This document shows positions 1-64,000 of a stretch of DNA of 64,000 nt, in pieces. The DNA comes from Parasphingopyxis sp. (GTDB lineage Bacteria; Pseudomonadota; Alphaproteobacteria; Sphingomonadales; Sphingomonadaceae). The notes under the pieces were generated by a model. The model ran no database searches and had not been told where the DNA came from. It saw only the letters and a program-made list of their open reading frames with translations. The DNA lies in assembly GCF_028279465.1 (NCBI RefSeq), contig NZ_JANQNS010000003.1, positions 101,386-165,385 of the forward strand, written 5' to 3'. Position numbers and translations under genes: made by a program. The stretch's first letter is position 1; each line of letters begins with the position of its first letter.

Positions 1-1
1 C

Positions 2-1117
2 GATGGCGCTGTCCGGGTCGGCCTCAGCGAAACCGCGTCCGCAGAGGAAGGCGAGGTCATTCATTCATGCGATGGCCGTCCGCTCACCGCGCATTTCGAT
101 GAGAATGTCGCCCCATATTATGTCAATGTAGATATTCCGCAGAAGCGAAACTACTATTTTTCCTATGCGCTGCTCGCGGACAGTGCTGATGCGGAATTCT
201 CGCAATGCTCAATCGGCGAGGGGCAAGCGCGCCGGCAGGTTGACCTGCAGTGGCGCCGGATCGATCGGCGGCAGGCACTCGACAAACGCTGGGCGGCTGT
301 GGGGCTGGCACGCGGCGAACTCGGTCTGCATCGCCATGGTGACATCTGGATGCTGTCGATCCCGACGTTCAACTATTGGTCGTCGGATTCGATCGATCAG
401 TATCGTGCGCTGCTCGATGACGTACGCGTCAATGCCGATGCGATCCGCCAAGCGCGAGCCTTTGTCATCGATGTGCGAGGCAATACGGGCGGCGTCAGTG
501 TCTGGGGTGATCGCATGGCGGCCGCGTTATGGGATAGCGACTTCGTTACCGCTGTGCGCGAACACACCGATGCTAGCGCCTATGCCGATTGGCGCGTTTC
601 CGAGACTGCCTTCAACCACAACCGGACGCTGGCCGAACGTCTTGCAGGCGACGACGCCGAAACGGCCGCTCAAGTTGCGGCGATAGCGGATGGCATCGCC
701 GAGGCGATGCGTGCCGGCGAGGAATATTACCAGCAAGGCGAGGGCGGCGCAGGCCAGCCGCTCCCGCAAGGCGAATCGCCCTTCTCGGGCGATGTCTATT
801 TTCTCACCGACTATGTCTGTGCGAGCGCGTGCCTCGATTTCGCCGACCTGATCCTGCGCCTGCCCGGCGTCACCCATATCGGTCTGTCGACCTCGGGCGA
901 CACCGTCTATATCGACAATACCGCTGTGGTTTTGCCTAGCGGTTTGGCCAGTCTGTCGCTCTCGATGAAAGTTTGGCGCGATCGGTTGCGCGGCAACAAT
1001 GAATTCTACACGCCTGCCCATGTCTGGCCCGGCGGCCGGATGACCGACGACGCCCTTATCGAGTGGGTTCGGGAACTGTCCGCAGACAACCAGCCGGGAT
1101 TTGCAAACGGAGGTTAA
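2..1117 (+). CDS. S41 family peptidase (C-terminal processing protease-like), 5' end outside window
   Basis: Frame stays open back to window start; motif VIDVRGNTGG resembles the S41 xDLRxNxGG motif. Confidence 0.55.
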   Translation, partial: DGAVRVGLSETASAEEGEVIHSCDGRPLTAHFDENVAPYYVNVDIPQKRNYYFSYALLADSADAEFSQCSIGEGQARRQVDLQWRRIDRRQALDKRWAAVGLARGELGLHRHGDIWMLSIPTFNYWSSDSIDQYRALLDDVRVNADAIRQARAFVIDVRGNTGGVSVWGDRMAAALWDSDFVTAVREHTDASAYADWRVSETAFNHNRTLAERLAGDDAETAAQVAAIADGIAEAMRAGEEYYQQGEGGAGQPLPQGESPFSGDVYFLTDYVCASACLDFADLILRLPGVTHIGLSTSGDTVYIDNTAVVLPSGLASLSLSMKVWRDRLRGNNEFYTPAHVWPGGRMTDDALIEWVRELSADNQPGFANGG

Positions 1118-1512
1118 TTTGCCTCGTATCGTTCGAGCCAGGCTTGCATCTGCGCGATTTCGGCGCTCTGGCTTTCGATGATCGTTTCGGCGAGCGCGCG
1201 CGTTTCCGGGTCTGTTCCATGTTCGAGCACGATTTCCGCCATGTCGATCGCGCCCTGATGATGCGGGATCATCATGCGCATGAAGGTTTCGTCCGGATCG
1301 TCCGACGCCGTGCCCATGTCGTGATGCATGCGCTGCATCGATTCATTGAAAGCGGCCGCAGACACGCTTTCCGGATCGCCGCCCTCGGGCATGCTCATAT
1401 GCGCATCCATCTCGGGCATCGGCTCTTCGGTTTCGGGCGCCGTCTCCATGCATCCGGCCAAGAGAATTGCGCTGGCCGGAACCATGAACCGCACAATTTT
1501 CAGCCGGATCAT
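1114..1512 (-). CDS. DUF305 family lipoprotein
   Basis: Lipobox LLAGC; HHQGAIDMA motif typical of DUF305. Confidence 0.55.
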   Translation of the reverse strand: MIRLKIVRFMVPASAILLAGCMETAPETEEPMPEMDAHMSMPEGGDPESVSAAAFNESMQRMHHDMGTASDDPDETFMRMMIPHHQGAIDMAEIVLEHGTDPETRALAETIIESQSAEIAQMQAWLERYEAN

Positions 1513-2012
1513 TTGGGCGCCAGCACCATAAGCATCTGTCGCCCTTCCATCTTCGGATGGGCTTCGGTCTTGGCGGTTTCCTTGGTGTCTTCTTGCACGC
1601 GGCGGAGGAGATCCATGCCGAGTTCGCGGTGGGAAAGCTCGCGGCCGCGGAAGCGCAGCGTCACCTTCACTTTGTCGCCATCGTCGATGAACTGGTGCAC
1701 CTTCTTCATCTTCACGTCATAATCGTGATCGTCGATGTTCGGGCGCATCTTGATCTCTTTGATGTCCTGCGTCTTTTGCGATTTCCGCGCAGCATTGGCC
1801 TTTTTCTGGGCCTCATATTTGTATTTGCCGACATCGAGGAACTTCGCGACGGGCGGATCGGCATTCGGGGAGACTTCGACAAGATCGAGGCCGACATCGG
1901 CGGCTTGCTCGATCGCTTCATTGGTCAGCAATACGCCCAGATTTTCGCCATTTTCGTCGATCACGCGGACCTTTGGCGATTGAATGAACTGATTATAGCG
2001 GGGGCCGTTCAT
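1509..2012 (-). CDS. infC: translation initiation factor IF-3
   Basis: 167 aa; conserved IF-3 sequence (VRVIDENGENLGV..., KVKVTLRFRGRE). Confidence 0.9.
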   Translation of the reverse strand: MNGPRYNQFIQSPKVRVIDENGENLGVLLTNEAIEQAADVGLDLVEVSPNADPPVAKFLDVGKYKYEAQKKANAARKSQKTQDIKEIKMRPNIDDHDYDVKMKKVHQFIDDGDKVKVTLRFRGRELSHRELGMDLLRRVQEDTKETAKTEAHPKMEGRQMLMVLAPK

Positions 2013-2306
2013 CGGCGGCGCCGCAGGGCGGCGGGAAAGTGGCTGGCGTATGTCTATGTCTCCTGCTCGGTCATGTTGCTGAGCCCATAATATATGACGC
2101 GTGCGGCGAGAATCAAAGTGAATTCAGAGACAGCGATCGGTGGCCATGTTTTCGCGCATCGCCAAGGTCCGCTAAACGTCCGGCATGCATGACGCCCGAC
2201 CGGCGTTCGATTTCCGGAAAGCCAACACGCCATCCGAGCGACATCGCGCGGCTTTAACAATTTTTAAGACATATTCCGTAGCGCTTTCTTAACAAGAGAG
2301 GTGTCG

Positions 2307-3659
2307 ATGTCGGACGAGGTTGGCGAAAAAGCTGTTTCCGAAAGGCGCGGTTTGGGCAGATATGTCCATATCGGCGCGTGGTTTGTCCTGGGCGGTCTAC
2401 TCGGCGCGCTGGGATCATTCCCTTTCGGCATGCTCGAACGTGGATTCAATTCCACCGTGTTTATGTTCGCTGAGCTCACGCGAAGCCGCTCCGATATCCT
2501 TGCTCCGATCACACGCCCAGGCGATGGCCTTGTCACATCGTCTCCCGGGGACGTGCAGCCCGGTATCACGCTCATTCAAGGTACGATGCCTGGCGGAACG
2601 CAGATCCGGCTGATCGACATCGCTGGCGAAGAATTGCACCGCTGGAATGCAGATTTTTTCGAAGCCTGGCCGGATGCCGATGATGTCTTTCCGGCAAACA
2701 GGGTGCCCAAATCGCGTTTCAATTACTTCATTCAGGGTATGCATCCGTTGCGCGACGGCTCGATCATCATGAATTTCGGCGATCTCGGGGCAATCCGCCT
2801 TGATGCCTGTTCAAATGTCGTCTGGCGGTCGGATCGCCCGATGCACCATTCCGTGACCCCAACCGGCGATGGCCGCTTCTGGATACCGGGGCACATCTCG
2901 GTTTTCGATACACCAGCCGAGTATCTGCCGCGCGGCTATACCGCCGAAGACATTCAGGAAATGCTGACAGAGGATGGATATAATAATTCCCTCCTCCTAG
3001 TGACGGCCGATGGCGAGGTGGAACGGGAAATATCTGTGCTGGAATCCGTTTTCGATGCCGGTCTGGAGCATGCCCTCTATTCGTCACTGCAAGAAACCGC
3101 GTCCGATCCCACGCATGTAAACGATATCGAGATCGTGACGCCTGAGCTTGCCGCACGCATTGACGGTGTGGAGGAAGGCGACCTGCTCATTTCGATCCGC
3201 GAAATGCATATGCTGGCCATTTTGGACGAGCATGATGGCAGGCTGAAATGGTACCAGCAGGGCCCGTGGGTGCGTCAGCACGACCCGGACATCACGCCTG
3301 CTGGCATGATCGACGTCTTCAACAATCGCTCAAGGCTGATCGGTGCCACTGTGCGGGATAGCCAGATCGTCCGTCTTGATCCCGCCACCGGAGAAACCGT
3401 GACGCTGCACCCTGTGGCCGAAGATGATCGCTTCTACACGCGGATAATGGGCGAGCATCAATTACTTGGTAACGGAAATCGTTTAATTATTGAATCGCTT
3501 GCCGGACGGGTGTTCGAAACCACCCCCGAAGGCGAGGTCGTGTGGGATTATCGCCTGCAATATGACGATGAATACGCGTCGCTATTTTCATATGCGATGC
3601 GCCTGCCGGAAAACTATTTTGAAGAGGAGGATTGGACATGTCCGCCCCAAGCCGAATGA
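2307..3659 (+). CDS. arylsulfotransferase (ASST)-like beta-propeller protein with N-terminal membrane anchor
   Basis: N-terminal TM helix; HH / HD / LLGNGNRLI motifs reminiscent of the ASST family; region has lower GC than surroundings; ATG at 2307 sits 7 nt after GAGAGG. Confidence 0.45.
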   Translation: MSDEVGEKAVSERRGLGRYVHIGAWFVLGGLLGALGSFPFGMLERGFNSTVFMFAELTRSRSDILAPITRPGDGLVTSSPGDVQPGITLIQGTMPGGTQIRLIDIAGEELHRWNADFFEAWPDADDVFPANRVPKSRFNYFIQGMHPLRDGSIIMNFGDLGAIRLDACSNVVWRSDRPMHHSVTPTGDGRFWIPGHISVFDTPAEYLPRGYTAEDIQEMLTEDGYNNSLLLVTADGEVEREISVLESVFDAGLEHALYSSLQETASDPTHVNDIEIVTPELAARIDGVEEGDLLISIREMHMLAILDEHDGRLKWYQQGPWVRQHDPDITPAGMIDVFNNRSRLIGATVRDSQIVRLDPATGETVTLHPVAEDDRFYTRIMGEHQLLGNGNRLIIESLAGRVFETTPEGEVVWDYRLQYDDEYASLFSYAMRLPENYFEEEDWTCPPQAE

Positions 3660-3892
3660 AGAAAGCCATACTGTTGGCGGCTGCGCCGGTGTTACTGCTC
3701 AATGCCAGCCCAGCTTTCGCCTATCTTGGGCCGGGATTGGGCCTGAGCGCAATCGGATCGGCGCTGAGCTTTATCGGCGTCATCCTGCTGATGATCGTCG
3801 GTTTCGTCTGGTATCCGTTGAAGCGGCTCATTGCGAAAATGCGCGGAAAGGGCACGCCGGCTGAACCGGCGGAGGACCGGAACAACCAATGA
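3638..3892 (+). CDS. small membrane protein (signal/TM)
   Basis: GAGGAGG RBS 8 nt upstream; two hydrophobic segments; overlaps upstream gene stop. Confidence 0.5.
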   Translation: MSAPSRMKKAILLAAAPVLLLNASPAFAYLGPGLGLSAIGSALSFIGVILLMIVGFVWYPLKRLIAKMRGKGTPAEPAEDRNNQ

Positions 3893-4269
3893 TCTTGGCC
3901 TATGCCGCCAGCTGTCTGCTCTTCGCGCTGGCATTTCATAATCTTCGCATAATCGACAAGACGCGTGAACTGCTCGCCAGTCTCAACGCATCTTTCCGCG
4001 TCATCTCCGATCGCACGATGAGCGATCTCGAAAAGGAAGTCGCGATACGGCGCGGCGCCTTGCGATCCGGGGGCGATGCGGTGAAGCTCGCCTTCTTTTT
4101 CCTGGTGACGGCTGCTGCGGGCGCACTACCGGTGGCTGCCGGGCTCTATGCGAATCTGTACACGTTCGAGGCCTTTTTATGGTTTTCGCTCGAACCGCTG
4201 GTCCTGATCGGGACATGCGTGATTTTCGGCGGATATGCCTGGGCCATCGCGCGGTTGAGGACCAGCTGA
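3889..4269 (+). CDS. hypothetical membrane protein (3-4 TM)
   Basis: Start overlaps upstream stop (ATGA); hydrophobic helices. Confidence 0.5.
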   Translation: MILAYAASCLLFALAFHNLRIIDKTRELLASLNASFRVISDRTMSDLEKEVAIRRGALRSGGDAVKLAFFFLVTAAAGALPVAAGLYANLYTFEAFLWFSLEPLVLIGTCVIFGGYAWAIARLRTS

Positions 4270-4273
4270 GCCG

Positions 4274-5341
4274 ATGGCGCTGGAAGATTATGGCTGGCTG
4301 GACCGGTCCATTCACCGGATCGCTTTCGGCACGAAGGTGCCCCAGGATTTTCTGCTCGACATGGAAGAGCGCCGCTACGGCGACCATATCGCGCGGCAAG
4401 AGATCGTTTCGCCGATATTCGTCACCGGGCTCGCCCGGGCGGGAACGACGCTGGTGCTCGAAACGCTCGCGCGGCACCCGCAACTCGCCACCCATCGCTA
4501 TCGGGATATGCCTTTCGTAATATCGCCGATTATCTGGCGCGACCTGTCCGGCCGGTTCCAGGTCGCGCAGGAAAAGAAGGAGCGCGCGCACAAGGACGGG
4601 CTGGAGGTGAACACCGATAGCGCCGAAGCCTTTGAAGAGGTGTTGTGGATGCGCGCCTTTCCCGATCACTTTGGCAAGGATGGCATCAAGCTTTGGGACA
4701 CGCTTCCGAGCGCGTTTGTCAAAGATTTCCGTCGTCATATGCAGCGCGTGATTGTCGCGCGGGACGCCAAGGGCAGTGCGCAGCCGCGCTATCTTTCCAA
4801 AAATAACGGCAACATTTCCCGGCTGCCGGCGCTCAAAAACGCCTTTCCCGATGCCAGGGTCGTTGTGCCGCTACGGCATCCGCTCGATCATGCGCGCTCG
4901 CTTTTGAAACAGCACCAGCTCGCATCGCAATCGCATGCGGAAAGCGGCTTTGCGCGCAGTTACGTTTCCGATATCGGGCATTTCGAATTTGGCGATGTTC
5001 ATCGCCCTTTTTTGTTCGAAGGCATGTCCGAGATCGTTCGGGATTATAGCCCCGATGACTATGCCTATTGGCTTCATTACTGGATCGCAGCCCACCGGCA
5101 TCTGGCGGGGCAAAGCGATATCGAGATCGTCGATATGGAGCGGTTTACGAACGAACGGCATATCGCAGACCTGCTCGCGCGCCTCGAACTCGATCCCTGC
5201 GCCGATGTTGTCCGGAGCGCGCAGGAGCAGATCAGACCGATAAAGCGCTATGACGGATCGCCTGATGCGGACGCTGAAACGGTAGAGGCGGCGATGGCGA
5301 TCTATGAACAGATGCGCAACCGCAAAGACTGCCTGCTTTAG
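4274..5341 (+). CDS. PAPS-dependent sulfotransferase family protein
   Basis: 5'-PSB-like TGLARAGTT and 3'-PB-like RHPLD motifs; 355 aa. Confidence 0.65.
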   Translation: MALEDYGWLDRSIHRIAFGTKVPQDFLLDMEERRYGDHIARQEIVSPIFVTGLARAGTTLVLETLARHPQLATHRYRDMPFVISPIIWRDLSGRFQVAQEKKERAHKDGLEVNTDSAEAFEEVLWMRAFPDHFGKDGIKLWDTLPSAFVKDFRRHMQRVIVARDAKGSAQPRYLSKNNGNISRLPALKNAFPDARVVVPLRHPLDHARSLLKQHQLASQSHAESGFARSYVSDIGHFEFGDVHRPFLFEGMSEIVRDYSPDDYAYWLHYWIAAHRHLAGQSDIEIVDMERFTNERHIADLLARLELDPCADVVRSAQEQIRPIKRYDGSPDADAETVEAAMAIYEQMRNRKDCLL

Positions 5342-5423
5342 GACGGCGATCGGCCATAGGGTCGCTAACCCGTCCTTAACCGTAAATCTCTAGTTTCTTC
5401 GGCGAAACTTCGTTCGAGGCCCC

Positions 5424-6962
5424 ATGTTCGCATCACTCTCAATGGGGCCATTTGGCCCACCGAATACGGCTTCGCGGCAGCTGTCGCAAATAGGCCTGTT
5501 CGTGCCCGCGATCGCCCTTTTCGTGGTCGTCAACCTGCTCAATCCCAGCGGCTATCGTGGTGCCGGCGGCGATGACTGGTATTATCTGGAGGCGGCGCGA
5601 TGCTTGGCAGAGGGTGGGGCGTGCCTGCCGACGACGCATTGGGAAACCCGCTGGCCGGTCACGGCCCCGCTAGGCTGGAGCCTCGCGCTTTTCGGCGAAA
5701 GCCGCCTTTCGGTATCGCTGGTGCCGCTTCTCTACTCACTAACGGCGCTCGGGCTGTTCGCCGTGCTGATGGTGCGGCAGTTTGGTCGTGCCGCTGCGGG
5801 CATCGGCCTGTTCTGCCTCATCGCGACCCCTGCGCTCGCGCAGAGTTTTTTGCGCCCCAATCCGGGCCTGCCTGAGTTATGTTTCGCCCTCGCCTCGCTC
5901 CTGGCTATCCAGGGCGCGGCACGCGCGGGGAACGATCGGTGGATGATGGTGTTGCTGTCATTGGCCGGTGCGTCGCTCGCCATCGCGATTGCCTGCCGCG
6001 CGACATCCATCGTGCTGCTGCCGCCTGCCGCTTTGCTCGTAATCATCGTCGCCGGGTTTTCGACACGCGCGATGATGGCGTTTGTGGGCGGCATATTGGC
6101 GCCGCTATTGCTACAATCCTGCTTCTACCTGTTGGCGACCGGCGATCCGCTTTTCAATTGGCGCCTCGCGCTCGGCCATACCCGCATTGCGTCCACCGAA
6201 TTATTGCCGGGTACGGATACAAGCCGATCGCCGCTCTTCAATCCAGACTTTATTGACGGATGGCGTCCGGCCAGTGGCATTGAGGTGCACTGGACCCTCG
6301 ATCCGTTGCTGAACCTTCTCGCCCATCCCCATGTTGCGCTTGCTCTTGTCCTGCCGGTGATTTTCGCGCTGATCTGGAAAGCGCAGGCCGGCCGGTTCCA
6401 TCCTCTTACGCCGGTGGTGGCCGGCCTGTTCCTGTTCGGCGCCTATTATTTCGCCGCTCTCGCCTATGGGCTGGCCGTTGATCCAAAACCCCGCATGTTC
6501 TTCCCCGTGGCCGCCGCGGGCGCCGCGATCATGGGCGCGGTGGGCAGTGCCTCGTGGCGCAGCAGGGGTAAGCTACCATTGCTTGGCGCCATGGCGCTTT
6601 TCGGGGCGAATGCGCTGTTGATATCCGCACAGTATCTCGACATCCGGCCGCTGGAACGCGAGGCGCGTCACTGGGCGGCGCAGGGCCGGAACAGCCTGGC
6701 AACCGACGAAATGACATGGCGCATCCTGACACTGGAGCCCGCCGTTCATGCGCTCACACATACCGATGCCGATCGTGCGGCGCGGCTAATTGCCGTGTTC
6801 GAAGGGCAGTGTGATGCGCAGTCCGGCCGCCTGCCTAACGGGCGCTGGCATGTGACGCGTGAAACCGTGCACCGTTCCAGCCCTGCCATGCAGCTGGGCG
6901 ATCTCGTGCCGGCTGGACGGCGCCCGCTGGTGCTGTGCCTTTTTGAGAGGGTTTCGACCTAG
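5424..6962 (+). CDS. GT-C fold glycosyltransferase (GT39/GT83, ArnT/PMT-like) membrane protein
   Basis: Multi-TM; N-terminal periplasmic-loop motif [10 protein letters not shown] resembles the DE-x-YY-E-A motif of the ArnT/PMT family. Confidence 0.5.
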
Positions 6963-8899
6963 CGCAAGTCTGGCGGTGTTGCCTCTCCGCCAATCATCTC
7001 CACCGCCTCATCGAGCGGCATCACCTTCTGGTGCTTGTCGGAGCCCAGCTGACGTAGCGCGATTGTACCCTCTTCCGCCTCGCGCTTGCCGACAACGAGG
7101 AGATTTGGCACTTTGGCATGGCTGTGTTCGCGCACCTTATAGTTGATCTTCTCGTTCCGAAGATCGGATTCGACGCGGATACCCGCGGCCTTGAGCGTGG
7201 CAACAACCTCTTGCGCATAGTCATCGGCGTCCGAGACGATAGTGGCAACCACCGCCTGCACTGGTGCCAGCCACAGAGGCAATTTTCCGGCATAGTGCTC
7301 GATCAGAATGCCGATAAACCGTTCCAGCGAACCGAAGAGCGCGCGGTGCAGCATGACCGGGCGATGGCGCTCGCCATCCTCGCCGATATAGCCGATGTCG
7401 AAGGCTTCGGGCAGGTTCATATCGACCTGCAGCGTGCCGCACTGCCAATCGCGGCCAATCGCATCGCGCAACACGAACTCCAGCTTTGGTCCGTAAAACG
7501 CGCCTTCGCCCTCATTGATTGAATATTCGAGGTCCATAGCGTCGAGTGTATCGATCAGCGAGCCTTCAAGCACGTCCCAGACTGCGTCTGAACCCATGCG
7601 GTTTTCCGGTCGCGTCGAAAGCTTGAGCCGCACATCCTCAAAACCAAACTCGCGATAGATATCGAGTACGAGCGCAACCACGTCTCGGTTCTCATCATTG
7701 AGCTGCTCGGGTGTGCAAAAGATATGCGCATCATCTTGCGTAAAATGCCGTACCCGCATGAGACCATGCAGCGCTCCTGACGGTTCATAGCGGTGCACCT
7801 TGCCGAATTCGGCCATGCGCAGCGGCAGATCGCGATAGCTTTTCAGGCCATGGGCGAATAGCGACACGCCGCCGGGGCAGTTCATCGGTTTCAAGGCAAA
7901 GACGCGGTCATCTTCGGTTTGCGTCGTGAACATATGCTCATGATAGTTGAACCAATGGCCCGAGGTTTCCCACAAGCTACGGTCCATCACGTCGGGCGTG
8001 TTCACCTCGACATAACCGGCGCGCTCCTGCCGGCGGCGCATATAGGCGATCAAACCCCGGAACAGGTGCCAGCCATTGGGGTGCCAGAAGACCGCGCCGG
8101 GCGCGAATTCCTCGAAATGGAACAGGTCGAGCTCGCGGCCCAGTTTGCGATGGTCGCGCTTGGCGGCTTCCTCGAGCCGGTGGAGATGCGCCTTGAGCTG
8201 TTTCTTGTTGAGCCAGGCGGTGCCATAGACACGGCTCAGCATCGCGTTCTTCTGATCGCCGCGCCAATAGGCCCCGGCCACGCGCATGAGCTTGAAGGCC
8301 TGCGGGTCGAGCTTGCCGGTACTGGCCAGATGCGGCCCGCGACACATGTCCATCCAGTCATCACCCGACCAATAGACGGTGATCTCCTCGCCCTCGGGCA
8401 ATTCCTTGGCCCATTCGGCCTTGAAGCTTTCGCCGTCCTTTTCCCAGCGCTCGATCAGCGCGTCGTGCTCCCAGACTTCGCGGCGCAACGGTTTGTCGGC
8501 CTTGATGATCCGCCGCATCTCTTCCTCGATTGCGGGCAGGTCTTCCTCAGTCAGCGGCTCTTTCGGCGCGAAATCGTAATAGAAGCCATCCTCGGTCGCG
8601 GGGCCGAAGGTAATCTGCGTGCCGGGAAAGAGGTTTTGCACGGCCTCGGCCAGCACATGGGCGAAGTCATGCCGGACGAGTTCGAGCGCATCGGCCTCGT
8701 CGCGCGAGGTAATCAGTTCCAGCGCGGCATCGCCATCGAAGGGCCGGCCGATATCGCGCACTTCTCCATCGACGCGCGCGGCCAGCGCGGCCTTGGCGAG
8801 CCCGGGGCCGATCGCGGCGGCAACATCGGCCGGCGTGGCCCCGGCTTCCATCTCGCGCACCGATCCATCGGGCAGGCTGATCTTGAACATCTCGCTCAT
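6959..8899 (-). CDS. thrS: threonine--tRNA ligase
   Basis: TGS domain start [10 protein letters not shown]; class II aaRS core; ORF-track upstream extension is probably not translated. Confidence 0.92.
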
Positions 8900-9268
8900 G
8901 ACATTTTCTCGTCCTGTTTGCGCGCCGCCATGGCACAGCATGGCCCGCGCTTGAAGAGCGGTGTGAAGCTTGGTTGCCGATTTTCGGGAGGACACCGCAC
9001 CACCCGAAACCGGGTGGCGAATGCTGCGACCTAGGCCGCGACCATCCGTCCCCGGGGATCCGAGGTCGTAGTGGTCGTGCGCGTGGTCAGCAAAATGGCC
9101 ATGCGCGTCATATAGCGATGCTATGTTGCGATGTCACTAACGGCCAAGATTAGGCCGTTGGCGGTGGCTTGTCGGTCATCTACCGATGGGGCACCATGGT
9201 GGGATGACCGACAGCCATCATCGCGCGCGTTTTAGCGAGAGAAGGCCCTGGAAGGAGGATTGGTAGAC

Positions 9269-9877
9269 ATGAGCACCACCGTCGATTTCATTTTCGATTT
9301 CGCGAGCCCCAACGCCTATCTCGTCCATCGCGTGCTGCCGGGCATTGCGGAGCGGACGGGTGCGACGTTCAACTATATCCCCTGTCTCTTGGGCGGAATT
9401 TTCAAGGCGACGGGGAACAAGGCGCCGATGGTCGCCTATGCGCCGATCCCCAACAAGCTCGCCTACGAGCAGCTCGAATTCGGACGCTTCATTGCCAAAC
9501 ACCAACTGTCCGACTTCACCTTCAATCCGCACTTCCCCGTCAACACGGTGCTGCTCCAGCGCGGGGCTCTCGTCGCCGAGCGCGACGGGCGGCTGATGGA
9601 CTATGTCGAGGCCGGCCTCCACCATATGTGGGAAGCGCCGAAGAAGATGGACGATCCGGAAGCCTATGCGGCGGCGATGGACGAATCCGGTTTCGATGGC
9701 ACGGCGCTCGTCGAAGGCGCGCAGGATGCCGGAATCAAGCAGAAGTTGATCGACAATACGAGCACGGCGGTTGAGCGCGGCGCTTTCGGCATCCCGACCT
9801 TCTATGTCGGCGACGACATGTTCTTCGGCAAGGAACGGCTCGGCCAGCTCGAAGAGGCGATAGTAGCCGCTAGCTGA
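9269..9877 (+). CDS. 2-hydroxychromene-2-carboxylate isomerase / DsbA-like thioredoxin family protein
   Basis: FDFASPNAYL N-terminus typical of the HCCA isomerase family; GGAGG RBS. Confidence 0.7.
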   Translation: MSTTVDFIFDFASPNAYLVHRVLPGIAERTGATFNYIPCLLGGIFKATGNKAPMVAYAPIPNKLAYEQLEFGRFIAKHQLSDFTFNPHFPVNTVLLQRGALVAERDGRLMDYVEAGLHHMWEAPKKMDDPEAYAAAMDESGFDGTALVEGAQDAGIKQKLIDNTSTAVERGAFGIPTFYVGDDMFFGKERLGQLEEAIVAAS

Positions 9878-9888
9878 GCGGCGCGGTC

Positions 9889-10347
9889 TTAGCTCAGCGG
9901 CGCGCTGGCGAAGAGGACGCCGAAGGCGCGGCACCAGATCACGACGGAACGGTGATTGCCGTCGAGCGCGCCGGCCGGGATCACATAGCTCTGATTGCCG
10001 CGACTGCGCTGCAAACGGCCGAGATCGACATGGTTGGCGCGGCGCGCATGGCGTTCGCTGCGGACGCTGGCGGCATCGGTCACCCAGACGCGCAGGTCCG
10101 GACCGCCGGTCACCGAAAAATCTTCGAGTTGCACGACGAGATCGCCATTCGCCCGGCGGACGAGACGCGCGGTTCCGCTGGACCGGTGCGATCGGCCGAC
10201 ACCGCGGAACTGGCCGGACGCGACGGTCTCGGCGCCGCTCTGCGCGATTGCGGCAGATGGAGACGCGCCGGTGGAGAGCGGAACCGCAAGGGCCGCCAAT
10301 GCGATGGCTGAGGCGGCACCATAAGAGAATGTGCGAAACAGGGGCAT
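9889..10347 (-). CDS. DM13 domain-containing protein (secreted)
   Basis: Signal peptide; DM13-like pattern GQFRGVGRSH...GPDLRVWV. Confidence 0.55.
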   Translation of the reverse strand: MPLFRTFSYGAASAIALAALAVPLSTGASPSAAIAQSGAETVASGQFRGVGRSHRSSGTARLVRRANGDLVVQLEDFSVTGGPDLRVWVTDAASVRSERHARRANHVDLGRLQRSRGNQSYVIPAGALDGNHRSVVIWCRAFGVLFASAPLS

Positions 10348-10457
10348 GGTCGGTCCTTTGTTAGCGCCGCCAAAATTGCGGACTGACCGGGCTTCGCATC
10401 GGGGCTGTTGGAGGTTACAGCCATGCGCGAATCGCCTGCACCGGGAGAGGCTGCCGA

Positions 10458-11207
10458 ATGACCGAACTGCGCTATCATGAGCGGGCCGACCGGCCGCGCC
10501 TTGCCTATCGTCATCGCGAGGGAATAGGGCCGACGCTCGTCTTCCTGCCCGGCTATATGTCCGACATGACGGGCTCCAAGGCGAGTGCGATCATGGCCTA
10601 TGCCGAAGCGGAGAACCGGGCCTGCCTGCTGCTCGACTATGCCGGATGCGGATCGAGCGACGGCGATTTCGAAGCGCAGAAACTCACCGACTGGCGCGAC
10701 GATGTGATGGATCTCGTAAATGCGCTGGTGCTCGGGCCGGTCGTGCTGATCGGCTCGTCAATGGGCGGCTGGCTGATGCTGCTCTGCGCGCTTGCGCATC
10801 CTGAACGGGTGTCGGCGCTGGTCGGAATCGCGGCGGCGCCCGATTTCACGGACTGGGGCTTCACGCAGGACGAGAAGCTAACGATCCTGCGCGACGGCCG
10901 GCTCGAACAGCCATCCGATTATGACGATTCCCCCTATGTCACCACGCGCACCTTTTTCGAAAGCGGCGAAGCGAGCCGGTTGCTCGGCACGGAAATCGCC
11001 ATCGATTGCCCGGTGCGGCTGATCCATGGCCAGCAGGATCGCGATGTCCCATGGGAATATTCGGTCCGGCTCGCCCGGCAGCTGCGTTCAGCCGACGTCC
11101 ATGTCACGCTCGTCAAGGATGCCGATCACCGGCTGTCGCGCATCGAAGATGTCGCACGGCTATTGGCCCAGATCGAATGGCTGCTCGAAAGCCTGAAAGC
11201 GTCCTGA
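10458..11207 (+). CDS. alpha/beta hydrolase
   Basis: GSSMGG nucleophile elbow; 249 aa. Confidence 0.75.
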   Translation: MTELRYHERADRPRLAYRHREGIGPTLVFLPGYMSDMTGSKASAIMAYAEAENRACLLLDYAGCGSSDGDFEAQKLTDWRDDVMDLVNALVLGPVVLIGSSMGGWLMLLCALAHPERVSALVGIAAAPDFTDWGFTQDEKLTILRDGRLEQPSDYDDSPYVTTRTFFESGEASRLLGTEIAIDCPVRLIHGQQDRDVPWEYSVRLARQLRSADVHVTLVKDADHRLSRIEDVARLLAQIEWLLESLKAS

Positions 11208-11208
11208 C

Positions 11209-12093
11209 TTGAGTTTCGCCCTGTTCCTTGCCGCGTTCCAGGCGGCGCCGCCACCCGTCGATCCGATCCTCATTCCGCCGCGCGAAGAGGCACAGCAGGG
11301 CGATCAGACGCTGGCCATGGCCTCGGCCCAGCGATTGCTCAATTGCATGCGGCTGGCTGAGAGCGATCCCGGCGCGGCGATTGCCGAGGGCGCGCGTTGG
11401 GCGCTGACCGATGGCGGCATCGAGGCCGAGCTTTGTCTCGGCGTCGGCCATGAATATAGCGGCGACTGGGATAGCGCCGAAACCGCCTATCTGCGGGCGC
11501 ACGGTCTCGCGGAGTCGGCGGACGACACGCGCGCTATCGGTATCCTCGCCAATGCCGCGCGCATGACGCTGCGCAAGGGCGATGCGGCGACGGCGCGCAC
11601 GCGTTTCGATACCGTGCTTGCCGATACCGAGCTGAGCGATGAAGTACGCGGCAATGTGCTGCTCGAACGGGCGCAGGCGCATGTGGAACTGGAGAACGGA
11701 ACCGCCGCGCAGACAGACCTGATCGCGGCACAGGCACTGCTCCCGAACGACAGTATCGTCTGGCTATTGTCCGCTACGTTGGCGCGGCGTCAGGGTGATT
11801 TCGATACCGCGGGCGATTTCATCGATCGCGCGCTCGAGCTCGATCAGACCGATCCGGCGATCCTGCTCGAGGCCGGCAATATCGCGATCGGACTCAACGC
11901 TTATGCTATTGCGCGCGAAGCCTGGGGTCAGGCGGTTGCGGCCGAGCCCGAAAGCCCGGCCGGCCAAACGGCCGCACGCAACATTGAACGGCTCGATGCA
12001 CTGCTGGCCGCAGCTCCAGGGGTGCCGGTGGAGCTTCCGGAGGCGGATGATGTGGAACCCGCCTCTTCGGCACCTGATGCTCCTCAGCCCTAA
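11209..12093 (+). CDS. tetratricopeptide repeat protein
   Basis: TPR-like helical repeats; TTG start is uncertain. Confidence 0.5.
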   Translation: MSFALFLAAFQAAPPPVDPILIPPREEAQQGDQTLAMASAQRLLNCMRLAESDPGAAIAEGARWALTDGGIEAELCLGVGHEYSGDWDSAETAYLRAHGLAESADDTRAIGILANAARMTLRKGDAATARTRFDTVLADTELSDEVRGNVLLERAQAHVELENGTAAQTDLIAAQALLPNDSIVWLLSATLARRQGDFDTAGDFIDRALELDQTDPAILLEAGNIAIGLNAYAIAREAWGQAVAAEPESPAGQTAARNIERLDALLAAAPGVPVELPEADDVEPASSAPDAPQP

Positions 12094-12836
12094 CCCAGAT
12101 AGAAATCGATCGTCGTGACGACGCGGACCAGCTTGTAGGGCGTGTCCGCGACGCCATAGCCGCCGGCATCACCGTCCCGCGCGGAGATCGAGAAATAGCC
12201 CTGCGTCGCGCTGCGAATGCTGCCGACATTGGTGCCGCTATCCTCGGCGAACTGGTTGGCCGATGCGCGCGCATCCTGCGTCGCTTCGGCGACCATTTCG
12301 GGCTTGATCTCATTCAATCGCGTGAAGGTGAAGCTCATGCCCGACCCCTCTTCGAGCACCACGCCGCGGCGCACGAGATCGAACTGACGGGCGACGGCGT
12401 TTTGCGCACGCTCGATATCGGTGGTGCGGAGCTGCAGCCGCTGCCGGATCGTATAAGTCTGCTGGCCCATATTGTTGGAGTATTGCGAGACGTTGACGCC
12501 CGATGGCTGCAGCGCCTCGGCCTCAAAGCCCAGTTCGCCGAAAAAAGCGCGGATCGCTTCGGTATCGCGATCGATATCGTTTTGCGCTTCGGCGAGGTTC
12601 GACGAGCGGGCCGAATAGGAAATGGTCCAGGTCGCGAGATCGGCGGTGACTTCGCGCTCGGCGAGGCCGCGGACCGTAACCGAGCGTTCGGCCATTTGCG
12701 CGCGCAGCAGTCCGTCGCCGAGCAGATAGCCGCCCGCGATAATGCTGAGGCCCAGCATGCCGCTTGCGATCAGGATGGTGCGCGTCGGGGGGTTACGCCA
12801 TGTCCAGTTCGGTGTGTCGTTTGTGTCTTCGGTCAT
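12090..12836 (-). CDS. SIMPL domain-containing protein (DUF541)
   Basis: N-terminal TM then a periplasmic SIMPL-like domain. Confidence 0.6.
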   Translation of the reverse strand: MTEDTNDTPNWTWRNPPTRTILIASGMLGLSIIAGGYLLGDGLLRAQMAERSVTVRGLAEREVTADLATWTISYSARSSNLAEAQNDIDRDTEAIRAFFGELGFEAEALQPSGVNVSQYSNNMGQQTYTIRQRLQLRTTDIERAQNAVARQFDLVRRGVVLEEGSGMSFTFTRLNEIKPEMVAEATQDARASANQFAEDSGTNVGSIRSATQGYFSISARDGDAGGYGVADTPYKLVRVVTTIDFYLG

Positions 12837-12989
12837 CGGTCTCACCCCTTATTGGGCGCATGCCGGCGCTTTTCCTCGTACCGGCCTGCGGCTATCGTGC
12901 GACCCGATATCGAAAACCGCTATGCAGCGTCAGAGATGAACCGTTGCTGACTTGCGACGAACCGTTGATCGAATAGAGGGCATATGCCG

Positions 12990-13421
12990 ATGAAATATCT
13001 CCACACGATGATCCGGGTATCGGATATCGACGCGACGCTCGCCTTTTTCGATCTGCTCGGATTGAAGGAGCTGAAGCGCTATGACGTCGAAGCCGGCCGG
13101 TTCACGCTGGTGTTCCTTGCCGCGCCCGGCGACGAGGATGCGCAAATCGAGCTGACCTACAATTGGCCGCCTGAAGATGGCGAACCGGAAGACTATGACG
13201 GCGGTCGCAATTTCGGCCATCTCGCCTATGCGGTCGACGATATCTACGACATTTGCCAGCGGCTGATGGACGGCGGCGTCACGATCAATCGCCCGCCGCG
13301 CGACGGGCGCATGGCCTTTGTCCGCACGCCCGATTCGATATCGATAGAGCTTTTGCAGAAGGGGTCGGCGAAAGCGCCGGCCGAGCCCTGGGCGTCGATG
13401 GAGAATGTCGGCGAGTGGTAA
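12990..13421 (+). CDS. gloA: lactoylglutathione lyase (glyoxalase I)
   Basis: [10 protein letters not shown]..., VOC fold; 143 aa. Confidence 0.85.
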
Positions 13422-13427
13422 CGGGCC

Positions 13428-15134
13428 TCAGGCGGCGGCGCGCGATTTGCTGCCGATCTTCGGCGCCTTCCAGAGCGAGATGACGCGATCCCGGCCCTGT
13501 TCCTTGGCTTCGTACAGGCAGCTATCGGCGGCGCGATAGGCCTGGTTGAAGGTCTGGCCGGGCAGGATCGATACGAGGCCGATACTGACGGTCACGGGAT
13601 CGCTGAGTTCCGGAACGCTTTCGTGAACGCTTTCGCGGATCGCCGTGCACAACCGCTCGGCCGTGTCGCGCGGGTCCGCGCTATGGATCAGCGCGACAAA
13701 TTCCTCGCCGCCGATACGCCCGGCGGTCAGGCTGCTCCAGTTGCGCATGATCTGGGCCACGGCCTGCAGCACACGGTCTCCGACGTCATGGCCATATTCG
13801 TCATTGACCCGCTTGAAGTTATCGAGATCGAGCAGGGCGAAGCCGCGCGCGCCGAACGAGCCGGTCGCTTCGTTGAATTGCGTGATGATGGCGCGGCGAT
13901 TGCTGAGACCGGTGAGATAGTCGGTTTGCGCGAGCTTCTCGAACGCCGCCTCGCTTTCGCGCGCGCTGTCCCGCTGTCGCCGGATGATCATCAGCCGGTC
14001 CGCGATGCCGAGGGCCGTCACGACCATTTCGAAGGCAAGCGTGCCGTAGATGATGAAATCGAGCCAGGCCGGGCCTTCGTAGAAATCCATGCCGCGCAAG
14101 ACGCGCTCGCCCATCGAAAGGATGAGCGCGCAGCAGGCGACGAATACGAACCGCGCCGCCCGGCTGCCGCGGCCGAGAGCCTGGGCGATGCCGAGCGTGA
14201 AACAGACGAGCGCGGGGACAAAGCCGAGGAGAAAGATATCCTGGCCGATCGGTCGGATCGCCTCGCCGCCAAGTGTGATGATCAGCGTGATGGCCGGAAT
14301 GATGCCGGCCGACAGGACCAGCCCTTTGCGCAGCGCCGTCGAAAGCTTGTCGGGCTCGATAAAGCTGCGGAAGAACATGCAGGCCGAGGATATCGCGAGC
14401 GCGATGCTCCACAGGTTAAGCGACCAGCGCAGATCGAGCGGCATCGCGGGAAAGAGAAAGTGAATGAAGCCGCCTGAGCACATCGTGTAGCCGAGCGCGC
14501 CCGAAACCATGCCGATATGCCAGAGCGTGAACTTCTCGCGCAGGACGATGAAGAAAGCGAGATTGTAGACCACGGGCAGCAGGAGGACGCCGATGAAGAT
14601 CGCATAGAACAGGCTCGTATAATAATGCTGCGTCTCGGTTTCGGTGGCGCTCTCGATCGCGAGGTTGGAGATATTGGCGGACAGCTGCGGCCGGTCGAAC
14701 GATATCGCCATACGCGCGATCGCCTCGCCGCCGGTGTCGATCGGGAGGGCGAAGCGCATCCCGGCGCGCCAGTTCTCGGTTGCGACTTCGGGACCGTACC
14801 GGCGGCCCGACCAGTTGCCGTCCGCGTCCTGCAAGTAAAGGGCGAAGCTGTCGAAGCTGGACGGGTCGACGATCAGCATCTGATTTTCAGCGGGGTCGAC
14901 GATGTCCGCGACATCGACGAATGCCCAGATGCGTGGCCCCGCAATGGAGTCGTCGGCGATTCGGCACTCCGACTCCGCCCGAAGCGCGGCTTCGAGATCG
15001 ATGTCGGTGCCTGTCGCTACCGTACAGACACGCGGCCCGAGAGCCGTCGCCGACGCTGGTGCTGCGACAAGGACGAACGCCGCCAATGCTGCCGCAAGGG
15101 CGCAAAACCAGGTCAGAAGGCGCGGGGACACCAT
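13428..15134 (-). CDS. diguanylate cyclase with 7TMR-DISM sensor domains
   Basis: N-terminal periplasmic domain plus 7 TM; C-terminal GGDEF domain with GGEEF active site. Confidence 0.85.
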   Translation of the reverse strand: MVSPRLLTWFCALAAALAAFVLVAAPASATALGPRVCTVATGTDIDLEAALRAESECRIADDSIAGPRIWAFVDVADIVDPAENQMLIVDPSSFDSFALYLQDADGNWSGRRYGPEVATENWRAGMRFALPIDTGGEAIARMAISFDRPQLSANISNLAIESATETETQHYYTSLFYAIFIGVLLLPVVYNLAFFIVLREKFTLWHIGMVSGALGYTMCSGGFIHFLFPAMPLDLRWSLNLWSIALAISSACMFFRSFIEPDKLSTALRKGLVLSAGIIPAITLIITLGGEAIRPIGQDIFLLGFVPALVCFTLGIAQALGRGSRAARFVFVACCALILSMGERVLRGMDFYEGPAWLDFIIYGTLAFEMVVTALGIADRLMIIRRQRDSARESEAAFEKLAQTDYLTGLSNRRAIITQFNEATGSFGARGFALLDLDNFKRVNDEYGHDVGDRVLQAVAQIMRNWSSLTAGRIGGEEFVALIHSADPRDTAERLCTAIRESVHESVPELSDPVTVSIGLVSILPGQTFNQAYRAADSCLYEAKEQGRDRVISLWKAPKIGSKSRAAA

Positions 15135-15215
15135 GATAGACGGAGATGCTAGCGCTAGCGTCTTGAATTGCGGTTAATATTCGACTTGCACGCCAGAAAA
15201 CGGTACATCCCGGAA

Positions 15216-15938
15216 ATGCTCGAAATCGTCCGTATTCCCGTCCTTTCCGATAATTATGTCTGGCTCGTGCATGAGCCGGACTGCGGCGAGACGATGGTCG
15301 TCGACCCGGCCGTCGCCGATCCCGTGCTCGCCGAAGCCGAAAAACGCGGCTGGCGCATCACGCAGATATGGAACACGCATTGGCATCCCGATCACACGGG
15401 TGGCAATGCCGATATCAAGGCGGCGAGTGGCTGCACGATTACCGGCCCGGAGGCCGAGCAGGCGCGCATCCCGACGCTCGACCGGCTGGTGAAGGAGGGC
15501 GATACGGCGCGGCTCGGGGACGTCGAAGCCGAGGTGATAGATGTGCCCGCACATACGGCGGGGCATATCGCCTATCATTTTCCGACAGAGAAAGCGGCTT
15601 TTGTCGGCGATACGTTGTTCGCCATGGGCTGCGGGCGGCTGTTCGAGGGTACGCCGGAGCAGATGTACGCCAATATGCGCAAGCTCGAAGCGCTGCCCGA
15701 CGACACGCGCGTTTATTGCGCGCATGAATATACCGAGGCCAATGGCCGTTATGCGGTGACGGCGGAACCTGACAATGCAGCGCTCGCGGAGCGGATGGAT
15801 CAGGTGGTTGCGATGCGCGCAAAAGGCGAGGCGACCGTGCCGACCACGATCGGCGAGGAACGGGCGACCAATCCGTTCATGCGCGCCGCTTCGGCCGAAG
15901 AACTGGCCGAGCGCCGTGCCGCGAAAGATGCGTTTTAG
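15216..15938 (+). CDS. gloB: hydroxyacylglutathione hydrolase (glyoxalase II)
   Basis: Metallo-beta-lactamase motif HWHPDHTGG. Confidence 0.85.
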   Translation: MLEIVRIPVLSDNYVWLVHEPDCGETMVVDPAVADPVLAEAEKRGWRITQIWNTHWHPDHTGGNADIKAASGCTITGPEAEQARIPTLDRLVKEGDTARLGDVEAEVIDVPAHTAGHIAYHFPTEKAAFVGDTLFAMGCGRLFEGTPEQMYANMRKLEALPDDTRVYCAHEYTEANGRYAVTAEPDNAALAERMDQVVAMRAKGEATVPTTIGEERATNPFMRAASAEELAERRAAKDAF

Positions 15939-15991
15939 GCGCTTTTGTGATATTGCTGAAATTTCGGGGGCGAAAAGCGAAAGGAACTGTG

Positions 15992-16411
15992 ATGGTTCGA
16001 CTGATACCGATGGCGTTTGCCATTCCCCTGCTGGCCGGATGCACGGCCAATGCGATGGAAACCCATGAAGCCGGCGCTGAGTCCCTCTCCGAGCGCGACC
16101 AGCGCCGGATGGCGGCCCTGCTGGACGGAAAGACGCCCGGCGATCCTCAACCCTGCATCAACACGCGCCCCAATACCCAATCGTCGATCATCGGCAATCA
16201 GATGATCCTCTATCGGGTCGGCAGCACCGTATACCGGAACGACCTCAATGGGATTTGCCCGACTTTACGTTCGACGAGCACGATCGTCAGCCAGCGTTAC
16301 GGCTCGAGCCAGCTTTGCAGCGGCGAGCTCGTTCAGGTGCGCGATCCGTTGAGCGGAGCTGGATTTGGCAGTTGTGCGTTGGGCGAGTTTGTGCCGTATC
16401 GGGAAGAATAA
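15992..16411 (+). CDS. hypothetical lipoprotein
   Basis: Lipobox LLAGC; no recognisable domain. Confidence 0.5.
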   Translation: MVRLIPMAFAIPLLAGCTANAMETHEAGAESLSERDQRRMAALLDGKTPGDPQPCINTRPNTQSSIIGNQMILYRVGSTVYRNDLNGICPTLRSTSTIVSQRYGSSQLCSGELVQVRDPLSGAGFGSCALGEFVPYREE

Positions 16412-16465
16412 GTAAGCTCGCCGGCTGCCGGTCGTTCGGCAGCGTTCTTATTGGTCGTGATACGC

Positions 16466-18256
16466 CTAATGGCGATAAAGCGCGTTGAGCCGTTCGCCAT
16501 AGATTTCGCGCAGCACATGTCGGCGGATTTTCATTGACGGCGTCATCTGGTCATTCTCGACCGTAAATGCTTCGTCGGCGAGGATCGTCCGGCGGACTTT
16601 CTCGACCGCCGCCAGGCCCTTGTTGACCCTGTCAACGGCAGCGGACACGGCGCGATGGAAATCGGGATTGTCGCGCAGCGCAACCTCGTCATTCGGCACG
16701 CCATTTGCCTGCGCCCATTCGCGCACCCATTCGGGATCGGGCACGATCAGGCCGACCAGATGCGGCCGCTGATCGCCGACGACCATGGCCTGCGAGATTT
16801 CCGGTTCGAGCGTTAGCATGCCCTCGACCCGCTGTGGCGCGACATTGTCGCCCTTGTCGTTGACGATCAGATCCTTTTTGCGGTCGGTGATCGCGATCCG
16901 TCCAGCTTCGTCGATATGGCCGATATCGCCCGTATGCAGCCAGCCATCTTTAAGAACGCGCGCCGTTTCCTCCTCGTTGCGCCAGTAACCGTGCATGACG
17001 AGTTCGCCCTTGACGAGGATCTCGCCATCCTCGGCGATCTTCACTTCCGTCTTGGGAAGCGGCGGGCCGACCGTATCCATCTTGAGGCCCGTTTTCGGCC
17101 GGTTGCAGGAGATGACGGGCGCCGCTTCGGTCTGGCCATACCCCTGTAGCAGCGTCAGGCCGAGCGAGTGGAAGAAGATGCCGATTTCCGGATTGAGCGG
17201 CGCGCCGCCCGATACCAGCGCCTTGAGCCGTCCGCCGAAGCGTTTGCGGATTTTGGGGCGCAGGATGACGTCGAGCAGAACGTCCATCGGCTTGTCCCTG
17301 AGCGGCACCGAACCCGCATAATCCTTCTCGCCAATATCGAGCGCTTTTTGCAGCATATAGTTGGGAAACTTGCCCTGTTTCTCGATCGTCTTGAGCAAGC
17401 GCTGGCGCAGCACTTCGAACAGGCGCGGCACCACGACCATGATCGTCGGCTTGGTCTCGAGAATATCGGCGGCGAGCTTGTCGAGCCCACGCGAATAATA
17501 GATCTGCCCGCCAAGGCCGATCGGGAAGAACTGCCCGGCGCTATGCTCATAGGCGTGGCTCAAGGGCAGGAAGGAGAGGAACACCTCGTCTTTCCAGCCG
17601 AAATCCTCGGAAATGACGGCGGCGCAGCCCTCGCAATTGTGCAGGATCGCGCCATGATGCTGCATCACACCGCGCGGCGCGCCGCCCGTGCCGCTCGTAT
17701 AGATGATGCAGGCGGTGTCTTCGCGCGCGAAATCGCACGCTTCGGCGCGCGCCTCGATATCCGGCGTTTCCGCGCCGAGCAGCGAGGACCAGTCGTGAAA
17801 CTGCACGTCGCCACCTTGCGCCATGCGCATCGGTTCGATGCCGATGATCGATTTGCAGTGGGTCGCGTTGAGCGCCGCGCTGGTGACAGTTTTCGCGAGC
17901 TTCTGCGTCGAGACGATCACGGCCTTTGCGCGACTGTCTTCCAGGATATGCGTATGATCGCGTTCGGTATTGGTCGTATAGGTGGGGACGGCGATGCAGC
18001 CCGCGGCCATGATGCCGAGATCGGCGATGCAAAATTCCGGCCGGTTCTCAGAGACTAGCACGACGCGGTCGCCGCGCTGCAGGCCAAGCCGCTGCAGCGC
18101 ATCGGCGAGCGCGCAAGCCTGTTCGGCGACCTCGCGCCAGCTCATCGATTCCCAGCCATTTTCGCCATGCCGCCAGAGGAAGGGTTGGTCGCCCTTCTCG
18201 CGCACGCGCGTGAAAAACATCGTCAGAAGATTGGGGAAGATTTCGAGTTGGCGCAT
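16466..18256 (-). CDS. long-chain fatty acid--CoA ligase (AMP-dependent synthetase)
   Basis: AMP-binding signature IIYTSGTGGAPRGVM. Confidence 0.85.
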   Translation of the reverse strand: MRQLEIFPNLLTMFFTRVREKGDQPFLWRHGENGWESMSWREVAEQACALADALQRLGLQRGDRVVLVSENRPEFCIADLGIMAAGCIAVPTYTTNTERDHTHILEDSRAKAVIVSTQKLAKTVTSAALNATHCKSIIGIEPMRMAQGGDVQFHDWSSLLGAETPDIEARAEACDFAREDTACIIYTSGTGGAPRGVMQHHGAILHNCEGCAAVISEDFGWKDEVFLSFLPLSHAYEHSAGQFFPIGLGGQIYYSRGLDKLAADILETKPTIMVVVPRLFEVLRQRLLKTIEKQGKFPNYMLQKALDIGEKDYAGSVPLRDKPMDVLLDVILRPKIRKRFGGRLKALVSGGAPLNPEIGIFFHSLGLTLLQGYGQTEAAPVISCNRPKTGLKMDTVGPPLPKTEVKIAEDGEILVKGELVMHGYWRNEEETARVLKDGWLHTGDIGHIDEAGRIAITDRKKDLIVNDKGDNVAPQRVEGMLTLEPEISQAMVVGDQRPHLVGLIVPDPEWVREWAQANGVPNDEVALRDNPDFHRAVSAAVDRVNKGLAAVEKVRRTILADEAFTVENDQMTPSMKIRRHVLREIYGERLNALYRH

Positions 18257-18281
18257 GGTTTAGCGGTTCCTGGGGATGGGT

Positions 18282-20003
18282 TTATTCGGTGAGCGCGATG
18301 CCCGGGCTGCGCGGATCGGCCGCACCGAGCCAGCCATCGCCGGTCCATTGGATGGCATTGACCTTGGACGTGAGGTTTGAGGCGACGACCAGGCCGCTGC
18401 GCTGGGAGAGTTCGGTTTGCATCTCGGCAAGATAGCTATCCTGCTCGATCCGCAAACTGTCGCCGCCAAAATAGATATTGGGGAGCGCGATGGCTTCGTC
18501 GACGGGCAGGCCCCAATCGAGAACGCCGATCAGGGTCTTGGTGACGTGCATGATGATGCGCCGCCCGCCGGCGGAGCCGAGCGCGAGCACGAGATTACCG
18601 TCTGCGTCATAGACGAGCGTTGGCGACATGGAAGAAAGCGGCCGCTTGCCCGGGGCTACGGCATTGGCGACGGGCGCGCCGTCGCGTTCGGGCGTGAAAT
18701 CGAAATCGGTGAGCTCGTTGTTGAGGAAATAGCCATTGGCGACGAGCTGGCTGCCGAACGGCCCTTCGATCGTGGATGTCATGGTCACGACATTACCGCT
18801 GCTGTCGGCGGCGACGAAATGGGTGGTGCCGGCAATTTCGCCGTCGAGCCCGGCCGTGCGCGCCTCGCTGCCGGGCGGCGTGCCGGCTTCGTAAGTGCCG
18901 ATCGCTGAATCGCTGGAAATCAGCGCCGAGCGCTCTGCGATATAGCTGTCTGCAAGCAGGCCTTCGACCGGCACGGACACGAAATCCATATCGCCGAGAT
19001 ACATGGCGCGATCGGCATAGGCGAGGCGCATCGCTTCGCCGATCAGATGCCAGGCTTCGGGGCTCTGAGCGCCGAGCGCGCCCATGTCGAACCGTTCGAG
19101 CATGCCAAGGATCTGCAGCACGGTCGTCGCCCCCGAAGAGGGCGGGCCCATGCCGCAGATGCGGTAAACGCGATATTCCCGGCAGACCGGGGCGCGTTCG
19201 ATCGCGCGGTAGTTGGTGAAGTCTTCTGTCGGAATGACCGTCGGGTTATGAACGCTGTTCCCTGCCGCCGCCTGGATCGCCGCAACATTCTCGCCGCTGT
19301 AGAACGCGTCCGCGCCTTCGTCTGCGAGACGGCGGAGCAGGGCGGCGAGCGCCGGGTTGCGCACGATATCGCCCTCTTCCTTGGGCGCGCCGTCTTCCCA
19401 ATAGATGGCGCGGGTATCGGGAAAGTCGTTCCAGATTTCCGAGAAGAAGCCGAGGAAGCGCGCCATGCGGGCGTTGACCGTATAGCCTTCTTCCGCGTGC
19501 CGGATCGCGGGCGCGAAGATTTGCGCCCAGTCGAGCCGGCCCCAGCGCCGATGCGCTTCGGCCATCAGCCGCATATTGCCCGGAATGCCGATCGAGCGCC
19601 CGCCCGGCACCGCCTGACGGAATCCCATCTCTTCGCCATCCTCGGTCAGGAAAAGCGCGGCAGTCGCGGTCGAAGGCGCCGTTTCGCGTCCATCGATCGT
19701 CGTCGCAGTGCCGCTTTCCGCATCATGGCGCACGAAAAAGCCGCCGCCGCCGATGCCCGAGCTTTGTGGCTCGACGACGGTAAGCACCAGCATCATCGCC
19801 ATGGCCGCATCCGTTGCCGATCCCCCGGCCCGCAAAATCTCCTGTCCGGCTTCGGCCGCGCGCGGATCGGCCGCCGACACGACGCCCGGAATGCGCTGCG
19901 ATTCTGCATTGTGCGAAACACTTGCCGGGGCGGTATCGGGTTGCGCGCATGCACTGACTGGCAACATGAGCAGTGCGAAGGCAAGAACAATGGAACGTTT
20001 CAT
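18282..20003 (-). CDS. ggt: gamma-glutamyltransferase
   Basis: Signal peptide; GGT family motifs (SSGIGGGGF, TTHF). Confidence 0.88.
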   Translation of the reverse strand: MKRSIVLAFALLMLPVSACAQPDTAPASVSHNAESQRIPGVVSAADPRAAEAGQEILRAGGSATDAAMAMMLVLTVVEPQSSGIGGGGFFVRHDAESGTATTIDGRETAPSTATAALFLTEDGEEMGFRQAVPGGRSIGIPGNMRLMAEAHRRWGRLDWAQIFAPAIRHAEEGYTVNARMARFLGFFSEIWNDFPDTRAIYWEDGAPKEEGDIVRNPALAALLRRLADEGADAFYSGENVAAIQAAAGNSVHNPTVIPTEDFTNYRAIERAPVCREYRVYRICGMGPPSSGATTVLQILGMLERFDMGALGAQSPEAWHLIGEAMRLAYADRAMYLGDMDFVSVPVEGLLADSYIAERSALISSDSAIGTYEAGTPPGSEARTAGLDGEIAGTTHFVAADSSGNVVTMTSTIEGPFGSQLVANGYFLNNELTDFDFTPERDGAPVANAVAPGKRPLSSMSPTLVYDADGNLVLALGSAGGRRIIMHVTKTLIGVLDWGLPVDEAIALPNIYFGGDSLRIEQDSYLAEMQTELSQRSGLVVASNLTSKVNAIQWTGDGWLGAADPRSPGIALTE

Positions 20004-20036
20004 GCGCCGCTTTCTAACCTTGGAATCCGGGACCGC

Positions 20037-21083
20037 CTAGTCCGTTCGTCTTTCACTGCCGATGGCTTCGGCGATCGATGCAAAGCCATCGCACTTTCGC
20101 AGCCTTTCGAGGCCGCGCACGATATCGCGGCCGAGGCTAGGTCCCTGATAGGCTAATGCGGTGTAGAGCTGCACAAGCGAGGCCCCGGCCCGAATGCGCG
20201 CCCAGGCTTCTTTCGCGCTATCGATTCCGCCGACGGCGATAATCGGCATCTCGCCGCCCGTCGCGTCTCGGAAATCGCCGAGTCTTTGTCGCGCGAGCCG
20301 GGCGAGCGGGCGGCCGGACAGCCCGCCGGTTTCCGCGGCATGGCGGGATGTAAGTTCGGGCCGGGTGATCGTCGTGTTGCCGACGATTAGCGCATCGATG
20401 CTTCGGTCCATTGCGATCCGGGAGATTGCGTCGATATCGGCCGGCTCGAGGTCGGGCGCGACTTTGAGAAAGATGGGCGGGCCGTCCGGAGCGCGCGCGG
20501 CAATCGCCCGTTCGAGCAGCGCGTCGAGCGCGCCTTCGTCCTGCAATGCGCGCAATCCCGGCGTATTGGGCGAGGAGATGTTGATCGTCAGATAATCGGC
20601 CAGCGGCGCCATAACCCTTACGCCGGTCTCGTAATCGGCGATCCGGTCTTCGCTATCCTTGTTCGCGCCGATATTGATGCCGACGATTCCGCGGGTCCGG
20701 TCCCGCTTCGCCAGCCGTTTGGCCGCCACCGCCTGGCCGTTATTGTTGAAGCCTAGCCGATTGATGACGCCATGTTCGATGACGAGCCGGAACATGCGCG
20801 GTTTCGGATTTCCGGACTGAGGCAAAGGCGTCAGCGTACCGACTTCGGCGAAACCGAAACCCAGCGCCAATATCTTGTCAGCCACTTCGGCATTCTTGTC
20901 GAAGCCTGCGGCGAGCCCGACGGGATTGGGGAAATCGAGACCGGCGACGCGGATCGCGAGCGCCCGGGGCGATGCTGGCGGCGGGCCCAATGGCGCAGCT
21001 TTCAGGCCGGCAATCGTCAGGCTGTGCGCTCGCTCCGCATCGAGCAGGAACACCATCGGCCGGATAATGGGGTAGATCGCCAT
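20037..21083 (-). CDS. pyrD: dihydroorotate dehydrogenase (quinone), class 2
   Basis: Conserved class 2 DHOD sequence; start set at MAIYPIIRP. Confidence 0.88.
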   Translation of the reverse strand: MAIYPIIRPMVFLLDAERAHSLTIAGLKAAPLGPPPASPRALAIRVAGLDFPNPVGLAAGFDKNAEVADKILALGFGFAEVGTLTPLPQSGNPKPRMFRLVIEHGVINRLGFNNNGQAVAAKRLAKRDRTRGIVGINIGANKDSEDRIADYETGVRVMAPLADYLTINISSPNTPGLRALQDEGALDALLERAIAARAPDGPPIFLKVAPDLEPADIDAISRIAMDRSIDALIVGNTTITRPELTSRHAAETGGLSGRPLARLARQRLGDFRDATGGEMPIIAVGGIDSAKEAWARIRAGASLVQLYTALAYQGPSLGRDIVRGLERLRKCDGFASIAEAIGSERRTD

Positions 21084-21172
21084 GCGCGGCGCTATGGCAG
21101 CGCCGGACCGGCTGGTCAAAAGCGCGAACATCGTCCAGATATGGCACCAAACAGCCAAAACGGAGTTCGCTC

Positions 21173-23002
21173 ATGCGCCATCTATTCTTGTTGTCCACCG
21201 GCGCCATGATTGCCGGCTTGGGTGCCGTCGCCGTGGCTCCACCAACCGCTTGGGCGCAGGCCGCCGAAGTCGAAGCGGCAGAGGACGCCGATGCAGCGCT
21301 CGCGGAGTTTTTCGAGGCCTTCGATCAGGCCGAACTGGAATTTTCGCCGCTGACGAAATCCTTTCGCGGCATTCGCGACGAGGATTATGGCGAATGGGGC
21401 GATTTCAGCGACGCCAATGCGGTCGCCGAGCAGGAGCGGCTGCTCGCTGCGCGCGATCAGATGCGCGCGCGCTTTGCCGATGCCGATCTCACCGAACAGT
21501 CGCGGCTGTCCTACCGGCTCTTCGAACGCATGGCCGAGCGCAGCACGGCCGCGTTCCAGTTTCGCGGCAATGATTACATCTTCGACCAGATGAATGGTGC
21601 GCAGAGCCAGTTGCCAGCGTTCCTCATCAACATCCATCGCGTGTCCGAACCCGAGCATGCAGAGGCCTATATCAGCCGGCTTCAGGGGCTTGGTCCGGCG
21701 ATGGATCAGCTGATCGCAGAAGCCGAAGCGCGCGAAGCCAATGGCGTGCTCCCGCCGGACTGGGTGTTTCCTTACGTGATATCGGATGCGCGCAACGTCA
21801 TCACCGGTGCGCCCTTTACCGAAGGCGAGGACACACCGCTCTATGCCGATCTGCAGAGCAAGGTGAACAGCCTTGAGATCAGCGACGAAGCGAAAGCCGA
21901 TCTGATCGCGCGGGGCCGCGCGGCACTGCTCGAATCCGTCGGCCCGGCCTATGAGCGGCTGATTGCCATGCTTGAACGCCAGCAGGCGAACGCGCCCGAA
22001 GAGGACGGCATATGGCGGTTCGACAATGGCGCGGACTATTATGCCGAACGGCTGCACTACTATACCACCACCGATCTGACAGCCGAGCAGATCCACCAGC
22101 TCGGCCTCGACGAGGTCGAGCGCATCCATGGCGAGATGCAGGCGATCATGGATCAGGTCGAGTTCGAGGGGACGTTGCAGGAATTCTTCACGCATGTGCG
22201 GACCAGCGACGAATTTTTCTACCCGACGCGCGAAGCCTATCTGGCGGATGCGCGGGCGACGATGGCGGCAATGGAAGAACGGCTGCCCGAATTTTTCGGT
22301 CGCCTGCCCCGGGCCGATGTGGTGATCCAGCCGGTCGAAGCGTTTCGCGAGCAATCGGCGGGCAAGGCGTTCTATCAAAGCCCGACGCCTGACGGGTCCC
22401 GCCCCGGCACCTATTATGTGAACCTCTACAATCTGCGCGATATGTCCCGCACCGAAATGGAGGCGCTCGCCTATCACGAGGCCGCTCCGGGCCATCACCT
22501 GCAGCGCGGGCTGCAGGTCGAGACCGAGGGCATCCCGTCCTTCCGGCGTTTCGGCGGCTTTACCGCCTATACCGAGGGTTGGGGCCTGTATGCGGAGGAA
22601 CTCGGCAAGGATATGGGTTTCTATACCGACCCCTATTCCGATTTCGGCCGGCTGGGGATGGAGCTGTGGCGCGCCTGCCGGCTCGTCGTGGATACGGGCC
22701 TGCATCACCTGCGCTGGTCGCGCGAGGATGCGATTGTCTATCTGCGCGAGAACACGCCCAATCCCGATGGCGATATCCGCAAGGCGATCGAGCGCTATAT
22801 CGTCTATCCCGGCCAGGCGACGGCCTATACGATCGGTAAAATCAAGATCATGGAATTGCGGCAGCGCGCGATGGATACGCTCGGCGAGAATTTCGACTGG
22901 CGCGGTTTCCATGATTCGGTGCTCGCGCCCGGCCCCGTGCCGCTCGATATTCTCGAGGAACAGGTTGATGCCTGGATCGGGAGCGTGAATGCCGGAGATT
23001 GA
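21173..23002 (+). CDS. DUF885 family protein (putative metallopeptidase)
   Basis: Signal peptide; HEAAPGHH zinc-binding-like motif. Confidence 0.7.
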   Translation: MRHLFLLSTGAMIAGLGAVAVAPPTAWAQAAEVEAAEDADAALAEFFEAFDQAELEFSPLTKSFRGIRDEDYGEWGDFSDANAVAEQERLLAARDQMRARFADADLTEQSRLSYRLFERMAERSTAAFQFRGNDYIFDQMNGAQSQLPAFLINIHRVSEPEHAEAYISRLQGLGPAMDQLIAEAEAREANGVLPPDWVFPYVISDARNVITGAPFTEGEDTPLYADLQSKVNSLEISDEAKADLIARGRAALLESVGPAYERLIAMLERQQANAPEEDGIWRFDNGADYYAERLHYYTTTDLTAEQIHQLGLDEVERIHGEMQAIMDQVEFEGTLQEFFTHVRTSDEFFYPTREAYLADARATMAAMEERLPEFFGRLPRADVVIQPVEAFREQSAGKAFYQSPTPDGSRPGTYYVNLYNLRDMSRTEMEALAYHEAAPGHHLQRGLQVETEGIPSFRRFGGFTAYTEGWGLYAEELGKDMGFYTDPYSDFGRLGMELWRACRLVVDTGLHHLRWSREDAIVYLRENTPNPDGDIRKAIERYIVYPGQATAYTIGKIKIMELRQRAMDTLGENFDWRGFHDSVLAPGPVPLDILEEQVDAWIGSVNAGD

Positions 23003-23099
23003 TTCGGCCCATGTCGATTCTGTCCAATACTGGCGGGCCGATCCCACCTAATGAGGTGGTGCGACCCGAAGCTTCCCCACCCGGGGAGGCTTAAGACTA

Positions 23100-23138
23100 G
23101 CGGCCCCGACAGGAAACTGTCGTGGGCCGCTTTTTTTT
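23100..23138 (+). terminator. rho-independent terminator
   Basis: 13-bp GC-rich stem (GCGGCCC-CGACAG / CTGTCG-T-GGGCCGC) with GAAA tetraloop followed by TTTTTTTT. Confidence 0.8.
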
Positions 23139-23201
23139 GTCGATAAATTGCGCTAGTCCCTGTGCCAGAAGCAAAAAACAAACAGCTTCGGGGCGCACAA
23201 C

Positions 23202-24065
23202 TTGACCGATTTGTCGAAATTCTCGCTGGAATTCGCACCGCCACCTGACGATCTTCAGGATCTGGTTTCCTCTTTTTATCATTTCGCGACCGAGGTCGAA
23301 GAGAGCAAGCCGACCGAACGCGCCGATCGCGCGCAGATACGGTTCCTGTTGCGCGGCAGCGGCGGTTATGAATTCTGCACCGGTGAATATTTCGATGCGG
23401 CACCGGTGAGCATCATAGGCCCCACGACAGGACCGACGGTTGGTCATATCAAGGGCGCGCCGGAGATATTCGGCATCGGACTGCAGCCGGCCGGCTGGGG
23501 TAGCCTGATGGGCGCCGACGCGGAGAGCCATATCAATCGCCTGATCGATGCGGCGTCCATGCTCGGCGATGGGGTAATGGACACGCATGCGGCGATCGGC
23601 GCCGCGGAAACGTTGGCCGAGAAAGTCGAAATCGCTTCGGACTTTGCCCGCGAACTGATGAAGGATGCCGAATCCTCGCCGATCTGGTTTACCCGGGTGG
23701 TCGATGAATGGCTCACCGCAAGCGCCTCTCCCGACATTAACGATCTGATCGAACAGTCCGGCCTCTCGAAGCGTCAGGTCGAGCGGATGACCAAACGCTT
23801 CTACGGCGCGCCGCCGAAGCTGCTGGCCCGCAAATATCGGGCGCTGCGTGCGGCGGCGCTACTCGTACGCGAGGATGGCGACGAAGAGGGGGAAGCGCCG
23901 GAAGACGCCTTTTACGATCAGTCGCACCTGATCCGGGAGATCAAGGAATTCACCGGCGTTACGCCCGGCAAGATGAAGAAGACGCCCGAAACGCTGACCA
24001 AGGATATTCAGGAACGGCGCAAGAAACTCGCGGGCAAGGTCAGCAAGATCGTCTCCGACACATAG
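23202..24065 (+). CDS. AraC family transcriptional regulator
   Basis: C-terminal AraC HTH (LSKRQVERMTKRFYG..., FYDQSHLIREIKEFTGVTPG); TTG start. Confidence 0.65.
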   Translation: MTDLSKFSLEFAPPPDDLQDLVSSFYHFATEVEESKPTERADRAQIRFLLRGSGGYEFCTGEYFDAAPVSIIGPTTGPTVGHIKGAPEIFGIGLQPAGWGSLMGADAESHINRLIDAASMLGDGVMDTHAAIGAAETLAEKVEIASDFARELMKDAESSPIWFTRVVDEWLTASASPDINDLIEQSGLSKRQVERMTKRFYGAPPKLLARKYRALRAAALLVREDGDEEGEAPEDAFYDQSHLIREIKEFTGVTPGKMKKTPETLTKDIQERRKKLAGKVSKIVSDT

Positions 24066-24150
24066 ATTGCACGCCAATACAGCCTTGATTTACAGCCGCT
24101 TTGCGCCCAAATGCCTAATCGGAACGAATCACTCCGATTAAGGATTGGGC

Positions 24151-24588
24151 ATGCGCTTATCCAGTATGGCAGATTATGCCGTCGTCACGATGCAGGCGGC
24201 CGCACAGCATTGCGGCGGCGCGCGCACGAGCGCGACCCAGCTTGCCGCAGAGACCGGTATTCCCCTGCCGACGACGCAGAAGCTCGTGCATCTGCTGTCG
24301 CGCAGCGGCCTGCTCAAATCGATCCGCGGCGCGGGCGGCGGCATTCAGCTTGCCCGCCCTGCTGCGGCCATCACCCTCGCCGATATCATCGAGGCCGTGG
24401 AAGGGCCGATCGCGATGACGGCCTGTGTCGAGCAGGGCAGCCATGATTGCGCGCTCGAACCGACCTGTCAGGTCAAACCGCATTGGGGCGTGGTGAACAA
24501 CGCCGTTCGCGGTGCGCTCGACAATGTCAGCCTGGCGAGCCTCGCCCATTCTTCACCCGCTCCCGTGACCGAAGGCGCCACAGCATGA
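24151..24588 (+). CDS. Rrf2 family transcriptional regulator (SUF-associated, IscR-like)
   Basis: Rrf2 HTH; Cys cluster C..C...C; directly upstream of sufB. Confidence 0.8.
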
Positions 24589-26090
24589 CCGATGAAACCC
24601 AGACCAAAGACGTCGAGGACGAAAAATTCCGCAACGAGGAGGCTTTCGAGGCCGCGAAAAAGGCGGAAACCTATGAATGGGGTTTCTCGTCCGATGTCGA
24701 GCAGGATTTCGCGCCCAAGGGGCTGAACGAGGACACGGTTCGCTTCATTTCGGCCAAGAAGAAAGAGCCCGAATGGATGCTCGAATGGCGGCTGAAGGCG
24801 TTTTGCCGTTGGCAGCAGATGGAAAGCCCGGACTGGGCGAAGCTCAACATTCCGCCGATCGATTATCAGGATGCGTATTACTATGCCGAGCCGAAGAAGA
24901 AGCCGACGCTGAAAAGCCTCGACGAACTCGATCCGGAAATCCGGCGGACCTATGAAAAGCTTGGCATTCCGATTGAGGAGCAGAAGGTGCTCGCCGGGGT
25001 CGAGGGCGCGCGCAAGGTGGCGGTCGATGCGGTGTTCGATTCCGTCTCCGTCGCGACCACGTTCCGCGAGGAACTGTCCAAGGCCGGCGTTATCTTTCTG
25101 TCGATCTCCGAAGCGATCCGCGAGCATCCCGAACTCGTCCGCAAATGGCTGGCCAAGGTCGTGCCCGTTCACGACAATTACTTTGCCGCGCTCAACTCGG
25201 CGGTCTTTTCGGACGGCACCTTCGTCTACATTCCCGAAGGCGTGCGCTGTCCGATGGAGCTTTCCACCTATTTCCGGATCAACGCCGAAAATACCGGCCA
25301 GTTCGAACGGACGCTGATCGTCGCGGAGAAGGGCTCCTACGTCTCCTATCTCGAAGGCTGTACCGCGCCGATGCGCGACGAGAACCAGCTCCACGCGGCG
25401 GTTGTGGAGCTCGTCGCGCTCGACGATGCGGAGATCAAATATTCGACCGTGCAGAACTGGTATCCGGGCGATGCCGAGGGCAAGGGCGGCATCTATAATT
25501 TCGTCACGAAGCGCGGGCTGTGCCAAGGCAGGAATTCGAAGATCAGCTGGACCCAGGTCGAAACGGGCAGTGCGATCACCTGGAAATATCCAAGCTGCGT
25601 GCTGAATGGCGAGAACAGCATCGGCGAATTCTATTCGGTGGCGCTCACCAATAACTATCAACAGGCCGATACGGGCACGAAGATGATCCACAATGCGCTA
25701 GGCACCCGCTCGACGATCATCTCCAAGGGCATCAGCGCGGGCAAGTCCGACAACACCTATCGCGGCCTCGTCCGCGTCGGGCCCAAGGCAGAAGGCGTGC
25801 GCAACTTTACGCAATGCGATTCATTGCTGCTCGGTGACCAGTGTGGCGCGCATACAGTTCCGTACATCGAGGTCAAGAATCCGAGCGCGCAGATCGAACA
25901 TGAGGCGACGACGTCCAAGATTTCGGACGACCAGATGTTCTACGCCCAGCAGCGCGGCCTTGATGAAGAGGAGGCGGTGGCGCTGATCGTCAATGGCTTT
26001 GCGAAAGAGGTGCTGCAGCAGCTTCCGATGGAGTTCGCCGTGGAGGCGCAGAAGCTGCTCGGCATCAGCCTTGAGGGGAGTGTCGGCTGA
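24585..26090 (+). CDS. sufB: Fe-S cluster assembly protein SufB
   Basis: 501 aa, highly conserved SufB sequence; start overlaps the Rrf2 stop (ATGA). Confidence 0.95.
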
Positions 26091-26740
26091 TGCGGCGCTT
26101 TGCCTCTCTTGCCGCGTGCGTCGCTTTGGCTGCGCCGTCGGCGCTGTACGCGCAAACCGCGGATGAGGCGGATGGCGAAGTCAATCTTGACGCCATCGAC
26201 GCGCTGCTCGGCGATCAGGAGGTGACCGGCGACGACGATGCCGATACCGCGGAGGAAGAGACGGAAGACGCGGACGAAGCGTCTGAAGATGAGGACGCGG
26301 AAGACGGTAGCGAAGAGGCGGCCACAAACGAGGAAGACGCGCCCGAGCCGTCCGATCTTACGGTCGCCTTCAACGCCTATTCGCTCTGCTCGTCCGAAGC
26401 CGGCGCGGCGCTCGAGGAACAGGGCTTTGCGCTGGACCAGATCGGCGAGGAAGCATTGCTGCGTTGTTCGGGCCAGCGCGCCGCCTATGTGAACGCCTTC
26501 TATTTCAGTCTGTTGCCGCGCTATCCCGATGCACCGGAGGCGACGGTCCGCGCCAGCGCCGAGCGGCTGGTCGCGCAGTCCGATACGGCGTTGGCAGCGC
26601 TGGTTACCGGTGAGGTGACGGTCCTGCGTGCCGAACGCGAAGCGGAAGCCGAAACCGAAACCGCAGAAGATGCCGAACCGTCCGAAGACGATGATTCCGC
26701 GGACGAAGCAACCGAAGAAGAAACGGAAACTGATGCTTAA
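26090..26740 (+). CDS. hypothetical secreted, highly acidic protein embedded in the suf operon
   Basis: Signal peptide (AxA cleavage site); long D/E-rich tracts; 4 Cys; start and stop overlap sufB and sufC. Confidence 0.6.
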   Translation: MRRFASLAACVALAAPSALYAQTADEADGEVNLDAIDALLGDQEVTGDDDADTAEEETEDADEASEDEDAEDGSEEAATNEEDAPEPSDLTVAFNAYSLCSSEAGAALEEQGFALDQIGEEALLRCSGQRAAYVNAFYFSLLPRYPDAPEATVRASAERLVAQSDTALAALVTGEVTVLRAEREAEAETETAEDAEPSEDDDSADEATEEETETDA

Positions 26741-27482
26741 GATAGACAATCTCCACGCCGAAATCGGCGGAACCGAAATTCTCAAGGGCCTGAGCCTCGA
26801 AATCGCGGCTGGCGAAATCCACGCGATCATGGGGCCCAATGGTGCGGGCAAATCGACGCTCGCCTATGTGCTGGGCGGCCGCGACGGCTATGAGGTCACC
26901 CAGGGTTCGGCCACTTATGATGGCGAAGACCTGCTCGATATGGACCCGCACGAGCGGGCAGCGGCCGGGCTCTTCCTCGGCTTTCAATATCCGGTCGAGA
27001 TTCCGGGCGTTTCCAACGTCCAGTTTCTGCGCACGGCGCTCAATGCCCAGCGCAAGGCGCGGGGGCAGGAGGAGCTGTCCGGCGGCGATTTTCTGAAGCT
27101 CGCGCGCGAACAGGCGAGCGCGCTCAAGATGAATGCCGAGATGCTGAAGCGCGCCGTCAATGTCGGCTTTTCGGGTGGCGAGAAGAAGCGCAACGAGATG
27201 GTCCAGATGGGCATCATCGACCCGAAGCTCGCGATCCTCGACGAAACCGATAGCGGCCTCGATATCGACGCGCTGCGCACCGTGGGCGAGGGGATCAACA
27301 CGATTATGAGAAAGCCCGAAAAGGCCGTGCTGCTGATCACGCACTATCAGCGCCTGCTCGACGTGGTGAAGCCTGATTATGTGCATGTGCTGGTCGATGG
27401 CCGCATCGTCCGCACGGGCGGCGCGGACCTCGCGCACCAGCTCGAAGAGCAGGGCTATGAGGCGATAGCGGAAGCGGCATGA
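26733..27482 (+). CDS. sufC: Fe-S cluster assembly ATPase SufC
   Basis: Walker A GPNGAGKST; ABC signature FSGGEKKR. Confidence 0.95.
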   Translation: MLKIDNLHAEIGGTEILKGLSLEIAAGEIHAIMGPNGAGKSTLAYVLGGRDGYEVTQGSATYDGEDLLDMDPHERAAAGLFLGFQYPVEIPGVSNVQFLRTALNAQRKARGQEELSGGDFLKLAREQASALKMNAEMLKRAVNVGFSGGEKKRNEMVQMGIIDPKLAILDETDSGLDIDALRTVGEGINTIMRKPEKAVLLITHYQRLLDVVKPDYVHVLVDGRIVRTGGADLAHQLEEQGYEAIAEAA

Positions 27483-28240
27483 CCGAGACTCTCCAGCTTC
27501 CCACCCGTCGCGACGAGGCGTGGCGCTATGCCGATCTTGATGCGCTCGCGCCGGTCTGGCCCGATATCGCCGGCAAACGAGAGGAGATTCTCGTTTCCGC
27601 TGGCGAGTCCGCGAGCCGCCAGCTCATCCTCGAAGCCAGCGACCCCAATGTCGCGGTCGAGACGCTTGCGATCAGGCTGGAGAAGAATGCGCGCTTTGCA
27701 CTGCACTGCTTGGCCATTGGTGCCGACTATGGCCGCATTGCCGTTGAAGTGACCTTGGCCAAAGGCGCGCATTTCGAGCTGGGCGGGGCGATCCTCGGCA
27801 CTGGCGACCAGACGCTCGAAATCGTGACAGACGTTCGCCATATCGAGCCCGGCGGCACGAGCAATCAGGTCGTGCGCAGCGTGCTCGGCGAAACCGCGAC
27901 CGGCTCGTTCCTTGGCAAAGTGTCGGTCGCGCGCGATGCGCAGAAGATCGATGCATCGCAATCGGTGAAAGCCATGCTGCTCGACCGGACGGCGACAGCG
28001 AATGCCAAGCCTGAGCTCGAAATCTTCGCCGACGATGTGAAATGCGCGCATGGCGCAACGGTCGGCGAGCTTGATAAGCAGGCGCTCTTCTATCTCGCCT
28101 CGCGCGGCATCCCGCCCGCTGAAGCGCGGCGGCTGATGCTCCAGGCCTTCATCGCAGACGCCTTTGTCAGCCTCGAAGACGAAGCCGCGCATGATGCGAT
28201 CGAAGCCAAGGCGCTGGCCGTGCTGGAGGCGATCACATGA
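27479..28240 (+). CDS. sufD: Fe-S cluster assembly protein SufD (short form)
   Basis: SufBD-family C-terminal region; position in operon. Confidence 0.8.
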   Translation: MTETLQLPTRRDEAWRYADLDALAPVWPDIAGKREEILVSAGESASRQLILEASDPNVAVETLAIRLEKNARFALHCLAIGADYGRIAVEVTLAKGAHFELGGAILGTGDQTLEIVTDVRHIEPGGTSNQVVRSVLGETATGSFLGKVSVARDAQKIDASQSVKAMLLDRTATANAKPELEIFADDVKCAHGATVGELDKQALFYLASRGIPPAEARRLMLQAFIADAFVSLEDEAAHDAIEAKALAVLEAIT

Positions 28241-29451
28241 ACGTTATGACCGCCCCTGCACCGATAGACGTACGCGCCCATTTCCCGGGGCTCGGCGATA
28301 GCTGGCGCTATCTGGATACGGCGGCGACGGCGCAGAAGCCGCAAGCCGTTATCGACGCGATCGCATCCGGCTATGGCGAGAAATATGCGACCGTCCATCG
28401 CGGCGTCTATGCGCGTTCCGCCGATATGACACTGGCCTATGAAGCCGCGCGACGGCGGGTTGCCGACTTTATTGGTGCGGCGTCCGACAGCGAGATCGTT
28501 TTCACGCGGGGCGCGACCGAGGCGATCAATCTCGTCGCGCATAGCTGGGGAAACCTGAACGTTCGCGCAGGCGATCGGATCATGCTGTCGCAGCTCGAAC
28601 ATCATTCTAACATCGTGCCTTGGCAGCTGCTCGCCGAGCGTGTCGGCGCGGAGATCGACGTTGCGCCGCTGACCGAAGATGGCCGGATCGATCTCGAAGC
28701 CATGGCAGACATGCTGACCGAGCAGCACAAACTCGTCGCGCTCGCCCATGTCTCCAACGTGCTCGGCTCGGTGCTCGATGTGCGCCGTGCGGCGGACCTC
28801 GCCCATGGCGTCGGCGCGAAGCTGCTGCTCGACGGGTGCCAGGCCGTGCCGCGCCTCCCCGTCGATGTGCAGGCGCTGGGCTGCGATTTCTACGTCTTTT
28901 CCGCGCACAAGCTGTACGGCCCGACCGGGATCGGCGCGCTTTGGGCGCGCGGCGAGATACTGGACGCGATGCCGCCGTGGGAAGGCGGCGGATCTATGAT
29001 CGACAAGGTTGCTTTCACCGGCACGACCTATGCGCCGCCGCCCCAGCGCTTCGAGGCGGGTACCCCGCATATCGTCGGCGCGCTCGGCCTGCATGCGGCG
29101 ATCGACTATGTATCGGACATCGGCCTCGATGCGATCCACGCGACCGAGGCGACGCTCGTTGCCGAAACACGCGATGCGCTGTCGCAGATCAACTCGGTGC
29201 GCCTGTTCGGGCCGGACGACAGCGCGGGCATCGTCAGCTTCGGGATTGAGGGCGTTCATCCGCACGATATCGGCACGATCCTCGACGAAGAGGGCGTGGC
29301 GATCCGCGCCGGTCATCATTGCGCGCAACCGCTGATGGCCTATCTCGGGGTCGACGCGACCGCGCGGGCGAGCTTCGGCGTTTACAACAGCAGCGAGGAT
29401 GTGACGGCGCTCGTTTCGGGCGTCAAACGCGTCACGCGGATATTCGGGTAA
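28237..29451 (+). CDS. sufS: cysteine desulfurase SufS
   Basis: Class V aminotransferase; PLP Lys in SAHKLYGPTG; active Cys in AGHHCAQPL. Confidence 0.92.
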   Translation: MNVMTAPAPIDVRAHFPGLGDSWRYLDTAATAQKPQAVIDAIASGYGEKYATVHRGVYARSADMTLAYEAARRRVADFIGAASDSEIVFTRGATEAINLVAHSWGNLNVRAGDRIMLSQLEHHSNIVPWQLLAERVGAEIDVAPLTEDGRIDLEAMADMLTEQHKLVALAHVSNVLGSVLDVRRAADLAHGVGAKLLLDGCQAVPRLPVDVQALGCDFYVFSAHKLYGPTGIGALWARGEILDAMPPWEGGGSMIDKVAFTGTTYAPPPQRFEAGTPHIVGALGLHAAIDYVSDIGLDAIHATEATLVAETRDALSQINSVRLFGPDDSAGIVSFGIEGVHPHDIGTILDEEGVAIRAGHHCAQPLMAYLGVDATARASFGVYNSSEDVTALVSGVKRVTRIFG

Positions 29452-29462
29452 GGAGTCTTCGA

Positions 29463-29984
29463 ATGGACGAAGAACGCAAAATCATGGTCGAGGAGGTCGA
29501 TGCGGTCGATAAGCCCGCCAAGGCTCGCGTCGACGATGCAGCGGACGAGAAAGCCTATGTCGCCGCGCCGTCTCCGGCCGAGGCGGAAAGCGATGCTTCC
29601 AAGCTCGAACGCAAGAAGGATTATCTCGAAGGCTTTCTCGCTGGCCAGTCGTCGGACGAGAGCGACGCGGATACCGGTAGCGGCGATCTGCGCGCCGATA
29701 TCATCGAAGCGTTGAAGGAAATTTACGACCCTGAAATCCCGGTCAATATCTACGATCTCGGCCTGATCTACGGCGTCGAGGTTACGGACAATGGCGAGGC
29801 GGCGGTGGCGATGACGCTGACGACGCCGCATTGCCCGGTCGCCGAAACCATGCCGGGCGAGGTCGAGCTGCGCGTCGGCTCGGTGCCCGGGGTCGGCCAT
29901 GCCGAGGTCAATCTGGTCTGGGACCCGCCCTGGGACCCGGGTAAGATGACCGACGAAGCGAAACTCGAACTGGGGATGCTGTGA
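29463..29984 (+). CDS. sufT: SUF system Fe-S assembly protein (SufT / DUF59, MIP18 family) with acidic N-terminal extension
   Basis: DUF59 core (IYDPEIPVNIYDLGLIY...HCP); about 70-aa acidic leader. Confidence 0.8.
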   Translation: MDEERKIMVEEVDAVDKPAKARVDDAADEKAYVAAPSPAEAESDASKLERKKDYLEGFLAGQSSDESDADTGSGDLRADIIEALKEIYDPEIPVNIYDLGLIYGVEVTDNGEAAVAMTLTTPHCPVAETMPGEVELRVGSVPGVGHAEVNLVWDPPWDPGKMTDEAKLELGML

Positions 29985-30337
29985 TGACGACTACTGTCCG
30001 TGAAATTCCCACTGCGCTGACACTCACCGAGTCCGCCGAGGCGCGGATTGCGGAGCTGATGGCGAAAGCCCCCGAAAGCGCGATCGGCGTCAAACTCTCG
30101 ACCCCGCGCCGCGGCTGTTCGGGCCTCGCCTATTCGGTCGATTATGTCGAAACGGCCAATCCGATGGATGAGAAGATCGCGACGCCCGGTGGCGATTTCT
30201 ATGTCGACGGCGCATCGGTGCTCTATCTCGTGGGCTCGACGATGGACTGGAAGGAAGACGATTTCACCGCCGGTTTCGTCTTCGACAACCCCAATGCGAC
30301 CGGAAGCTGCGGCTGCGGCGAGAGCTTCACCGTCTAG
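29981..30337 (+). CDS. sufA: iron-sulfur cluster insertion protein (SufA/IscA, HesB family)
   Basis: C-terminal CGCGESF motif. Confidence 0.85.
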   Translation: MMTTTVREIPTALTLTESAEARIAELMAKAPESAIGVKLSTPRRGCSGLAYSVDYVETANPMDEKIATPGGDFYVDGASVLYLVGSTMDWKEDDFTAGFVFDNPNATGSCGCGESFTV

Positions 30338-30371
30338 TCGGAGCGTTGCAAAAGCTGCTAATGCGCTGGGC

Positions 30372-31352
30372 ATGAAATATGGTCTGATCCCATTCGCCAC
30401 GCTGGCTCTTGCCATCGCCTCCCCCGCCTTCGCCAATGACAGTACCGCCGAGCTGACGGCCGGCGGGCTCGTGCTGCGTCAGAGCGACACGATCGATATG
30501 CGCTCGGAAGACCTGTACATTTCGACCGAGCAAATCCGCGTCCGCTACACTTTTCATAATACGGCCGATGCGGATGTGACGACCATTGTCGCCTTTCCGC
30601 TGCCCGAACTCGCCCTCGACTATGAGGGCGATTACACCTTCCCCTCAGACTTCGAGACCGAAGTCGCCGGCCAGACGGTCGAGATGTCTGTCGAGCGCAA
30701 GGCGATGCTCGGGGAGACGGACCACAGCGCGATACTTGCCGAATATGGTTTGCCGCTCTCGCCCGAAGCGGATTGGGAGGCGTTCGAACAGGCACTCGAG
30801 CGGCTCAGCGATCCGCAGGCCGATCGTCTCCAAGCGCTGGGCCTGGTCGAGGTAAACCGCTATGAACGGAACGGCGAAACCCGGCGCTACATCCGCCCGC
30901 TCTGGACTGTGCGGCAGACCTATTATTGGGAGCAGGTCTTTCCGGCGGGAGAGAATCTCGAGATCGAACATCGCTATCGCCCTTCGGTTGGCGGAACGGC
31001 GGGGTCGGCCATCGGCAATCCCGATTTCATCGCCAGCGAATGGGGCCAGGAGATGGTCGCAGAATATTGCATGGACGCGAACTTCCTCGCCGGCGCGCGT
31101 CGGATGATGCAGCGCTCGGACTATGGCTATGTCGTCGAACGCACGCTCGGCTATGTGCTGACGACCGGCGCCAATTGGCGCGCACCGATCGGCGAATTCC
31201 GGCTGGTCGTCGACAAGGGCGATCCGCGCAATATCGTCAGCTTCTGCGGCAGCGGCCTCAACCGCCTCTCCCCCACCCAGTTCGAGATGCGCCGCACGAA
31301 CTGGCGGCCCGAGCAAGACTTGAGAGTCCTGCTCCTGTCGCCGGCGGAGTGA
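30372..31352 (+). CDS. hypothetical secreted protein (possibly DUF4424 family)
   Basis: Signal peptide; 326 aa; start chosen at MKYGLIPFATLALA. Confidence 0.5.
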   Translation: MKYGLIPFATLALAIASPAFANDSTAELTAGGLVLRQSDTIDMRSEDLYISTEQIRVRYTFHNTADADVTTIVAFPLPELALDYEGDYTFPSDFETEVAGQTVEMSVERKAMLGETDHSAILAEYGLPLSPEADWEAFEQALERLSDPQADRLQALGLVEVNRYERNGETRRYIRPLWTVRQTYYWEQVFPAGENLEIEHRYRPSVGGTAGSAIGNPDFIASEWGQEMVAEYCMDANFLAGARRMMQRSDYGYVVERTLGYVLTTGANWRAPIGEFRLVVDKGDPRNIVSFCGSGLNRLSPTQFEMRRTNWRPEQDLRVLLLSPAE

Positions 31353-31423
31353 GGATGGCCCGGAAGGCCTGATGCAAGAAAGGGCGCGGCATCGCTACCG
31401 CGCCCTTCCCCATTTGCGCCGCG

Positions 31424-32581
31424 CTATGCGGCCTCGTCGTCCGACAGCTTGACGATATCATTCATCAAGCCGCTGGTGCCGTTGGTGACCGTCAGGCGGT
31501 CGACCTTCCCGGCGATGGTCTCCAGAGCTTCGAGCTCCTTCAACCGCAGCATCACCGGATTCTCCGACATCACCTTCGCGGTGTTCAGAAGCGAACGCGT
31601 GGCATTCGTTTCCTCACGCCGGCGGATGACATTGGCCTCGGCTTCTTTCTGCGCGGAAACCACCTGGTTGAGCAGTTCCCGCATATCGCCCGGCAGGACC
31701 ACGTCCTTGAGCGAGATTTCAGAGACCTCCAAGCCGATTTCGGCCATGTCAGCACGCACCTTCTCGGCCGCTTCGGCATTCACCGTCACCTTCTGTTTGA
31801 GGATCTGGTCAAGCGTCATCGCGCCGAGTGTCTTGCGGAAGGCGTACTGCAAGGCCCGGTACAAGGCATCGGTGAAATCCTTCACCTCGGTGGTCGCCTT
31901 GACCGGGTCGGTCACGCGATACTCGGCGGAAATGTTGATCCGCAAAGTCACACGATCCCGCGTCAGCACTTCCTGACCGGTTACGTCGAGCGGCTGACGG
32001 GTCACATCGACCAGCTTGTGGCTGATCTTGCGGCCCGCCTTCCAATAGCCGTAAATTCCCGGTCCAAGCTGCCCGACAAGTACGCCGTCGATGCTGAGGA
32101 TCGCGACCTTGTCCCGATCCACCTCGATCACCGCGACGTCCGCCAGCAAGCCGGACTTCTGCAGTCGCTTCAGCAGCGTACCGTCGACGGCAGCGTCTTC
32201 GCCGATGTCGATGGTCTCTGCCTTCCACGGTCCCGCGTCGGTCCAGAGCGCGAGCTTACGGTCCGGAGCAAGAACGGCGTACGGAACGCCGTCGCGCTCG
32301 ATGACAGCAATCTCGGTGGCGGACGTGCGCAGCATCGTGAGATGCGCGGCTACGTCTTCCGGTGCTTTCTCGAACAGAATCTGCTCATAGTCCGAATAGA
32401 GTTCCGGACGGACCAGATTGTGCCATTCGAGCTTCAGCATACCGCGCCGGTTCGGGAGAACATGCTCCCCCGGCCCCAATATGCCGCGCACTTCACCCTT
32501 GTGCAGGTAAATCGCCCGTTCGTTTGCGTCGATGAGAACGCGCTTGCGCCCCATCAGGCTGTCAATCAATCGCAACATCAT
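31424..32581 (-). CDS. SPFH/band 7 (stomatin/flotillin-like) domain protein
   Basis: SPFH core (VLTRDRVTLRINISAEYRVTDPVKA); GGAG RBS. Confidence 0.8.
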   Translation of the reverse strand: MMLRLIDSLMGRKRVLIDANERAIYLHKGEVRGILGPGEHVLPNRRGMLKLEWHNLVRPELYSDYEQILFEKAPEDVAAHLTMLRTSATEIAVIERDGVPYAVLAPDRKLALWTDAGPWKAETIDIGEDAAVDGTLLKRLQKSGLLADVAVIEVDRDKVAILSIDGVLVGQLGPGIYGYWKAGRKISHKLVDVTRQPLDVTGQEVLTRDRVTLRINISAEYRVTDPVKATTEVKDFTDALYRALQYAFRKTLGAMTLDQILKQKVTVNAEAAEKVRADMAEIGLEVSEISLKDVVLPGDMRELLNQVVSAQKEAEANVIRRREETNATRSLLNTAKVMSENPVMLRLKELEALETIAGKVDRLTVTNGTSGLMNDIVKLSDDEAA

Positions 32582-32941
32582 TCTTACTCCATCTTAAAAC
32601 TAGCTCACGCTCGTTTTCCTTTCATTGGTTTCACGTCACATTTCCCCGAATCAAAAAAGATCCGGGGACCGGTGGCATGCCGCATGGCGGGCGGGCCGGA
32701 GCGGGTGTTGCAGTATCCGGGGCGGATCGGGACGGTTCGAAAACCAGGTCCGTCTCGACCCCGGAACGGCGCAACCTTCACGGCCAACCGAGCCAGTTGG
32801 CATGGTGGCGGACGCATCGCCCTTGCCCGTCCATCGCCCGCAGGCGATTTCGAGGCGCAGGTTTTGCGCCTTTCACATGCCGATCCCCGAACCCGTTAAG
32901 TTGCAAAACAGATTTTCAGTCTGTCTGGTCTTCGCAGGACC

Positions 32942-33014
32942 AATTTGGAGCAGGAGTCGAACCTGCGACAGCAAGATTAACAATCTTGTGCTCTACCCAC
33001 TGAGCTATCCAAGT
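32942..33014 (-). tRNA. tRNA-Asn (GTT)
   Basis: Hand-folded cloverleaf: D-arm TAGCTCAGTGGGTAGAGC; anticodon loop TTGTTAA; T-arm GCAGG-TTCGACT-CCTGC; 6 of 7 acceptor pairs (C2-A71 mismatch); no encoded CCA. Confidence 0.6.
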
Positions 33015-33084
33015 CTGAGACGGGATTCGAACCCGTTCCTCTAGCACCCGAAGCTAGCGCTCTATCCAAATGAGCTACAAAGCA
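33015..33084 (-). pseudogene. tRNA-Pro(CGG)-like fragment lacking a pairable acceptor stem
   Basis: D-arm, anticodon arm (loop TTCGGGT) and T-arm (ACGGG-TTCGAAT-CCCGT) recognisable; 3' acceptor strand missing or overlaps tRNA-Asn; 5' strand cannot pair. Confidence 0.4.
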
Positions 33085-33261
33085 ACCGAACACGACAAGA
33101 CAGCATCCGTACATAGCGGCATCAGCGATGCCTTATGCGGGCGGGCGGGTAAGCCCTGACCGTTGATGTCTGACCCGTCACTTGATCGGGGGACGCGGCT
33201 GATAGGAGCGGTTTTCGTTGTTGGCAAGCCCCGCGGCGAATATTTTCAAGCCCTTGGTCGC

Positions 33262-35586
33262 CTAGAAAACCAGCGTGAAGCGGATCGCGCCGCCCATATC
33301 GTCGCCGATCGTGGCAAAATGGCCGGGGTCGCGGCGATAAAAGAGATGGGCGGCGAGCCAACCGGCGCCGAGCGTGCGCGAATAGGCGGCTTCCATGTCG
33401 ATCTGTCGGCCCTCGGGGGCGAGATTGAAGAAGCGGTTCTCGTAGCGCGTTTCGAGCGTGGCATAATCGTAAGCAGCCGGCAGGTTGAGGCTCAGCCCGC
33501 CGCGATAGACGCGCAGCGGCTGGGCGATGCGTAGCGAAAGCCGGTCGGTGTCGGTCATCACGCCTGATTTCGAGATATCGGCCGACGCGGCGAAGGTCCG
33601 CAGCGTACCGCCGCGCATTATGGCGTTCGATCCGTTGGCGAAGCTCCAGCCATGGCGCATATCGCCGCCAACCGACCAGCCATTGGGTCCGCTCCAGCGT
33701 AGCGCGATATCCGCGAAGAGCGACTGGCCGCCCTGCCCACCGCCCAGCGCCTCGCTGAACCGCGCGCCGAGAAAGGTCGCGCTTTCATCGAGCAGGCTCA
33801 GCCCGCCGTCGAGCCGCACGCTGCCCCATTGCCGGTCGGCGGCGATGCCGATGCGCGTGTAGCGTGATTCCAGCCAGTCATCGCGCGCAACAAAGAGTTC
33901 CGGATCGTGCCGGGACAGCGCCTGGCCGCGCTCGGCCATGATCGTGACGCCAAGCCCGTTCCACTGCCGGTGCATGGCGAAGCTCGTATCGGCCTGGCTT
34001 GCAAATCCGCTATCGCCGATCGCTGGCCGCGCGATCAGGAAAGCGGGCTGCACCCGGCCGTTGAGCCGCGCGCCGACGCTGTCGCCATCCTGCGAGAAAG
34101 CGAAGACGACGCGCGTATCGGCGTCGATCTGCGCAGCGACCATCCCGGCCGCGACGCGGGCGCGCTCGGCATCTTCGCCGCGCAGTGCGAGCCGGGCGAT
34201 TCGCGTCTGGGTCGCCCGGGCATCGATGTTGAAGGCGAGAATTGTGTTGCTGCCGGCCGCTGTTGCGAAACTGCCGCCACGATTGACGGCGAGGCTGTCG
34301 GCGAGTTGCGTCTGCGGTGCCGTGCGGCGCACGGTCTGGGCGAGATCGATCGCGAAGGCCCGGTCGAACCCGTCGAGAATCACGACGCCGACGCCCTGCT
34401 GCCGGGCATCGCCCATCGGCGCTGAGAGAGTCATGCTGTTCGCCATACTGATCGGTTCGCTGGTTCCGGCGAGGCTCATCTGGCCCTGCGGTCGGAAAGC
34501 TTCGGCGAGATCGAGAATGCCTTGACCATAGACATCGTCATCGCCCGCCGCGCCGCCATCTCGCGCGCTTCGGAAGAGCAGGGAGACGATCTCCGCGCCG
34601 GTTAGATTGGGGAAAGCCGACGCGAGCAACGCAACCGCAGCCGTGATCTGCGGCGCGGAATAGGAGGTGCCGCTATAGAGGAAATTCTGCCCGCGTTCGT
34701 CGAAACTGCGGACCCGCTCGCCGAGCGCGGCGAGATAGAAATCTTCGCCGACACCCGCGCGGTTCGAAAAGCTGCTGATCGCATCGTTCCGGTCCACCGA
34801 GCCGGCGATGATCACATGGCCATTGGCTTCCGCGGTCATCGCGACCTGGGCCAGCGCATCGGGATTGGCGCCATCGGCTGTATCGCCGTCATTGCCCGCC
34901 GATATCACGATCACGATTCCGGCATTGGCGGCGCGGGCGACGGCTTCGCGAAAGCTGCGGCTGGTTCCGCTGCCGCCGAGCGAGATATTGATCGCCCGCG
35001 CATTATTCTGGACGGCGATGTCGATCGCTTCCGCAAGATCGCCCGTGTTGTGCGTACAGCCTTCATCGCCGCCTGCCGCGCAGCTACCCGGTTCGTCGGT
35101 GCGCAGGACGAGAAGGGTCGAGTCGAACGCCATGCCGACGATCGAACTGTCGTTCCGGTTGGCCGCGATCACCGCGCCGACGGATGTTCCGTGGCCGCCC
35201 TCGTCGTCGATGCCGCGATTGCCGGCAACGTCACGGGAGGCCGCGCTGATCCGGCCGGCAAATTCGGCGTTGTCGCGGTCGATGCCGCTATCGAGCAGGG
35301 CGACAGTCACGCCTTCGCCCGTAGCGCCTTCTGCATAGGCAGTTTGTGCGTTGGCGTGGGCAATCCCGTCGGACCGGCCGAACTCCATCGTGTTCGCACT
35401 GATCGTGGGTGCTGTTGGCGCAGGCGACGGGGGTGATGGCGGTGCCGGAGGCGTCGGCGCGTTCGCCGTCGGCGGTGCCGGGGTCGAGTTGACGCCGGCC
35501 CCTCCGCCACCGCCGCCTCCGCATGCCGCAAGGGTCAAAAATACAGGAAGGCTGGTGGCAATGAGGAGGGGCGTCTTGGTTGGCAT
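33262..35586 (-). CDS. subtilisin-like serine protease (S8) autotransporter lipoprotein
   Basis: Lipobox; Pro/Gly-rich linker; S8 triad (LLDSGID, GHGTSVG, GTSYSAPQ); C-terminal beta-barrel ending in aromatic F. Confidence 0.85.
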   Translation of the reverse strand: MPTKTPLLIATSLPVFLTLAACGGGGGGGAGVNSTPAPPTANAPTPPAPPSPPSPAPTAPTISANTMEFGRSDGIAHANAQTAYAEGATGEGVTVALLDSGIDRDNAEFAGRISAASRDVAGNRGIDDEGGHGTSVGAVIAANRNDSSIVGMAFDSTLLVLRTDEPGSCAAGGDEGCTHNTGDLAEAIDIAVQNNARAINISLGGSGTSRSFREAVARAANAGIVIVISAGNDGDTADGANPDALAQVAMTAEANGHVIIAGSVDRNDAISSFSNRAGVGEDFYLAALGERVRSFDERGQNFLYSGTSYSAPQITAAVALLASAFPNLTGAEIVSLLFRSARDGGAAGDDDVYGQGILDLAEAFRPQGQMSLAGTSEPISMANSMTLSAPMGDARQQGVGVVILDGFDRAFAIDLAQTVRRTAPQTQLADSLAVNRGGSFATAAGSNTILAFNIDARATQTRIARLALRGEDAERARVAAGMVAAQIDADTRVVFAFSQDGDSVGARLNGRVQPAFLIARPAIGDSGFASQADTSFAMHRQWNGLGVTIMAERGQALSRHDPELFVARDDWLESRYTRIGIAADRQWGSVRLDGGLSLLDESATFLGARFSEALGGGQGGQSLFADIALRWSGPNGWSVGGDMRHGWSFANGSNAIMRGGTLRTFAASADISKSGVMTDTDRLSLRIAQPLRVYRGGLSLNLPAAYDYATLETRYENRFFNLAPEGRQIDMEAAYSRTLGAGWLAAHLFYRRDPGHFATIGDDMGGAIRFTLVF

Positions 35587-35694
35587 GTTGGCGAATCACC
35601 TGATCAGGCGCCCCACGCCGACTCGGTCAGTAGGCGCTCCGCGCTTGAAATAACTTTAAGCCCAAATTCATTTTGCGCTAACCGTAAGGTCGGT

Positions 35695-35962
35695 TAGGGC
35701 GTGTACCTACAGCTGAGACAGCTTCGGCGCCCAAATGGCGAACCTGTCGGGCCGAAAGGCGCGCAGCGAAGGCTGGTTGCCTTTGCAAGCGTCTTTCGGT
35801 TCGAGAGGGAAGCCATTTGGGCGTCCCTCTGGGATTTGATCGAAATGGCCCATTGCTGCGTCGGAGAGACTTGAAATATTGACATATTCCTGCGCCTCTC
35901 CTTCTTGCACTGAGCCATTTCGCTTCAAACCGCAGCTGTCTCAGCTGTAGGTACACGCCCTA
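35695..35962. mobile_element. MITE-like element with 27-bp perfect terminal inverted repeats, flanked by TA
   Basis: TIR GGGCGTGTACCTACAGCTGAGACAGCT at 35697-35723; exact reverse complement at 35934-35960; TA dinucleotide immediately outside both ends. Confidence 0.6.
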
Positions 35963-35972
35963 GGACCGCCAA

Positions 35973-36641
35973 ATGCCGCCGATTCTGTCCCATATCGAGA
36001 CCTGGATCTTCGATCTCGACAATACGCTCTATCCGGCGAGCGCCCGGCTCTTCGAACAGATCGACGTGAAGATGGGCGATTATATCGCCGGGCTGCTCGA
36101 TGTGGACCGGGTCGAGGCGCGGCGCATCCAGAAGCATTTCTTCCATACGCACGGCACGACGCTATCGGGGCTGATGGAGGCGCATGGCGTCGAGCCTTCG
36201 CATTTCCTCGATTATGTGCACGATATCGATCTTGAAGTAATCGACGAGGATCGCGCTTTGGTCGAAGCGATCGGCACGCTGCCGGGGCGCAAATTCGTCT
36301 TCACCAATGGTGACGAGCCTTATGCGCGGCGCGTGCTCGACAAGCTCGGTCTCGGCGAAAGCTTCGAAGCCGTCCACGACATTCATGCCTGCGATTATGT
36401 GCCCAAACCGCAGGTGAGCGGCTATGAATCCATGTGCCGCACATTCGATATTGCGCCGGATAAGGCGCTGTTCGTCGAGGACATGGCCCGCAACCTGATA
36501 CCGGCCAAGACTATGGGTATGGTAACGGTTTGGGTGAATAACGGATCGGAAAGCGGGTCACATGACCATGATTCGGCCTATATCGACTATGAAATAGCGG
36601 CAGTGACGCCGTGGCTGAACGACCTGGTGGAGGCGGCATGA
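35973..36641 (+). CDS. pyrimidine 5'-nucleotidase (HAD superfamily)
   Basis: HAD motif I ([10 protein letters not shown]); located upstream of dapD as in many alphaproteobacteria. Confidence 0.8.
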
Positions 36642-37480
36642 GCAAGAAGCTAGAAAAAATTATCGAAGAGGGTTGGGATCGGCGCGAGAGCGTCGATGCG
36701 GATACCGGCGGCGAATTGCGTGAGGCGGTCGAAGCGGCGCTCGCCATGCTCGACAATGGCGAAGCGCGTGTCGCGACCAGGGCGGGCGGCGAAGGCTGGG
36801 TCGTCCATCAATGGCTGAAGAAAGCCGTGCTGCTCTCCTTCCGCCTCAATGATATGCAGCTGATCGAAGGATCGCATGGCGGCGGGCATTGGTGGGATAA
36901 AGTGCCGTCCAAGTTCGCCGACTGGGACGAAGAGGCGTTTCGCGCGGCGGGATTTCGCGCGGTGCCGGGGTCGATCGTCCGGCAGGGCGCGCATATTGGC
37001 AAGGATGTCGTGCTGATGCCGAGCTTCGTGAATATCGGCGCGCATGTCGGCGACGGCACGATGGTCGATACCTGGGCCTCGATCGGCAGCTGCGCGCAGA
37101 TCGGCGAGCATTGTCATATTTCCGCCGGCGCCGGGATTGGCGGTGTGCTCGAACCGCTGCAGGCGAACCCGACGATCATCGAGGATAATTGCTTTATCGG
37201 CGCGCGCTCCGAAGTCGTCGAGGGCGTGATCGTCGAGGAGGGCTCGGTGCTCGGTATGGGCGTCTTCATCACCGCCTCGACGAAAATCATCGACCGCTAT
37301 ACAGGCGAGGCCTTTACCGGCCGCGTACCCGCCTATTCGGTCGTTGTCTCCGGCTCGACGCCCAATCGCACCACTGTGGATGGCGATGCCGCGCCAAGCC
37401 TCTATTGCGCTGTGATCATCAAGCGCGTGGACGAAAAAACGCGGTCGAAGACGAGCGTCAACGAATTGCTACGCGGCTAG
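36638..37480 (+). CDS. dapD: 2,3,4,5-tetrahydropyridine-2,6-dicarboxylate N-succinyltransferase
   Basis: Hexapeptide-repeat left-handed beta-helix; conserved DapD N-terminus. Confidence 0.9.
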
Positions 37481-38070
37481 CCGCTGAGGCTGACCACGGT
37501 CCAGGCGACAACCGCTACGAGCAGGATCACCCAGAATATGCGCCGCAGCGGGCGCGGCAGTTTTGCCCAGCCGCGCGTAATGCGCTCGCCGAACAACCAG
37601 ATCAGACCACCCAGTATCGCGAAGCGCAGAAAGCGGCTGGCCGTGAAGAGGGTCAGAAATTCCGCGAACGGATAGCCGCTCGCGCCGGCAACGAAGTTGA
37701 CGAGGTAGCTCGGCAGCGGCGTTGTCCCGGCGAGGAAGATCAGCGATGCGCCGCGCTCGGCGAAATTCGCCCGGTAAGCCTCGACCGTATCGGCGACGCC
37801 GAGCCATTCGCTCACCGGCGCGGCGAAATAGGCGCCGAGGCTATACATGATCGCGCCGGCGACCGCGCTGCCAAGCACCGTGATAAGTGTGAAGAGCCAG
37901 ATCCGCTTGCGCGCGGCGAGGCACAAGGCGATGAACACCGCCTCATAGGGAAAGGGCACGAAAGTCGTCTCGGCGATTTCGAGCAGAAAAAGCGCGGGCA
38001 ACACCCAGACGGAATGGGCGAGGGCGACGACGCGGTCGGTGAACCGCTGCGGCTGCGCGCTCTCCGTCAC
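37477..38070 (-). CDS. DedA/YqaA family membrane protein
   Basis: VPFPYEA motif; multi-TM. Confidence 0.7.
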
Positions 38071-38675
38071 TCTTCGCCGAGCGCGCCGGAAATCAGCGTC
38101 TCGGCGCGCTCGCCGGCCCAGTCCATGCCACCGATCACGCGGAACAGTTCTTGGCCGTCTGCATCATAGAGTATGGTGATCGGCAGCGTATCGGCGGCCA
38201 GCGCCATCATCATCGCGTTTTCCTCGTCGAGCCATTGTTCGAGATTGTCGAAATCATTCTCCGCGAAAAAGGGTTCGACAACCTCTGCGCCTTGCAGATC
38301 CTGGCTGATGGTTAGCACCTTGAGCGCATCCCCTTCGCGTTCGGCGAGTGCGTCGAGCGTCGGCATTTCACGGATGCAGGGCGGACACCAGGTCGCCCAG
38401 AGGTTGATGAGCAGCGGCCGGCCTTCGAAATCGGAGAGGCGGATCGTGTCGCCATCGGGATCGGAGAAGGCGAGATCGGGCGCTGGCGTGCCGCGATATT
38501 CGACGCTCACGCGCCCCATTTCCTCCGAGCCGCCATAGCTCTCCATCTGCGCGCCGTTCATCCCGGGCGCGGATACAGCTTCTTGCGAGGCATCGCCGCT
38601 TTGCCTATCGCAGGCGGCGAAAAGCGGCGCGGAGCCAAGGAGCAGGGCGATCAACAAGCGCACAGGCAATTCCAA
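38067..38675 (-). CDS. TlpA family thiol:disulfide oxidoreductase
   Basis: Lipoprotein signal; WATWCPPC thioredoxin motif. Confidence 0.8.
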
Positions 38676-38679
38676 TCAG

Positions 38680-40056
38680 ATGTGGGGCGGGCGCTTCGCC
38701 GAAGGCCCGGCCGCGGTCATGCGCGAGATAAATGCGTCGATACCGTTCGACAAGCGCTTGTGGCGGCAGGATATCGCCGCGAGCCGCGCCCATATCGCGA
38801 TGCTGGGGGCGCAGGGGATCGTCGCAGCCGAGGATGTGCAGGCTATCGACGAAGGATTGCAGGCGATCGCCGCTGAATATGAAGCCGATGGTGTGCCGGA
38901 AAATCTCGATCTCGAAGATATCCATATGCATGTCGAGAACCGGCTGGCCGAACTGATCGGCCCGGCGGCCGGGCGGCTGCACACGGCCCGCTCGCGCAAC
39001 GATCAGGTGGCAACCGATTTCCGGCTCTGGGTGCGCGATGCGATCGACGCGGTCGATGCCGGGCTCGCGGCGTTCCAACAGGCACTCGTCACACGGGCTG
39101 AAGAGCATGCCGAGACGATCATGCCGGGCTTCACGCATCTCCAGTCCGCCCAGCCCGTTACACTCGGCCACCACCTCATGGCCTATTATGAGATGGCGCG
39201 GCGGGACCGCAGCCGCTTCGCCGATGCGCGGGCGCGGCTCAACGAGAGTCCGCTGGGCAGCGCGGCGCTGGCAGGGACGGGTTTCGGGATCGACCGCGAG
39301 GCAACGGCCGAAGCGCTCGGTTTCGACCGGCCGACGGACAATTCGCTCGACGCCGTGTCCGATCGCGATTTCGCGCTCGACTATCTGATGGCCGCGACGC
39401 AATGCGCGCTCCATCTTTCGCGGCTAGCCGAAGAATTCGTGATCTGGGCGAGCCAGCCTTTCGGTTTCGTGACGCTGCCTGACGCCTATTCGACCGGTTC
39501 GTCGATCATGCCGCAAAAGCGCAATCCGGATGCCGCCGAACTGGTCCGCGGCCATGCCGGTAGGATCGCCGGGTGCATGACCGCGCTCGTGATGACGATG
39601 AAGGGCCTGCCGCTCGCTTATGCGAAGGACACGCAGGATGACAAGCCGCCGGTGTTCGAGGCGCATGACCTGCTCGCTTTGTCGCTCGCCGCGATGACCG
39701 GGATGGTGGAGACGACGGTATTCGTACCGGAGCGGATGCGCGCGCTGGCCGAAAGCGGTCACGCCACGGCGACCGACCTGGCCGACTGGCTCGTGCGCGA
39801 GGCGGACGTGCCGTTTCGCGAGGCGCATCACATCGTCGGCAGCGCGGTCAAGCTGGCCGATGCGCGCGGCGTGGCGCTGGCTGACCTGTCGCTCGCGGAG
39901 CTGCAGGACATCGACAGCCGGATCGACGAAAGCGTATATGATGTGCTGACCGTCGACGCATCGGTTGCCAGTCGATCGAGCCATGGCGGCACGGCGCCCG
40001 ATCAGGTCCGGGCGCGGATCGCCGAGGCAAAGGCGCAGTTGGAGCAAGGCGCATGA
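38680..40056 (+). CDS. argH: argininosuccinate lyase
   Basis: MWGGRF N-terminus; fumarate-lyase signature. Confidence 0.93.
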
Positions 40057-40295
40057 GACAAGCGATACTCATCGGTGCGGCGGCCCTCCTGCTTGCTGCC
40101 TGTGGCGGGCGCGAGCCGCTCCAACCGGCGCAGGGTGAAGGCATGCCGGTGGCGCCGGCCATGGCGCAGAACGAGCCGACCACGGACGACCTGCTCGAGC
40201 CGACGACCCAGCAGCGCCCCGAACGCGTCGACGAATTGCTCCGCCGCTCGCAGGAGCGCGAAGACGATCCGTTCGATCTGCCGCCGCCGGGCTGA
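40053..40295 (+). CDS. small lipoprotein between argH and lysA
   Basis: Lipobox LLAAC; 80 aa. Confidence 0.55.
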
Positions 40296-40298
40296 GCG

Positions 40299-41561
40299 AT
40301 GGACCACTTCCAGCTCCGTGACGGCACCCTGCATGCCGAAGATGTGCCGCTGACGCGTATCGCCGAAGAGGTCGGTACGCCTGTCTATGTCTATTCGCGG
40401 GCGACGCTGGAGCGGCATGCGCGCGTGTTCCGCGAGGCGCTGCGCGGCCTGCCGCGCGTGCATATCGCCTTTGCGATCAAGGCCAATCCCAATCTCGCCG
40501 TGCTGAATGTGCTGTCGCGCCAGGGCTTCGGCGCCGACATCGTGTCAGTTGGTGAGATGAAACGCGCATTGGCGGCCGGCGTTCCGGCGCCGGATATCGT
40601 GTTCTCCGGCGTTGGCAAGACGCGTGCCGAGCTGAGTGAAGCGCTGGACGCTGGTATCGGCCAGTTCAATATCGAGCTGGAAGAGGAGGGCGTGGCGCTG
40701 GCCGAATTCGCGCGCGCCAACGGCAAGACTGCGACCGCGGTGTTGCGCATCAACCCTGATGTCGATGCCGGTACGCATGCGAAAATCTCGACCGGCATGA
40801 AGGAAAACAAGTTCGGTGTCCCGATCGACGAGGCGCCGGCGATATACACCCGCCTCGCCGCGCTGGACGGGCTCGATATGCAGGGGCTGGCGCTTCACAT
40901 CGGCAGTCAGATTTTCGATCTCGGGCCGATCGAGCGGGCCTATGCCAAGGTCGGCGGGCTGGTTGGCGATCTGCGCGGCGCGGGGCACAAGATCGATCGC
41001 GTCGATCTCGGCGGCGGGCTCGGCGTACCCTATGAACGCGGCAAGGTGCCGCCCACGCCCGCCGATTATGGCGAAATGGTCGCGCGCGTGACGAAAGACT
41101 GGGACGTAACCCTGATGTTCGAGCCCGGCCGCGTCATCGTCGGCAATGCCGGCGTGCTGCTGACGCGCGTCATCTGGGTGAAGCCAGGCGTTGTCCGGCC
41201 GTTCGTGATTGTCGATGCGGCGATGAACGATCTCGCCCGCCCGGCGCTCTACGATGCGTATCATGATTTCGAGGCGGTCGAACCGGACGGAGACCGCATG
41301 GAGGCCAATATCGCGGGGCCGGTCTGCGAAAGCGGCGATACCTTCGCCATGGGCCGCGATATCGACGCGGTGCAGGCGGGCGATCTCGCCATATTCCGCA
41401 CCGCCGGCGCTTACGGTGCGACGATGGCCAGCACCTATAACAGCCGCGCGCTTGTGCCCGAGGTGATGGTCGATGGCGATCGTTTTGCGGTCGTCGCCGA
41501 GCGCGTCATGCCCGAACGGCTGATCGACGCCGAGCATGTGCCGGATTTTCTGAACGACTGA
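40299..41561 (+). CDS. lysA: diaminopimelate decarboxylase
   Basis: PLP-dependent group IV decarboxylase; 420 aa. Confidence 0.92.
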   Translation: MDHFQLRDGTLHAEDVPLTRIAEEVGTPVYVYSRATLERHARVFREALRGLPRVHIAFAIKANPNLAVLNVLSRQGFGADIVSVGEMKRALAAGVPAPDIVFSGVGKTRAELSEALDAGIGQFNIELEEEGVALAEFARANGKTATAVLRINPDVDAGTHAKISTGMKENKFGVPIDEAPAIYTRLAALDGLDMQGLALHIGSQIFDLGPIERAYAKVGGLVGDLRGAGHKIDRVDLGGGLGVPYERGKVPPTPADYGEMVARVTKDWDVTLMFEPGRVIVGNAGVLLTRVIWVKPGVVRPFVIVDAAMNDLARPALYDAYHDFEAVEPDGDRMEANIAGPVCESGDTFAMGRDIDAVQAGDLAIFRTAGAYGATMASTYNSRALVPEVMVDGDRFAVVAERVMPERLIDAEHVPDFLND

Positions 41562-41710
41562 GCTTTTTGAGCGGCAAAGTCGGCATTCGATGGGGCGAAT
41601 GCCGACAGCACGGTTTTGTTTCCGTTGGAACTTCGCTAGCGCATTTTCGTCACGCCGGGTCTTGTAATCGCTTGACGCTCGAACAGTATCGAATTTCGAA
41701 GGGACACCCT

Positions 41711-42568
41711 ATGAAAGCCGTTCGCAAGGCCGTTTTCCCCGTTGGCGGGCTCGGCACCCGATTTCTCCCCGCGACCAAGGCGATTCCGAAGGAAATGCTG
41801 CCCGTCGTCGACAAGCCGTTGATCCAGTACGCGGTCGAAGAGGCGCGCGAGGCAGGCATAGAAGAAATGATCTTCGTCACCGGCCGCGGCAAATCCGCGA
41901 TCGAGGATCATTTCGATATCGCGCATGAGCTCGAAACCACGATGGCGAACCGCGGCAAATCGCTCGACGCCATCGAAGGCACCCGGTTCCGCCCCGGCGA
42001 TGTCGCCTATGTCCGTCAGCAGGAGCCGATTGGTCTCGGCCATGCGATCTGGTGCGCGCGCTATATTATCGGCGACGAACCGTTCGCGATCTTCCTGCCC
42101 GACGAGCTGATGATCGGCGAACCGGGCTGCATGAAACAGATGGTGGATGCCTATCACGAAGTCGGCGGCAATGTGGTGTGCGGCTATGAAGTGCCCGACG
42201 ATCAGACGCACAATTATGGCGTGGTCGATCCCGGCGCGGAAAAGGGCGCGCTGGTCGAGGTGAAGGGCTTGGTCGAAAAGCCGCCTCAAGGTACGGCGCC
42301 GTCGAACCTTATGATCCCGGGCCGCTATATCCTGCAGCCCGAAGTGATGCGGGTGCTCGAAAATCAGGAGCGCGGTGCGGGCAACGAAATCCAGCTCACC
42401 GACGCGATGGCGCAGATGATCGGCGACCAGCCGTTCCACGCCTATCGATTCGGCGGACGGCGCTTCGACTGCGGCAGCAAATCGGGTTTCATCAACGCCA
42501 ATATCGCGCTGGCGCTGGACCATGCCGATATCGCCGACGATGTTCGGGCGTTTATCGGCGGGATTTGA
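41711..42568 (+). CDS. galU: UTP--glucose-1-phosphate uridylyltransferase
   Basis: VFPVGGLGTRFLPATKAIPKEMLPVVDKP N-terminus. Confidence 0.9.
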   Translation: MKAVRKAVFPVGGLGTRFLPATKAIPKEMLPVVDKPLIQYAVEEAREAGIEEMIFVTGRGKSAIEDHFDIAHELETTMANRGKSLDAIEGTRFRPGDVAYVRQQEPIGLGHAIWCARYIIGDEPFAIFLPDELMIGEPGCMKQMVDAYHEVGGNVVCGYEVPDDQTHNYGVVDPGAEKGALVEVKGLVEKPPQGTAPSNLMIPGRYILQPEVMRVLENQERGAGNEIQLTDAMAQMIGDQPFHAYRFGGRRFDCGSKSGFINANIALALDHADIADDVRAFIGGI

Positions 42569-42569
42569 T

Positions 42570-42700
42570 TTGTCAGACCTTCGCTTCGCTCAGGCGTCGC
42601 ACCGGCCCGCTCCCCCTCCCGACCTCCCACAGGGTACACTTACTGGGAGGCCGGGACGGGGAGCGGGCCGGTGCCGCGATTTTCCGCTAGGAAAATTCTG
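42570..42700. repeat. extragenic long palindromic repeat, copy 1
   Basis: 35-bp arms (CACCGGCCCGCTCCCCCTCCCGACCTCCCA ... TGGGAGGCCGGGA(C/G)GGGGAGCGGGCCGGTGCCGCG) around a 13-nt loop; outer GTCAGACCTTCGC flank. Confidence 0.75.
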
Positions 42701-42786
42701 AAAAACAAAACCTTCCCCAACAAACCCTCAACGCGGCGCGACAAAGCGCTTCGCCCCGCCCGATCGGCCTGCTATGGTTCGCGCCC

Positions 42787-43569
42787 ATGCAGAATTTGCC
42801 TGTCTTTATCCGCCTGCAGAACCGCCCGGTTATCCTGCTCGGCGACGGAGATGCGGCCGATGCCAAGCGCCGGATTCTCGAGCGGGCGGGTGCGGAAATC
42901 GTGGATGAAGACGAAACGGCCGCACTGGCGGTCGTCGCGCTCGACGATGGAGAAGCGGCGAAAGCGGCGGTCGAACGACTGAAGGCCCGCGGCATTCTGG
43001 TCAATGCGGTCGACCGCCCGTCACTGTGCGATTTCACTTTACCGGCCATTGTCGATCGCGATCCGGTGATCGTCGCCATCGGCACGGGAGGCGCATCGGC
43101 CGGCATGGCCAAATCGCTGCGCCAGCGGCTCGAACAGATGCTACCCGCGCGGCTCGGCGCCATCGCCCGGCGGCTGCGCGACAAACGGCCCGACATCAAG
43201 GCGAAATGGCCGGACGGCGATGCGCGGCGGCGCGCCATCGATGCGGCGCTCGACGAAGGCGGGCCGCTCGATCCGCTGGTTCCGCATGTCCCGCGCGACG
43301 TCGATAGCTGGATTGAGGGGGATGACGATGCTCCGGCCGGCAAGGACCAGTTCGAGATCGTCCAGCTGCGCTCCGCCGACCCGCATGACCTCACGATCGG
43401 CGAGACCCTGCTGCTCGGACGCGCCGATACCCTCTATCTGGCGCCCGGCGTACCCCAGACCATCTCCAATCGCGGCCGGGCTGACGCACAGCGTGTCAAT
43501 GTCAGCGATGTGCCGGACGATCCTGCGCCCGGGCTGTCCGTCTATGTCACGGTGACGCCGGTCGAGTGA
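42787..43569 (+). CDS. siroheme synthase N-terminal domain-like protein (precorrin-2 dehydrogenase/sirohydrochlorin ferrochelatase family)
   Basis: PVF-RLQNRPVILLGDGDAADAKRR resembles the CysG N-terminal NAD-binding fold. Confidence 0.55.
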   Translation: MQNLPVFIRLQNRPVILLGDGDAADAKRRILERAGAEIVDEDETAALAVVALDDGEAAKAAVERLKARGILVNAVDRPSLCDFTLPAIVDRDPVIVAIGTGGASAGMAKSLRQRLEQMLPARLGAIARRLRDKRPDIKAKWPDGDARRRAIDAALDEGGPLDPLVPHVPRDVDSWIEGDDDAPAGKDQFEIVQLRSADPHDLTIGETLLLGRADTLYLAPGVPQTISNRGRADAQRVNVSDVPDDPAPGLSVYVTVTPVE

Positions 43570-43579
43570 GCGAAGCGGT

Positions 43580-43864
43580 ATGACGGAAGAGCCAGGGCGC
43601 TGCTTCCTGTGCGAGCGACCGCTCGGCCGCCGGGTCGAATGGCACCATCCGGTTCCCAAATCCAAGGGCGGGCGCGACCGCGTGCCCGTGCATCCAATCT
43701 GTCATCGTACGATCCATCGCCATTTCACCAATGCCGAGCTGACGCGCTGCGGCGCGGATTCCGAAGCGCTGAGAACGCATCCCGAAATCGCAAAATTTGT
43801 GGACTGGCTGGCGAACAAACCGCCCGATTTTCACGCGGCGACGCGCCGGGCGCGCGGGCGCTAA
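43580..43864 (+). CDS. small HNH endonuclease
   Basis: C..C....HH..P...GG......HP.CH..IH motif. Confidence 0.65.
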   Translation: MTEEPGRCFLCERPLGRRVEWHHPVPKSKGGRDRVPVHPICHRTIHRHFTNAELTRCGADSEALRTHPEIAKFVDWLANKPPDFHAATRRARGR

Positions 43865-44434
43865 CTACGCCTCGAGCTCGACATCCCAATACAGCCAGTC
43901 CCGCCATGTCTCATGCAGATAGTTGGGCGGGAACTGCTTGCCGTGCTGCTGTAGCTGCCAGGTCGTCGGTCTATGGGGCGCTACCGTCAGGCGCATATTG
44001 GCTTGTTTGGGCGTGCGGCCGCCTTTCTTCAGATTGCATGGCGCGCAGGCGGTTGCGACATTCTGCCAGGTCGTCTTGCCGCCGAGACGCCGCGGGATGA
44101 CGTGATCGAAGGTCAGATCTTCTGTGCTGCCACAATATTGGCAGGTAAAATGATCGCGCAGGAACAGATTGAACCGGGTAAAGGCCGGATATTCGGATGG
44201 CCGCACATATTGTTTAAGCGCAATGACGCTGGGGATTTTCATCGTCAGCGAAGCGCTGTGTACCTCGCGTTCGTAGCTCTCGACGACGTTCACCCGTTCG
44301 AGGAACATCGCCTTGATCGCCGTCTGCCAAGGCCACAGGCTCAGCGGATAATAGGAAAGCGGCGTATAGTCGGCGTTCAACACAAGCGCCGGGCAGCTAT
44401 CCGGATGGCGGATAAGATCGGGATGATACATGGG
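43865..44434 (-). CDS. HNH endonuclease (McrA-like)
   Basis: CQYCGS...DHVIPRRLGG...CAPCN motif; start set at MYHPDLIRHP (ORF-track extension is probably spurious). Confidence 0.7.
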   Translation of the reverse strand, partial: PMYHPDLIRHPDSCPALVLNADYTPLSYYPLSLWPWQTAIKAMFLERVNVVESYEREVHSASLTMKIPSVIALKQYVRPSEYPAFTRFNLFLRDHFTCQYCGSTEDLTFDHVIPRRLGGKTTWQNVATACAPCNLKKGGRTPKQANMRLTVAPHRPTTWQLQQHGKQFPPNYLHETWRDWLYWDVELEA

Positions 44435-44612
44435 CCGACTTGTCTCCAGCTCTGCAAACCGCAAAGCCAGCGCCCTTCGACCTGTCGCACTCAGGACGAA
44501 AGAAACCGGCATTCCGGCTCTTCCATCTGTTGCCACGCCATTAGACAGATTAACGTGACGGCATGATGACAACACTAGCCGCGACTCGCGGTCAAGAGCC
44601 GGATGCAGGAAT

Positions 44613-45500
44613 TTGCGGATGAGCGGCGTTTTCACGACACGTTTTGCCCCCAGCCCGACCGGGCGGCTCCATCTCGGCCATGCCTATTCGGCGCTGATGG
44701 CGTTCGATGCCGCACGCGCGGAGGGCGGGAAGTTTCTGCTGCGGTTCGAAGATATCGATACCGGCCGGGTGCGCGACGAATATTATGCTGCGATCGAAGA
44801 AGACCTGCACTGGCTCGGCATCACATGGGACGAGGAGCCGATACGCCAGTCCGAGCGGTTCGATATCTATGCGAAGGCGCTGGAAGATCTGCGGGCGGGA
44901 GACGTCGTCTATCCCTGTTTCTGCACGCGCAAGGATATTGCTACCGAGATCGCTGCGAGCGCGAGCGCGCCGCATGGCCCGGATGGCCCTCTATACCCCG
45001 GTACATGCCGCCGGCTTGATGCCGGGGAGCGCGCGCACCGTCTGGCCAACGAACCGCATGCCTGGCGCATCGATATGACGCGCGCGGCTGCGCTGACCGG
45101 GCCGCTTTATTGGACCGATGCCGAGGCCGGGGAAGTCGAGGCGCAGCCCGAAATCCATGGCGATGTCGTACTGGCGCGCAAAGATGTGCCTACATCCTAT
45201 CATCTCGCTGTCACCATCGACGACGCGGCGCAGGGTATCACCGATGTGATCCGCGGGTCCGACCTGATCGCCGCGACGCATGTGCACCGGCTGCTACAAC
45301 ATCTGCTGGACCTGCCGGTGCCGCGCTATCGGCATCACGAGCTTATCGCGGACGAGACGGGCAAACGGCTCGCCAAGCGCGACGATGCTCGTTCGCTGGC
45401 GGCCTTGCGTGATGCGGGCTGGTCAGGTGAAAAGGTCGCCGAAATGTTGAAAGGCGATGGCGTTGGCCTTGCCGCCGGGCTTCAGTCGAAAAGGGGGTGA
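44613..45500 (+). CDS. gluQ: tRNA glutamyl-Q(34) synthetase
   Basis: Class I HIGH motif (PSPTGRLHLGHA); truncated GluRS-like; about 290 aa. Confidence 0.85.
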   Translation: MRMSGVFTTRFAPSPTGRLHLGHAYSALMAFDAARAEGGKFLLRFEDIDTGRVRDEYYAAIEEDLHWLGITWDEEPIRQSERFDIYAKALEDLRAGDVVYPCFCTRKDIATEIAASASAPHGPDGPLYPGTCRRLDAGERAHRLANEPHAWRIDMTRAAALTGPLYWTDAEAGEVEAQPEIHGDVVLARKDVPTSYHLAVTIDDAAQGITDVIRGSDLIAATHVHRLLQHLLDLPVPRYRHHELIADETGKRLAKRDDARSLAALRDAGWSGEKVAEMLKGDGVGLAAGLQSKRG

Positions 45501-46153
45501 TCGCGCCTCAGGAAAACCACGTCATAATAGGTAGGCCGGCGCTTGAGCTTCCCGATGATATTGAAGAATTCCAGACCTCGCTCATGCATCGCGGCGACCA
45601 GTTCGCTGAACACATATCCGCCTATAAAGCGCTTCCGTATGCTCGCTTCGCAGATAACGAAAGAAATGCGGTGTGCGTGCTCGTTCAACCCTTTGATTAT
45701 CTGCTCCTCAAAGCCTTCTGTATCGATCTTCAGGCCAATCCACCCCGTCGGCGCATATTGTTCGATGAGCGAATCCAGCGTCACGACCTCGACGTCATAT
45801 TCATCCCTGAGTACGCCCTGACTGAGTTTTGTGCGCTCGACGAAACCCGTCTTCGGTCCCATTTCGTGCAGCAGCATAGAGCCTGGTTGAGCCCCCAGCG
45901 CCTTATTGACGAAAATCGAATTTTCAGGCGGGTCAAGAGCATGGATTCGGTCGTTCTTTATCGGGTCGACAAGAACAAATTTGCTTTCAGTGAACACGGT
46001 ATAGAGCTCGGGCGTGCCTCGAAAAACGCCGATATCGAATACCGTCGCTATATCCTCAAATTTTTTGAGCATAGCGAGCCCGAACAGTTGTTGTGGGCGT
46101 GCTCCTATATTTGGGTCCGTTAGGCCGGGCTCTTGTTCCTCTGTATCACTCAT
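45482..46153 (-). CDS. FkbM family methyltransferase
   Basis: LKIDTEGFE motif; locally AT-richer sequence. Confidence 0.65.
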   Translation of the reverse strand: MSDTEEQEPGLTDPNIGARPQQLFGLAMLKKFEDIATVFDIGVFRGTPELYTVFTESKFVLVDPIKNDRIHALDPPENSIFVNKALGAQPGSMLLHEMGPKTGFVERTKLSQGVLRDEYDVEVVTLDSLIEQYAPTGWIGLKIDTEGFEEQIIKGLNEHAHRISFVICEASIRKRFIGGYVFSELVAAMHERGLEFFNIIGKLKRRPTYYDVVFLRRDHPLFD

Positions 46154-46278
46154 TGCGTAACTTCCGTGTATTCAGGCCCCCTTTTGTGCCGGCCAATGAT
46201 CGTATCGTATATAGCCCAGCATTTCTTCCAAACGCCAAGCAGGCTGGCTTTCGCGCGTATCGCCACTATATTCAAGCC

Positions 46279-46500
46279 ATGCAGATATTCCTCACCATCC
46301 TCCTGATCGCGGCCATGGCCGCGACCGTATTCTTCCTCATCCGCGGCATCGTCGCTTTCCTCAAGACGACCGAGGAAGACCTGATGGGCGAGGGGATCAA
46401 TCAGTCGGGCGTCAAGCAGAACAAGGCGATGCAGGGCCGCATCATCATGCAGGGCGTGGCGGTCGCGATCGTCGTGCTGCTGCTGTTGCTGACGCGTTGA
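46279..46500 (+). CDS. twin transmembrane helix small protein (HIG1/DUF2909-like)
   Basis: 73 aa; two terminal TM helices. Confidence 0.5.
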   Translation: MQIFLTILLIAAMAATVFFLIRGIVAFLKTTEEDLMGEGINQSGVKQNKAMQGRIIMQGVAVAIVVLLLLLTR

Positions 46501-46645
46501 TAGGAGTTTCGTTTGTCAGACCTTCGCTACGCTCAGGCGCGGCACCGGCCCGCTCCCCCTCCCGACCTCCCACAGGGTATACTTAATGGGAGGCCGGGAG
46601 GGGGAGCGGGCCGGTGCCGCGCTCGACCACAAGGTCGAGTCTGAC
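46501..46645. repeat. extragenic long palindromic repeat, copy 2
   Basis: Same core as copy 1; same orientation. Confidence 0.75.
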
Positions 46646-46650
46646 GGACA

Positions 46651-47229
46651 ATGGTCAAGCTCACCAAAATCTACACGCGCACGGGCGATGACGGCCTGAC
46701 TGGGCTCGTCGACGGTTCGCGCGTGTCAAAGGCCGATGCACGCATGGCGGCGATCGGCGATGTCGACGAGGCGAACAGCGCAATCGGCGTCGTGATGGCG
46801 CAGGGGCCGGCGGAGCCCTATCGCGCGATGCTGGCGCGCATCCAGAATGAGCTCTTCGATCTGGGTGCCGATCTGGCGACGCCCGCCGCCGAGGATGATG
46901 ATTTCGCGCCCTCGGAGATGGTGCTGCGGATCACCGCGGGTCAGGTGACGCGGCTCGAGACCGAAATCGACGACATGAACGAGGTGCTGGAGCCGCTGAC
47001 CAGCTTTATCCTGCCGGGTGGCGATGCCGTGGCTGCCGGCGTTATGCTCGCCCGGGCCGTGGTCCGCCGTGCCGAGCGCATGGCGGTTGCGGCGGCTGGC
47101 GAGAACCGGCTCAACCCGCAGGCGCTCGCCTATATCAACCGGCTATCCGATCATCTATTCGTTATGGCCCGCGCGATCAATGCGGCGGGCAGTGGCGATA
47201 TCCTGTGGGAACCCGGTGCGACGAGTTGA
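46651..47229 (+). CDS. ATP:cob(I)alamin adenosyltransferase (PduO-type)
   Basis: MVKLTKIYTRTGDDGLTGL N-terminus. Confidence 0.88.
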   Translation: MVKLTKIYTRTGDDGLTGLVDGSRVSKADARMAAIGDVDEANSAIGVVMAQGPAEPYRAMLARIQNELFDLGADLATPAAEDDDFAPSEMVLRITAGQVTRLETEIDDMNEVLEPLTSFILPGGDAVAAGVMLARAVVRRAERMAVAAAGENRLNPQALAYINRLSDHLFVMARAINAAGSGDILWEPGATS

Positions 47230-47283
47230 TTAGCCATGGCACGCCAGATACATAAGCCGCTCTTGCCATAGTCAGAAGCGCCC

Positions 47284-48738
47284 ATGCCGACCTCCGATAC
47301 CACGCTTCTGCTCGCCGATATCGCCATCGCCAGAAATGCGGTCGAAGCGCGCTATCGGATCGCCGATCTCTCCTTCAGCACCGCCATCTGGTATGACAGC
47401 GTCGATTTCGACGATCTGCGCGCGCGGTTCGGTGCGGATTTCGTCGAACGGCTCGGCTTTCACATTGCCGCCTTTGAGATGAACAAAGTTGCGAGCCTCA
47501 AGCCCGCGCGAATCGATTGGGGCAAATATGGCCATTTCGCCGATGCCGATTTCAACCGGCTCTGGGCGAGTATTTTTGAGAACGTCTGGGCGCAATGGCG
47601 CTATGAAAACCGGATCACCGACTATCGCGTGCCCGAGCTGCCCGAGCCCGCCGCTCCGACCGCCGAACCCGTAGCGCGCGACCTGCCCGACGATTGCTAT
47701 CTCGCCTTTTGCGGGGGCGGGAAGGACAGCCTGCTTACGCTGAGTCTGCTGGGTGAACTCGGCGTGTCCTATGACAGTCTCGCCTATTCGGCCTCCTTTT
47801 ACGGCACGGCGCCGAAACAACATGCGCTGATTGACCGGCTGCTCGATCATGGCGCGCCGAGGCGGCGCCATAAACAATGGGTCAGCGATCAGTTTCTCGA
47901 TGTGCCGGTCACCGAGCTTCGCCCCGATTTCGGCGTCGAACACATAACTGCGGCCGAGACGCCGAGTTCGATCTTCGCCGCGCTGCCGATCGTGCTGGCG
48001 CACGGCCATCGCTATATCTGCCTTGCGCATGAGCGCAGCGCCGATACCGGGCAGGTCGAGTGGAATGGCGAGGACATCAACCATCAATGGGGCAAATCCT
48101 TCGCCGCCGAGGCGCTGCTCAACGGCTATATCCGCGACCATCTGATTGCCGATTTCGATTATTTCAGCATCCTGAAGCCGGTCTATGACGTGACGATCTT
48201 TGCTGCGCTGACCGGCGTCGAAGATGCGGTGCCCGCCACGCATAGCTGCAACATCTCCAAGCCCTGGTGTCTCGCCTGCCCCAAATGCCTCTATGTCTGG
48301 CTCGGCTATGCGGCCTTCCTCGATCGCGAAACGATGATCGCGACCTTTGGCGATGTGAACCTGCTCGATCGCGAAGAGAATATCTTCACCTATCGTCAGC
48401 TTGTCGGGCTCGAAGACCAGCTGCCCTTCGAATGTATCGGCCAGGCGCGCGAGGCGGCTCTGTTCATGCGGCTCGCCGAGCGGCGCGGCTGGTCCGGCTG
48501 CGCGATTGAAGCCTGCCGCGACGCGCTGGACGTGCTCGATCTGGAGCAAGTGGCGAGCGACTATACGGCACTCGATTTCGACTGCCCCAATATTCCCGCA
48601 TCGATCCGCGATGGGCTCGAGAGCCTGCTCGAACGATCGGCCGCTATCGCGCGCGAGCGGATTGCCGTACTTTCCGGTAGTGAAACTCCTGCCCCTCAAA
48701 GCGGAGGCGTTTATGAGCCCGTCCATGCTCGACGATAG
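47284..48738 (+). CDS. PP-loop ATP pyrophosphatase family protein (PAPS reductase/TtuA-like), function unknown
   Basis: FCGGGKDS P-loop (SGGKDS-type); C-terminal Cys cluster C-x7-C-x2-C-x2-C; 3' end overlaps egtB start by 26 nt. Confidence 0.6.
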   Translation: MPTSDTTLLLADIAIARNAVEARYRIADLSFSTAIWYDSVDFDDLRARFGADFVERLGFHIAAFEMNKVASLKPARIDWGKYGHFADADFNRLWASIFENVWAQWRYENRITDYRVPELPEPAAPTAEPVARDLPDDCYLAFCGGGKDSLLTLSLLGELGVSYDSLAYSASFYGTAPKQHALIDRLLDHGAPRRRHKQWVSDQFLDVPVTELRPDFGVEHITAAETPSSIFAALPIVLAHGHRYICLAHERSADTGQVEWNGEDINHQWGKSFAAEALLNGYIRDHLIADFDYFSILKPVYDVTIFAALTGVEDAVPATHSCNISKPWCLACPKCLYVWLGYAAFLDRETMIATFGDVNLLDREENIFTYRQLVGLEDQLPFECIGQAREAALFMRLAERRGWSGCAIEACRDALDVLDLEQVASDYTALDFDCPNIPASIRDGLESLLERSAAIARERIAVLSGSETPAPQSGGVYEPVHARR

Positions 48739-50002
48739 CCTATCACACGGCGATGCAACGCAAGACGATCTGGCGTCTTCCTATAATTCCGTCCGGCAAC
48801 TGAGCGCAGACCTCGCCGCCCCGCTCTCCGATGCCGACGCCACGGTTCAGTCGATGACTGATGCGTCGCCCGCCAAATGGCACCTCGCGCATGAAAGCTG
48901 GTTCTTCGAAACTTTCGTGCTGCGCGATCATGTCGATAGCTATAAACTGTTCGACGCCGAATGGCCGTTCCTGTTCAACAGCTATTACGAGGCCGAGGGC
49001 GAACGGCAGTTGCGCGCGCGGCGCGGCATGATCACGCGGCCGTCGCTTGAAGAGGTCCGCGCCTATCGTGCGTATGTTGATGAAGCACTGCTCGCCGCGC
49101 TGCCCAGTCTGGACGGCGAGACGCGGGCGCTGATCGAACTGGGACTCAATCACGAACAGCAGCATCAGGAATTGCTGCTGATGGATATCCAGCATCTCTT
49201 CGCGGAAAACCCGCTGGAGCCTGCCATGTTCGCCGCGCGGCCAGCCGATCCGGTGGATGCGGCGGGCGAACTGGGCTGGATCGAGGGCCGTAGCGGCGAG
49301 GCCGAAATCGGTTGCGATGGCACCGGTTTCGCGTTCGACTGCGAGGGGCCGCGGCACAAAGTCTATCTCAACCCCCACGCATTGGCCGACCGGCCGGTCA
49401 CGAATGGGGAGTGGATCGCGTTTATCGAGGATGGTGGCTATGCGGACCCCGCGCTTTGGCTCTCCGATGGTTGGACCTGGGTGCAGGACAACCGGATCGC
49501 TGCCCCGCTCTACTGGCGCACGCGCGACGACGGGGAATGGTATCGCTTTGGCCTTGCCGGCGCGCAGCCGATCGATCCGCACGCGCCGGTCTGTCATGTC
49601 AGCTATTATGAGGCCGACGCCTTTGCCCGCTGGACGGGATATCGCTTGCCGACAGAAGCGGAATGGGAAGCCGCCGCCGCGCCGCTCGATAGCCTTGCGG
49701 GCAATCAGCTCGATGCGGCTATGGAGCCGCGGCCCGCGGCGGTCCGTCCCGCCAAGGGGCTGCGTCAGATGTTCGGCGATGTGTGGGAATGGACGGCAAG
49801 CGCCTATCAGCCGCATCCGGGTTTCCGCGCGGCCAAAGGCGCGGTCGGCGAATATAATGGCAAGTTCATGGTCGGGCAGTATGTGCTGAAAGGCGCGAGC
49901 TGCGCCACGCCACGCGGCCATAGCCGGGCCAGCTACCGTAATTTCTTCTACCCGCATATGCGCTGGCAATTTGCGGGTCTGCGTCTCGCACGGGATCTCT
50001 GA
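48713..50002 (+). CDS. egtB: ergothioneine biosynthesis protein EgtB (sulfoxide synthase)
   Basis: DinB_2-like N-terminal domain plus FGE-sulfatase C-terminal domain; GGAGG RBS. Confidence 0.88.
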   Translation: MSPSMLDDSLSHGDATQDDLASSYNSVRQLSADLAAPLSDADATVQSMTDASPAKWHLAHESWFFETFVLRDHVDSYKLFDAEWPFLFNSYYEAEGERQLRARRGMITRPSLEEVRAYRAYVDEALLAALPSLDGETRALIELGLNHEQQHQELLLMDIQHLFAENPLEPAMFAARPADPVDAAGELGWIEGRSGEAEIGCDGTGFAFDCEGPRHKVYLNPHALADRPVTNGEWIAFIEDGGYADPALWLSDGWTWVQDNRIAAPLYWRTRDDGEWYRFGLAGAQPIDPHAPVCHVSYYEADAFARWTGYRLPTEAEWEAAAAPLDSLAGNQLDAAMEPRPAAVRPAKGLRQMFGDVWEWTASAYQPHPGFRAAKGAVGEYNGKFMVGQYVLKGASCATPRGHSRASYRNFFYPHMRWQFAGLRLARDL

Positions 50003-50003
50003 C

Positions 50004-50969
50004 ATGGCCGATACCGAAACCGATGCGGGCGTCGACCCCGCCTTTCGCCGCGACGTGCTCGCCGGACTCGAGGCGCGGCCGCGGGCCATTCCGGCGCGCT
50101 GGTTTTACGATCTGCGCGGTTCGGAACTGTTCGAGGAGATCACCGATCTGCCCGAATATTATCCCACGCGCGTCGAACGTTCGATCCTGGACGGACAGTC
50201 GGCGGCGATTGGCGACGCGATCGGCGCGGGGCAGGCGGTGGTCGAATTCGGGTCTGGTTCGTCGGCGAAGACGCCGTTGTTGCTCAACGCGATTTCCCCC
50301 GCCGCCTATGTGCCGATCGATATTTCGGGAGAGTTTCTGCGCGAATCCGCGGACGCGTTGAGCGCCGATTTTCCCGATCTGCCCGTCCATCCGGTCGAGG
50401 CGGATTTCACCCACCCGGTGTCGCTGCCCGCGGCGATTGCCGATTTGCCCAAGCTCGGCTTTTTCCCTGGCTCGACGATCGGCAATTTCACCCCGCCCCA
50501 TGCTGTCGATTTCCTGCGCGCAATGAAGGAGACGCTGGGCGAAGGCGCGCTACTCCTGATCGGCATGGACCGGATCAAGGGCGAGGATGTGCTCGTCCGC
50601 GCCTATGACGATGCGGCGGGCGTAACGGCGGCGTTCAATCTCAATCTGCTTGAACGGATCAATCGGGAACTCGACGGCGATATTCCTTTGGACACATTTC
50701 GCCACAAGGCTGTGTGGAACGACATGCTCGCCCGGATCGAGATGCATATCGAGGCGGCGCGCGACGTCGAATTTTCGGTGTCCGGGCGCGATTTCGCGAT
50801 GGCCGAAGGCGAGACGATCCATACCGAGAACAGCCACAAATACGGCCCGCGCGATGCCCGCATCCTGCTGCGTGCGGGCGGCTGGACGGTGACGCATGAA
50901 TGGACGGACGACGCGGATCAGTTCGCGCTGCTACTGGCCGAAGCGCGGCCCGAGGTCACGGCGCCTTAG
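50004..50969 (+). CDS. egtD: L-histidine N-alpha-methyltransferase EgtD
   Basis: Diagnostic PEYYPTR motif. Confidence 0.9.
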   Translation: MADTETDAGVDPAFRRDVLAGLEARPRAIPARWFYDLRGSELFEEITDLPEYYPTRVERSILDGQSAAIGDAIGAGQAVVEFGSGSSAKTPLLLNAISPAAYVPIDISGEFLRESADALSADFPDLPVHPVEADFTHPVSLPAAIADLPKLGFFPGSTIGNFTPPHAVDFLRAMKETLGEGALLLIGMDRIKGEDVLVRAYDDAAGVTAAFNLNLLERINRELDGDIPLDTFRHKAVWNDMLARIEMHIEAARDVEFSVSGRDFAMAEGETIHTENSHKYGPRDARILLRAGGWTVTHEWTDDADQFALLLAEARPEVTAP

Positions 50970-51110
50970 TTCGTCAGAATTTTCCTAGCAGAAAATCGCG
51001 GCGTCAGCCCGCTCCCCCTCCCGGCCTCCCACGAGTGTACCCTGAATGGGAGGCCGGGAGGGGGAGCGGGCTGGTGCCGCGCCTGAGGCGAAGCCGAAGG
51101 TCTGACAGAT
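50960..51110. repeat. extragenic long palindromic repeat, copy 3 (inverted orientation)
   Basis: Same core as copies 1 and 2 with flanks reverse-complemented. Confidence 0.75.
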
Positions 51111-52177
51111 TAAGGCTCAACCCACTCGACATTCGCCCGGTACACCGTGATCCAGTGCGGGCTGCCGCGGCAGCTGTTCATTTCGCGGCGCTCGACGAGG
51201 CGGAACATCGCGCCGTCCCAGACGAAGCGTTCGGCGGTCCCGCAATCGCCGATCCCGCGGCCCTTGGCATAGGTGCTGAGTTCGTTCGCGTCCGCGTTCC
51301 AATAGACATTGACGAGCAGCGGAATCTCCCGGTTCTCGCCCCAAGAGAAGGCCCGGTCGAACTGCGCTGGCGTCACCGCGCCGTCCGCGTCGCGGACATA
51401 GGCGACATCGCTGAAGTTATAAGCGCCCCGGCTGCAGGAAATCAGGATCAGATCGCGCGCGTCTGAGAGAACCATCGCCTCGTTGCGGCGTAGTTCCTCG
51501 TCGAACCCGTCGCATTCGCGCGCCTCGTGCAGCCGCATCGCCTGATCGGCGGGCAGGGCCATGGCGGTGTCGCCGGATCGGTCGGCGATGGGCATGGCGC
51601 GGATGGTGGTAACGGACGGCGGCTCGGGGACCAACGATGCGGGCTGGTCGCCGACGGCCGCCGACGCGGTCACCGTCCCGGCGCGTTGCTGGCGGTCTTC
51701 GATGAAGAGTATCGCCGCATAGGACCCGTCAAGCGATATGCTTTCGATCATCCCGCCATCGGGATCGCGCAGCTCGGCCTCGCCGCCCCGCGCCATGAGC
51801 CCGGCCAGACGCTGCGCACTCGCCGGATCGAAATGATAGAGTTCGTCGCCCTCGTTGCGTGTCGCCGTGCCCGCAAATTCGCCGTCCACGAGGAGCGTCA
51901 TCGTCGACGGCGCCTCGTCCTCGAAGGCGCGAATGCCGATACGGTGATAGCCGTCCGCGCCGCCCGCCCGGCGGACGGTAATCGAATAGCCATTGCCGAT
52001 TTCCCAGTCTTCGGTCGGCAGCGAGATCGCTTCGCAGGCCCAACCATTGTCGCAGCCCACGGCCCAGTCGCCGAACAAGCGGACGGTGCCGGGTTCGGGC
52101 GTCAGCGGTAGGGGGTGTGCATGGGCGGGGCTTTGCGCGGCGGCGGCGAGCGCGAGGAGCGTTTGGATCATGCGCAA
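51110..52177 (-). CDS. DUF1176 domain-containing secreted protein
   Basis: Signal peptide; FGDWAVGCDNGWACEA cysteine pattern. Confidence 0.5.
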   Translation of the reverse strand: MRMIQTLLALAAAAQSPAHAHPLPLTPEPGTVRLFGDWAVGCDNGWACEAISLPTEDWEIGNGYSITVRRAGGADGYHRIGIRAFEDEAPSTMTLLVDGEFAGTATRNEGDELYHFDPASAQRLAGLMARGGEAELRDPDGGMIESISLDGSYAAILFIEDRQQRAGTVTASAAVGDQPASLVPEPPSVTTIRAMPIADRSGDTAMALPADQAMRLHEARECDGFDEELRRNEAMVLSDARDLILISCSRGAYNFSDVAYVRDADGAVTPAQFDRAFSWGENREIPLLVNVYWNADANELSTYAKGRGIGDCGTAERFVWDGAMFRLVERREMNSCRGSPHWITVYRANVEWVEP

Positions 52178-52239
52178 AACTCTAGCCGATCCTGCGCCTG
52201 CGCGGTAGTGACCGGCGTCACATAGAAGGAAGGATAATC

Positions 52240-53109
52240 ATGCAGGCAGTCGGTGTTATCGGGGCGGGGCAGATGGGTGCGGGGATCGCGCAGGTTTCGG
52301 CGCAGGCCGGCTATCGCGTCTATCTGTCGGATGTCAGCCTCGAGGTCGCGGAGAAGGCGCGCGATGGGATCGCCCGGCAGCTCGGCAGGCTGGTCGAGAA
52401 GGAGAAGCTCGAAGCCCAGGCGCGCGACGTGGCGCTCGAGCGGATCGAGCCGGTCGGCGAGTTCGCGCCGATGGCGAATGCAGGCCTGATCATCGAGGCG
52501 GCGACTGAACGCGAGGATATCAAGCGGAAAATCTTCGAAGAAGTCGGCAAGATATTGGGGCATGACGCAATCCTCGCTTCCAACACCTCGTCGATTTCGA
52601 TCACCCGCCTCGCTCAGGCGTCCACCGATGCCGAACGCTTTATTGGCGTGCATTTCTTCAACCCCGTCCCGCTGATGGGGCTGATCGAAGTGATCCGCGG
52701 GCTAGCGACATCGGACAAGACGGTCGAGCGGGTCGAGCACTATGCAACCGCGCTCGGCAAGCGCACAGTCCATGCCAACGATGCGCCGGGCTTTATCGTC
52801 AACCGCGTGTTGCTGCCGATGCTCAACGAAGCCTGTTTCGCGTTGGGCGAGAGTGTGGCTGGGATCGAAGATATCGATGCGGCCTGCCAGCTCGGCCTCA
52901 ACCATCCGATGGGGCCGCTGACGCTTGCAGACTTTATCGGCCTCGATACCTGCCTGCACATCACCAATGTGCTCTATGCGGGGACCGGCGATCCCAAATT
53001 CCGGGCCGCACCGCTGCTCGTCAAATATGTCGAAGCCGGCTGGCTTGGGCGGAAGACGGGTAAGGGCTTTTACGATTATTCGGGCGATACGCCGCAGCCG
53101 ACGCGGTGA
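52240..53109 (+). CDS. hbd: 3-hydroxybutyryl-CoA dehydrogenase
   Basis: NAD-binding GVIGAGQMG; 3HCDH family. Confidence 0.88.
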   Translation: MQAVGVIGAGQMGAGIAQVSAQAGYRVYLSDVSLEVAEKARDGIARQLGRLVEKEKLEAQARDVALERIEPVGEFAPMANAGLIIEAATEREDIKRKIFEEVGKILGHDAILASNTSSISITRLAQASTDAERFIGVHFFNPVPLMGLIEVIRGLATSDKTVERVEHYATALGKRTVHANDAPGFIVNRVLLPMLNEACFALGESVAGIEDIDAACQLGLNHPMGPLTLADFIGLDTCLHITNVLYAGTGDPKFRAAPLLVKYVEAGWLGRKTGKGFYDYSGDTPQPTR

Positions 53110-53699
53110 GCGAAACGCCAAGAGATACATACGATCTGGAAACGCTGGCTTTCTATGAGAAAGAGGCTCCCGTTTATGCGGCGAGCGGCGACCAGGGCGC
53201 GAGCCGGCACCTGCCAGACTTTCTCGCCGCCCTGTCACCGGGCGCGCACATTCTCGAGCTGGGCTGTGGCGGCGGGCGCGATTCCGCGGCGATGATTGCA
53301 GCCGGGTTCGATGTCGAGGCGACTGACGGTTGTGTGGCGCTTGCCGCCAAGGCCGAAGCGCGGATCGGACGGCCGGTGCGCGTCATGCGCTTCGCGGAAC
53401 TCGATGTGATCGAGGGCTATGACGGCGTGTTCGCCAATGCCTGCCTGCTGCATGTGCCGCGTGCGGGCCTCGCCGATATCCTCGGCCGCATCCATCGCGC
53501 GCTGCGCCGGGGCGGGGTGTTCGTCGCGAGTTACAAGGGCGGCGGCGAGGAGGGGCGCGACCGGTTCGGCCGCTATTTTAACTTCCCGCATGCCGACTGG
53601 CTCGAAGGCACTACCGCACGGCTGCCGAATGGGCCGATCTCGCCATCGCCAGCGGACCGGGCGGGGGTTATGACGGGATCGAACGCGAATGGCATGTAG
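53106..53699 (+). CDS. class I SAM-dependent methyltransferase
   Basis: ILELGCGGGRD SAM-binding motif. Confidence 0.75.
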   Translation: MSETPRDTYDLETLAFYEKEAPVYAASGDQGASRHLPDFLAALSPGAHILELGCGGGRDSAAMIAAGFDVEATDGCVALAAKAEARIGRPVRVMRFAELDVIEGYDGVFANACLLHVPRAGLADILGRIHRALRRGGVFVASYKGGGEEGRDRFGRYFNFPHADWLEGTTARLPNGPISPSPADRAGVMTGSNANGM

Positions 53700-53724
53700 T
53701 GACAGCGATAAAGGGGAAATGAGC

Positions 53725-54879
53725 ATGGAAACCGGCCCGATCCGCTATTTCACGATCGATATTCCGCAAGCCGAACTGGACGATCTCAAGGACCGCCTCG
53801 CCTGCACGCGCTTTCCCGAGAAAGAAACGGTCGAGGATTGGGACCAAGGCATCCCGCTCGCCTATGTCGAGGAACTCGTCGGCTATTGGCGGGACAGTTA
53901 TGACTGGCGGCGCTGCGAGGCGGCGCTCAACGCCTATCCCAACCATCTGGTCGAGATCGATGGCGTCGATATCCATTTCCTGCATATCCGCTCGCCTGAA
54001 GCCGATGCCCGCCCGCTGATCCTCACCCATGGCTGGCCGGGATCGGTGGTCGAGTTTCTCGATTGCATCGGACCGCTCACCGATCCCGTGGCCCATGGCG
54101 GCAAGACTGAAGACGCGTTTCACCTCGTGATCCCCTCGTTGCCCGGTTACGGCTTTTCCGGCAAACCGGCCGAGACCGGCTGGTCAGTCGAGAAGGTCGC
54201 CGAGAGCTGGCACTCGCTGATGACGGCTGTCGGCTATGATGCCTGGTACGCCCAGGGCGGCGACTGGGGCGCGATGGTGACATCGGCGATCGGCGCGCAA
54301 AATAAGGGTGGCTGTAAGGGCATCCACGTCAACATGGTCGTCGCCGCCCCGCCAAAAGAGGTAATGCAAAGCCCGACCGAAGAAGAGCAGGCGGCAATGG
54401 CGCGCCTCGCGCTCTACCGCGCAAAGGGGGCGGGCTATTCGAAACAGCAAAGCACCAAGCCGCAGACGCTTGGCTATGCGTTGGCCGATTCCCCGGCGGG
54501 CCAGATGGCGTGGATCGTCGAAAAATTCCACGACTGGTCGGATTGCGACGATGGCGATGGCGCGCATCCGGAAAATGTCTTCTCGCGCGACCGGCTGCTC
54601 GACAATGTCATGCTCTACTGGCTGAACAATGCCGGCGCCTCTTCGGGCCGGCTCTATTGGCACAGTTTCGGCAGTCCCAATCTCGATCCCGTAGAGATAC
54701 CGATGGGCGCGAGCCTGTTCCCGCACGAGATCATGCGCGCCTCGCGCCGCTGGGCGGAGACGCGGTTTAAAAATATCGTCTATTTCAACAGCGTCGAGCG
54801 CGGCGGCCATTTCGCCGCGATGGAACGGCCGGACCTGTTCGTCGCCGAATTGCGGGCGGCGTTCAGCGAAATGCAATAG
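53725..54879 (+). CDS. epoxide hydrolase (microsomal EH-like, N-terminal EHN domain)
   Basis: HGWPGS oxyanion motif; EHN N-terminal domain. Confidence 0.8.
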   Translation: METGPIRYFTIDIPQAELDDLKDRLACTRFPEKETVEDWDQGIPLAYVEELVGYWRDSYDWRRCEAALNAYPNHLVEIDGVDIHFLHIRSPEADARPLILTHGWPGSVVEFLDCIGPLTDPVAHGGKTEDAFHLVIPSLPGYGFSGKPAETGWSVEKVAESWHSLMTAVGYDAWYAQGGDWGAMVTSAIGAQNKGGCKGIHVNMVVAAPPKEVMQSPTEEEQAAMARLALYRAKGAGYSKQQSTKPQTLGYALADSPAGQMAWIVEKFHDWSDCDDGDGAHPENVFSRDRLLDNVMLYWLNNAGASSGRLYWHSFGSPNLDPVEIPMGASLFPHEIMRASRRWAETRFKNIVYFNSVERGGHFAAMERPDLFVAELRAAFSEMQ

Positions 54880-54900
54880 GGCTGCGCTAAAGGCGGGATC

Positions 54901-55497
54901 ATGAGCGAACCGCGCCCCGCCCCTGAACATCCGCTTGGCGATGTGCTGGACGAGGCTTTGGCATCGAGCAATGGTGATACGATCCGGTTGCGCGATCTGC
55001 TCGATGAATTCGGCACGCGCAGCTTCGGTCCGGTGCTCATAGTTCTTGCGCTCGTCATTATTTCGCCGATCGGTTCGATTCCCGGCCTGCCAGCGGTGCT
55101 TGGCGCGGCGATTGTGCTGATGGCGGTGCAGATCGTTATCGGCCGCGATCATCCCTGGCTGCCGAAACGGCTGCTCGATACGGGCTTCGATCGGGCCAAG
55201 GCCGCCCGCTTTCGCGAAAAGGCGCGCGGCGTGCTCGACAGGATCGACCGGCAGATCGGCCCGCGCCTCGAATGGGCGGCGGGACGGATCGGCATGATCG
55301 GCGCGGCGGGCTGCCTCGTCTTTCTCGCGGCGACGATGATCCCGCTCGAGCTGATCCCTTTTGCCGTCGCGCTGCCGGGCGCGACGGTCCTGCTGTTCGG
55401 TGTCGGCCTCACCGCGCGCGATGGGTTGGTCATGCTGATCGCCTTTGCGCTCACCTTTTCGAGTATCGCGCTGGCCATCTATCTCTGGCCTTTCTGA
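54901..55497 (+). CDS. exoD: exopolysaccharide biosynthesis protein ExoD family
   Basis: ExoD-like membrane protein; 198 aa. Confidence 0.7.
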
Positions 55498-55535
55498 TTG
55501 CGCAAAGGCCGGTTCGGCCTTTAGAGGTGCGATCC

Positions 55536-56441
55536 ATGACCGAAGATCATGCCCCCGATCCGGCGCAACTCGCCAAAGCGGAGACCCTCGTCGAGGCGCT
55601 GCCCTATATGCAGCGCTTTGCCGGCGCGACCTTCGTCGTCAAATATGGCGGCCATGCGATGGGCGATGCCAAGGCCGCGCGCGAATTCGCGATGGATATC
55701 GTGCTTTTGAAGGCGGTCGGTATCAATCCGATCGTCGTCCATGGCGGCGGGCCGCAGATCGGCGCAATGCTCGAAAAGCTCGGCGTGGAGAGCGAATTCG
55801 TCGAAGGGCTGCGCGTCACCGATGCGGAAACCGCGAACATCGCCGAGATGGTTCTGTCCGGCGCGATCAACAAGGAGCTGGTGAGCTGGATCGATCAGGC
55901 CGGCGGCCGGGCGATCGGCATATCGGGCAAGGATGGCGGTTTCGTCCGCGCCGAAAAGGTGACGCGCACGGTGCGCGATCCCGAAAGCCTGATCGAAAAG
56001 GCCGTCGATCTCGGCTTTGTCGGCGAGCCGGCGGTGATCGACCGCACGGTGATCGATACGATTTCGGATGCCAGGATGATTCCGGTCATCGCCCCGGTCG
56101 GCGTCGATGCGGACGGTCAGACCTACAATATCAATGCCGATACGATGGCGGGCGCGGTGGCGAGCGCGATGAACGCGGCGCGCCTGTTCCTGCTGACCGA
56201 TGTGCCCGGCGTGCTCGACAAAGAGGGCGCGTTGCTCACCGATCTGTCGCCCGACATGATCGGCCAATTGCAGGCGGACGGCACGGTATCGGGCGGCATG
56301 ATCCCCAAGCTCGAAACCTGTGTGAAGGCGGTCGAGGGCGGGGTGGATGCGGCCGTCATCCTCGACGGGCGCGTGCCGCACGCGATGCTGCTCGAAATCT
56401 TCACCCGGCGTGGCGCGGGCACGATGGTACGGGCGATTTAG
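55536..56441 (+). CDS. argB: acetylglutamate kinase
   Basis: AAK family motifs (VVKYGG, HGGGPQI). Confidence 0.92.
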
Positions 56442-56469
56442 GACTCTCCAGTAAATGATTTGCGCATGT

Positions 56470-56590
56470 TCCCCTACCCTTGATGGGGAGGGGCTAGGGG
56501 TGGGGTGATGTCGCCGCTAACGAAATCGCTAGCTGATGGATCACCCCCACCCAAACCCTCCCCCATCAAAGGGGGAGGGCTCTTTGGCAA
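56470..56590. repeat. G-rich imperfect palindromic extragenic element
   Basis: About 40-nt arms (CCCTACCCTTGATGGGGAGGGGCTAGGGGTGGGGTGAT / ATCACCCCCACCCAAACCCTCCCCCATCAAAGGGGGAGGG) around a 30-nt loop. Confidence 0.6.
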
Positions 56591-56693
56591 TCACTGTCCT
56601 GTTCCGGGAGTCGACAAACACCGAAAGGCAGGTGTGTTGAATCGGTAAGGCACAATCGCTATCTGGCCCAAGGGTTCGTAAGGGAAAACTCGA

Positions 56694-56999
56694 ATGTCTA
56701 ATTTTGCTCACGCATTACTGAGTATCGCCGGTTTTGCGGTTTGGGCGCTGATGATTGTGATTTTCGTCCAGATCATTTTGAGCTGGTTGATTCTGTTTAA
56801 CGTGATCAACACCCACAATGGCTTCATTAGTCAATTATTCGAGTTTCTTGATCGCATCACCGAGCCTTTCTATCGCCCCATAAGAAGGTTCTTGCCCGAT
56901 TTCGGCGGCATAGATTTTTCGCCCCTTATCGTACTCCTGTTGCTGAACTTGCTGCTAAGCCTGATAGGTGATCTGCAATATCAGGCGCTTTTGGCGTAA
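56694..56999 (+). CDS. yggT: YggT family membrane protein
   Basis: 101 aa; 2 TM; YGGT pattern. Confidence 0.7.
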
Positions 57000-57021
57000 A
57001 ACCGCGCAAACGGGGGCGCAC

Positions 57022-57912
57022 ATGACGGCTGAGATTATCGACGGCAAGGCTTTCGCCGCGAAACTGCGCGAACGTGTTGCCACCCATGTGCCGGATTTTG
57101 TCGCAGCGGTGGGACGTAAGCCGGGCCTTGCGGTCGTGCTGGTCGGCGAGGATCCGGCAAGCCAGGTCTATGTCGGCTCCAAGGGCAAGGCGACGGTTGC
57201 GGCGGGCATGGAGAGTTTCGAGCATCGCCTGCCAGATACGACGTCCGAGGACGACCTGATCGCGCTCGTCGAAAAACTGAACGCGGACGATGCCGTGGAC
57301 GGGATTCTCGTGCAGTTACCGCTTCCCGATCATGTCGACGACAAGGCCGTAATCGCGGCCATCGATCCGGCCAAGGATGTCGATGGGTTCCATGTCGTCA
57401 ATGCCGGGCGGCTGGCGGTCGGCGAGGATGCGCTGGTTCCCTGCACGCCCTTGGGCTGTCTGATGCTCTTGAAGGACAAGCTTGGCGATCTTTCGGGGCT
57501 CGATGCGATAGTGGTGGGTCGCTCCAACATCGTCGGCAAGCCGATGGCGCAGCTGCTGCTTCGCGAAAACTGCACAGTGACGCTCGCGCACAGCCGGACG
57601 CGCGATCTGCCCGACGTCGTGCGCCGCGCCGATATCGTGGTCGCGGCGGTCGGCCGGGCCGAGATGGTGAAGGGCGACTGGCTGAAGCCAGGCGCCGTGG
57701 TCATCGATGTCGGCATCAACCGGCTGCCGCCCGCTGAAGAGGGCAAGAAGGGCAAGCTCGTTGGCGATGTCGCCTTTGCCGAGGCCGATCATGTGAAGGC
57801 GATCACGCCGGTGCCGGGCGGCGTCGGGCCGATGACGATCGCGGTACTGCTGCGCAACACGCTAGTCGCGGCCCGCGCCCGGGCCGGGCTCGATCCGGTG
57901 GCGGGTCTGTGA
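57022..57912 (+). CDS. folD: bifunctional methylenetetrahydrofolate dehydrogenase/cyclohydrolase
   Basis: Conserved FolD sequence. Confidence 0.92.
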
Positions 57913-58550
57913 CCGAACTGTTCATCTCGGCGCTGATCACCTTTTTCGTGGTGATCGACCCGCCGGGCTGTGCGCCGATCTTCGCAAGCCTGACGACCGG
58001 CGCGACGCCGAAGCAGCGGCGCGGCATGGCCTATCGCGCGATTCTCATCGCGACACTGATCCTGGTTTTCTTTGCGTTGCTCGGCGAGCAGCTTTTGAGC
58101 GCGCTCGGCATCACGCTCGATGCGTTCCGGATCGCGGGCGGGATCATGCTGTTCCTCATCGCGCTCGAAATGGTGTTCGAGAAACGCACCCAGCGCCGCG
58201 AGGACCGCGCGCAGAAGATTATCGACACACCGGAGATCGAGGATGTCTCGGCCTTTCCGATGGCGATCCCGATGATCGCCGGGCCGGGTACGATCGCGGC
58301 GGTGATGCTGCTCCAGGCGCACAGCACGGGCATTGAGGAAACGCTGGTCGTGCTTGGCGCACTGGCCACGATATTGCTGATGACTCTGCTCGCGCTGCTC
58401 GCGGCGGGCCCGATGATGCGGCTCTTGGGTCAGCGGACCGAAGCGGTGATTACGCGGCTGCTCGGCGTGATCCTTGGAGCGCTCGCCGCGCAATTCATCA
58501 TCACCGGCACGATCGGCGCGTTCGGGATCAGCGTACCCGCCACATCCTGA
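57909..58550 (+). CDS. MarC family (UPF0056) membrane protein
   Basis: GTG start overlaps folD stop; multi-TM MarC pattern. Confidence 0.75.
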
Positions 58551-60312
58551 ACGGCGAATCCTCCGGCAATTCGATTCGTTCGAGCCAATCGGGCGGCGTA
58601 TCTGCCATCAGCTGCGCATACATGCTCTCCGGATCGTCCGAACCGTAAAGCTTCTGGCCCGAAATACCCGGGCAGAGCAGGACATAATCGACATCATAGC
58701 GCGCGACCGTTTCGGCCATCCGCTCCGCATCCTCGCGAAAGGCGTGGAAGATATCGAGCATCGCCGGGCCGTTGCGATGATAGGGGCCCGCGATCGCGTC
58801 ATGGTGCGTCATCACGATCAGGCGCGGGCCGAGATCGACGGGCGCGAGCACCGTGCCGCGCGGCAAGTCTCCGATCGGCGCGTGCGCGGCTGCAGATGGA
58901 CAATCTTGCCCGTCCACGCCGTTCGCGACGACGGCGAGATCGTCTTCCGTCTCGGCGGCCTCGAGGACCATCGCGGAAGGCACGACGATCCATAGCCCGG
59001 TCATTACGGCGACGGCCGCCAGCGATCCGCCGACGCGCAGGAGCATGATCCCGGAGCGCCGCCAGCGTGGCAGCAGATGCCAGCCGATGACCGCCGCACC
59101 GGGCACGGCGAGAAGCTGCGCCGCCGGCGCGACGCGGACCTGCCAGAAGAGCAGCAGGATCGCGATACCCATGATGCCGGTCAGCGCGAGCAGCGGGAAA
59201 AGCCGTTCGGCCGCGCCGCGCGCTTGCCATGCAGCCACCACATAGCCGGCAAGGCCGGACAACGGCAGCGCCACGATGATCAGCGCGCGGCCGAGCGACT
59301 GCTGATAGAGCGGCCGGGCTTCGCGGACATTGTCGAGCCAGATCGCTTGCAGCTCCGCGCTCACGCCTTCGGGCCGGCTCAGGCAGTCGGGCCAGATCAG
59401 CGCGAACGCGATGGCGAGCACGCCGCCGGCCACTGCGCCGGCCCCGAGCCGGGCGCGCCAGTCAGGAAGCGGCAGAACGGCGAGCAGCACGAGCAGCGCG
59501 CCCGCGCCCGCCACCGCCGACAACCAGACCGGGGAGAGCGCATCGCAGACGGGCAGGCGGTTGGCGTTCGAGGCGAAGAGCGCGAAGCCGAGTGCCGCGC
59601 CGCCGCCCAGCGATGCGCCATAGGCCGCAATGCGCGCGCTCTCGGCCCGGTCGCGCACCCAGTAGAGCGCGGTCGCGGCCCCGATCAATGCGAGGAAGAC
59701 CAGCATCTCGAGCCCGATGGTCAGCGAGACGGCGGTTGCGATGCCGCTGGTCACGCCGCCGCGCGCGCGTTTCGGATCGACGAGCCCGGCCAGCGCCACG
59801 GCGAGCATCGCGAGCTGCCAGCCATGATGATCGATCCGGAGTGGCATCCACATCGGTACGAGCACGCCCGCGCAGAGCGCCGCCAGCAGCGCCAGCGGCC
59901 AGGCGACCGGATCGATGATCCGCCGCGCAACCGCCGCCAGCGCGAAAAGCCCGATGGCGAAGGGCAAGAGCGGCGCCAGCGCGACGGCCCAGCGCTCGGC
60001 CCAAGCGCTGCCCAGCATCGGTTCGAGCAGCAGGAACAGTGCCGCGATCGGCAGGTCGGGCAGATGCGACCAGTGGATGTTCGCACCGTCGGGCGGGGCG
60101 AGGCGATATTGGGTGAGATCGTACCAGGCCTGCCCGCCGAGCAGCGCGCGGACCTGGGCCAGCCGCAAATTATCGTCGGTATCGCCGAGCGCGAGCGCGG
60201 CAATGTCGGGCAGTTTCGCGAAAATCATCAATATGGCGACGGCAAGCCATACGGCCAACACGCCGGCTTTCCAGCGTTTCGCCAGCCAGCCATCTTCTGA
60301 AAATTCGGTCAT
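58528..60312 (-). CDS. large polytopic membrane protein, putative GT-C fold glycosyltransferase (ArnT/PMT-like)
   Basis: About 12 TM helices plus a C-terminal periplasmic domain; aspartate-rich first loop; family assignment tentative. Confidence 0.4.
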   Translation of the reverse strand: MTEFSEDGWLAKRWKAGVLAVWLAVAILMIFAKLPDIAALALGDTDDNLRLAQVRALLGGQAWYDLTQYRLAPPDGANIHWSHLPDLPIAALFLLLEPMLGSAWAERWAVALAPLLPFAIGLFALAAVARRIIDPVAWPLALLAALCAGVLVPMWMPLRIDHHGWQLAMLAVALAGLVDPKRARGGVTSGIATAVSLTIGLEMLVFLALIGAATALYWVRDRAESARIAAYGASLGGGAALGFALFASNANRLPVCDALSPVWLSAVAGAGALLVLLAVLPLPDWRARLGAGAVAGGVLAIAFALIWPDCLSRPEGVSAELQAIWLDNVREARPLYQQSLGRALIIVALPLSGLAGYVVAAWQARGAAERLFPLLALTGIMGIAILLLFWQVRVAPAAQLLAVPGAAVIGWHLLPRWRRSGIMLLRVGGSLAAVAVMTGLWIVVPSAMVLEAAETEDDLAVVANGVDGQDCPSAAAHAPIGDLPRGTVLAPVDLGPRLIVMTHHDAIAGPYHRNGPAMLDIFHAFREDAERMAETVARYDVDYVLLCPGISGQKLYGSDDPESMYAQLMADTPPDWLERIELPEDSPFRMWRVR

Positions 60313-60482
60313 TCGCCCCTCGATATTGGTCAGTCCGTTAGTCCTGAGCCTGTCGAAGGACGTCTATCGGCGGAGAAGCGCCCTTCGACAAGCTCAGGAC
60401 TAACGGCTTCTCGGGAAAGCACAGTTCTTCGTGGCTGATGAGGTCATAGTGAAGAAAGGTTAACCATCTTGTCTTAAGGCGC

Positions 60483-60902
60483 ATGGTCATGATGTCGAAC
60501 GGCATGATGTTTTCCAGCGACCTCGGCCGCCAGATCGTCCGCTATGCGATCAGCGGCGGCGGGCTCACGCTCTTCTATTCGGGCGTCTATTGGGTGGCCG
60601 CCGTGCCGATGGGCATCGATCCGTTGATCGCGAACACGGCCGCCTTTCTGGCAACCGTCGTCATCGGCTTTTTCGTCCATTCGCGCTGGAGCTTTGCCGG
60701 CCATGGGCGGCGCGACCGGCCGGTGCGCGCGTCGATCCTCTTTCTGCTCGTCAATCTGGCGGGCTTCGCGCTCAACAGTTTCTGGGTATGGCTGATCGCC
60801 ATACACTGGGCGCTGTCGCCCTCGCTGCCACTGATCCCGATCATCTTAGTGACGCCCTGGGTCAGCTTCTACCTCAACCGGCGCTGGACGTTCGGTAACT
60901 AG
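60483..60902 (+). CDS. GtrA family protein
   Basis: 139 aa; 4 TM; GtrA-like C-terminus (RWTFGN). Confidence 0.7.
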   Translation: MVMMSNGMMFSSDLGRQIVRYAISGGGLTLFYSGVYWVAAVPMGIDPLIANTAAFLATVVIGFFVHSRWSFAGHGRRDRPVRASILFLLVNLAGFALNSFWVWLIAIHWALSPSLPLIPIILVTPWVSFYLNRRWTFGN

Positions 60903-61951
60903 CCGATTTCCGGTTGGGCGACCGGCGTAACGCGTGCGCGCTTGGCTGCGGGCTTGTCCAGCGCATCGGCGATCCGGCCCGCGACCTTCCAGAAGATCAC
61001 GACCGCGATCGCCGAGACGATGCCGTCCGATCCGTAATGCCAGCCGAGATAGACCGAGCCGACCCAGATAAGCACGGCATAGGCGGCCATCACATAGCCG
61101 AAGATACGGTTGATCCGATAGGCGCCGAGCGCGAAGAGCACGGCCAGCGCATTATGGACAGACGGCATCGCCGAGATACCGCCGCCGATCACCAGCCCCT
61201 CCGCATTGCGGGCGCTGAGCAGCACGTCCATGCTGTGCAGTGCGGTGAGGTTGCCGCCGCCCGCGCCGAGCATTTCGTCATGCGCGCGGATGATCGCCAT
61301 CAGATCGGCATAGCTTTCATGTGGCCCGACCAGTGGATTGTAAAAACACGGACCCGCCGAGGGCAGCAGGAAGGCAAGGAATGTGCCGAGCCCGATCCAG
61401 ACGAAGACATAGGTCAGCAGATATTGGGTGCGCAGGCGATAGCTGTTCGGTCCAAGAAAGGCGCAGGCGATCACGCCGATCGACATCGGCACGAACCAGG
61501 CATGGTAGGAGAGGTCGATTAACCAGGTAGCGGTGGGCGATCCGAACCAGTTGTGGAACAGCACCCAACCATCCTGTCCGAAAAACAGCCAGCGATCGGC
61601 CTCAGCCAGCCAGGGGTCGTGGGCGAAGGGCTGGGTCGCGAGGATTTTCTGTTTGAAGGCGTTGAACGCCGATATCAGCAGCGCGAACAGTAGCGGCGGC
61701 CAGAAAAGCACGACAACACGCTCGCCGTGCAGGCGCTTGGCAAGGCCTTCGCGGAGCACTGTAAACGCCGAACGCGTCACGCCGTTCCGGGGCCGGCCTT
61801 CCCACAAGATGATCGGGAAGACCGGGCACACTATGAACAGCCAGAGTGCCGTGGCGCCGAACAGATAGACGCTGAACAGCTGCAGCTGTTCGCGCGGATC
61901 GACGAGGCCGCTGCCGAGTACTGCGAGAAAATTGGCGGCCGTGATGCCCAT
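60899..61951 (-). CDS. PAP2 superfamily (PAP2_3/Aur1-like) membrane protein, paralog A
   Basis: SAMPSVH and WHYGSD motifs; upstream part of the ORF-track ORF is Arg-rich frame noise; start set at MGITAANF. Confidence 0.55.
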   Translation of the reverse strand: MGITAANFLAVLGSGLVDPREQLQLFSVYLFGATALWLFIVCPVFPIILWEGRPRNGVTRSAFTVLREGLAKRLHGERVVVLFWPPLLFALLISAFNAFKQKILATQPFAHDPWLAEADRWLFFGQDGWVLFHNWFGSPTATWLIDLSYHAWFVPMSIGVIACAFLGPNSYRLRTQYLLTYVFVWIGLGTFLAFLLPSAGPCFYNPLVGPHESYADLMAIIRAHDEMLGAGGGNLTALHSMDVLLSARNAEGLVIGGGISAMPSVHNALAVLFALGAYRINRIFGYVMAAYAVLIWVGSVYLGWHYGSDGIVSAIAVVIFWKVAGRIADALDKPAAKRARVTPVAQPEIG

Positions 61952-62010
61952 CGCCCATGCGGCGACACGACTTTCTCTGCCGAAAATGGGAAAAGCGCTA
62001 AGCAAGGGCC

Positions 62011-62982
62011 TTAACCGACTGCCAGTGACTTCCCGCGCCCCAAGCCGCGCCAGGAATTGTAGAAGGCATAGGTCAATTTGTAACAGGCCCAAGCGGCCGC
62101 ACCGCCAACGATGCCGTCGACCGCATAGTGCCAGCCCAGCGCTATCGACAGCAGGAAAATAAGGAAACCCGCCGCCGCAATCGGCACATTCCAGCGCGGT
62201 GCGATCTGCTGGACCGCCACAATCATCCACACGGTCGTCGTGATGTGCAGAGAGGGCATGGCGGAGATCCCCGCGCCAGCGCCGAAACCCTGGACCGAAT
62301 ACAGGCTCCACAGATAGGCGGCGACTTCGCGGGTTTGAGATACGGCGCCAAGATCGGCGAACCTGTCCCCATAGCCCATATCCGCGTAAAATATCGGGCC
62401 CGTCGCGGGCAGCATTATGTGAATGACCGGGCCGATGACCGACCACATGAGGAAATAGGTCAGCATAAGCGCCGATTTCTGCGGCGAGGGCCGCGCGGTC
62501 AGCACGAGCAGCAGTACGATGAGCATCATCACGAACCAGCCGCGATGATAGAAAAAGGCCATCGGCATGGTGTTGAGCCAGGTCAGGAAAACCCACGGAT
62601 CGTTGCCGAAAAACAGCCAATAGTCGATATCGGCGAGGAGCGGATCGGCCCAGAAGGGTACGAGATAGTTGAGCAGCGGCTTCGTCCACATGAAGGTAGT
62701 CATGTTCAGGCCGGCGATTACGATCCCAAGGGCTGGAATGCTGTAGCTGCGCCAGTTCAGGGCAATCGTCTCGCGGACATGCGCGACCGGGCTGTCAACG
62801 CCGGCCCGCATCATGGAGACAAGGCCGTAACCGCCGACCAGGACGCAAGCCGCCAGAACCCAGATCGGCAAGACTGCTATGGCAGGAAGAATGCCCGAAT
62901 AGCTTGGAATGAGCAGAATAGCGATCAGACCGGACATAATGGTCAGTGCTATGCTGGGCACCAGCCAGTCGAAATCACGCAT
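62011..62982 (-). CDS. PAP2 superfamily (PAP2_3/Aur1-like) membrane protein, paralog B
   Basis: SAMPSLH and WHYAVD motifs; shares WLFFG.D.WV and GP.FY blocks with paralog A. Confidence 0.6.
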   Translation of the reverse strand: MRDFDWLVPSIALTIMSGLIAILLIPSYSGILPAIAVLPIWVLAACVLVGGYGLVSMMRAGVDSPVAHVRETIALNWRSYSIPALGIVIAGLNMTTFMWTKPLLNYLVPFWADPLLADIDYWLFFGNDPWVFLTWLNTMPMAFFYHRGWFVMMLIVLLLVLTARPSPQKSALMLTYFLMWSVIGPVIHIMLPATGPIFYADMGYGDRFADLGAVSQTREVAAYLWSLYSVQGFGAGAGISAMPSLHITTTVWMIVAVQQIAPRWNVPIAAAGFLIFLLSIALGWHYAVDGIVGGAAAWACYKLTYAFYNSWRGLGRGKSLAVG

Positions 62983-63084
62983 CGATCATTCCCCAACGAT
63001 TGCCCTGAAATCGGAGCTTAGCCTGTGATTTGTACCGATTTTCCGTCTTCGAGACGGTCTTAGGGGAATCGTGGAAAAATTTGG

Positions 63085-63813
63085 TTAACGACTTGATGTC
63101 GCTCGGCCGGGATTCTCTGCGAACAGCCATCCGCAGACGAACCCGGCCGCCAGTGCGCCCGCGAACTGGGCGATCAGGAACGGGCCGATATCGGCCGGCG
63201 CGATGCCGGCGAAGGTGTCGGAGAGGCCGCGCGCGACCGTGATCGCCGGATTGGCGAAACTCGTCGAACTCGTGAACCAGTAACCGGCGCTGATATAGAG
63301 GCCGACGGCGGGGGCGACCCAGCTCGGGCGGAAGCGGACCGCGCCGAGGATCGTGAAGATCAGGCCGAAGGTCGCGATCGCCTCGCCAGCCCATTGGCCG
63401 GTCCCCGTGCGCGTTTTCGTTGAGAATTGTAGGATGTCGAGATCGAACATCAGATGCGCGGCCCATACGCCAATGATCCCGCCCACAAGCTGGGCGAGGA
63501 CGTACAGCAAGGCCTCGCTCGCCGGCAGTTCGCGGCGGATGAAGGCGACGAGCGTGACCGCCGGGTTGAAATGCGCGCCGGAGAGCGGCGCGAGCGCGAG
63601 GATGATGACGAACAGGATCGCGCCGGTCGCGAGCGTGTTGCCGAGCAGCGCGATGGCGACGTTCCCGCCGGACAGCGTGTCGCCCATGATGCCCGAGCCG
63701 ATCACCGTGCAGAACAGGAAGAAAGAGCCGATGGCTTCAGCGGCGAGGCGGCGCGGCAGACCGGGATGGTCCGTGGCGCGCGGCTGCTCGTCGCGGATCA
63801 TGTCTTCAGACAA
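63085..63813 (-). CDS. MIP family channel (aquaporin/aquaglyceroporin, AqpS-like)
   Basis: Two NPA motifs (HFNPAVT, FANPAIT); TTG start overlaps upstream arsC stop. Confidence 0.85.
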   Translation of the reverse strand: MSEDMIRDEQPRATDHPGLPRRLAAEAIGSFFLFCTVIGSGIMGDTLSGGNVAIALLGNTLATGAILFVIILALAPLSGAHFNPAVTLVAFIRRELPASEALLYVLAQLVGGIIGVWAAHLMFDLDILQFSTKTRTGTGQWAGEAIATFGLIFTILGAVRFRPSWVAPAVGLYISAGYWFTSSTSFANPAITVARGLSDTFAGIAPADIGPFLIAQFAGALAAGFVCGWLFAENPGRATSSR

Positions 63814-64000
63814 TGGTCGATCCTTCGCTCTTGCCGATATCGGCGAGTTTCCCGGTCAGCGCGTCGCGGTCGAGGCTATCATGCGGCAGCGCGAGAAAAG
63901 CGTCGATGCGCATTTCGAGAAGGCGCAGGGCCTCTTCGAATGCGGCGCGCTGGCCATCGCCTTCGATCGCCGCTGGGTCGGCGATCCCCCAATGGGCGCT
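63806..64000 (-). CDS. arsC: arsenate reductase (LMW phosphatase family ArsC), 5' end outside window
   Basis: Hand-translated C-terminus ...DPAAIEGDGQRAAFEEALRLLEMRIDAFLALPHDSL... matches the LMWP-type ArsC tail. Confidence 0.55.
   Translation of the reverse strand, partial: SAHWGIADPAAIEGDGQRAAFEEALRLLEMRIDAFLALPHDSLDRDALTGKLADIGKSEGSTIV

Follow-up and report, generated by a model that had tools for sequence, protein, structure and literature searches.

The window analysed here is a 64,000-nucleotide stretch of the Parasphingopyxis sp. contig NZ_JANQNS010000003.1, and all coordinates below refer to it. Five co-directional, plus-strand genes lie at 2301-6962 between infC and thrS (Table 1). 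All five open reading frames are intact, and the family assignments made in the initial annotation were borne out: an ASST-like beta-propeller protein, two small membrane proteins (sm1 and sm2), a PAPS-type sulfotransferase and a GT-C glycosyltransferase (GT39). Pfam matches for the three enzymes and the flanking genes were above the curated cut-offs, with PF14269 Arylsulfotran_2 for the 452-aa protein (E=1.2e-34), PF13469 Sulfotransfer_3 for the 355-aa protein (E=8.4e-15) and PF13231 PMT_2 for GT39 (E=2.3e-8); sm1 and sm2 have no Pfam or NCBIfam match.

Table 1 Features of the infC-thrS interval, in window coordinates
Feature	Position	Strand	Details
infC (translation initiation factor IF-3), left flank	1509-2012	-	PF05198, PF00707
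Sigma-70-like promoter match upstream of infC	2087-2116	-	TTGATT-16-TATATT; promoter scan, consensus match only
Segment missing from nearest relative (L068)	2118-6958		holds all five plus-strand genes; BLASTN
ASST-like protein gene	2301-3659	+	452 aa; likely start ATG 2307, giving 450 aa
sm1, small membrane protein	3632-3892	+	86 aa; likely start ATG 3638, RBS GAGGAGG
sm2, three-TM protein	3889-4269	+	126 aa
PAPS-type sulfotransferase gene (Sulfotransfer_3), predicted cytoplasmic	4274-5341	+	355 aa; PF13469
GT-C (GT39/PMT_2) glycosyltransferase gene	5424-6962	+	512 aa; PF13231; NCBI start 5502, giving 486 aa
thrS, right flank	6959-8995	-	four ThrRS Pfam domains; P0196 100% identical

The 3′ end of the ASST-like gene is overlapped by the start of sm1, the sm1 stop and sm2 start codons overlap as ATGA, and the sulfotransferase gene begins 4 nt past the sm2 stop codon. 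These overlapping or 4-nt-spaced stop and start codons point to genes 1-4 (2301-5341) forming a tightly, translationally coupled operon. A gap of 82 nt separates the sulfotransferase and GT39 genes, and the convergent GT39 and thrS genes share the CTAG of their stop codons at 6959-6962, as had been noticed. The NCBI thrS product has 646 aa, which places its start near 8899-8902.

Two origins within the infC-thrS interval

The GC content of the whole window is 62.3%, and that of genes 1-4 together is about 57%, with 55.9% (GC3 62%) for the ASST-like gene, in which the AT-rich stretch TATAATAATTCCC occupies 2979-2991, and 58.5-59.0% for sm1, sm2 and the sulfotransferase gene. The lower GC first ascribed to the entire five-gene block therefore holds for genes 1-4, about 5 points below the window, but not for the GT39 gene, which is host-like (63.6%, GC3 73%). 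The GC of infC is itself 55.4%, yet its GC3 is normal (72%).

In L068, the closest relative found (94% and 99% amino acid identity for thrS and infC, respectively), the two flanking genes are adjacent, as expected, lying approximately 120 bp apart with nothing between them. BLASTN aligned window 1134-2064 with L068 10982-10052 and window 6959-9143 with L068 9956-7758, and a thrS-infC spacer of approximately 35-95 bp stands in L068 where the window has 2118-6958. By eye, weak homology extends to position 2117 or so, ending at a common GAATCAAAG, and the hexamers of the sigma-70-like match upstream of infC can also be read in the L068 spacer; this match was probably retained from the ancestral thrS-infC spacer. 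Repeats flanking the inserted segment do not exceed 6 nt, and neither a tRNA nor an integrase was found. The absence of the block from the nearest relative agrees with its proposed accessory nature and, together with a GC about 5 points below that of the window, indicates insertion of the cassette, so that the four-gene operon is probably foreign and horizontally acquired.

GT39 has a different history. Two other Sphingomonadales without the cassette (L072 and L065) have a GT39 orthologue in the same infC-thrS interval, with an identity relative to thrS at the level expected for vertical descent, and none of the 60 further ASST loci has a detectable GT39 homologue. Given this absence, the cassette-free orthologues and the host-like GC, the unit comprises four genes and not the five initially grouped together, and glycosylation falls outside the conserved system. 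The infC-thrS interval thus consists of two parts of different origin, the four-gene cassette and GT39, the latter probably an older resident that was in place before the cassette. The AF2 model of GT39 (pLDDT 87.8) gave Foldseek matches to ALG12/ALG9, ArnT, OST and Pmt4, and in its first loop D50 is invariant and D51 is conserved in at least 90% of sequences.

Spread and conserved parts of the four-gene cassette

At least 44 species, spread over several phyla (Alpha- and Gammaproteobacteria, Desulfobacterota, Myxococcota and Sumerlaeota), carry the cassette. Its genomic contexts are unrelated, with one example on a plasmid, whereas its gene order is strictly conserved. Among 61 species loci, 44 have the sulfotransferase gene beside the ASST gene, and contig ends truncate 9 of the remaining 17; at eight loci no sulfotransferase lies near the ASST-like gene. 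Pairwise identities of the two enzymes are correlated (r = 0.93 overall, 0.74 in the close group). PAPS supply genes travel with the cassette: in L027 it lies with cysD and cysN-cysC inside an 8-kb low-GC island, and an APS-kinase-like gene stands beside it in L045, L046 and L057. Its recurrent neighbours are envelope enzymes, namely PF00884 proteins that are membrane-anchored and lack the CxPxR sulfatase motif (5 loci) and MdoG/OpgD (3 loci). The literature searched yielded no publication on this uncharacterised system, which recurs in dozens of bacterial species.

The ASST-like protein has a single hydrophobic segment, an N-terminal TM anchor at approximately residues 24-42, followed by the beta-propeller. 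Its AF2 model (pLDDT 88.5) matched Cpz4 best in Foldseek (9kf6/9kf4) and E. coli ASST (3elq) next, which together with the PF14269 match upholds its assignment. Across the family, H182, H183, H272, N274, R300, Q326-H327-D328 and R403 do not vary (68/68 sequences), and alignment sets H182/H183, H272-x-N274, R300 and Q-H327-D against the Cpz4 motifs DxxHxN, R and QHD. The corresponding residues of E. coli ASST are His252, His356-x-Asn358, Arg374 and the sulfo-histidine His436 (PMC13426309), and the invariant residues match this set in order and type, as judged from motif order and the Cpz4 alignment and not from a direct alignment with 3ELQ. The single TM helix and a Cys pair, conserved only in the close group, suggest that the propeller faces the periplasm.

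The sulfotransferase carries the PAPS-binding motifs anticipated for it, a 5′-PSB loop (FVTGLARAGTT) and a 3′-PB motif (RHPLDHARS), with R55, G57, T59 and R201 invariant in 44/44 sequences and S209 present in 43/44; a weak match to the M. tuberculosis sulfotransferase structure 2zq5 covers the PSB loop. It has no hydrophobic segment. The three TM segments of sm2 (by hydropathy analysis) accompany a conserved cytoplasmic loop (SD.EKE), and 21 sm2 homologues were found in group A loci. In three lineages (L010, L025 and L027, all MAGs) sm2 is fused in frame to the sulfotransferase, which places the sulfotransferase at the cytoplasmic face of the membrane. The third cassette gene differs between the two subfamilies, with no detectable homology (hhalign probability 1.5%).

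The small membrane proteins, initially treated as incidental, emerged from alignments, motif counts and hydropathy as the most conserved and distinctive parts of the cassette. Found in about 47 loci, sm1 always follows the ASST gene, mostly overlapping it, and has two hydrophobic segments arranged as a signal peptide, an A-x-A cleavage site, Y-L-G-P-G-L-G, one TM segment, W-Y-P-L-K-R and a basic tail. The sm1 family comprises 1572 representative clusters; among the best 150, A-x-A stands directly before a Y-[IV]-G-P-G-x-G motif in 145 (Ala at -1 in 144 and at -3 in 123), and the motif is retained in both subfamilies. This invariant tyrosine right after a predicted signal-peptidase site makes sm1 the most intriguing part of the cassette.

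Related systems and candidate routes of sulfation

The combination of a PAPS-dependent sulfotransferase and an ASST-type enzyme, initially considered undescribed, has a precedent in caprazamycin biosynthesis, where, as the work is cited in PMC4257720, Cpz8 sulfates triketide pyrones that serve as phenolic donors for the ASST Cpz4 (Tang et al. 2013). As in the Cpz8/Cpz6/Cpz4 set of Streptomyces sp. MK730-62F2, the two enzymes are encoded together here, and the 452-aa protein matches Cpz4 best in both sequence and structure, at an identity of only about 18%. However, the Cpz system belongs to an antibiotic gene cluster and makes its pyrone carrier with a dedicated type III PKS, which the cassette lacks, whereas in the cassette the ASST-like enzyme is TM-anchored and predicted to be extracytoplasmic, the sulfotransferase is membrane-tethered and two conserved small membrane proteins are integral. 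E. coli CFT073 AssT (PDB 3ELQ) shares the beta-propeller, the His, His-x-Asn, Arg and catalytic His residues, the periplasmic location (predicted here) and, in the close subfamily, the Cys pair, but is soluble, homodimeric and exported by a signal peptide, has an additional N-terminal beta-sandwich domain, and its operon partners are the disulfide oxidoreductases DsbL/DsbI in place of a PAPS sulfotransferase; the profile search did not find AssT, its sequence similarity to the cassette protein being too low. A likeness in logic only exists to ArnT with the ArnE/ArnF flippase and to LtaS/OpgB/EptA-type transferases, in which activation on a membrane carrier in the cytoplasm is followed by small-protein translocation and periplasmic transfer; GT39 is structurally ArnT-like and membrane PF00884 enzymes adjoin the cassette in five loci, but sm1 and sm2 show homology neither to ArnE/ArnF nor to any Pfam family, and no likeness to a known flippase or transporter was found for them. 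The group moved would be sulfuryl, and to our knowledge no lipid-linked sulfuryl carrier is known in bacteria.

The reading favoured here, tentatively and at slightly less than an even chance, is a foreign four-gene cassette beside an older GT39, the cassette representing a trans-membrane version of the two-step Cpz8/Cpz4 sulfation. The sulfotransferase, tethered to the membrane by sm2, would use PAPS on the cytoplasmic side to sulfate a carrier associated with the membrane, and the resulting sulfate ester would reach the periplasmic face aided by sm1 and sm2, sm1 presumably having been cleaved at the conserved signal-peptidase site to an approximately 58-aa single-pass protein with its invariant N-terminal tyrosine at the periplasmic surface. 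The ASST-like enzyme, anchored by its one N-terminal TM helix on the outer side of the inner membrane, would take the sulfuryl group onto the conserved H327 in a ping-pong reaction and hand it to an acceptor in the envelope or periplasm. A sulfate relay from a PAPS-dependent to a PAPS-independent sulfotransferase, already voiced in general terms in the initial annotation, is thereby retained as something we infer. According to a 2026 review, neither the natural substrates of ASTs nor their roles are known. Counted against the two-step reading are the lack of a carrier-synthesis gene such as that for Cpz6, the lack of likeness of sm1 and sm2 to known translocators of a sulfate ester, the prediction of a periplasmic propeller from one TM helix and the close-group Cys pair, the difference in the third gene between subfamilies, the eight loci with ASST only and the origin of the fusions from MAGs.

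That same lack of a carrier-synthesis gene favours a rather unlikely alternative in which sm1 is itself the target or carrier: the sulfotransferase would sulfate pre-sm1 at its invariant tyrosine, before export, in the manner of RaxST/TPST, and the sulfotyrosine, exposed at the periplasmic surface once the signal peptide is cleaved, would be the end product or the ASST donor. As in RaxST/RaxX and eukaryotic TPST, a Sulfotransfer_3-type PAPS enzyme has as its neighbour a small exported protein in which a tyrosine is conserved. The position of the tyrosine after A-x-A, its retention in both subfamilies and the constant place of sm1 behind the ASST gene are in agreement, and ASTs accept tyrosine and tyrosine peptides (PMC13426309). 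However, spending a whole translated protein on each sulfate would be costly, the gene overlaps suggest a stoichiometric complex and not a consumable substrate, the likeness seen to tyrosylprotein sulfotransferases is that of a shared Pfam family, and sm1 cleavage is predicted. Unlike RaxX, sm1 is a membrane protein and not a secreted peptide, and the cassette has an ASST-like enzyme and no peptidase-ABC exporter.

Distinctly unlikely is that the enzymes are independent or that the propeller is a hydrolase or scavenger, acting in the periplasm on aryl sulfates from the environment (for detoxification, desulfation or the scavenging of sulfate) while the cytoplasmic enzyme serves an unrelated metabolite. 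E. coli ASST presumably uses phenolic sulfates of exogenous origin, ASTs behave like sulfatases when an acceptor is missing, formylglycine-type sulfatases lie near some loci (c45), and the eight loci without a sulfotransferase fit such independence; the strict order and overlap of the genes, the strong co-variation of the two enzymes, the tethering of the sulfotransferase in the sm2 fusions and the co-transfer with cysDNC do not. Improbable as well is the original model, in which all five genes, GT39 included, form one module for glycosylating and sulfating an envelope glycoconjugate. The genes are co-directional, no terminator-like site lies in the 82 nt before GT39, cassette and GT39 are both missing from the nearest relative, and the polytopic, periplasm-facing PF00884 enzymes of other lineages make a variable fifth envelope enzyme conceivable, but the absence of GT39 homologues from the 60 other loci, the orthologues at cassette-free infC-thrS loci with identities as expected for vertical descent, and the host-like GC of GT39 argue against it. 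If the favoured trans-membrane two-step sulfation is true, the cassette would allow sulfation in a PAPS-free compartment.

Gene layout and origin of the infC-thrS insert

The ORF listing places five intact plus-strand genes between infC and thrS, both of which lie on the minus strand, as the initial annotation had described. The families it had assigned (ASST, sulfotransferase and GT39/PMT) were all returned above curated cut-offs by a Pfam search, and NCBIfam had a model for none of the five proteins. The CTAG common to the GT39 and thrS stop codons was found at 6959-6962, and the AT-rich string quoted in that annotation is located at 2979-2991. Lower GC than the flanks had been claimed for the whole group; it holds for the ASST-like gene (55.9%; GC3 62%) and for the sm1, sm2 and sulfotransferase genes (58.5-59.0%), but not for GT39, which at 63.6% (GC3 73%) resembles ordinary window genes. 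The first four genes, hereafter the cassette, have a GC content of ~57%, against 62.3% for the window.

Genes of the infC-thrS interval, with coordinates in the window
Feature	Position	Strand	Evidence
infC, left flank	1509-2012	-	ORF listing
ASST-like gene, 452 aa	2301-3659	+	ORF listing; PF14269 Arylsulfotran_2, E=1.2e-34
sm1	3632-3892	+	ORF listing; no Pfam family
sm2, 126 aa	3889-4269	+	ORF listing; no Pfam family
Sulfotransferase	4274-5341	+	ORF listing; PF13469 Sulfotransfer_3, E=8.4e-15
GT39, 512 aa	5424-6962	+	ORF listing; PF13231 PMT_2, E=2.3e-8
thrS, right flank	6959-8995	-	ORF listing

Stop and start positions read from the sequence indicate that the four cassette genes are translationally coupled: the ASST stop codon (3657-3659) falls in the region where sm1 begins (ATG at 3638 or 3656), sm1 ends and sm2 begins in a shared ATGA (3889-3892), and the sulfotransferase gene starts 4 nt past the sm2 stop. 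GT39 starts a further 82 nt past the sulfotransferase gene.

Judged by thrS, the nearest relative is L068, a locus without the insert (94% amino acid identity for thrS and 99% for infC), which has the same neighbourhood as the window (DUF305-infC-thrS...DSBA) but a thrS-infC spacing of only ~120 bp. BLASTN alignment against L068 breaks at window positions 2064/2118 (left border) and 6958/6959 (right border); therefore, ~4.84 kb stands in place of the short thrS-infC spacer. The inserted genes are absent from L068 and from two further relatives, L069 and L070, and this synteny check bears out the proposal that the block is accessory. Both properties of a genomic island, absence from close relatives and deviant composition, were found. 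The insert has no integrase or transposase ORF and no nearby tRNA, and its border repeats are 6-nt chance matches only. A promoter-like TTGATT-16-TATATT upstream of infC, identified in a promoter scan as a consensus match, was kept from the ancestral spacer. In a search of 5.8 billion proteins, one Parasphingopyxis sp. protein matched the ASST-like protein at 100% identity, and the next best match reached 60-63%. The cassette differs in GC from its flanks by a median of -0.75 points in other hosts and by ~-5 points in the window, and this gap therefore indicates that it is a comparatively recent arrival here. Sliding identity of thrS to the nearest relative is 0.68-0.86 in the 400 bp beside the junction and 0.92-0.97 further in, a dip that is suggestive of a recombination tract.

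Several other features of the window were recorded. In L068, an ATG located 9 codons further upstream begins infC (MTRRPAAPPM...); because the homologous window codon is CTT, translation of the window infC probably begins at 2012, on an internal ATG, or else at a non-canonical start (site 2012-2039, minus strand). At 9143-9243, the window is missing a short-chain dehydrogenase gene (adh_short, ~246 aa) that L068 and L069 have between the DSBA-like gene and thrS; this second indel, at most 2.5 kb from the cassette, leaves ~100 bp of window against ~850 bp of L068. From 45431 to 46171 the GC content falls to 51-52%, in a window of 62% GC; this patch has overlapping 230-aa ORFs on both strands and may be another foreign insert. 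Four nucleotides from a tRNA-Asn(GTT) (32941-33015, minus strand), Rfam gives another tRNA-like match, a partial one (33019-33078; 44 bits over model positions 7-64), for which ARAGORN makes no call and which may be a truncated duplicate at an old integration site.

The initial annotation had counted the glycosyltransferase as a member of the module. According to its AlphaFold2 (AF2) model (pLDDT 87.8), with Foldseek matches to ALG12/ALG9, ArnT, OST/PglB and Pmt4, GT39 is a genuine GT-C enzyme (GT39/PMT_2, ArnT-like); it scores 34.9 bits against PF13231 (cut-off 26.1), has at least 10 hydrophobic segments, and has in its first extracytoplasmic loop an acidic motif in which D50 is invariant and D51 is kept in at least 90% of sequences. 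Its best homologues are at most 44% identical. In the comparison locus L072 the order is infC-GT39-thrS, with GT39 (+) between infC (-) and thrS (-), and in L065 (Sphingomonas sp. IBVSS2) it is infC-GT39-GNAT-UPF0060-thrS, again with GT39 on the plus strand; sulfotransferase genes are present in neither. GT39 identity is 41-44% where that of thrS is 67-68%, and L072 and L065 share 47% and 74%, respectively; such values agree with a gene that evolves fast and is inherited vertically. No homologue of the window GT39 was found in any of the 60 other ASST loci. A five-gene module including GT39 has in its favour the position of the GT-C gene, which looks like part of the operon, and is nevertheless decidedly unlikely: the gene is resident in L072 and L065 without the cassette, is missing from all 60 other ASST loci, and has host-like GC. 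The gene orders are most economically explained if the cassette entered between infC and a GT39 gene already resident there, and if GT39 was lost from the L068 lineage or never present in it. A one-block import of the five genes together is possible, and would involve an unsampled donor with the same synteny. The GT-C gene is read here as the older resident, and adjacency alone can mislead.

Conserved residues and predicted membrane topology of the cassette proteins

The ASST-like protein has a single N-terminal hydrophobic segment (residues 24-42) followed by the propeller, and in its AF2 model (pLDDT 88.5) a TM helix and an amphipathic helix precede the propeller. The best structural matches in Foldseek were Cpz4 (9kf6, E=2e-15), one of the caprazamycin two-step sulfation pair Cpz8/Cpz4, and E. 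coli ASST (EcASST; 3elq, E=5e-12). When the family profile was searched against the PDB, Cpz4 was the sole match (E=1e-7), with the DxxHxN, R and QHD motifs aligned, and there was no direct sequence match to EcASST even at E<=10. All 68 sequences compared, which come from both subfamilies (the close group A and the distant group B), share H182, H183, H272, N274, R300, Q326, H327, D328, D330, R403 and E406; a Cys170/Cys447 pair is kept only in group A. In EcASST, sulfate is coordinated by His252, His356, Asn358 and Arg374, and the catalytic His436 is transiently sulfated (PMC13426309). By motif order and the Cpz4 alignment, H183, H272-x-N274, R300 and Q-H327-D have the same order and residue types as the EcASST active site, and the protein has both the beta-propeller domain and the catalytic-residue set of an ASST-type enzyme. 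EcASST is a soluble periplasmic homodimer with an N-terminal beta-sandwich, whereas the window protein has a TM anchor and, in the AF2 model, no beta-sandwich.

The sulfotransferase matches PF13469 at 56 bits (cut-off 27) and has no hydrophobic segment. Its 5'-PSB loop, GLARAGTT, aligns with 2zq5, the nearest solved relative and a weakly similar one, and contains R55, G57 and T59, all invariant in 44/44 sequences; the 3'-PB motif, R201-x7-S209, aligns with 3rnl (R201 in 44/44, S209 in 43/44). Residues H106, E118, E121, E122, H236 and E238 are also invariant in this protein, which has no close characterised homologue. The preceding gene product, sm2, has three hydrophobic segments and is fused in frame to the sulfotransferase N-terminus in three MAGs (Paracoccaceae, Ca. 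Thiodiazotropha and Myxococcota), which places the sm2 C-terminus in the cytoplasm and the sulfotransferase at the membrane surface.

Homologues of sm1 and sm2 were searched for with single sequences and trimmed profiles, which kept over-extended ORFs and natural fusions out. The sm1 family comprises 1,572 clusters at 50% identity, nearly all of 70-130 aa. Among the best 150 representatives of these clusters, 145 contain a Y-x-G-[PAVS]-G-x-G motif, with Ala at -1 in 144 and at -3 in 123 of the motif-bearing sequences. The leader preceding the motif is hydrophobic and poorly conserved, and the motif is followed by one TM segment and then by G-F-x-W-Y-P-x-K-R. This pattern is that of a canonical signal-peptidase I site with a conserved tyrosine immediately after it, and cleavage is predicted. 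An 85-aa ORF upstream of a Ferrimonas PF00884 gene was considered as an sm1 paralogue and ruled out.

Distribution and neighbours of the cassette

A scan of one genome per species yielded 61 loci encoding ASST-like relatives. The sulfotransferase gene adjoins the ASST gene in 44 of these (nine of the other 17 are cut by contig ends), and sm1 lies behind the ASST gene in ~47. Hosts include Sphingomonadales, Rhodobacterales, Hyphomicrobiales, Rhodospirillales, Kordiimonadales and several gammaproteobacterial orders, as well as Desulfocapsaceae, Myxococcota and Sumerlaeota; one copy is on a Paroceanicella plasmid, where RefSeq labels it 'arylsulfotransferase family protein / hypothetical / hypothetical / sulfotransferase'. 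Pairwise identities of the ASST-like protein and the sulfotransferase are correlated (r = 0.93 for all 946 pairs and 0.74 in the close group alone). By adjacency and by this correlation, a PAPS sulfotransferase and an ASST-type enzyme are co-encoded and co-inherited, as in a Cpz-type system. Group A loci encode proteins with at least 39% identity to the window ASST-like protein and an sm2 of ~130 aa. Group B proteins are 26-30% identical, and in the sm2 position their loci encode a membrane protein of ~240 aa (sometimes 154 aa), for which no homology to sm2 was detectable (hhalign probability 1.5%).

The secE-nusG-rplKAJL cluster is normally contiguous. Nine genomes of Sphingomonadales (Croceicoccus, Altererythrobacter, Aurantiacibacter, two Sphingomicrobium species and MAGs) have the cassette inside it, with rplK-rplA to one side, nusG-secE to the other, and the cassette genes in opposite orientation (10001-13009 in L002/L013; also L004, L005, L006, L007, L009, L011, L012 and L024). 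Both Sphingomonadales cassette sites, infC/thrS and rplKA/nusG-secE, are core translation gene clusters. Two or three ASST-like paralogues per locus, mostly in tandem, occur in L007, L024, L026, L037, L055, L059 and L060; the two copies in L026 are on opposite strands, ~3.4 kb apart. Those in L026, L037 and L055 have no adjacent sulfotransferase, and the propeller family has therefore diversified beyond the cassette.

The genes flanking the cassette vary by lineage. In L027 (a Myxococcota MAG), an 8-kb block (7000-15000) of 29-37% GC within flanks of 57-73% GC contains cysD, cysN-cysC (ATP sulfurylase, APS kinase), a cassette with fused sm2-sulfotransferase and a 6-TM PF00884 protein; unless the assembly is chimeric, the block is a very recent island, and it would then amount to a self-contained package that both makes PAPS and uses it. 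Inquilinus (two genomes) and Chelatococcus (one genome) have, directly beside the cassette, an APS-kinase-like/nucleotidyltransferase gene (9035-9817 in L045/L046; 13495-14265 in L057) whose product, of 256-260 aa, joins an APS-kinase-like P-loop domain to a cytidylyltransferase-like (HxGH-type) domain. This fusion scores below every curated NCBIfam cut-off and may act in PAPS synthesis or as a nucleotide-sulfate enzyme, one of compact and unusual form. PAPS-synthesis genes, which had been expected among the commonest neighbours, are not so, genuine ones being linked in only 4 loci. Recurrent upstream genes of two neighbour clusters, c4 (640 aa) and c50 (450 aa), have histidine kinase and sigma-54 regulator motifs recognised by eye, and their products read as a sensor kinase and a response regulator of the sigma-54 type. 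Polytopic PF00884 proteins of LtaS/OpgB/EptA architecture, with no CxPxR formylglycine motif at the expected place, adjoin the cassette in five group A loci; MdoG/OpgD are found near three group B loci, formylglycine-type sulfatases near three loci and CPBP proteases near three. These variable neighbours point to PAPS dependence and the cell envelope, without naming an acceptor.

A possible sulfuryl relay to the periplasm

The initial annotation had regarded the combination of PAPS-dependent and PAPS-independent sulfotransferases with a glycosyltransferase as undescribed; for the two sulfotransferases, the two-step principle is already known from Cpz8 and Cpz4, which, according to PMC4257720, carry out sulfation via sulfated pyrones in the cytoplasm of a Streptomyces. 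In that system a dedicated type III PKS makes the carrier, whereas the window cassette has no gene for such a synthase, and none was found among the recurrent neighbours within ~7-9 kb. At the level of sequence motifs, the cassette is shown to encode two sulfotransferase-type enzymes with intact catalytic residues, which are predicted to lie on opposite sides of the membrane. The comparisons further show that the cytoplasmic sulfotransferase is tethered to the membrane, that small membrane partners are obligatory, and that the parts are co-inherited and at times co-transferred with PAPS synthesis genes. By analogy with Cpz8/Cpz4, the cassette could relay a PAPS-derived sulfuryl group to the periplasm in two steps, a proposal to which we give somewhat less than an even chance. 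Candidate sulfate carriers for the relay would be a membrane phenol, a membrane enol or the sm1 tyrosine, and the variant that uses the tyrosine is rather unlikely. Under this variant, signal-peptide cleavage would expose the N-terminal tyrosine of sm1 as the phenol used by the ASST-like enzyme. The fuller version, in which sm1 is a protein-borne sulfuryl carrier, its N-terminal tyrosine is the ASST co-substrate and an ASST-sm1-sm2-sulfotransferase complex delivers sulfate to the periplasm, is unlikely. Independent action of the two enzymes, set beside their correlated identities and co-inheritance, is decidedly unlikely.

To our knowledge, PAPS exists in the cytoplasm only, and for this reason we know of no way in which bacteria could sulfate molecules in their periplasm. 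PAPS-independent aryl sulfotransferases (ASTs) have been studied for decades as biocatalysts. A 2026 review describes their natural substrates and physiological roles as unknown (PMC13426309), and a full-text literature search found no description of the cassette or of periplasmic sulfation by it. The two enzyme families are already known, as is the two-step principle; what is new is that the system spans the membrane, includes the sm1 and sm2 families, lacks a carrier synthase and is so broadly distributed. The cassette couples, physically and genetically, a PAPS enzyme on the predicted inner face to an ASST-like enzyme on the predicted outer face, and since it is widespread (sm1 alone has >1,500 clusters) the questions of AST role and periplasmic sulfation become directly testable. 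With its invariant tyrosine, sm1 is a new small-protein family and a candidate missing link: if it were the carrier, it would provide the first natural ASST donor known outside antibiotic biosynthesis and, for bacteria, the first mechanism of extracytoplasmic sulfation. The relay, if true, would provide natural donor/acceptor pairs for ASST biocatalysis and would mean that marine and soil Proteobacteria have an envelope modification of a new class.

Follow-up and report, generated by a model that had tools for sequence, protein, structure and literature searches.

Results

The ergothioneine operon and its additional gene

The window, i.e. the whole stretch of 64,000 nucleotides of Parasphingopyxis DNA that was analysed, contains an ergothioneine operon in which egtB and egtD are preceded by a gene for a 484-aa PP-loop protein. 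The genes and their junction are as follows:

46651..47229, + strand, PduO-type cob(I)yrinic acid a,c-diamide adenosyltransferase (TIGR00636, 180 bits)
47284..48738, + strand, MurL-family, QueC-fold PP-loop ATP-pyrophosphatase gene of an egt-associated subfamily (484 aa)
48713..48738, + strand, 26-nt stretch shared by the end of the MurL-like gene and the start of egtB (translational coupling)
48713..50002, + strand, egtB, hercynine sulfoxide synthase (TIGR03440, 584 bits against a cut-off of 360; Pfam DinB_2 and FGE-sulfatase)
50004..50969, + strand, egtD, L-histidine N-alpha-methyltransferase (TIGR03438, 379 bits against a cut-off of 290.9; PF10017 match)

Both EgtB and EgtD score above the NCBIfam equivalog cut-offs. 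Like the canonical sets (egtABCDE, egtBD, eanAB and egtD with MES), the window has bona fide egtB and egtD genes in the usual order. No ATP-pyrophosphatase is described in known egt pathways in the literature we searched, as the preliminary description had stated. Its claim that the 484-aa reading frame is coupled to egtB-egtD agrees with the sequence as well. The egtB ATG (48713) stands five bases after a GGAGG Shine-Dalgarno sequence (48703-48707) and the stop codon of the MurL-like gene ends at 48738, so the two genes overlap by 26 nt. The egtB TGA (50000-50002) is followed by a single c and the egtD ATG at 50004. The same 26-nt overlap is kept in two related MAGs (L001 and L002) and more than 980 homologues of the 484-aa protein were found at E<=1e-3; therefore the arrangement is not a chance open reading frame. 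The pduO gene is a conserved upstream neighbour of egtBD in Sphingomonadaceae and probably stands outside the pathway. Scans of 44-53 kb for promoters, terminators and Rfam families gave nothing informative.

Insertion between pduO and egtB

In P. algicola, P. marina and Sphingomonas baiyangensis, pduO is followed directly by egtB-egtD and the MurL-like gene is missing. It follows that the gene was inserted into the operon:

47230..48811, no strand, lineage-specific insertion, lacking in P. algicola, P. marina and Sphingomonas baiyangensis (gene maps and blastn)

In blastn, positions 46610-47223 of the window match 4904-5506 of the P. algicola locus (L089) and positions 48812-52500 match 5809-9514, while nothing in L089 matches the window between 47223 and 48812. 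Thus, in the Parasphingopyxis lineage of the window the gene has been inserted precisely between pduO and egtB and is coupled to egtB-egtD. In base composition the MurL-like gene is no different from egtB (GC3 0.72 vs 0.73).

Family of the 484-aa protein

The preliminary description assigned the protein to the PAPS-reductase/TtuA type. This assignment does not hold: PAPS_reduct (PF01507) and TtuA-type profiles of Pfam and NCBIfam gave no match, and the protein was picked up instead, below threshold, by the MurL model. The NCBI model NF041275 gives 134.7 bits for the window protein against a curated cut-off of 700, in a nearly full-length alignment (residues 86-408 to model positions 88-404 of 447). 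Other members of the subfamily reach 100-119 bits, and the genuine MurL of X. sacchari, used as a control, 836.5 bits. The window protein is 28% identical to this MurL over 330 aa. Precomputed matches to Pfam MurL_N (PF26299) and MurL_epimerase_C (PF26298) exist for an identical protein (P0001) and for homologues; in a Pfam copy without these two models nothing matches the 484-aa protein even at E<=10. The QueC profile PF06508 does not match, and a PDB sequence search gave no meaningful match. The protein is a member of a distinct and widely scattered subfamily of the MurL family.

Motifs and fold

Three motifs stand out when invariance is scored over 28 homologues of the subfamily:

47710..47730, + strand, PP-loop C143-GGGKDS-149, ATP pyrophosphate-binding motif (G144-S149 invariant in 28 subfamily members)
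48247..48288, + strand, C322-x6-C329-x2-C332-x2-C335, putative QueC-type zinc-binding ribbon (four invariant Cys)
48424..48441, + strand, PFECIG with the fifth invariant cysteine, C384 (invariant across the subfamily and genuine MurL)

The P-loop reported earlier is present, as A-F-C-G-G-G-K-D-S at residues 141-149, and the first spacing of the cysteine cluster, given there as x7, is in fact x6. GGGKDS is common to the subfamily and the X. sacchari MurL, and a Pseudonocardia homologue has GGGRDS. In the alignment with genuine MurL, GGGKDS, (H/N)E.SA, NHQW.K, SCN..WC..C.KC and PFEC.G..E are kept in both groups. VWAQWRYEN, AAETPSSIF and FHIAAFE.NK are invariant motifs of the subfamily's own. Trp and Tyr residues specific to the subfamily may form an aromatic cage for the trimethylammonium group. 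C384 would be a candidate catalytic base or nucleophile.

A fold search places the protein closest to the solved structures of QueC, Cap9 and the nitrile synthetase ArtA, and its Rossmann-type PP-loop fold can be superposed on QueC (7-cyano-7-deazaguanine synthase). Described hallmarks of QueC are SGGxDS, to which GGGKDS corresponds, and a zinc-binding C(x)8CxxCxxC motif (PMC13329287). The corresponding spacing is x6 in the window protein as compared to x8 in QueC, and judging from this motif the Cys4 ribbon probably binds zinc as well. Compared to QueC and the QueC-family defence enzymes Cap9 and QatC, the window protein has additional domains at its N-terminus (1-110) and C-terminus (345-465, helical), and the MurL-specific motifs are not among the QueC hallmarks given in PMC13329287. 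QueC and Cap9 combine a PP-loop with a Cys4 zinc motif and adenylate, or activate, a carboxylate. Sulfur-transferring LarE enzymes have either three Cys for a [4Fe-4S] cluster or one sacrificial Cys (PMC13329287). The window protein has no three-Cys [4Fe-4S] site, and PAPS reductase and TtuA are not its closest structural neighbours.

Gene neighbourhoods across phyla

The survey covered 80 loci from species-representative genomes; in 48 of them the flanks reach 5 kb or more in both directions. EgtD, EgtB and the ATPase and importer of a betaine ABC system occur in more loci than any other neighbour family. Within about 6 kb, EgtD is encoded in 24 of the 80 loci, which span at least five phyla, and in 17 (35%) of the 48 well-flanked ones; the adjacency in the window is therefore not confined to this operon. 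EgtB or EgtB-like proteins accompany the gene in 20/80 loci (16 strong and 4 divergent by tblastn). These tblastn counts replace a BLAST single-linkage 'EgtB' cluster of 30 loci that was contaminated by FGE-sulfatase and kinase proteins. A betaine-type TMD-SBD ABC importer is found in 15/80. Its substrate-binding domains resemble OpuC and archaeal ProX more than Firmicute EgtU, and the importer can be claimed only as betaine-type with EgtU architecture.

The partner of EgtD varies between EgtB, a divergent EgtB-like enzyme and the anaerobic synthase MES, which replaces EgtB in two loci. In one locus (L065) egtB and egtD flank the MurL-like gene, and all three share a strand. Another (L018) combines it with EgtD and an ABC importer and has no sulfur-inserting enzyme within 8 kb, and in some loci the gene occurs with importers alone. 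In the tree of the subfamily the egt-associated loci are spread throughout. The link of the subfamily to ergothioneine is real. In a separate search for EgtD homologues, the matches listed were close Sphingomonadaceae relatives only.

No egt or betaine-transporter gene lies within 7 kb in about 55% of the well-flanked loci. The closest relatives by sequence are from Erythrobacteraceae, with no egt gene in their 10-kb flanks; here a membrane protein, C13, is encoded directly downstream of the MurL-like gene. C13 has no match in Pfam, NCBIfam or a PDB sequence search and its likeness to CorA comes from the fold search only. In two proteins it is fused to the MurL-like enzyme. This pairing and fusion in other lineages means that the role of the subfamily may be broader. 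A B12/radical-SAM enzyme adjoins the gene in seven loci. Toxin-antitoxin or defence-type genes abound in three metagenomic contexts that lack egt genes.

Discussion

Comparison with MurL and the proposed reaction

So far MurL is known from a single reaction, and its mechanism is unsolved. The reaction depends on ATP and Mg2+, yields AMP and converts N-acylated L-Glu to its epimer in one direction only (PMC5808125; PMC8788868). Genuine MurL belongs to the same family as the window protein, has a similar length (450-480 aa) and motifs in common with it, and acts on an amino acid with a blocked alpha-amine. The subfamily differs from it in sequence (28% identity, 135 bits as compared to the cut-off of 700), in its own invariant motifs and in its partners, which are EgtD, EgtB, MES, betaine importers and the CorA-like protein in place of MurD2.

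The gene context of the subfamily in at least five phyla points to an undescribed step in ergothioneine metabolism. Hercynine (N-alpha-trimethylhistidine) or ergothioneine is the most likely substrate because these are common to the EgtD and importer contexts. By homology to MurL, the enzyme would adenylate the alpha-carboxylate of the N-blocked hercynine or ergothioneine with ATP, giving AMP and PPi. Adenylation would make the proton at C-alpha more acidic; a base, for which C384 is a candidate, would take it off and return it, and hydrolysis would free the D-epimer. If this is true, the enzyme is an ATP-driven, one-way 2-epimerase for a betaine that is beyond the reach of PLP racemases. We give a probability of about 0.4 to the reading that the MurL-like enzyme activates hercynine or ergothioneine at the carboxylate by adenylation and, most likely, epimerises it at C-alpha. 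The wider claim of a new ATP-dependent ergothioneine/hercynine step in at least five phyla, most likely epimerisation to D-ergothioneine or D-hercynine and coupled to the CorA-like protein or importers in some lineages, is more doubtful and is put forward tentatively. The N-acylated substrate of MurL would allow an oxazolone route, which a trimethylammonium substrate cannot take, and this speaks against the MurL analogy.

Enolase-superfamily betaine 2-epimerases, which act on proline betaine and 4-hydroxyproline betaine, epimerise C-alpha of an N-trimethylated amino acid, and their genes adjoin betaine ABC transporters. They would be a functional analogue of the MurL-like enzyme if the epimerase reading is true. 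Their fold is unrelated and they use reversible, metal-assisted enolisation without ATP.

Alternative explanations

It is conceivable, although unlikely, that the main partner of the enzyme is a membrane transport-type protein (C13, the betaine ABC importer or a heavy-metal P-type ATPase) and that it does not act specifically on ergothioneine, its substrate being another cationic solute or a protein. Adjacency to egt genes would in that case reflect shared stress or location in a variable island. However, the pathway-specific EgtD is among the most frequent neighbours, in at least five phyla and several gene orders, the insertion lies exactly within an egt operon, where the gene is translationally coupled, and no PADLOC model matches the enzyme, C13 or the neighbours (8 proteins searched). 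A slightly less likely explanation keeps the substrate and changes the outcome to that of QueC and Cap9: ammonia or an amine captures the adenylate to give an amide, a nitrile or a conjugate. The solved folds closest to the protein are those of QueC, Cap9 and ArtA, QueC-family enzymes carry out ATP-dependent amidation or protein conjugation, and the B12/radical-SAM neighbour suggests that the product is tailored further in some clusters. Yet NHQW.K and PFEC.G..E, which are shared with MurL and lie outside the ATP and zinc sites, are strictly kept, which argues for MurL-like chemistry after adenylation, and the neighbourhoods contain no conserved amine-donor or glutaminase partner.

The preliminary description left room for two roles, an alternative sulfur donor route and a modification of ergothioneine or hercynine. 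The latter is still the best reading. The former is unneeded since the gene co-occurs with the complete sulfur inserters EgtB or MES, which are unrelated to each other. A sulfur-mobilising PP-loop enzyme of the TtuA/LarE type, serving an alternative sulfur route or forming a thiocarboxylate, is very improbable for further reasons: TtuA and PAPS-reductase profiles do not match, the four-Cys motif is of the QueC zinc type, unlike that of LarE (PMC13329287), and C384 is also found in MurL, which does no sulfur chemistry. Equally improbable is a PLP-independent substitute for EgtE, in which adenylation of the cysteine carboxylate of hercynyl-cysteine sulfoxide triggers beta-elimination. The operon in the window has no egtE, and MurL-type alpha-deprotonation beside a beta leaving group would plausibly eliminate it. 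Against this C-S lyase role, the gene also accompanies MES, which makes ergothioneine from hercynine without the sulfoxide intermediate, class V PLP enzymes weakly similar to EgtE are present in two loci (L065 and L013), the gene occurs with importers alone, and sister species have egtBD without it. We dropped it because of the MES and class V PLP contexts.

Some databases name homologues as MurL, and family and motifs are indeed common to both, but there is hardly any chance that the protein is the cell-wall epimerase itself. Its score of 135 bits is far from the cut-off of 700 and from the 836 bits of genuine MurL. Searches for MurD/MurD2 homologues came up empty, both in the 64-kb window and up to 10 kb away from about 88 subfamily loci, whereas in X. 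sacchari the control murL overlaps murD2 and one protein (P0385) is a fusion of MurL with a Mur ligase. P. algicola and P. marina do not have the gene at the locus, and no NCBI-sourced homologue of at least 60% identity from them appears, a pattern not to be expected of an essential cell-wall gene.

Significance

Ergothioneine pathways have been much studied, including EgtA-E, EanAB, MES and the transporters EgtUV and OCTN1. Searchable papers mention D-ergothioneine and D-hercynine nowhere, and we found no link of MurL or PP-loop enzymes to ergothioneine in the literature. If the conserved accessory enzyme is real, the pathway has an unknown product or intermediate, possibly a D-isomer, an amide or a conjugate. 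This would bear on the measurement of ergothioneine, on the ways in which producers guard it against degradation or piracy and on the engineering of production strains. The MurL family would gain a second physiological role as well, and a small and cheap substrate would ease the study of the MurL-type mechanism. Should the epimerase reading be true, the enzyme would be the first acyl-adenylate betaine epimerase and give the first natural D-form of this antioxidant.

A palindromic element around the operon

Two copies of a palindromic element bracket the block of pduO, the MurL-like gene and egtBD:

46538..46621, no strand, 84-nt perfect palindromic element, upstream copy (predicted fold -94 kcal/mol)
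51007..51081, no strand, second copy, just 3' of egtD

The same element is present 3' of egtD in P. algicola (L089, 7999-8082).

Family assignment of the MurL-like protein

The gene directly upstream of egtB and egtD encodes a PP-loop protein whose identical counterpart is on record as a hypothetical protein of Parasphingopyxis sp.

47284-48738, + strand: MurL-like gene, open reading frame of 484 aa

Residues 141-149 of the protein read A-F-C-G-G-G-K-D-S, and a cysteine cluster of the form C322-x6-C329-x2-C332-x2-C335 follows. Among 28 aligned homologues G144-S149, all four cysteines of the cluster and a fifth one, C384 in PFECIG, are invariant. No match was obtained with the PAPS-reductase, TtuA and QueC profiles, or with any model of the local Pfam copy even at E<=10. 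The sole NCBIfam match, MurL_Xanthmoales, is nearly full-length and lies below threshold (134.7 bits against a cut-off of 700). A large protein database lists PF26299 (MurL_N) and PF26298 (MurL_epimerase_C) for the protein and all its homologues. MurL requires ATP and Mg2+, releases AMP and works in the L-to-D direction only; it is thought to adenylate the alpha-carboxylate of its substrate, and its mechanism is unsolved (PMC5808125; PMC8788868). The protein is therefore a PP-loop enzyme, and we assign it to the carboxylate-adenylating QueC/MurL kind, not to the sulfur-transfer kind. The preliminary description had correctly guessed a PP-loop enzyme from the CGGGKDS motif (residues 143-149). 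Its assignment to the PAPS-reductase/TtuA family has to be replaced by a MurL/QueC-like one, and the first spacing of the cysteine cluster, given there as x7, is x6.

As a reference for genuine MurL we used the gene annotated as such in Xanthomonas sacchari, found by searching a plasmid collection. This murL overlaps murD and its product reaches 836.5 bits on the MurL model. Over 330 residues the MurL-like protein shares 28% identity with it, and it keeps all motifs conserved between MurL and the subfamily, namely GGGKDS, (H/N)E.SA, NHQW.K, SCN..WC..C.KC and PFEC.G..E. It is distinguished from genuine MurL by motifs that are invariant in the subfamily, among them VWAQWRYEN, AAETPSSIF and FHIAAFE.NK, and a long branch sets the subfamily tree apart. 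No MurD-like gene is present in the 64-kb window, nor do any of the roughly 88 subfamily loci have one within 10 kb. The subfamily is predicted to have retained the catalytic machinery of MurL and to act on a different substrate.

At E<=1e-3 the MurL superfamily accounts for 1833 clusters in a set of 1.84 billion representative proteins, with separate clades marked by domain fusions. Protein P0385 joins MurL to a Mur ligase, which is the canonical function, and P0258 and P0289 join members of the egt-associated subfamily to C13, a CorA-like membrane protein family. P0360 (1170 aa) and P0368 (920 aa), which represent another uncharacterised clade, combine a distant MurL-like domain (29-31% identity) with a flavin-dependent monooxygenase (Pyr_redox_3, FMO-like). 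A MurL homologue on the Pseudonocardia alni plasmid pPaSha1 (locus L084, 5305-6705), found also on two other Pseudonocardia plasmids, is intermediate between genuine MurL and the egt-associated subfamily in its MurL-model score (323 bits). Its neighbour encodes a large protein with WD40 repeats, and the annotation of the 12.7 kb fetched around the homologue includes no murD.

Association with ergothioneine genes

The ATG of egtB lies at 48713, preceded by GGAGG and 26 nt before the stop of the MurL-like gene, and a single base separates the egtB stop from the egtD start (TGAcATG). Both products exceed the curated NCBI thresholds (EgtB 584 against 360, EgtD 379 against 290.9). Class V PLP queries found no closer egtE-like gene in the window than a stretch at 26769-29433 with weak matches to an ABC ATPase and a class V aminotransferase.

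Out of 301 relatives found by scanning one genome per species, the best 80 loci were searched with EgtB and EgtD of the window, and all open reading frames within 7 kb were clustered. The neighbour families found in the most loci were EgtD (24 of 80), a betaine-type ABC ATPase (21), EgtB (16, plus four loci with divergent DinB_2 + FGE-sulfatase proteins resembling sulfoxide synthases) and a permease/substrate-binding fusion (15; BPD_transp_1 + OpuAC, about 505-570 aa). Antisense artefacts aside, no other family occurs in more than 10 of the 80 loci. The fusion has the same architecture as the ergothioneine importer EgtU; in sequence it resembles ProX and OpuC more than the EgtU of Firmicutes. 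In 48 loci the flanks extend at least 5 kb to either side, and of these 17 (35%) contain EgtD and 21 (44%) EgtD or the importer. We estimate from genome size, rather than by measurement, that egtD would lie within 7 kb of a random gene in far fewer than 1% of cases. Linkage to egtD was seen in Alpha- and Gammaproteobacteria, Myxococcota, Bacteroidota, Acidobacteriota and Chloroflexota, with many different orders and orientations of the genes, and the loci concerned are spread across the whole subfamily tree.

The Saprospiraceae locus L065 carries on one strand genes for a class V PLP enzyme, EgtB, the MurL-like protein, EgtD, the ABC ATPase and the importer, with EgtB and EgtD both above their cut-offs. 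In two Thiotrichaceae loci (L017, 4514-7921; L024, 4262-7786) EgtD is accompanied, instead of EgtB, by a fusion of about 1135 aa of the type of the anaerobic ergothioneine synthase MES (molybdopterin oxidoreductase + NifS-like desulfurase). MES homologues have been described as confined to strict anaerobes (PMC9516567), so their presence in metagenome-assembled genomes (MAGs) of large sulfur bacteria may be noteworthy. Locus L018 combines EgtD, the importer and the MurL-like gene, and no sulfur-inserting enzyme was found there within 8 kb. The divergent DinB_2 + FGE-sulfatase proteins (L055, L056, L058, L063; 425 aa at L058 2564-3841) adjoin a bona fide EgtD. None of them reaches the cut-off of the EgtB, OvoA or SenA model, and they may represent an unclassified type of sulfoxide or selenoxide synthase.

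In seven loci from three phyla (L013 at 11340-12944, L010, L024, L026, L039, L043, L063) the MurL-like gene adjoins one for a B12-binding/radical-SAM protein of about 520 aa, which has a Radical_SAM domain and a weak match to TIGR04013. EgtD and a heavy-metal P-type ATPase are often present as well. This points to further tailoring of a histidine-betaine product in bacteria of the Thiomargarita/Beggiatoa type and others. Three metagenomic contexts without egt genes (L085, L088, L092) are rich in genes of toxin-antitoxin or defence type (PIN, HicB, DUF433, Bro-N, SLFN_AlbA_2, IS110), and PADLOC models gave no match.

Proposed reaction

Our results suggest that a MurL-type enzyme, predicted to be ATP-dependent, has been recruited to ergothioneine or hercynine metabolism. 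The gene accompanies three sources of ergothioneine, EgtB, MES and import, and once EgtD alone. The common denominator of these contexts is hercynine or ergothioneine and not the EgtB-specific sulfoxide intermediate; a general role as a substitute for EgtE is therefore ruled out. A sulfur donor is likewise unnecessary in such contexts, and the sulfur mobilisation proposed in the preliminary description is probably wrong. Its operon coupling to egtB-egtD and its egt link are borne out, the latter being real in other genomes too.

In hercynine and ergothioneine, as in the substrate of MurL, the alpha-amine of an amino acid is blocked and its alpha-carboxylate is free. To our knowledge, such compounds are not accepted by PLP racemases. 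Since every MurL motif that lies outside the ATP and zinc sites is kept, the same reaction type is the most economical proposal, and epimerisation of hercynine or ergothioneine is the most likely one. The enzyme would adenylate the alpha-carboxylate, with AMP and PPi as products. The C-alpha proton, now acidic, would then be removed and returned, a step in which C384 may serve as the base or as a thioester nucleophile, and hydrolysis would release the D-epimer. The main alternative is that the adenylate is captured by an amine, as in the PP-loop enzymes QueC and Cap9.

It is also conceivable that the role of the enzyme is broader than ergothioneine and tied to a membrane transport-type protein. 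Roughly one in two well-flanked loci lacks both egt and importer genes nearby, and in Erythrobacteraceae, the closest relatives by sequence, the gene is directly followed by the uncharacterised C13 (452-463 aa), often with an overlap of 4-8 nt. C13 also lies downstream in L088, L092 and L066, the last with a betaine importer in addition, and is recognised in the fusions P0258 and P0289 with hhalign probabilities of 99.7% and 99.6%. Heavy-metal P-type ATPases are neighbours in five loci. With C13 downstream or fused, and with P-type ATPases and importers near the gene, the enzyme seems habitually coupled to a protein of this type; as an account of its function, we nevertheless consider the broader role unlikely.

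A full-text literature search, outside the scope of which many subscription journals lie, returned nothing linking MurL or PP-loop enzymes with ergothioneine, and the same texts do not mention D-ergothioneine, D-hercynine or ergothioneine amide. Neither MurL nor ergothioneine appears in a survey of the QueC family from 2026 (PMC13329287).

Insertion of the gene and its surroundings

The window shares with P. algicola, P. marina and Sphingomonas baiyangensis the gene order HNH, GluQ-RS-like, HIG_1_N, PduO, EgtB, EgtD, DUF1176 (opposite strand) and 3HCDH, and the syntenic loci of these three relatives are without the MurL-like gene. In a blastn comparison with P. algicola, window 46610-47223 matches pduO and 48812-52500 matches egtB onwards; the approximately 1.58 kb in between has no counterpart in that locus. 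Given this and the overlap, we conclude that in this lineage the gene was inserted precisely in front of egtB and became translationally coupled to it. Two MAGs of 85-88% nucleotide identity (L001, L002) have the same insertion and the same 26-nt overlap. The composition of the gene is now egtB-like (GC3 0.72 against 0.73 for egtB).

42599-42678, no strand: near-perfect 84-nt palindrome
46538-46621, no strand: near-perfect 84-nt palindrome
51007-51081, no strand: near-perfect 84-nt palindrome
45482-46153, - strand: FkbM-family methyltransferase gene, GC 0.516 against 0.623 for the window

The palindrome has a GC-rich stem of about 35 bp and a predicted fold of -87 to -94 kcal/mol. Two copies flank the pduO-MurL-like-egtB-egtD block, and P. 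algicola has the same palindrome after egtD (L089, 7999-8082). By appearance it is an intergenic repeat, either of the REP type or resembling a terminator. The syntenic loci of P. algicola, P. marina and S. baiyangensis lack the FkbM gene, and so do the two close MAGs, which have no match to window 45420-46275; the gene represents a second, very recent insertion beside the egt locus.

Follow-up and report, generated by a model that had tools for sequence, protein, structure and literature searches.

An Aur1-like PAP2_3 gene pair beside GtrA and GT-C genes in Parasphingopyxis: a candidate cell-envelope decoration locus of sphingomonads

The window, that is, the whole 64-kb stretch of DNA analysed here, belongs to Parasphingopyxis, and the host is thus a sphingomonad, as an earlier note on this DNA had supposed. 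The four genes to which that note drew attention are present where it placed them: PAP2_3-B (62011–62982, minus strand, 323 aa) and PAP2_3-A (60899–61951, minus strand, 350 aa), both annotated as Aur1-like lipid phosphate transferases (PF14378); a gene for a GtrA-family small membrane protein (60483–60902, plus strand, 139 aa; PF04138); and a gene for a polytopic GT-C glycosyltransferase (58528–60312, minus strand, 594 aa), assigned from its predicted fold and without a Pfam match. The arsC–aquaporin pair described upstream on the same strand was also found, as a MIP (aquaporin) gene (63085–63813, minus strand) and the C-terminus only of an LMWPc ArsC gene (63809–64000, minus strand). The PAP2_3 pair follows the MIP gene after a gap of 102 nt. 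The GtrA gene lies on the strand opposite to the GT-C gene and both PAP2_3 genes; it is divergent from the former and convergent with PAP2_3-A, whose end it overlaps by 4 nt. A 596-aa open reading frame (60899–62689) in the mechanical list was rejected as over-extended. The true start of PAP2_3-A is the ATG at 61951, from which the product is 100% identical to a 350-aa Parasphingopyxis sp. protein at NCBI (P0121); likewise, P0241 is 100% identical to PAP2_3-B. A scan for terminators and promoters gave intragenic hits only, which have no bearing on operon structure.

Both PAP2_3-A and PAP2_3-B (A and B below) passed the PF14378 (PAP2_3) cut-off of 27 bits (84.3 and 74.6 bits, respectively) and remained below the gathering threshold of PF01569 (PAP2; 19.0 and 17.3 bits against 27.2). 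The PAP2 C2/C3 motifs and the WLFFG and GPxFY blocks reported earlier were confirmed in both sequences: GISAMPSVH, GWHYGSDG, RWLFFGQDGWV, and SAGPCFY in A, and GISAMPSLH, GWHYAVDG, YWLFFGNDPWV, and ATGPIFY in B. The SAMPS[VL]H and WHY[GA][SV]DG motifs were invariant in 47 aligned family members. The His-His-Asp triads of A (H266/H305/D309 in the protein, which are H267/H306/D310 of alignment A2) and B (H246/H285/D289) align with H255/H294/D298 of Aur1 [PSLH(255), HH(294)YFVD(298)], residues that are essential in Aur1 (PMC13133130). Aur1 was the sole sequence match in a profile search of the PDB with this family, with a marginal E value of 0.018, and no PgpB, LpxE, or LpxF sequence was returned by that search. 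Aur1 was also the top fold match (ca. 13% identity when aligned by structure); the overall fold is nearer to Aur1 than to the PAP2 phosphatases, and the Aur1 alignment runs ca. 85 residues past the core shared with the phosphatases. The motif-bearing loops lie on the side opposite the K/R-rich loops, and the active site is predicted to be on the non-cytoplasmic face, in line with the periplasmic placement for which the earlier note had proposed a topology check. The NCBIfam equivalog for enzymes of the BT_1522 type (NF052609, PhinosDhcerSyn) scored 13.4 bits with A against a cut-off of 480 and gave no hit with B. These results support the assignment of A and B as Aur1-like rather than LpxE/LpxF/PgpB-like proteins, which is the subgroup the earlier note had favored over lipid A phosphatases.

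The PAP2_3 paralogs of yeast, Aur1 (inositol phosphorylceramide synthase) and Ipt1, act on ceramide and mannosylated sphingolipid. A and B share with them the Pfam family, the aligned triad, the PSxH and HYxxD motifs, and a PxxGPxFY block, and in both cases two paralogs occur in one genome. However, identity to Aur1 is as low as the value given above, and no Kei1-like partner is known for the window proteins.

The alternative that A and B are phosphatases is in our view unlikely. They would either recover the polyprenyl-diphosphate left over when an STT3-like enzyme uses a diphosphate-linked donor or trim a phosphate from a lipid-linked sugar-phosphate donor. PAP2 phosphatases carry the motifs C1 (KxxxxxxRP) and C3 (SRxxxxxHxxxD) with phosphate-binding arginines. 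Both the C1 and C3 arginines were absent from all 47 aligned PAP2_3 members, among which no Arg was invariant; the C1-like region reads K101-x7-P-F, and the C3 region, S300-[VI]-x-L-G-W-H306, has no Arg. The C3 arginine is likewise missing from the part of Aur1 that aligns. The Pfam results and the extent of the Aur1 alignment also argue against phosphatases. In favor of phosphatases, STT3-type enzymes classically use diphosphate-linked donors. On the same side, the His-His-Asp triad is common to the hydrolases and transferases of the superfamily (PMC13133130), and a comparable set of proteins is known from the mycobacterial decaprenyl-phosphate-arabinose pathway, which comprises Rv3806c, the PAP2 protein Rv3807c, the GtrA-like Rv3789, and GT-C arabinosyltransferases (PMC11127046). 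The combination of PAP2-superfamily, GtrA-like, and GT-C proteins is thus shared with the window locus, and the trimming of a donor by A or B would parallel the role of Rv3807c. However, Rv3807c, which dephosphorylates the lipid-linked donor, is a PAP2 protein, whereas A and B are PAP2_3 proteins without the phosphatase arginines. Neither a UbiA-type phosphoribosyltransferase nor DprE1/E2 was seen near the window locus.

BLASTP aligned A and B over 228 aa at 33% identity (E = 2e-22), which shows them to be homologs. Each has closer orthologs of its own in other genera, with 45–76% identity for A and, in Sphingomonas, Allosphingosinicella, and Sphingosinicella, 53–68% for B. Therefore, the split between A and B is older than those genera, and the local duplication that the earlier note had suggested was rejected. 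The tandem B–A arrangement was found only in one subclade of Parasphingopyxis, represented by the window, L005/L006, and P. marina L010.

For the 594-aa protein, the GT-C relationship proposed earlier was borne out by structure prediction, which alone resolved it. The high-confidence model has a GT-C fold, and its best structural matches were STT3, AglB, and PglB, at 12–16% identity over ca. 500 residues that take in the C-terminal globular domain. No Pfam family matched at E ≤ 0.1 (STT3, PF02516, included), NCBIfam gave nothing, and a 50-sequence profile of the family found no sequence match in the PDB. The protein consists of a transmembrane core followed, from about residue 470, by a C-terminal globular domain that is acidic. 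Invariant in the family are D46 and D47 in the first external loop, D161-H162-H163, E202, C256/C310, E331, R393, and H512-R513. The protein thus shows two marks of GT-C enzymes, the polytopic GT-C fold and an acidic residue conserved in extracytoplasmic loop 1. The acidic C-terminal domain and the conserved Cys pair fit a periplasmic location. Since A and B fall in the PAP2_3 class and their large neighbor has a GT-C fold, neither of the two outcomes that the earlier note had named as counting against it was found, namely, clustering with LpxE/LpxF/PgpB and a 594-aa protein with no GT-C relationship.

Like STT3/AglB/PglB (GT66), the 594-aa protein has a C-terminal globular domain and, in its first external loop, acidic residues that do not vary in the family; an invariant Glu in the long external loop 5 and an invariant Arg after it may be further points of agreement. 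Judged from sequence, D161-H162-H163 (D-x-H-like, resembling the second DXD of AglB) and V-S-A-E320 and the invariant E331 are possible counterparts of the second DXD and the fifth-loop glutamate. In contrast to GT66 enzymes, it lacks WWDYG, and its C-terminal domain has instead T502-x-H504 ... G509-P-Y-H-R-N514 with an invariant GPYHRNG. Homologs also occur in the Rhizobiaceae (Shinella). The family is found in hundreds of species, and databases mislabel it as an AcrB-type pump.

The GtrA assignment made in the earlier note holds, with 69.3 bits to PF04138 (cut-off 26.1) and residues 20–137 covering profile positions 1–117 of 117; this protein is a candidate polyprenyl-phosphate-sugar flippase. 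The comparison covered the 60 related loci for which 6 kb or more of sequence lay upstream, and PAP2_3 genes were also counted over 80 loci. GtrA was the divergent neighbor of the GT-C gene in all 60, and a GtrB-like GT2 gene was present in 54. The best matches of this GT2 were PgfS (7e-72) and ArnC (3e-45), both polyprenyl-phosphate-sugar synthases. A Novosphingobium plasmid carries the same combination of GtrA, GT-C, methyltransferase, and glycosyltransferase genes. PAP2_3 genes were found in 7 of the 80 loci and in about five of the 60, occupying a variable slot that elsewhere holds GT87 or extra GT2 genes. The conserved functional unit is therefore GtrA plus GT-C, usually with a GtrB-like GT2, and PAP2_3 is accessory. 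By tblastn, neither the GtrB-like GT2 nor the methyltransferase nor a ca. 510-aa membrane protein found beside PAP2_3 in other genera was detected in the locus or elsewhere in the 64-kb window. Nothing in the window thus accounts for the supply of the sugar donor, which counts against the Gtr-type reading given below. The ca. 510-aa companion had no Pfam or PDB match, and its comparison with the GT-C family by hhalign reached a probability of only 13%.

These comparisons also bear on the phosphatases considered above: the GT2 that goes with these loci belongs to the monophosphate-sugar type (GtrB/ArnC/PgfS), so no diphosphate would be released, and a housekeeping recycler would not be expected in just 7 of 80 loci or at a position that other loci fill with GT87 or GT2 genes. 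The monophosphate type of the donor-making enzyme is also a difference from GT66 systems. Euryarchaeal AglB, with dolichyl-monophosphate donors, offers a precedent for a further reading, in which the GT-C protein acts as a genuine oligosaccharyltransferase-like enzyme, attaching a polyprenyl-phosphate-linked sugar to proteins of the periplasm or outer membrane, and PAP2_3 has an independent lipid function. The locus GT2 is weakly similar to archaeal AglJ (2e-12), and the locus can dispense with PAP2_3. Against protein glycosylation stand the missing WWDYG sequon-binding motif, replaced in the equivalent region by the invariant GPYHRNG, the failure to match Pfam STT3, and the lack of any candidate glycoprotein or sequon support. 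We regard this reading as improbable.

PAP2_3 genes also occur apart from the GT-C system. One B-type ortholog is solitary and outside the locus, and Sinorhizobium (Rhizobiaceae) has a tandem PAP2_3 pair without GtrA, GT-C, or other glycosylation neighbors; together with the count of 7 in 80 loci, this indicates that PAP2_3 can do without the GT-C system. Adjacency might then be no more than inherited gene order, A and B being stand-alone membrane-lipid enzymes in a conserved block or, in Parasphingopyxis, partners of the ars genes. The locus does sit in a block syntenic across genera (rlmN–CMAS–...–marC–folD–yggT) that includes unrelated housekeeping genes, and the pair lies close behind arsC–MIP on the same strand. 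However, outside Parasphingopyxis five of the six PAP2_3 genes examined were in the same GtrA/GT-C locus despite internal rearrangements, before the ca. 510-aa gene in L002, L004, L089, and L090 and after the GT2 gene in L003. Furthermore, in Chakrabartia PAP2_3 shares one stop-free frame with the adjoining ca. 510-aa protein in an apparent fusion, and the PAP2_3 slot is otherwise filled by glycosyltransferases. The ars neighborhood is peculiar to Parasphingopyxis, the upstream neighbor in other genera being CMAS or argG, and the link of the ars genes to the pair appears incidental. Gene order alone is thus, to our mind, a doubtful explanation.

The reading we prefer, though with about as much doubt as belief, is that the region is the Parasphingopyxis form of a Sphingomonadales-wide, Gtr-type, periplasm-facing locus for envelope-glycoconjugate decoration with accessory phospho-head-group transferases. 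A GtrB/ArnC-like GT2, present at most related loci but absent from the window, would make a polyprenyl-phosphate-sugar in the cytoplasm, GtrA would move it across the inner membrane, and the STT3/AglB-like GT-C enzyme would hand the sugar to a periplasmic acceptor. A and B may be accessory decorating enzymes in the manner of Aur1 or Ipt1. Their triad, at the periplasmic membrane surface, would pull a phospho-head group off a phosphodiester lipid, most simply a membrane phospholipid (PG, PE, or PC), via a phospho-histidine intermediate and deliver it to a hydroxyl group on an acceptor lipid or glycan; the two enzymes would have different donors or different acceptors. The gene identities, the folds, the catalytic residues, and the synteny are observed here, whereas we infer the topology, the donors, the acceptors, and any functional link between PAP2_3 and the GT-C enzyme.

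Sphingomonads are known to lack LPS and build their outer membrane from glycosphingolipids instead. Described Gtr-type systems (O-antigen glucosylation, lipid A modification by ArnC/ArnT, and the GT136 systems) resemble the locus in the GtrA/GT-C pairing found in all related loci and in the GT2 found in most. GT136 pentofuranose systems are an example of three-component periplasmic glycosylation (PMC11127046). The window locus differs from them in that it has no GT2, its GT-C protein is structurally nearer to STT3/AglB than to ArnT, and it includes an Aur1-like phosphotransferase, which is not part of the described systems; in an LPS-free host, its acceptor would be something other than LPS. 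The PI-ceramide cluster of Bacteroides thetaiotaomicron contains the Aur1-like PI-dihydroceramide synthase BT_1522 and a GtrA-motif membrane protein, BT_1524 (PMC9246714). That sphingolipid producer thus also combines an Aur1-like enzyme with a GtrA-motif protein, but its cluster has no GT-C enzyme, and genes for MIPS, PIP synthase, or a PgpA-like protein were not found in the vicinity of the window locus. The ceramide-phosphoglycerate pathway of Caulobacter was set aside, since the published account, in the part consulted, gives a different gene set and no PAP2-type enzyme (PMC11324152).

For a sphingomonad without LPS, the acceptor class is most likely an outer-membrane ceramide or glycosphingolipid, a plausible but unproven proposal. 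We know of no sphingolipid synthesis in the Rhizobiaceae, and the GT-C and PAP2_3 homologs in that family weaken a reading specific to sphingolipids. Two sphingomonads make phospho-hexose or inositol ceramides for which no genes have been assigned (PMC9246714). An attempt to tie the phospho-hexose ceramide of S. paucimobilis to PAP2_3 failed: in the related S. parapaucimobilis, the locus retains its core of GT-C, GtrA, and methyltransferase genes, GtrA being again divergent from the GT-C gene, but no PAP2_3 gene lies nearby. A bolder proposal, which we consider a long shot, is that the 594-aa protein founds an unrecognised bacterial STT3/AglB branch, spread over the Sphingomonadales, that uses a polyprenyl-monophosphate sugar donor to glycosylate the glycosphingolipid replacing LPS; H512-R513 might stand in for WWDYG as the site that binds the uronic acid head group. 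A and B would then be the missing phospho-hexose and phospho-inositol ceramide synthases, perhaps with the flipped polyprenyl-phosphate-sugar as a sugar-1-phosphate donor.

What has been found looks like an uncharacterised cell-envelope decoration locus across sphingomonads. Its oligosaccharyltransferase architecture, from which the sequon-binding motif is missing, makes the 594-aa protein well suited to studies of how this scaffold is adapted to a new acceptor. Most of the sphingomonad genes that make or decorate outer-membrane glycosphingolipids are still unidentified, and the locus provides concrete candidates. One is a putatively periplasmic glycosyltransferase; the others are the two Aur1-like phosphotransferases, which could explain bacterial phosphosphingolipids that lack assigned genes.

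The interval 58528-62982 contains four genes, as the earlier note had observed; three are on the minus strand and one is on the plus strand. PAP2_3-B (62011-62982, minus strand, 323 aa) is followed by PAP2_3-A (60899-61951, minus strand, 350 aa), a GtrA-family gene (60483-60902, plus strand, 139 aa), and a gene for a polytopic 594-aa protein (58528-60312, minus strand; GT-C gene), with marC (57909-58550, plus strand) downstream and convergent with the last. A mechanical ORF of 596 aa (60899-62689) was rejected as PAP2_3-A because it was over-extended and overlapped PAP2_3-B; the true start is the ATG at 61951. PAP2_3-A and PAP2_3-B are each 100% identical to an annotated NCBI protein of Parasphingopyxis sp. 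(P0121 and P0241, respectively), indicating that the source organism belongs to Sphingomonadales. Upstream of PAP2_3-B on the same strand are a MIP channel gene (63085-63813, minus strand) and the C-terminus of an LMWPc-family ArsC (63809-64000, minus strand), which overlaps the start of the MIP gene by 4-5 nt. Since the gene order in related genomes is ArsR-glyoxalase-ArsC-MIP, this pair is an ars operon ending 102 nt before PAP2_3-B. The divergent gtrA/GT-C intergenic region carries an inverted repeat (60335-60406; 28-nt arms, 93% complementary, 16-nt loop) that occurs once in the window and is possibly a REP-like element or an operator. Its match to Rfam RF02901, at 30.8 bits, falls below the gathering score of 97.

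PAP2_3-A and PAP2_3-B are homologs that share 33% identity over 228 aa (E 2e-22), and both contain the motifs quoted in the earlier note. That note had also likened their motif spacing to the PAP2_3 subgroup (Aur1) rather than to lipid A phosphatases, and the profile comparison agreed: both passed PF14378 (PAP2_3; 84.3 and 74.6 bits, respectively; cut-off 27) and failed PF01569 (PAP2 phosphatases; 19.0 and 17.3 bits; cut-off 27.2). When a 47-sequence profile of both types was compared with the PDB sequence set, yeast AUR1 was the sole match, with a marginal E value of 0.018, and the alignment was in register at PxxGPxFY, AxPSxH, and HYxxD. In PAP2 phosphatases, two arginines bind the phosphomonoester; neither is conserved in the aligned PAP2_3 family. 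The invariant PAP2_3 residues include a His-His-Asp triad equivalent to H255/H294/D298 of Aur1, which is essential for inositol-phosphoceramide (IPC) synthesis (PMC13133130). By sequence, PAP2_3-A and PAP2_3-B thus group with the Aur1-type transferases and not with the PAP2 phosphatases. That they act as phosphatases which, like Rv3807c of mycobacteria, trim a donor, or which recycle the carrier lipid, is unlikely given the failed PF01569 profile and the missing arginines. With the model of the proven bacterial PI-dihydroceramide synthase (cut-off 480), PAP2_3-A scored 13.4 bits and PAP2_3-B had no match; they are not its orthologs. K/R-rich and motif-bearing loops alternate, and, following the positive-inside rule, we infer that the active site would face the periplasm.

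The earlier note's observation is correct and its family assignments are largely upheld, but its reading of the pair as a local duplication fails. A-type orthologs share 45-76% identity with PAP2_3-A, whereas B-type proteins, found in Sphingomonas, Allosphingosinicella, and Sphingosinicella, share 24-29% with PAP2_3-A but 53-68% with PAP2_3-B. Because each type has its own orthologs and the B type occurs in other genera, the split between them is old. The tandem B-A order was found only in the window, a metagenome relative (L005/L006), and P. marina (L010). A close Parasphingopyxis MAG (L007) has PAP2_3-A without PAP2_3-B, and in P. algicola (L001) PAP2_3-A is followed by extra genes.

The 594-aa protein had no match in Pfam, NCBIfam, or PDB profile searches. 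Its structure, modelled from a 50-sequence alignment (pLDDT 92.4, pTM 0.93), was searched with Foldseek, and the top 16 matches were all oligosaccharyltransferase (OST) catalytic subunits (E 1e-10 to 5e-7). The C-terminal globular domain alone matched those of AglB-S2 and PglB, and no RND pump was among the structural matches listed. These results indicate that the protein is, by predicted structure, a GT-C glycosyltransferase with STT3 architecture, in line with the GT-C-like character ascribed to it in the earlier note. The NCBI name "AcrB/AcrD/AcrF family protein" carried by homologs (e.g., L094 9959-11728) is therefore a misannotation. Residues invariant in homologs down to 27% identity are D46, D47 (both in the first external loop), D161-H162-H163, E202, C256/C310, E331, R393, and H512-R513, and they could plausibly correspond to residues of the metal and phosphate site in OSTs. 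An OST-like enzyme might glycosylate proteins; however, the sequon-binding motif WWDYG is absent from the family, implying that the acceptor is recognised otherwise than in N-glycosylation, and we consider protein glycosylation improbable. The family comprises 5484 clusters at 50% identity (E<=1e-3), and at least 592 genomes of different species carry it. Among these, the 80 best matches were sphingomonad or unclassified alphaproteobacterial records with two exceptions, MAG contigs (L019 and L088) that bear the names Prosthecochloris vibrioformis and Bacillota. Both contigs carry typical sphingomonad GT2-GtrA-GT-C-MarC loci and were probably mis-binned.

The 80 loci with the best GT-C matches were screened by tblastn and with an HMM of the PAP2_3 alignment, and genes were counted in the 60 loci where the sequence reached 6 kb or more upstream. 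GtrA was the divergent neighbour of the GT-C gene in all 60. A GtrB-like GT2, whose best-scoring matches were PgfS (7e-72) and ArnC (3e-45), two synthases of polyprenyl-phosphate sugars, was nearby in 54, marC in 50, and a ca. 510-aa membrane protein of no assigned family in 27; a SAM methyltransferase gene often adjoins gtrA. PAP2_3 was near the GT-C gene in about 5 of the 60 loci (7 of 80 overall). Five of six PAP2_3-seeded look-ups outside Parasphingopyxis fell in the GtrA/GT-C locus, and one PAP2_3 gene was solitary. That PAP2_3 and GT-C are no more than conserved neighbours is hard to square with the seeded look-ups, and we think it improbable. PAP2_3 lay directly upstream of the ca. 510-aa gene in four of the five seeded loci and after GT2 in L003. 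In loci without PAP2_3, the slot upstream of the ca. 510-aa gene is taken by a GT-C enzyme of family GT87, a further GT2, or an unknown protein of 251 aa (e.g., L027 2716-3942, L023 3031-4062, and L013 3276-4031), much as in the variable section of a locus for surface glycans. The picture is of a conserved GtrA/GT-C core, with GT2 and methyltransferase, and variable decorating enzymes, of which PAP2_3-A and PAP2_3-B are two. The window has a reduced version of the locus: GT2, the ca. 510-aa gene, and the methyltransferase were found neither there nor elsewhere in the 64 kb, while both PAP2_3 types are present.

The ca. 510-aa polytopic protein (L001 11184-12713 and homologs, alignment A4), which accompanies PAP2_3 in other genera, has a conserved PPLxDLxGHxGRY loop. 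Searches of Pfam, NCBIfam, and the PDB sequences gave no match for it, and its similarity to the GT-C family was not significant (hhalign probability 13%). In Chakrabartia godavariana (L033 3078-5750), the PAP2_3 and ca. 510-aa genes form a single reading frame uninterrupted by a stop codon, possibly a natural fusion linking both functions or, alternatively, a sequencing error.

Taken together, the findings best support, with middling confidence, a three-component periplasmic glycosylation system of the Gtr type with an STT3-like GT-C transferase and Aur1/Ipt1-like phosphotransferases. The three-component system would glycosylate at the periplasmic side with the GT-C enzyme as transferase, and the PAP2_3 enzymes would take a phospho-head group from a phosphodiester lipid and add it to an acceptor. 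Donors, acceptors, and the coupling of PAP2_3 to GT-C are what we infer beyond the observed folds, motifs, and gene associations. Sphingomonads are not known to make LPS, and ceramides are substrates of Aur1-family enzymes. Ceramides with a phospho-hexose or phospho-inositol head group occur in two sphingomonads, with no known genes for their synthesis (PMC9246714). These points make a sphingolipid or glycosphingolipid an attractive acceptor, although a tentative one that we rate below an even chance, and the sphingolipid function proposed in the earlier note is hypothetical.

Both families also occur elsewhere. Shinella has a GT-C homolog (29% identity) adjoining a methyltransferase, without GtrA or GT2. 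Plasmid pA of Sinorhizobium chiapasense (L092) carries a separate tandem PAP2_3 pair (8755-9822 and 9825-10967; 37% and 34% identity to PAP2_3-A), one weakly nearer PAP2_3-A and the other PAP2_3-B, with no GtrA, GT-C, or other glycosylation genes in the neighbourhood. Neither family is therefore strictly tied to sphingolipid producers. A paralogous set on a plasmid of Novosphingobium sp. MBES04 (L095 2361-9812) consists of an FAD-dependent oxidoreductase, which calls to mind the DprE1-type epimerisation of lipid-linked sugars, GtrA, a GT-C homolog (30% identity), a "GtrA family" fusion protein of 615 aa, a SAM methyltransferase, and a glycosyltransferase.

The locus varies known kinds of system and is not categorically new. 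Its analysis brought to light an STT3-like GT-C family that is widespread in Sphingomonadales under a wrong name, and provides concrete candidates for phosphosphingolipid synthesis that are open to test.
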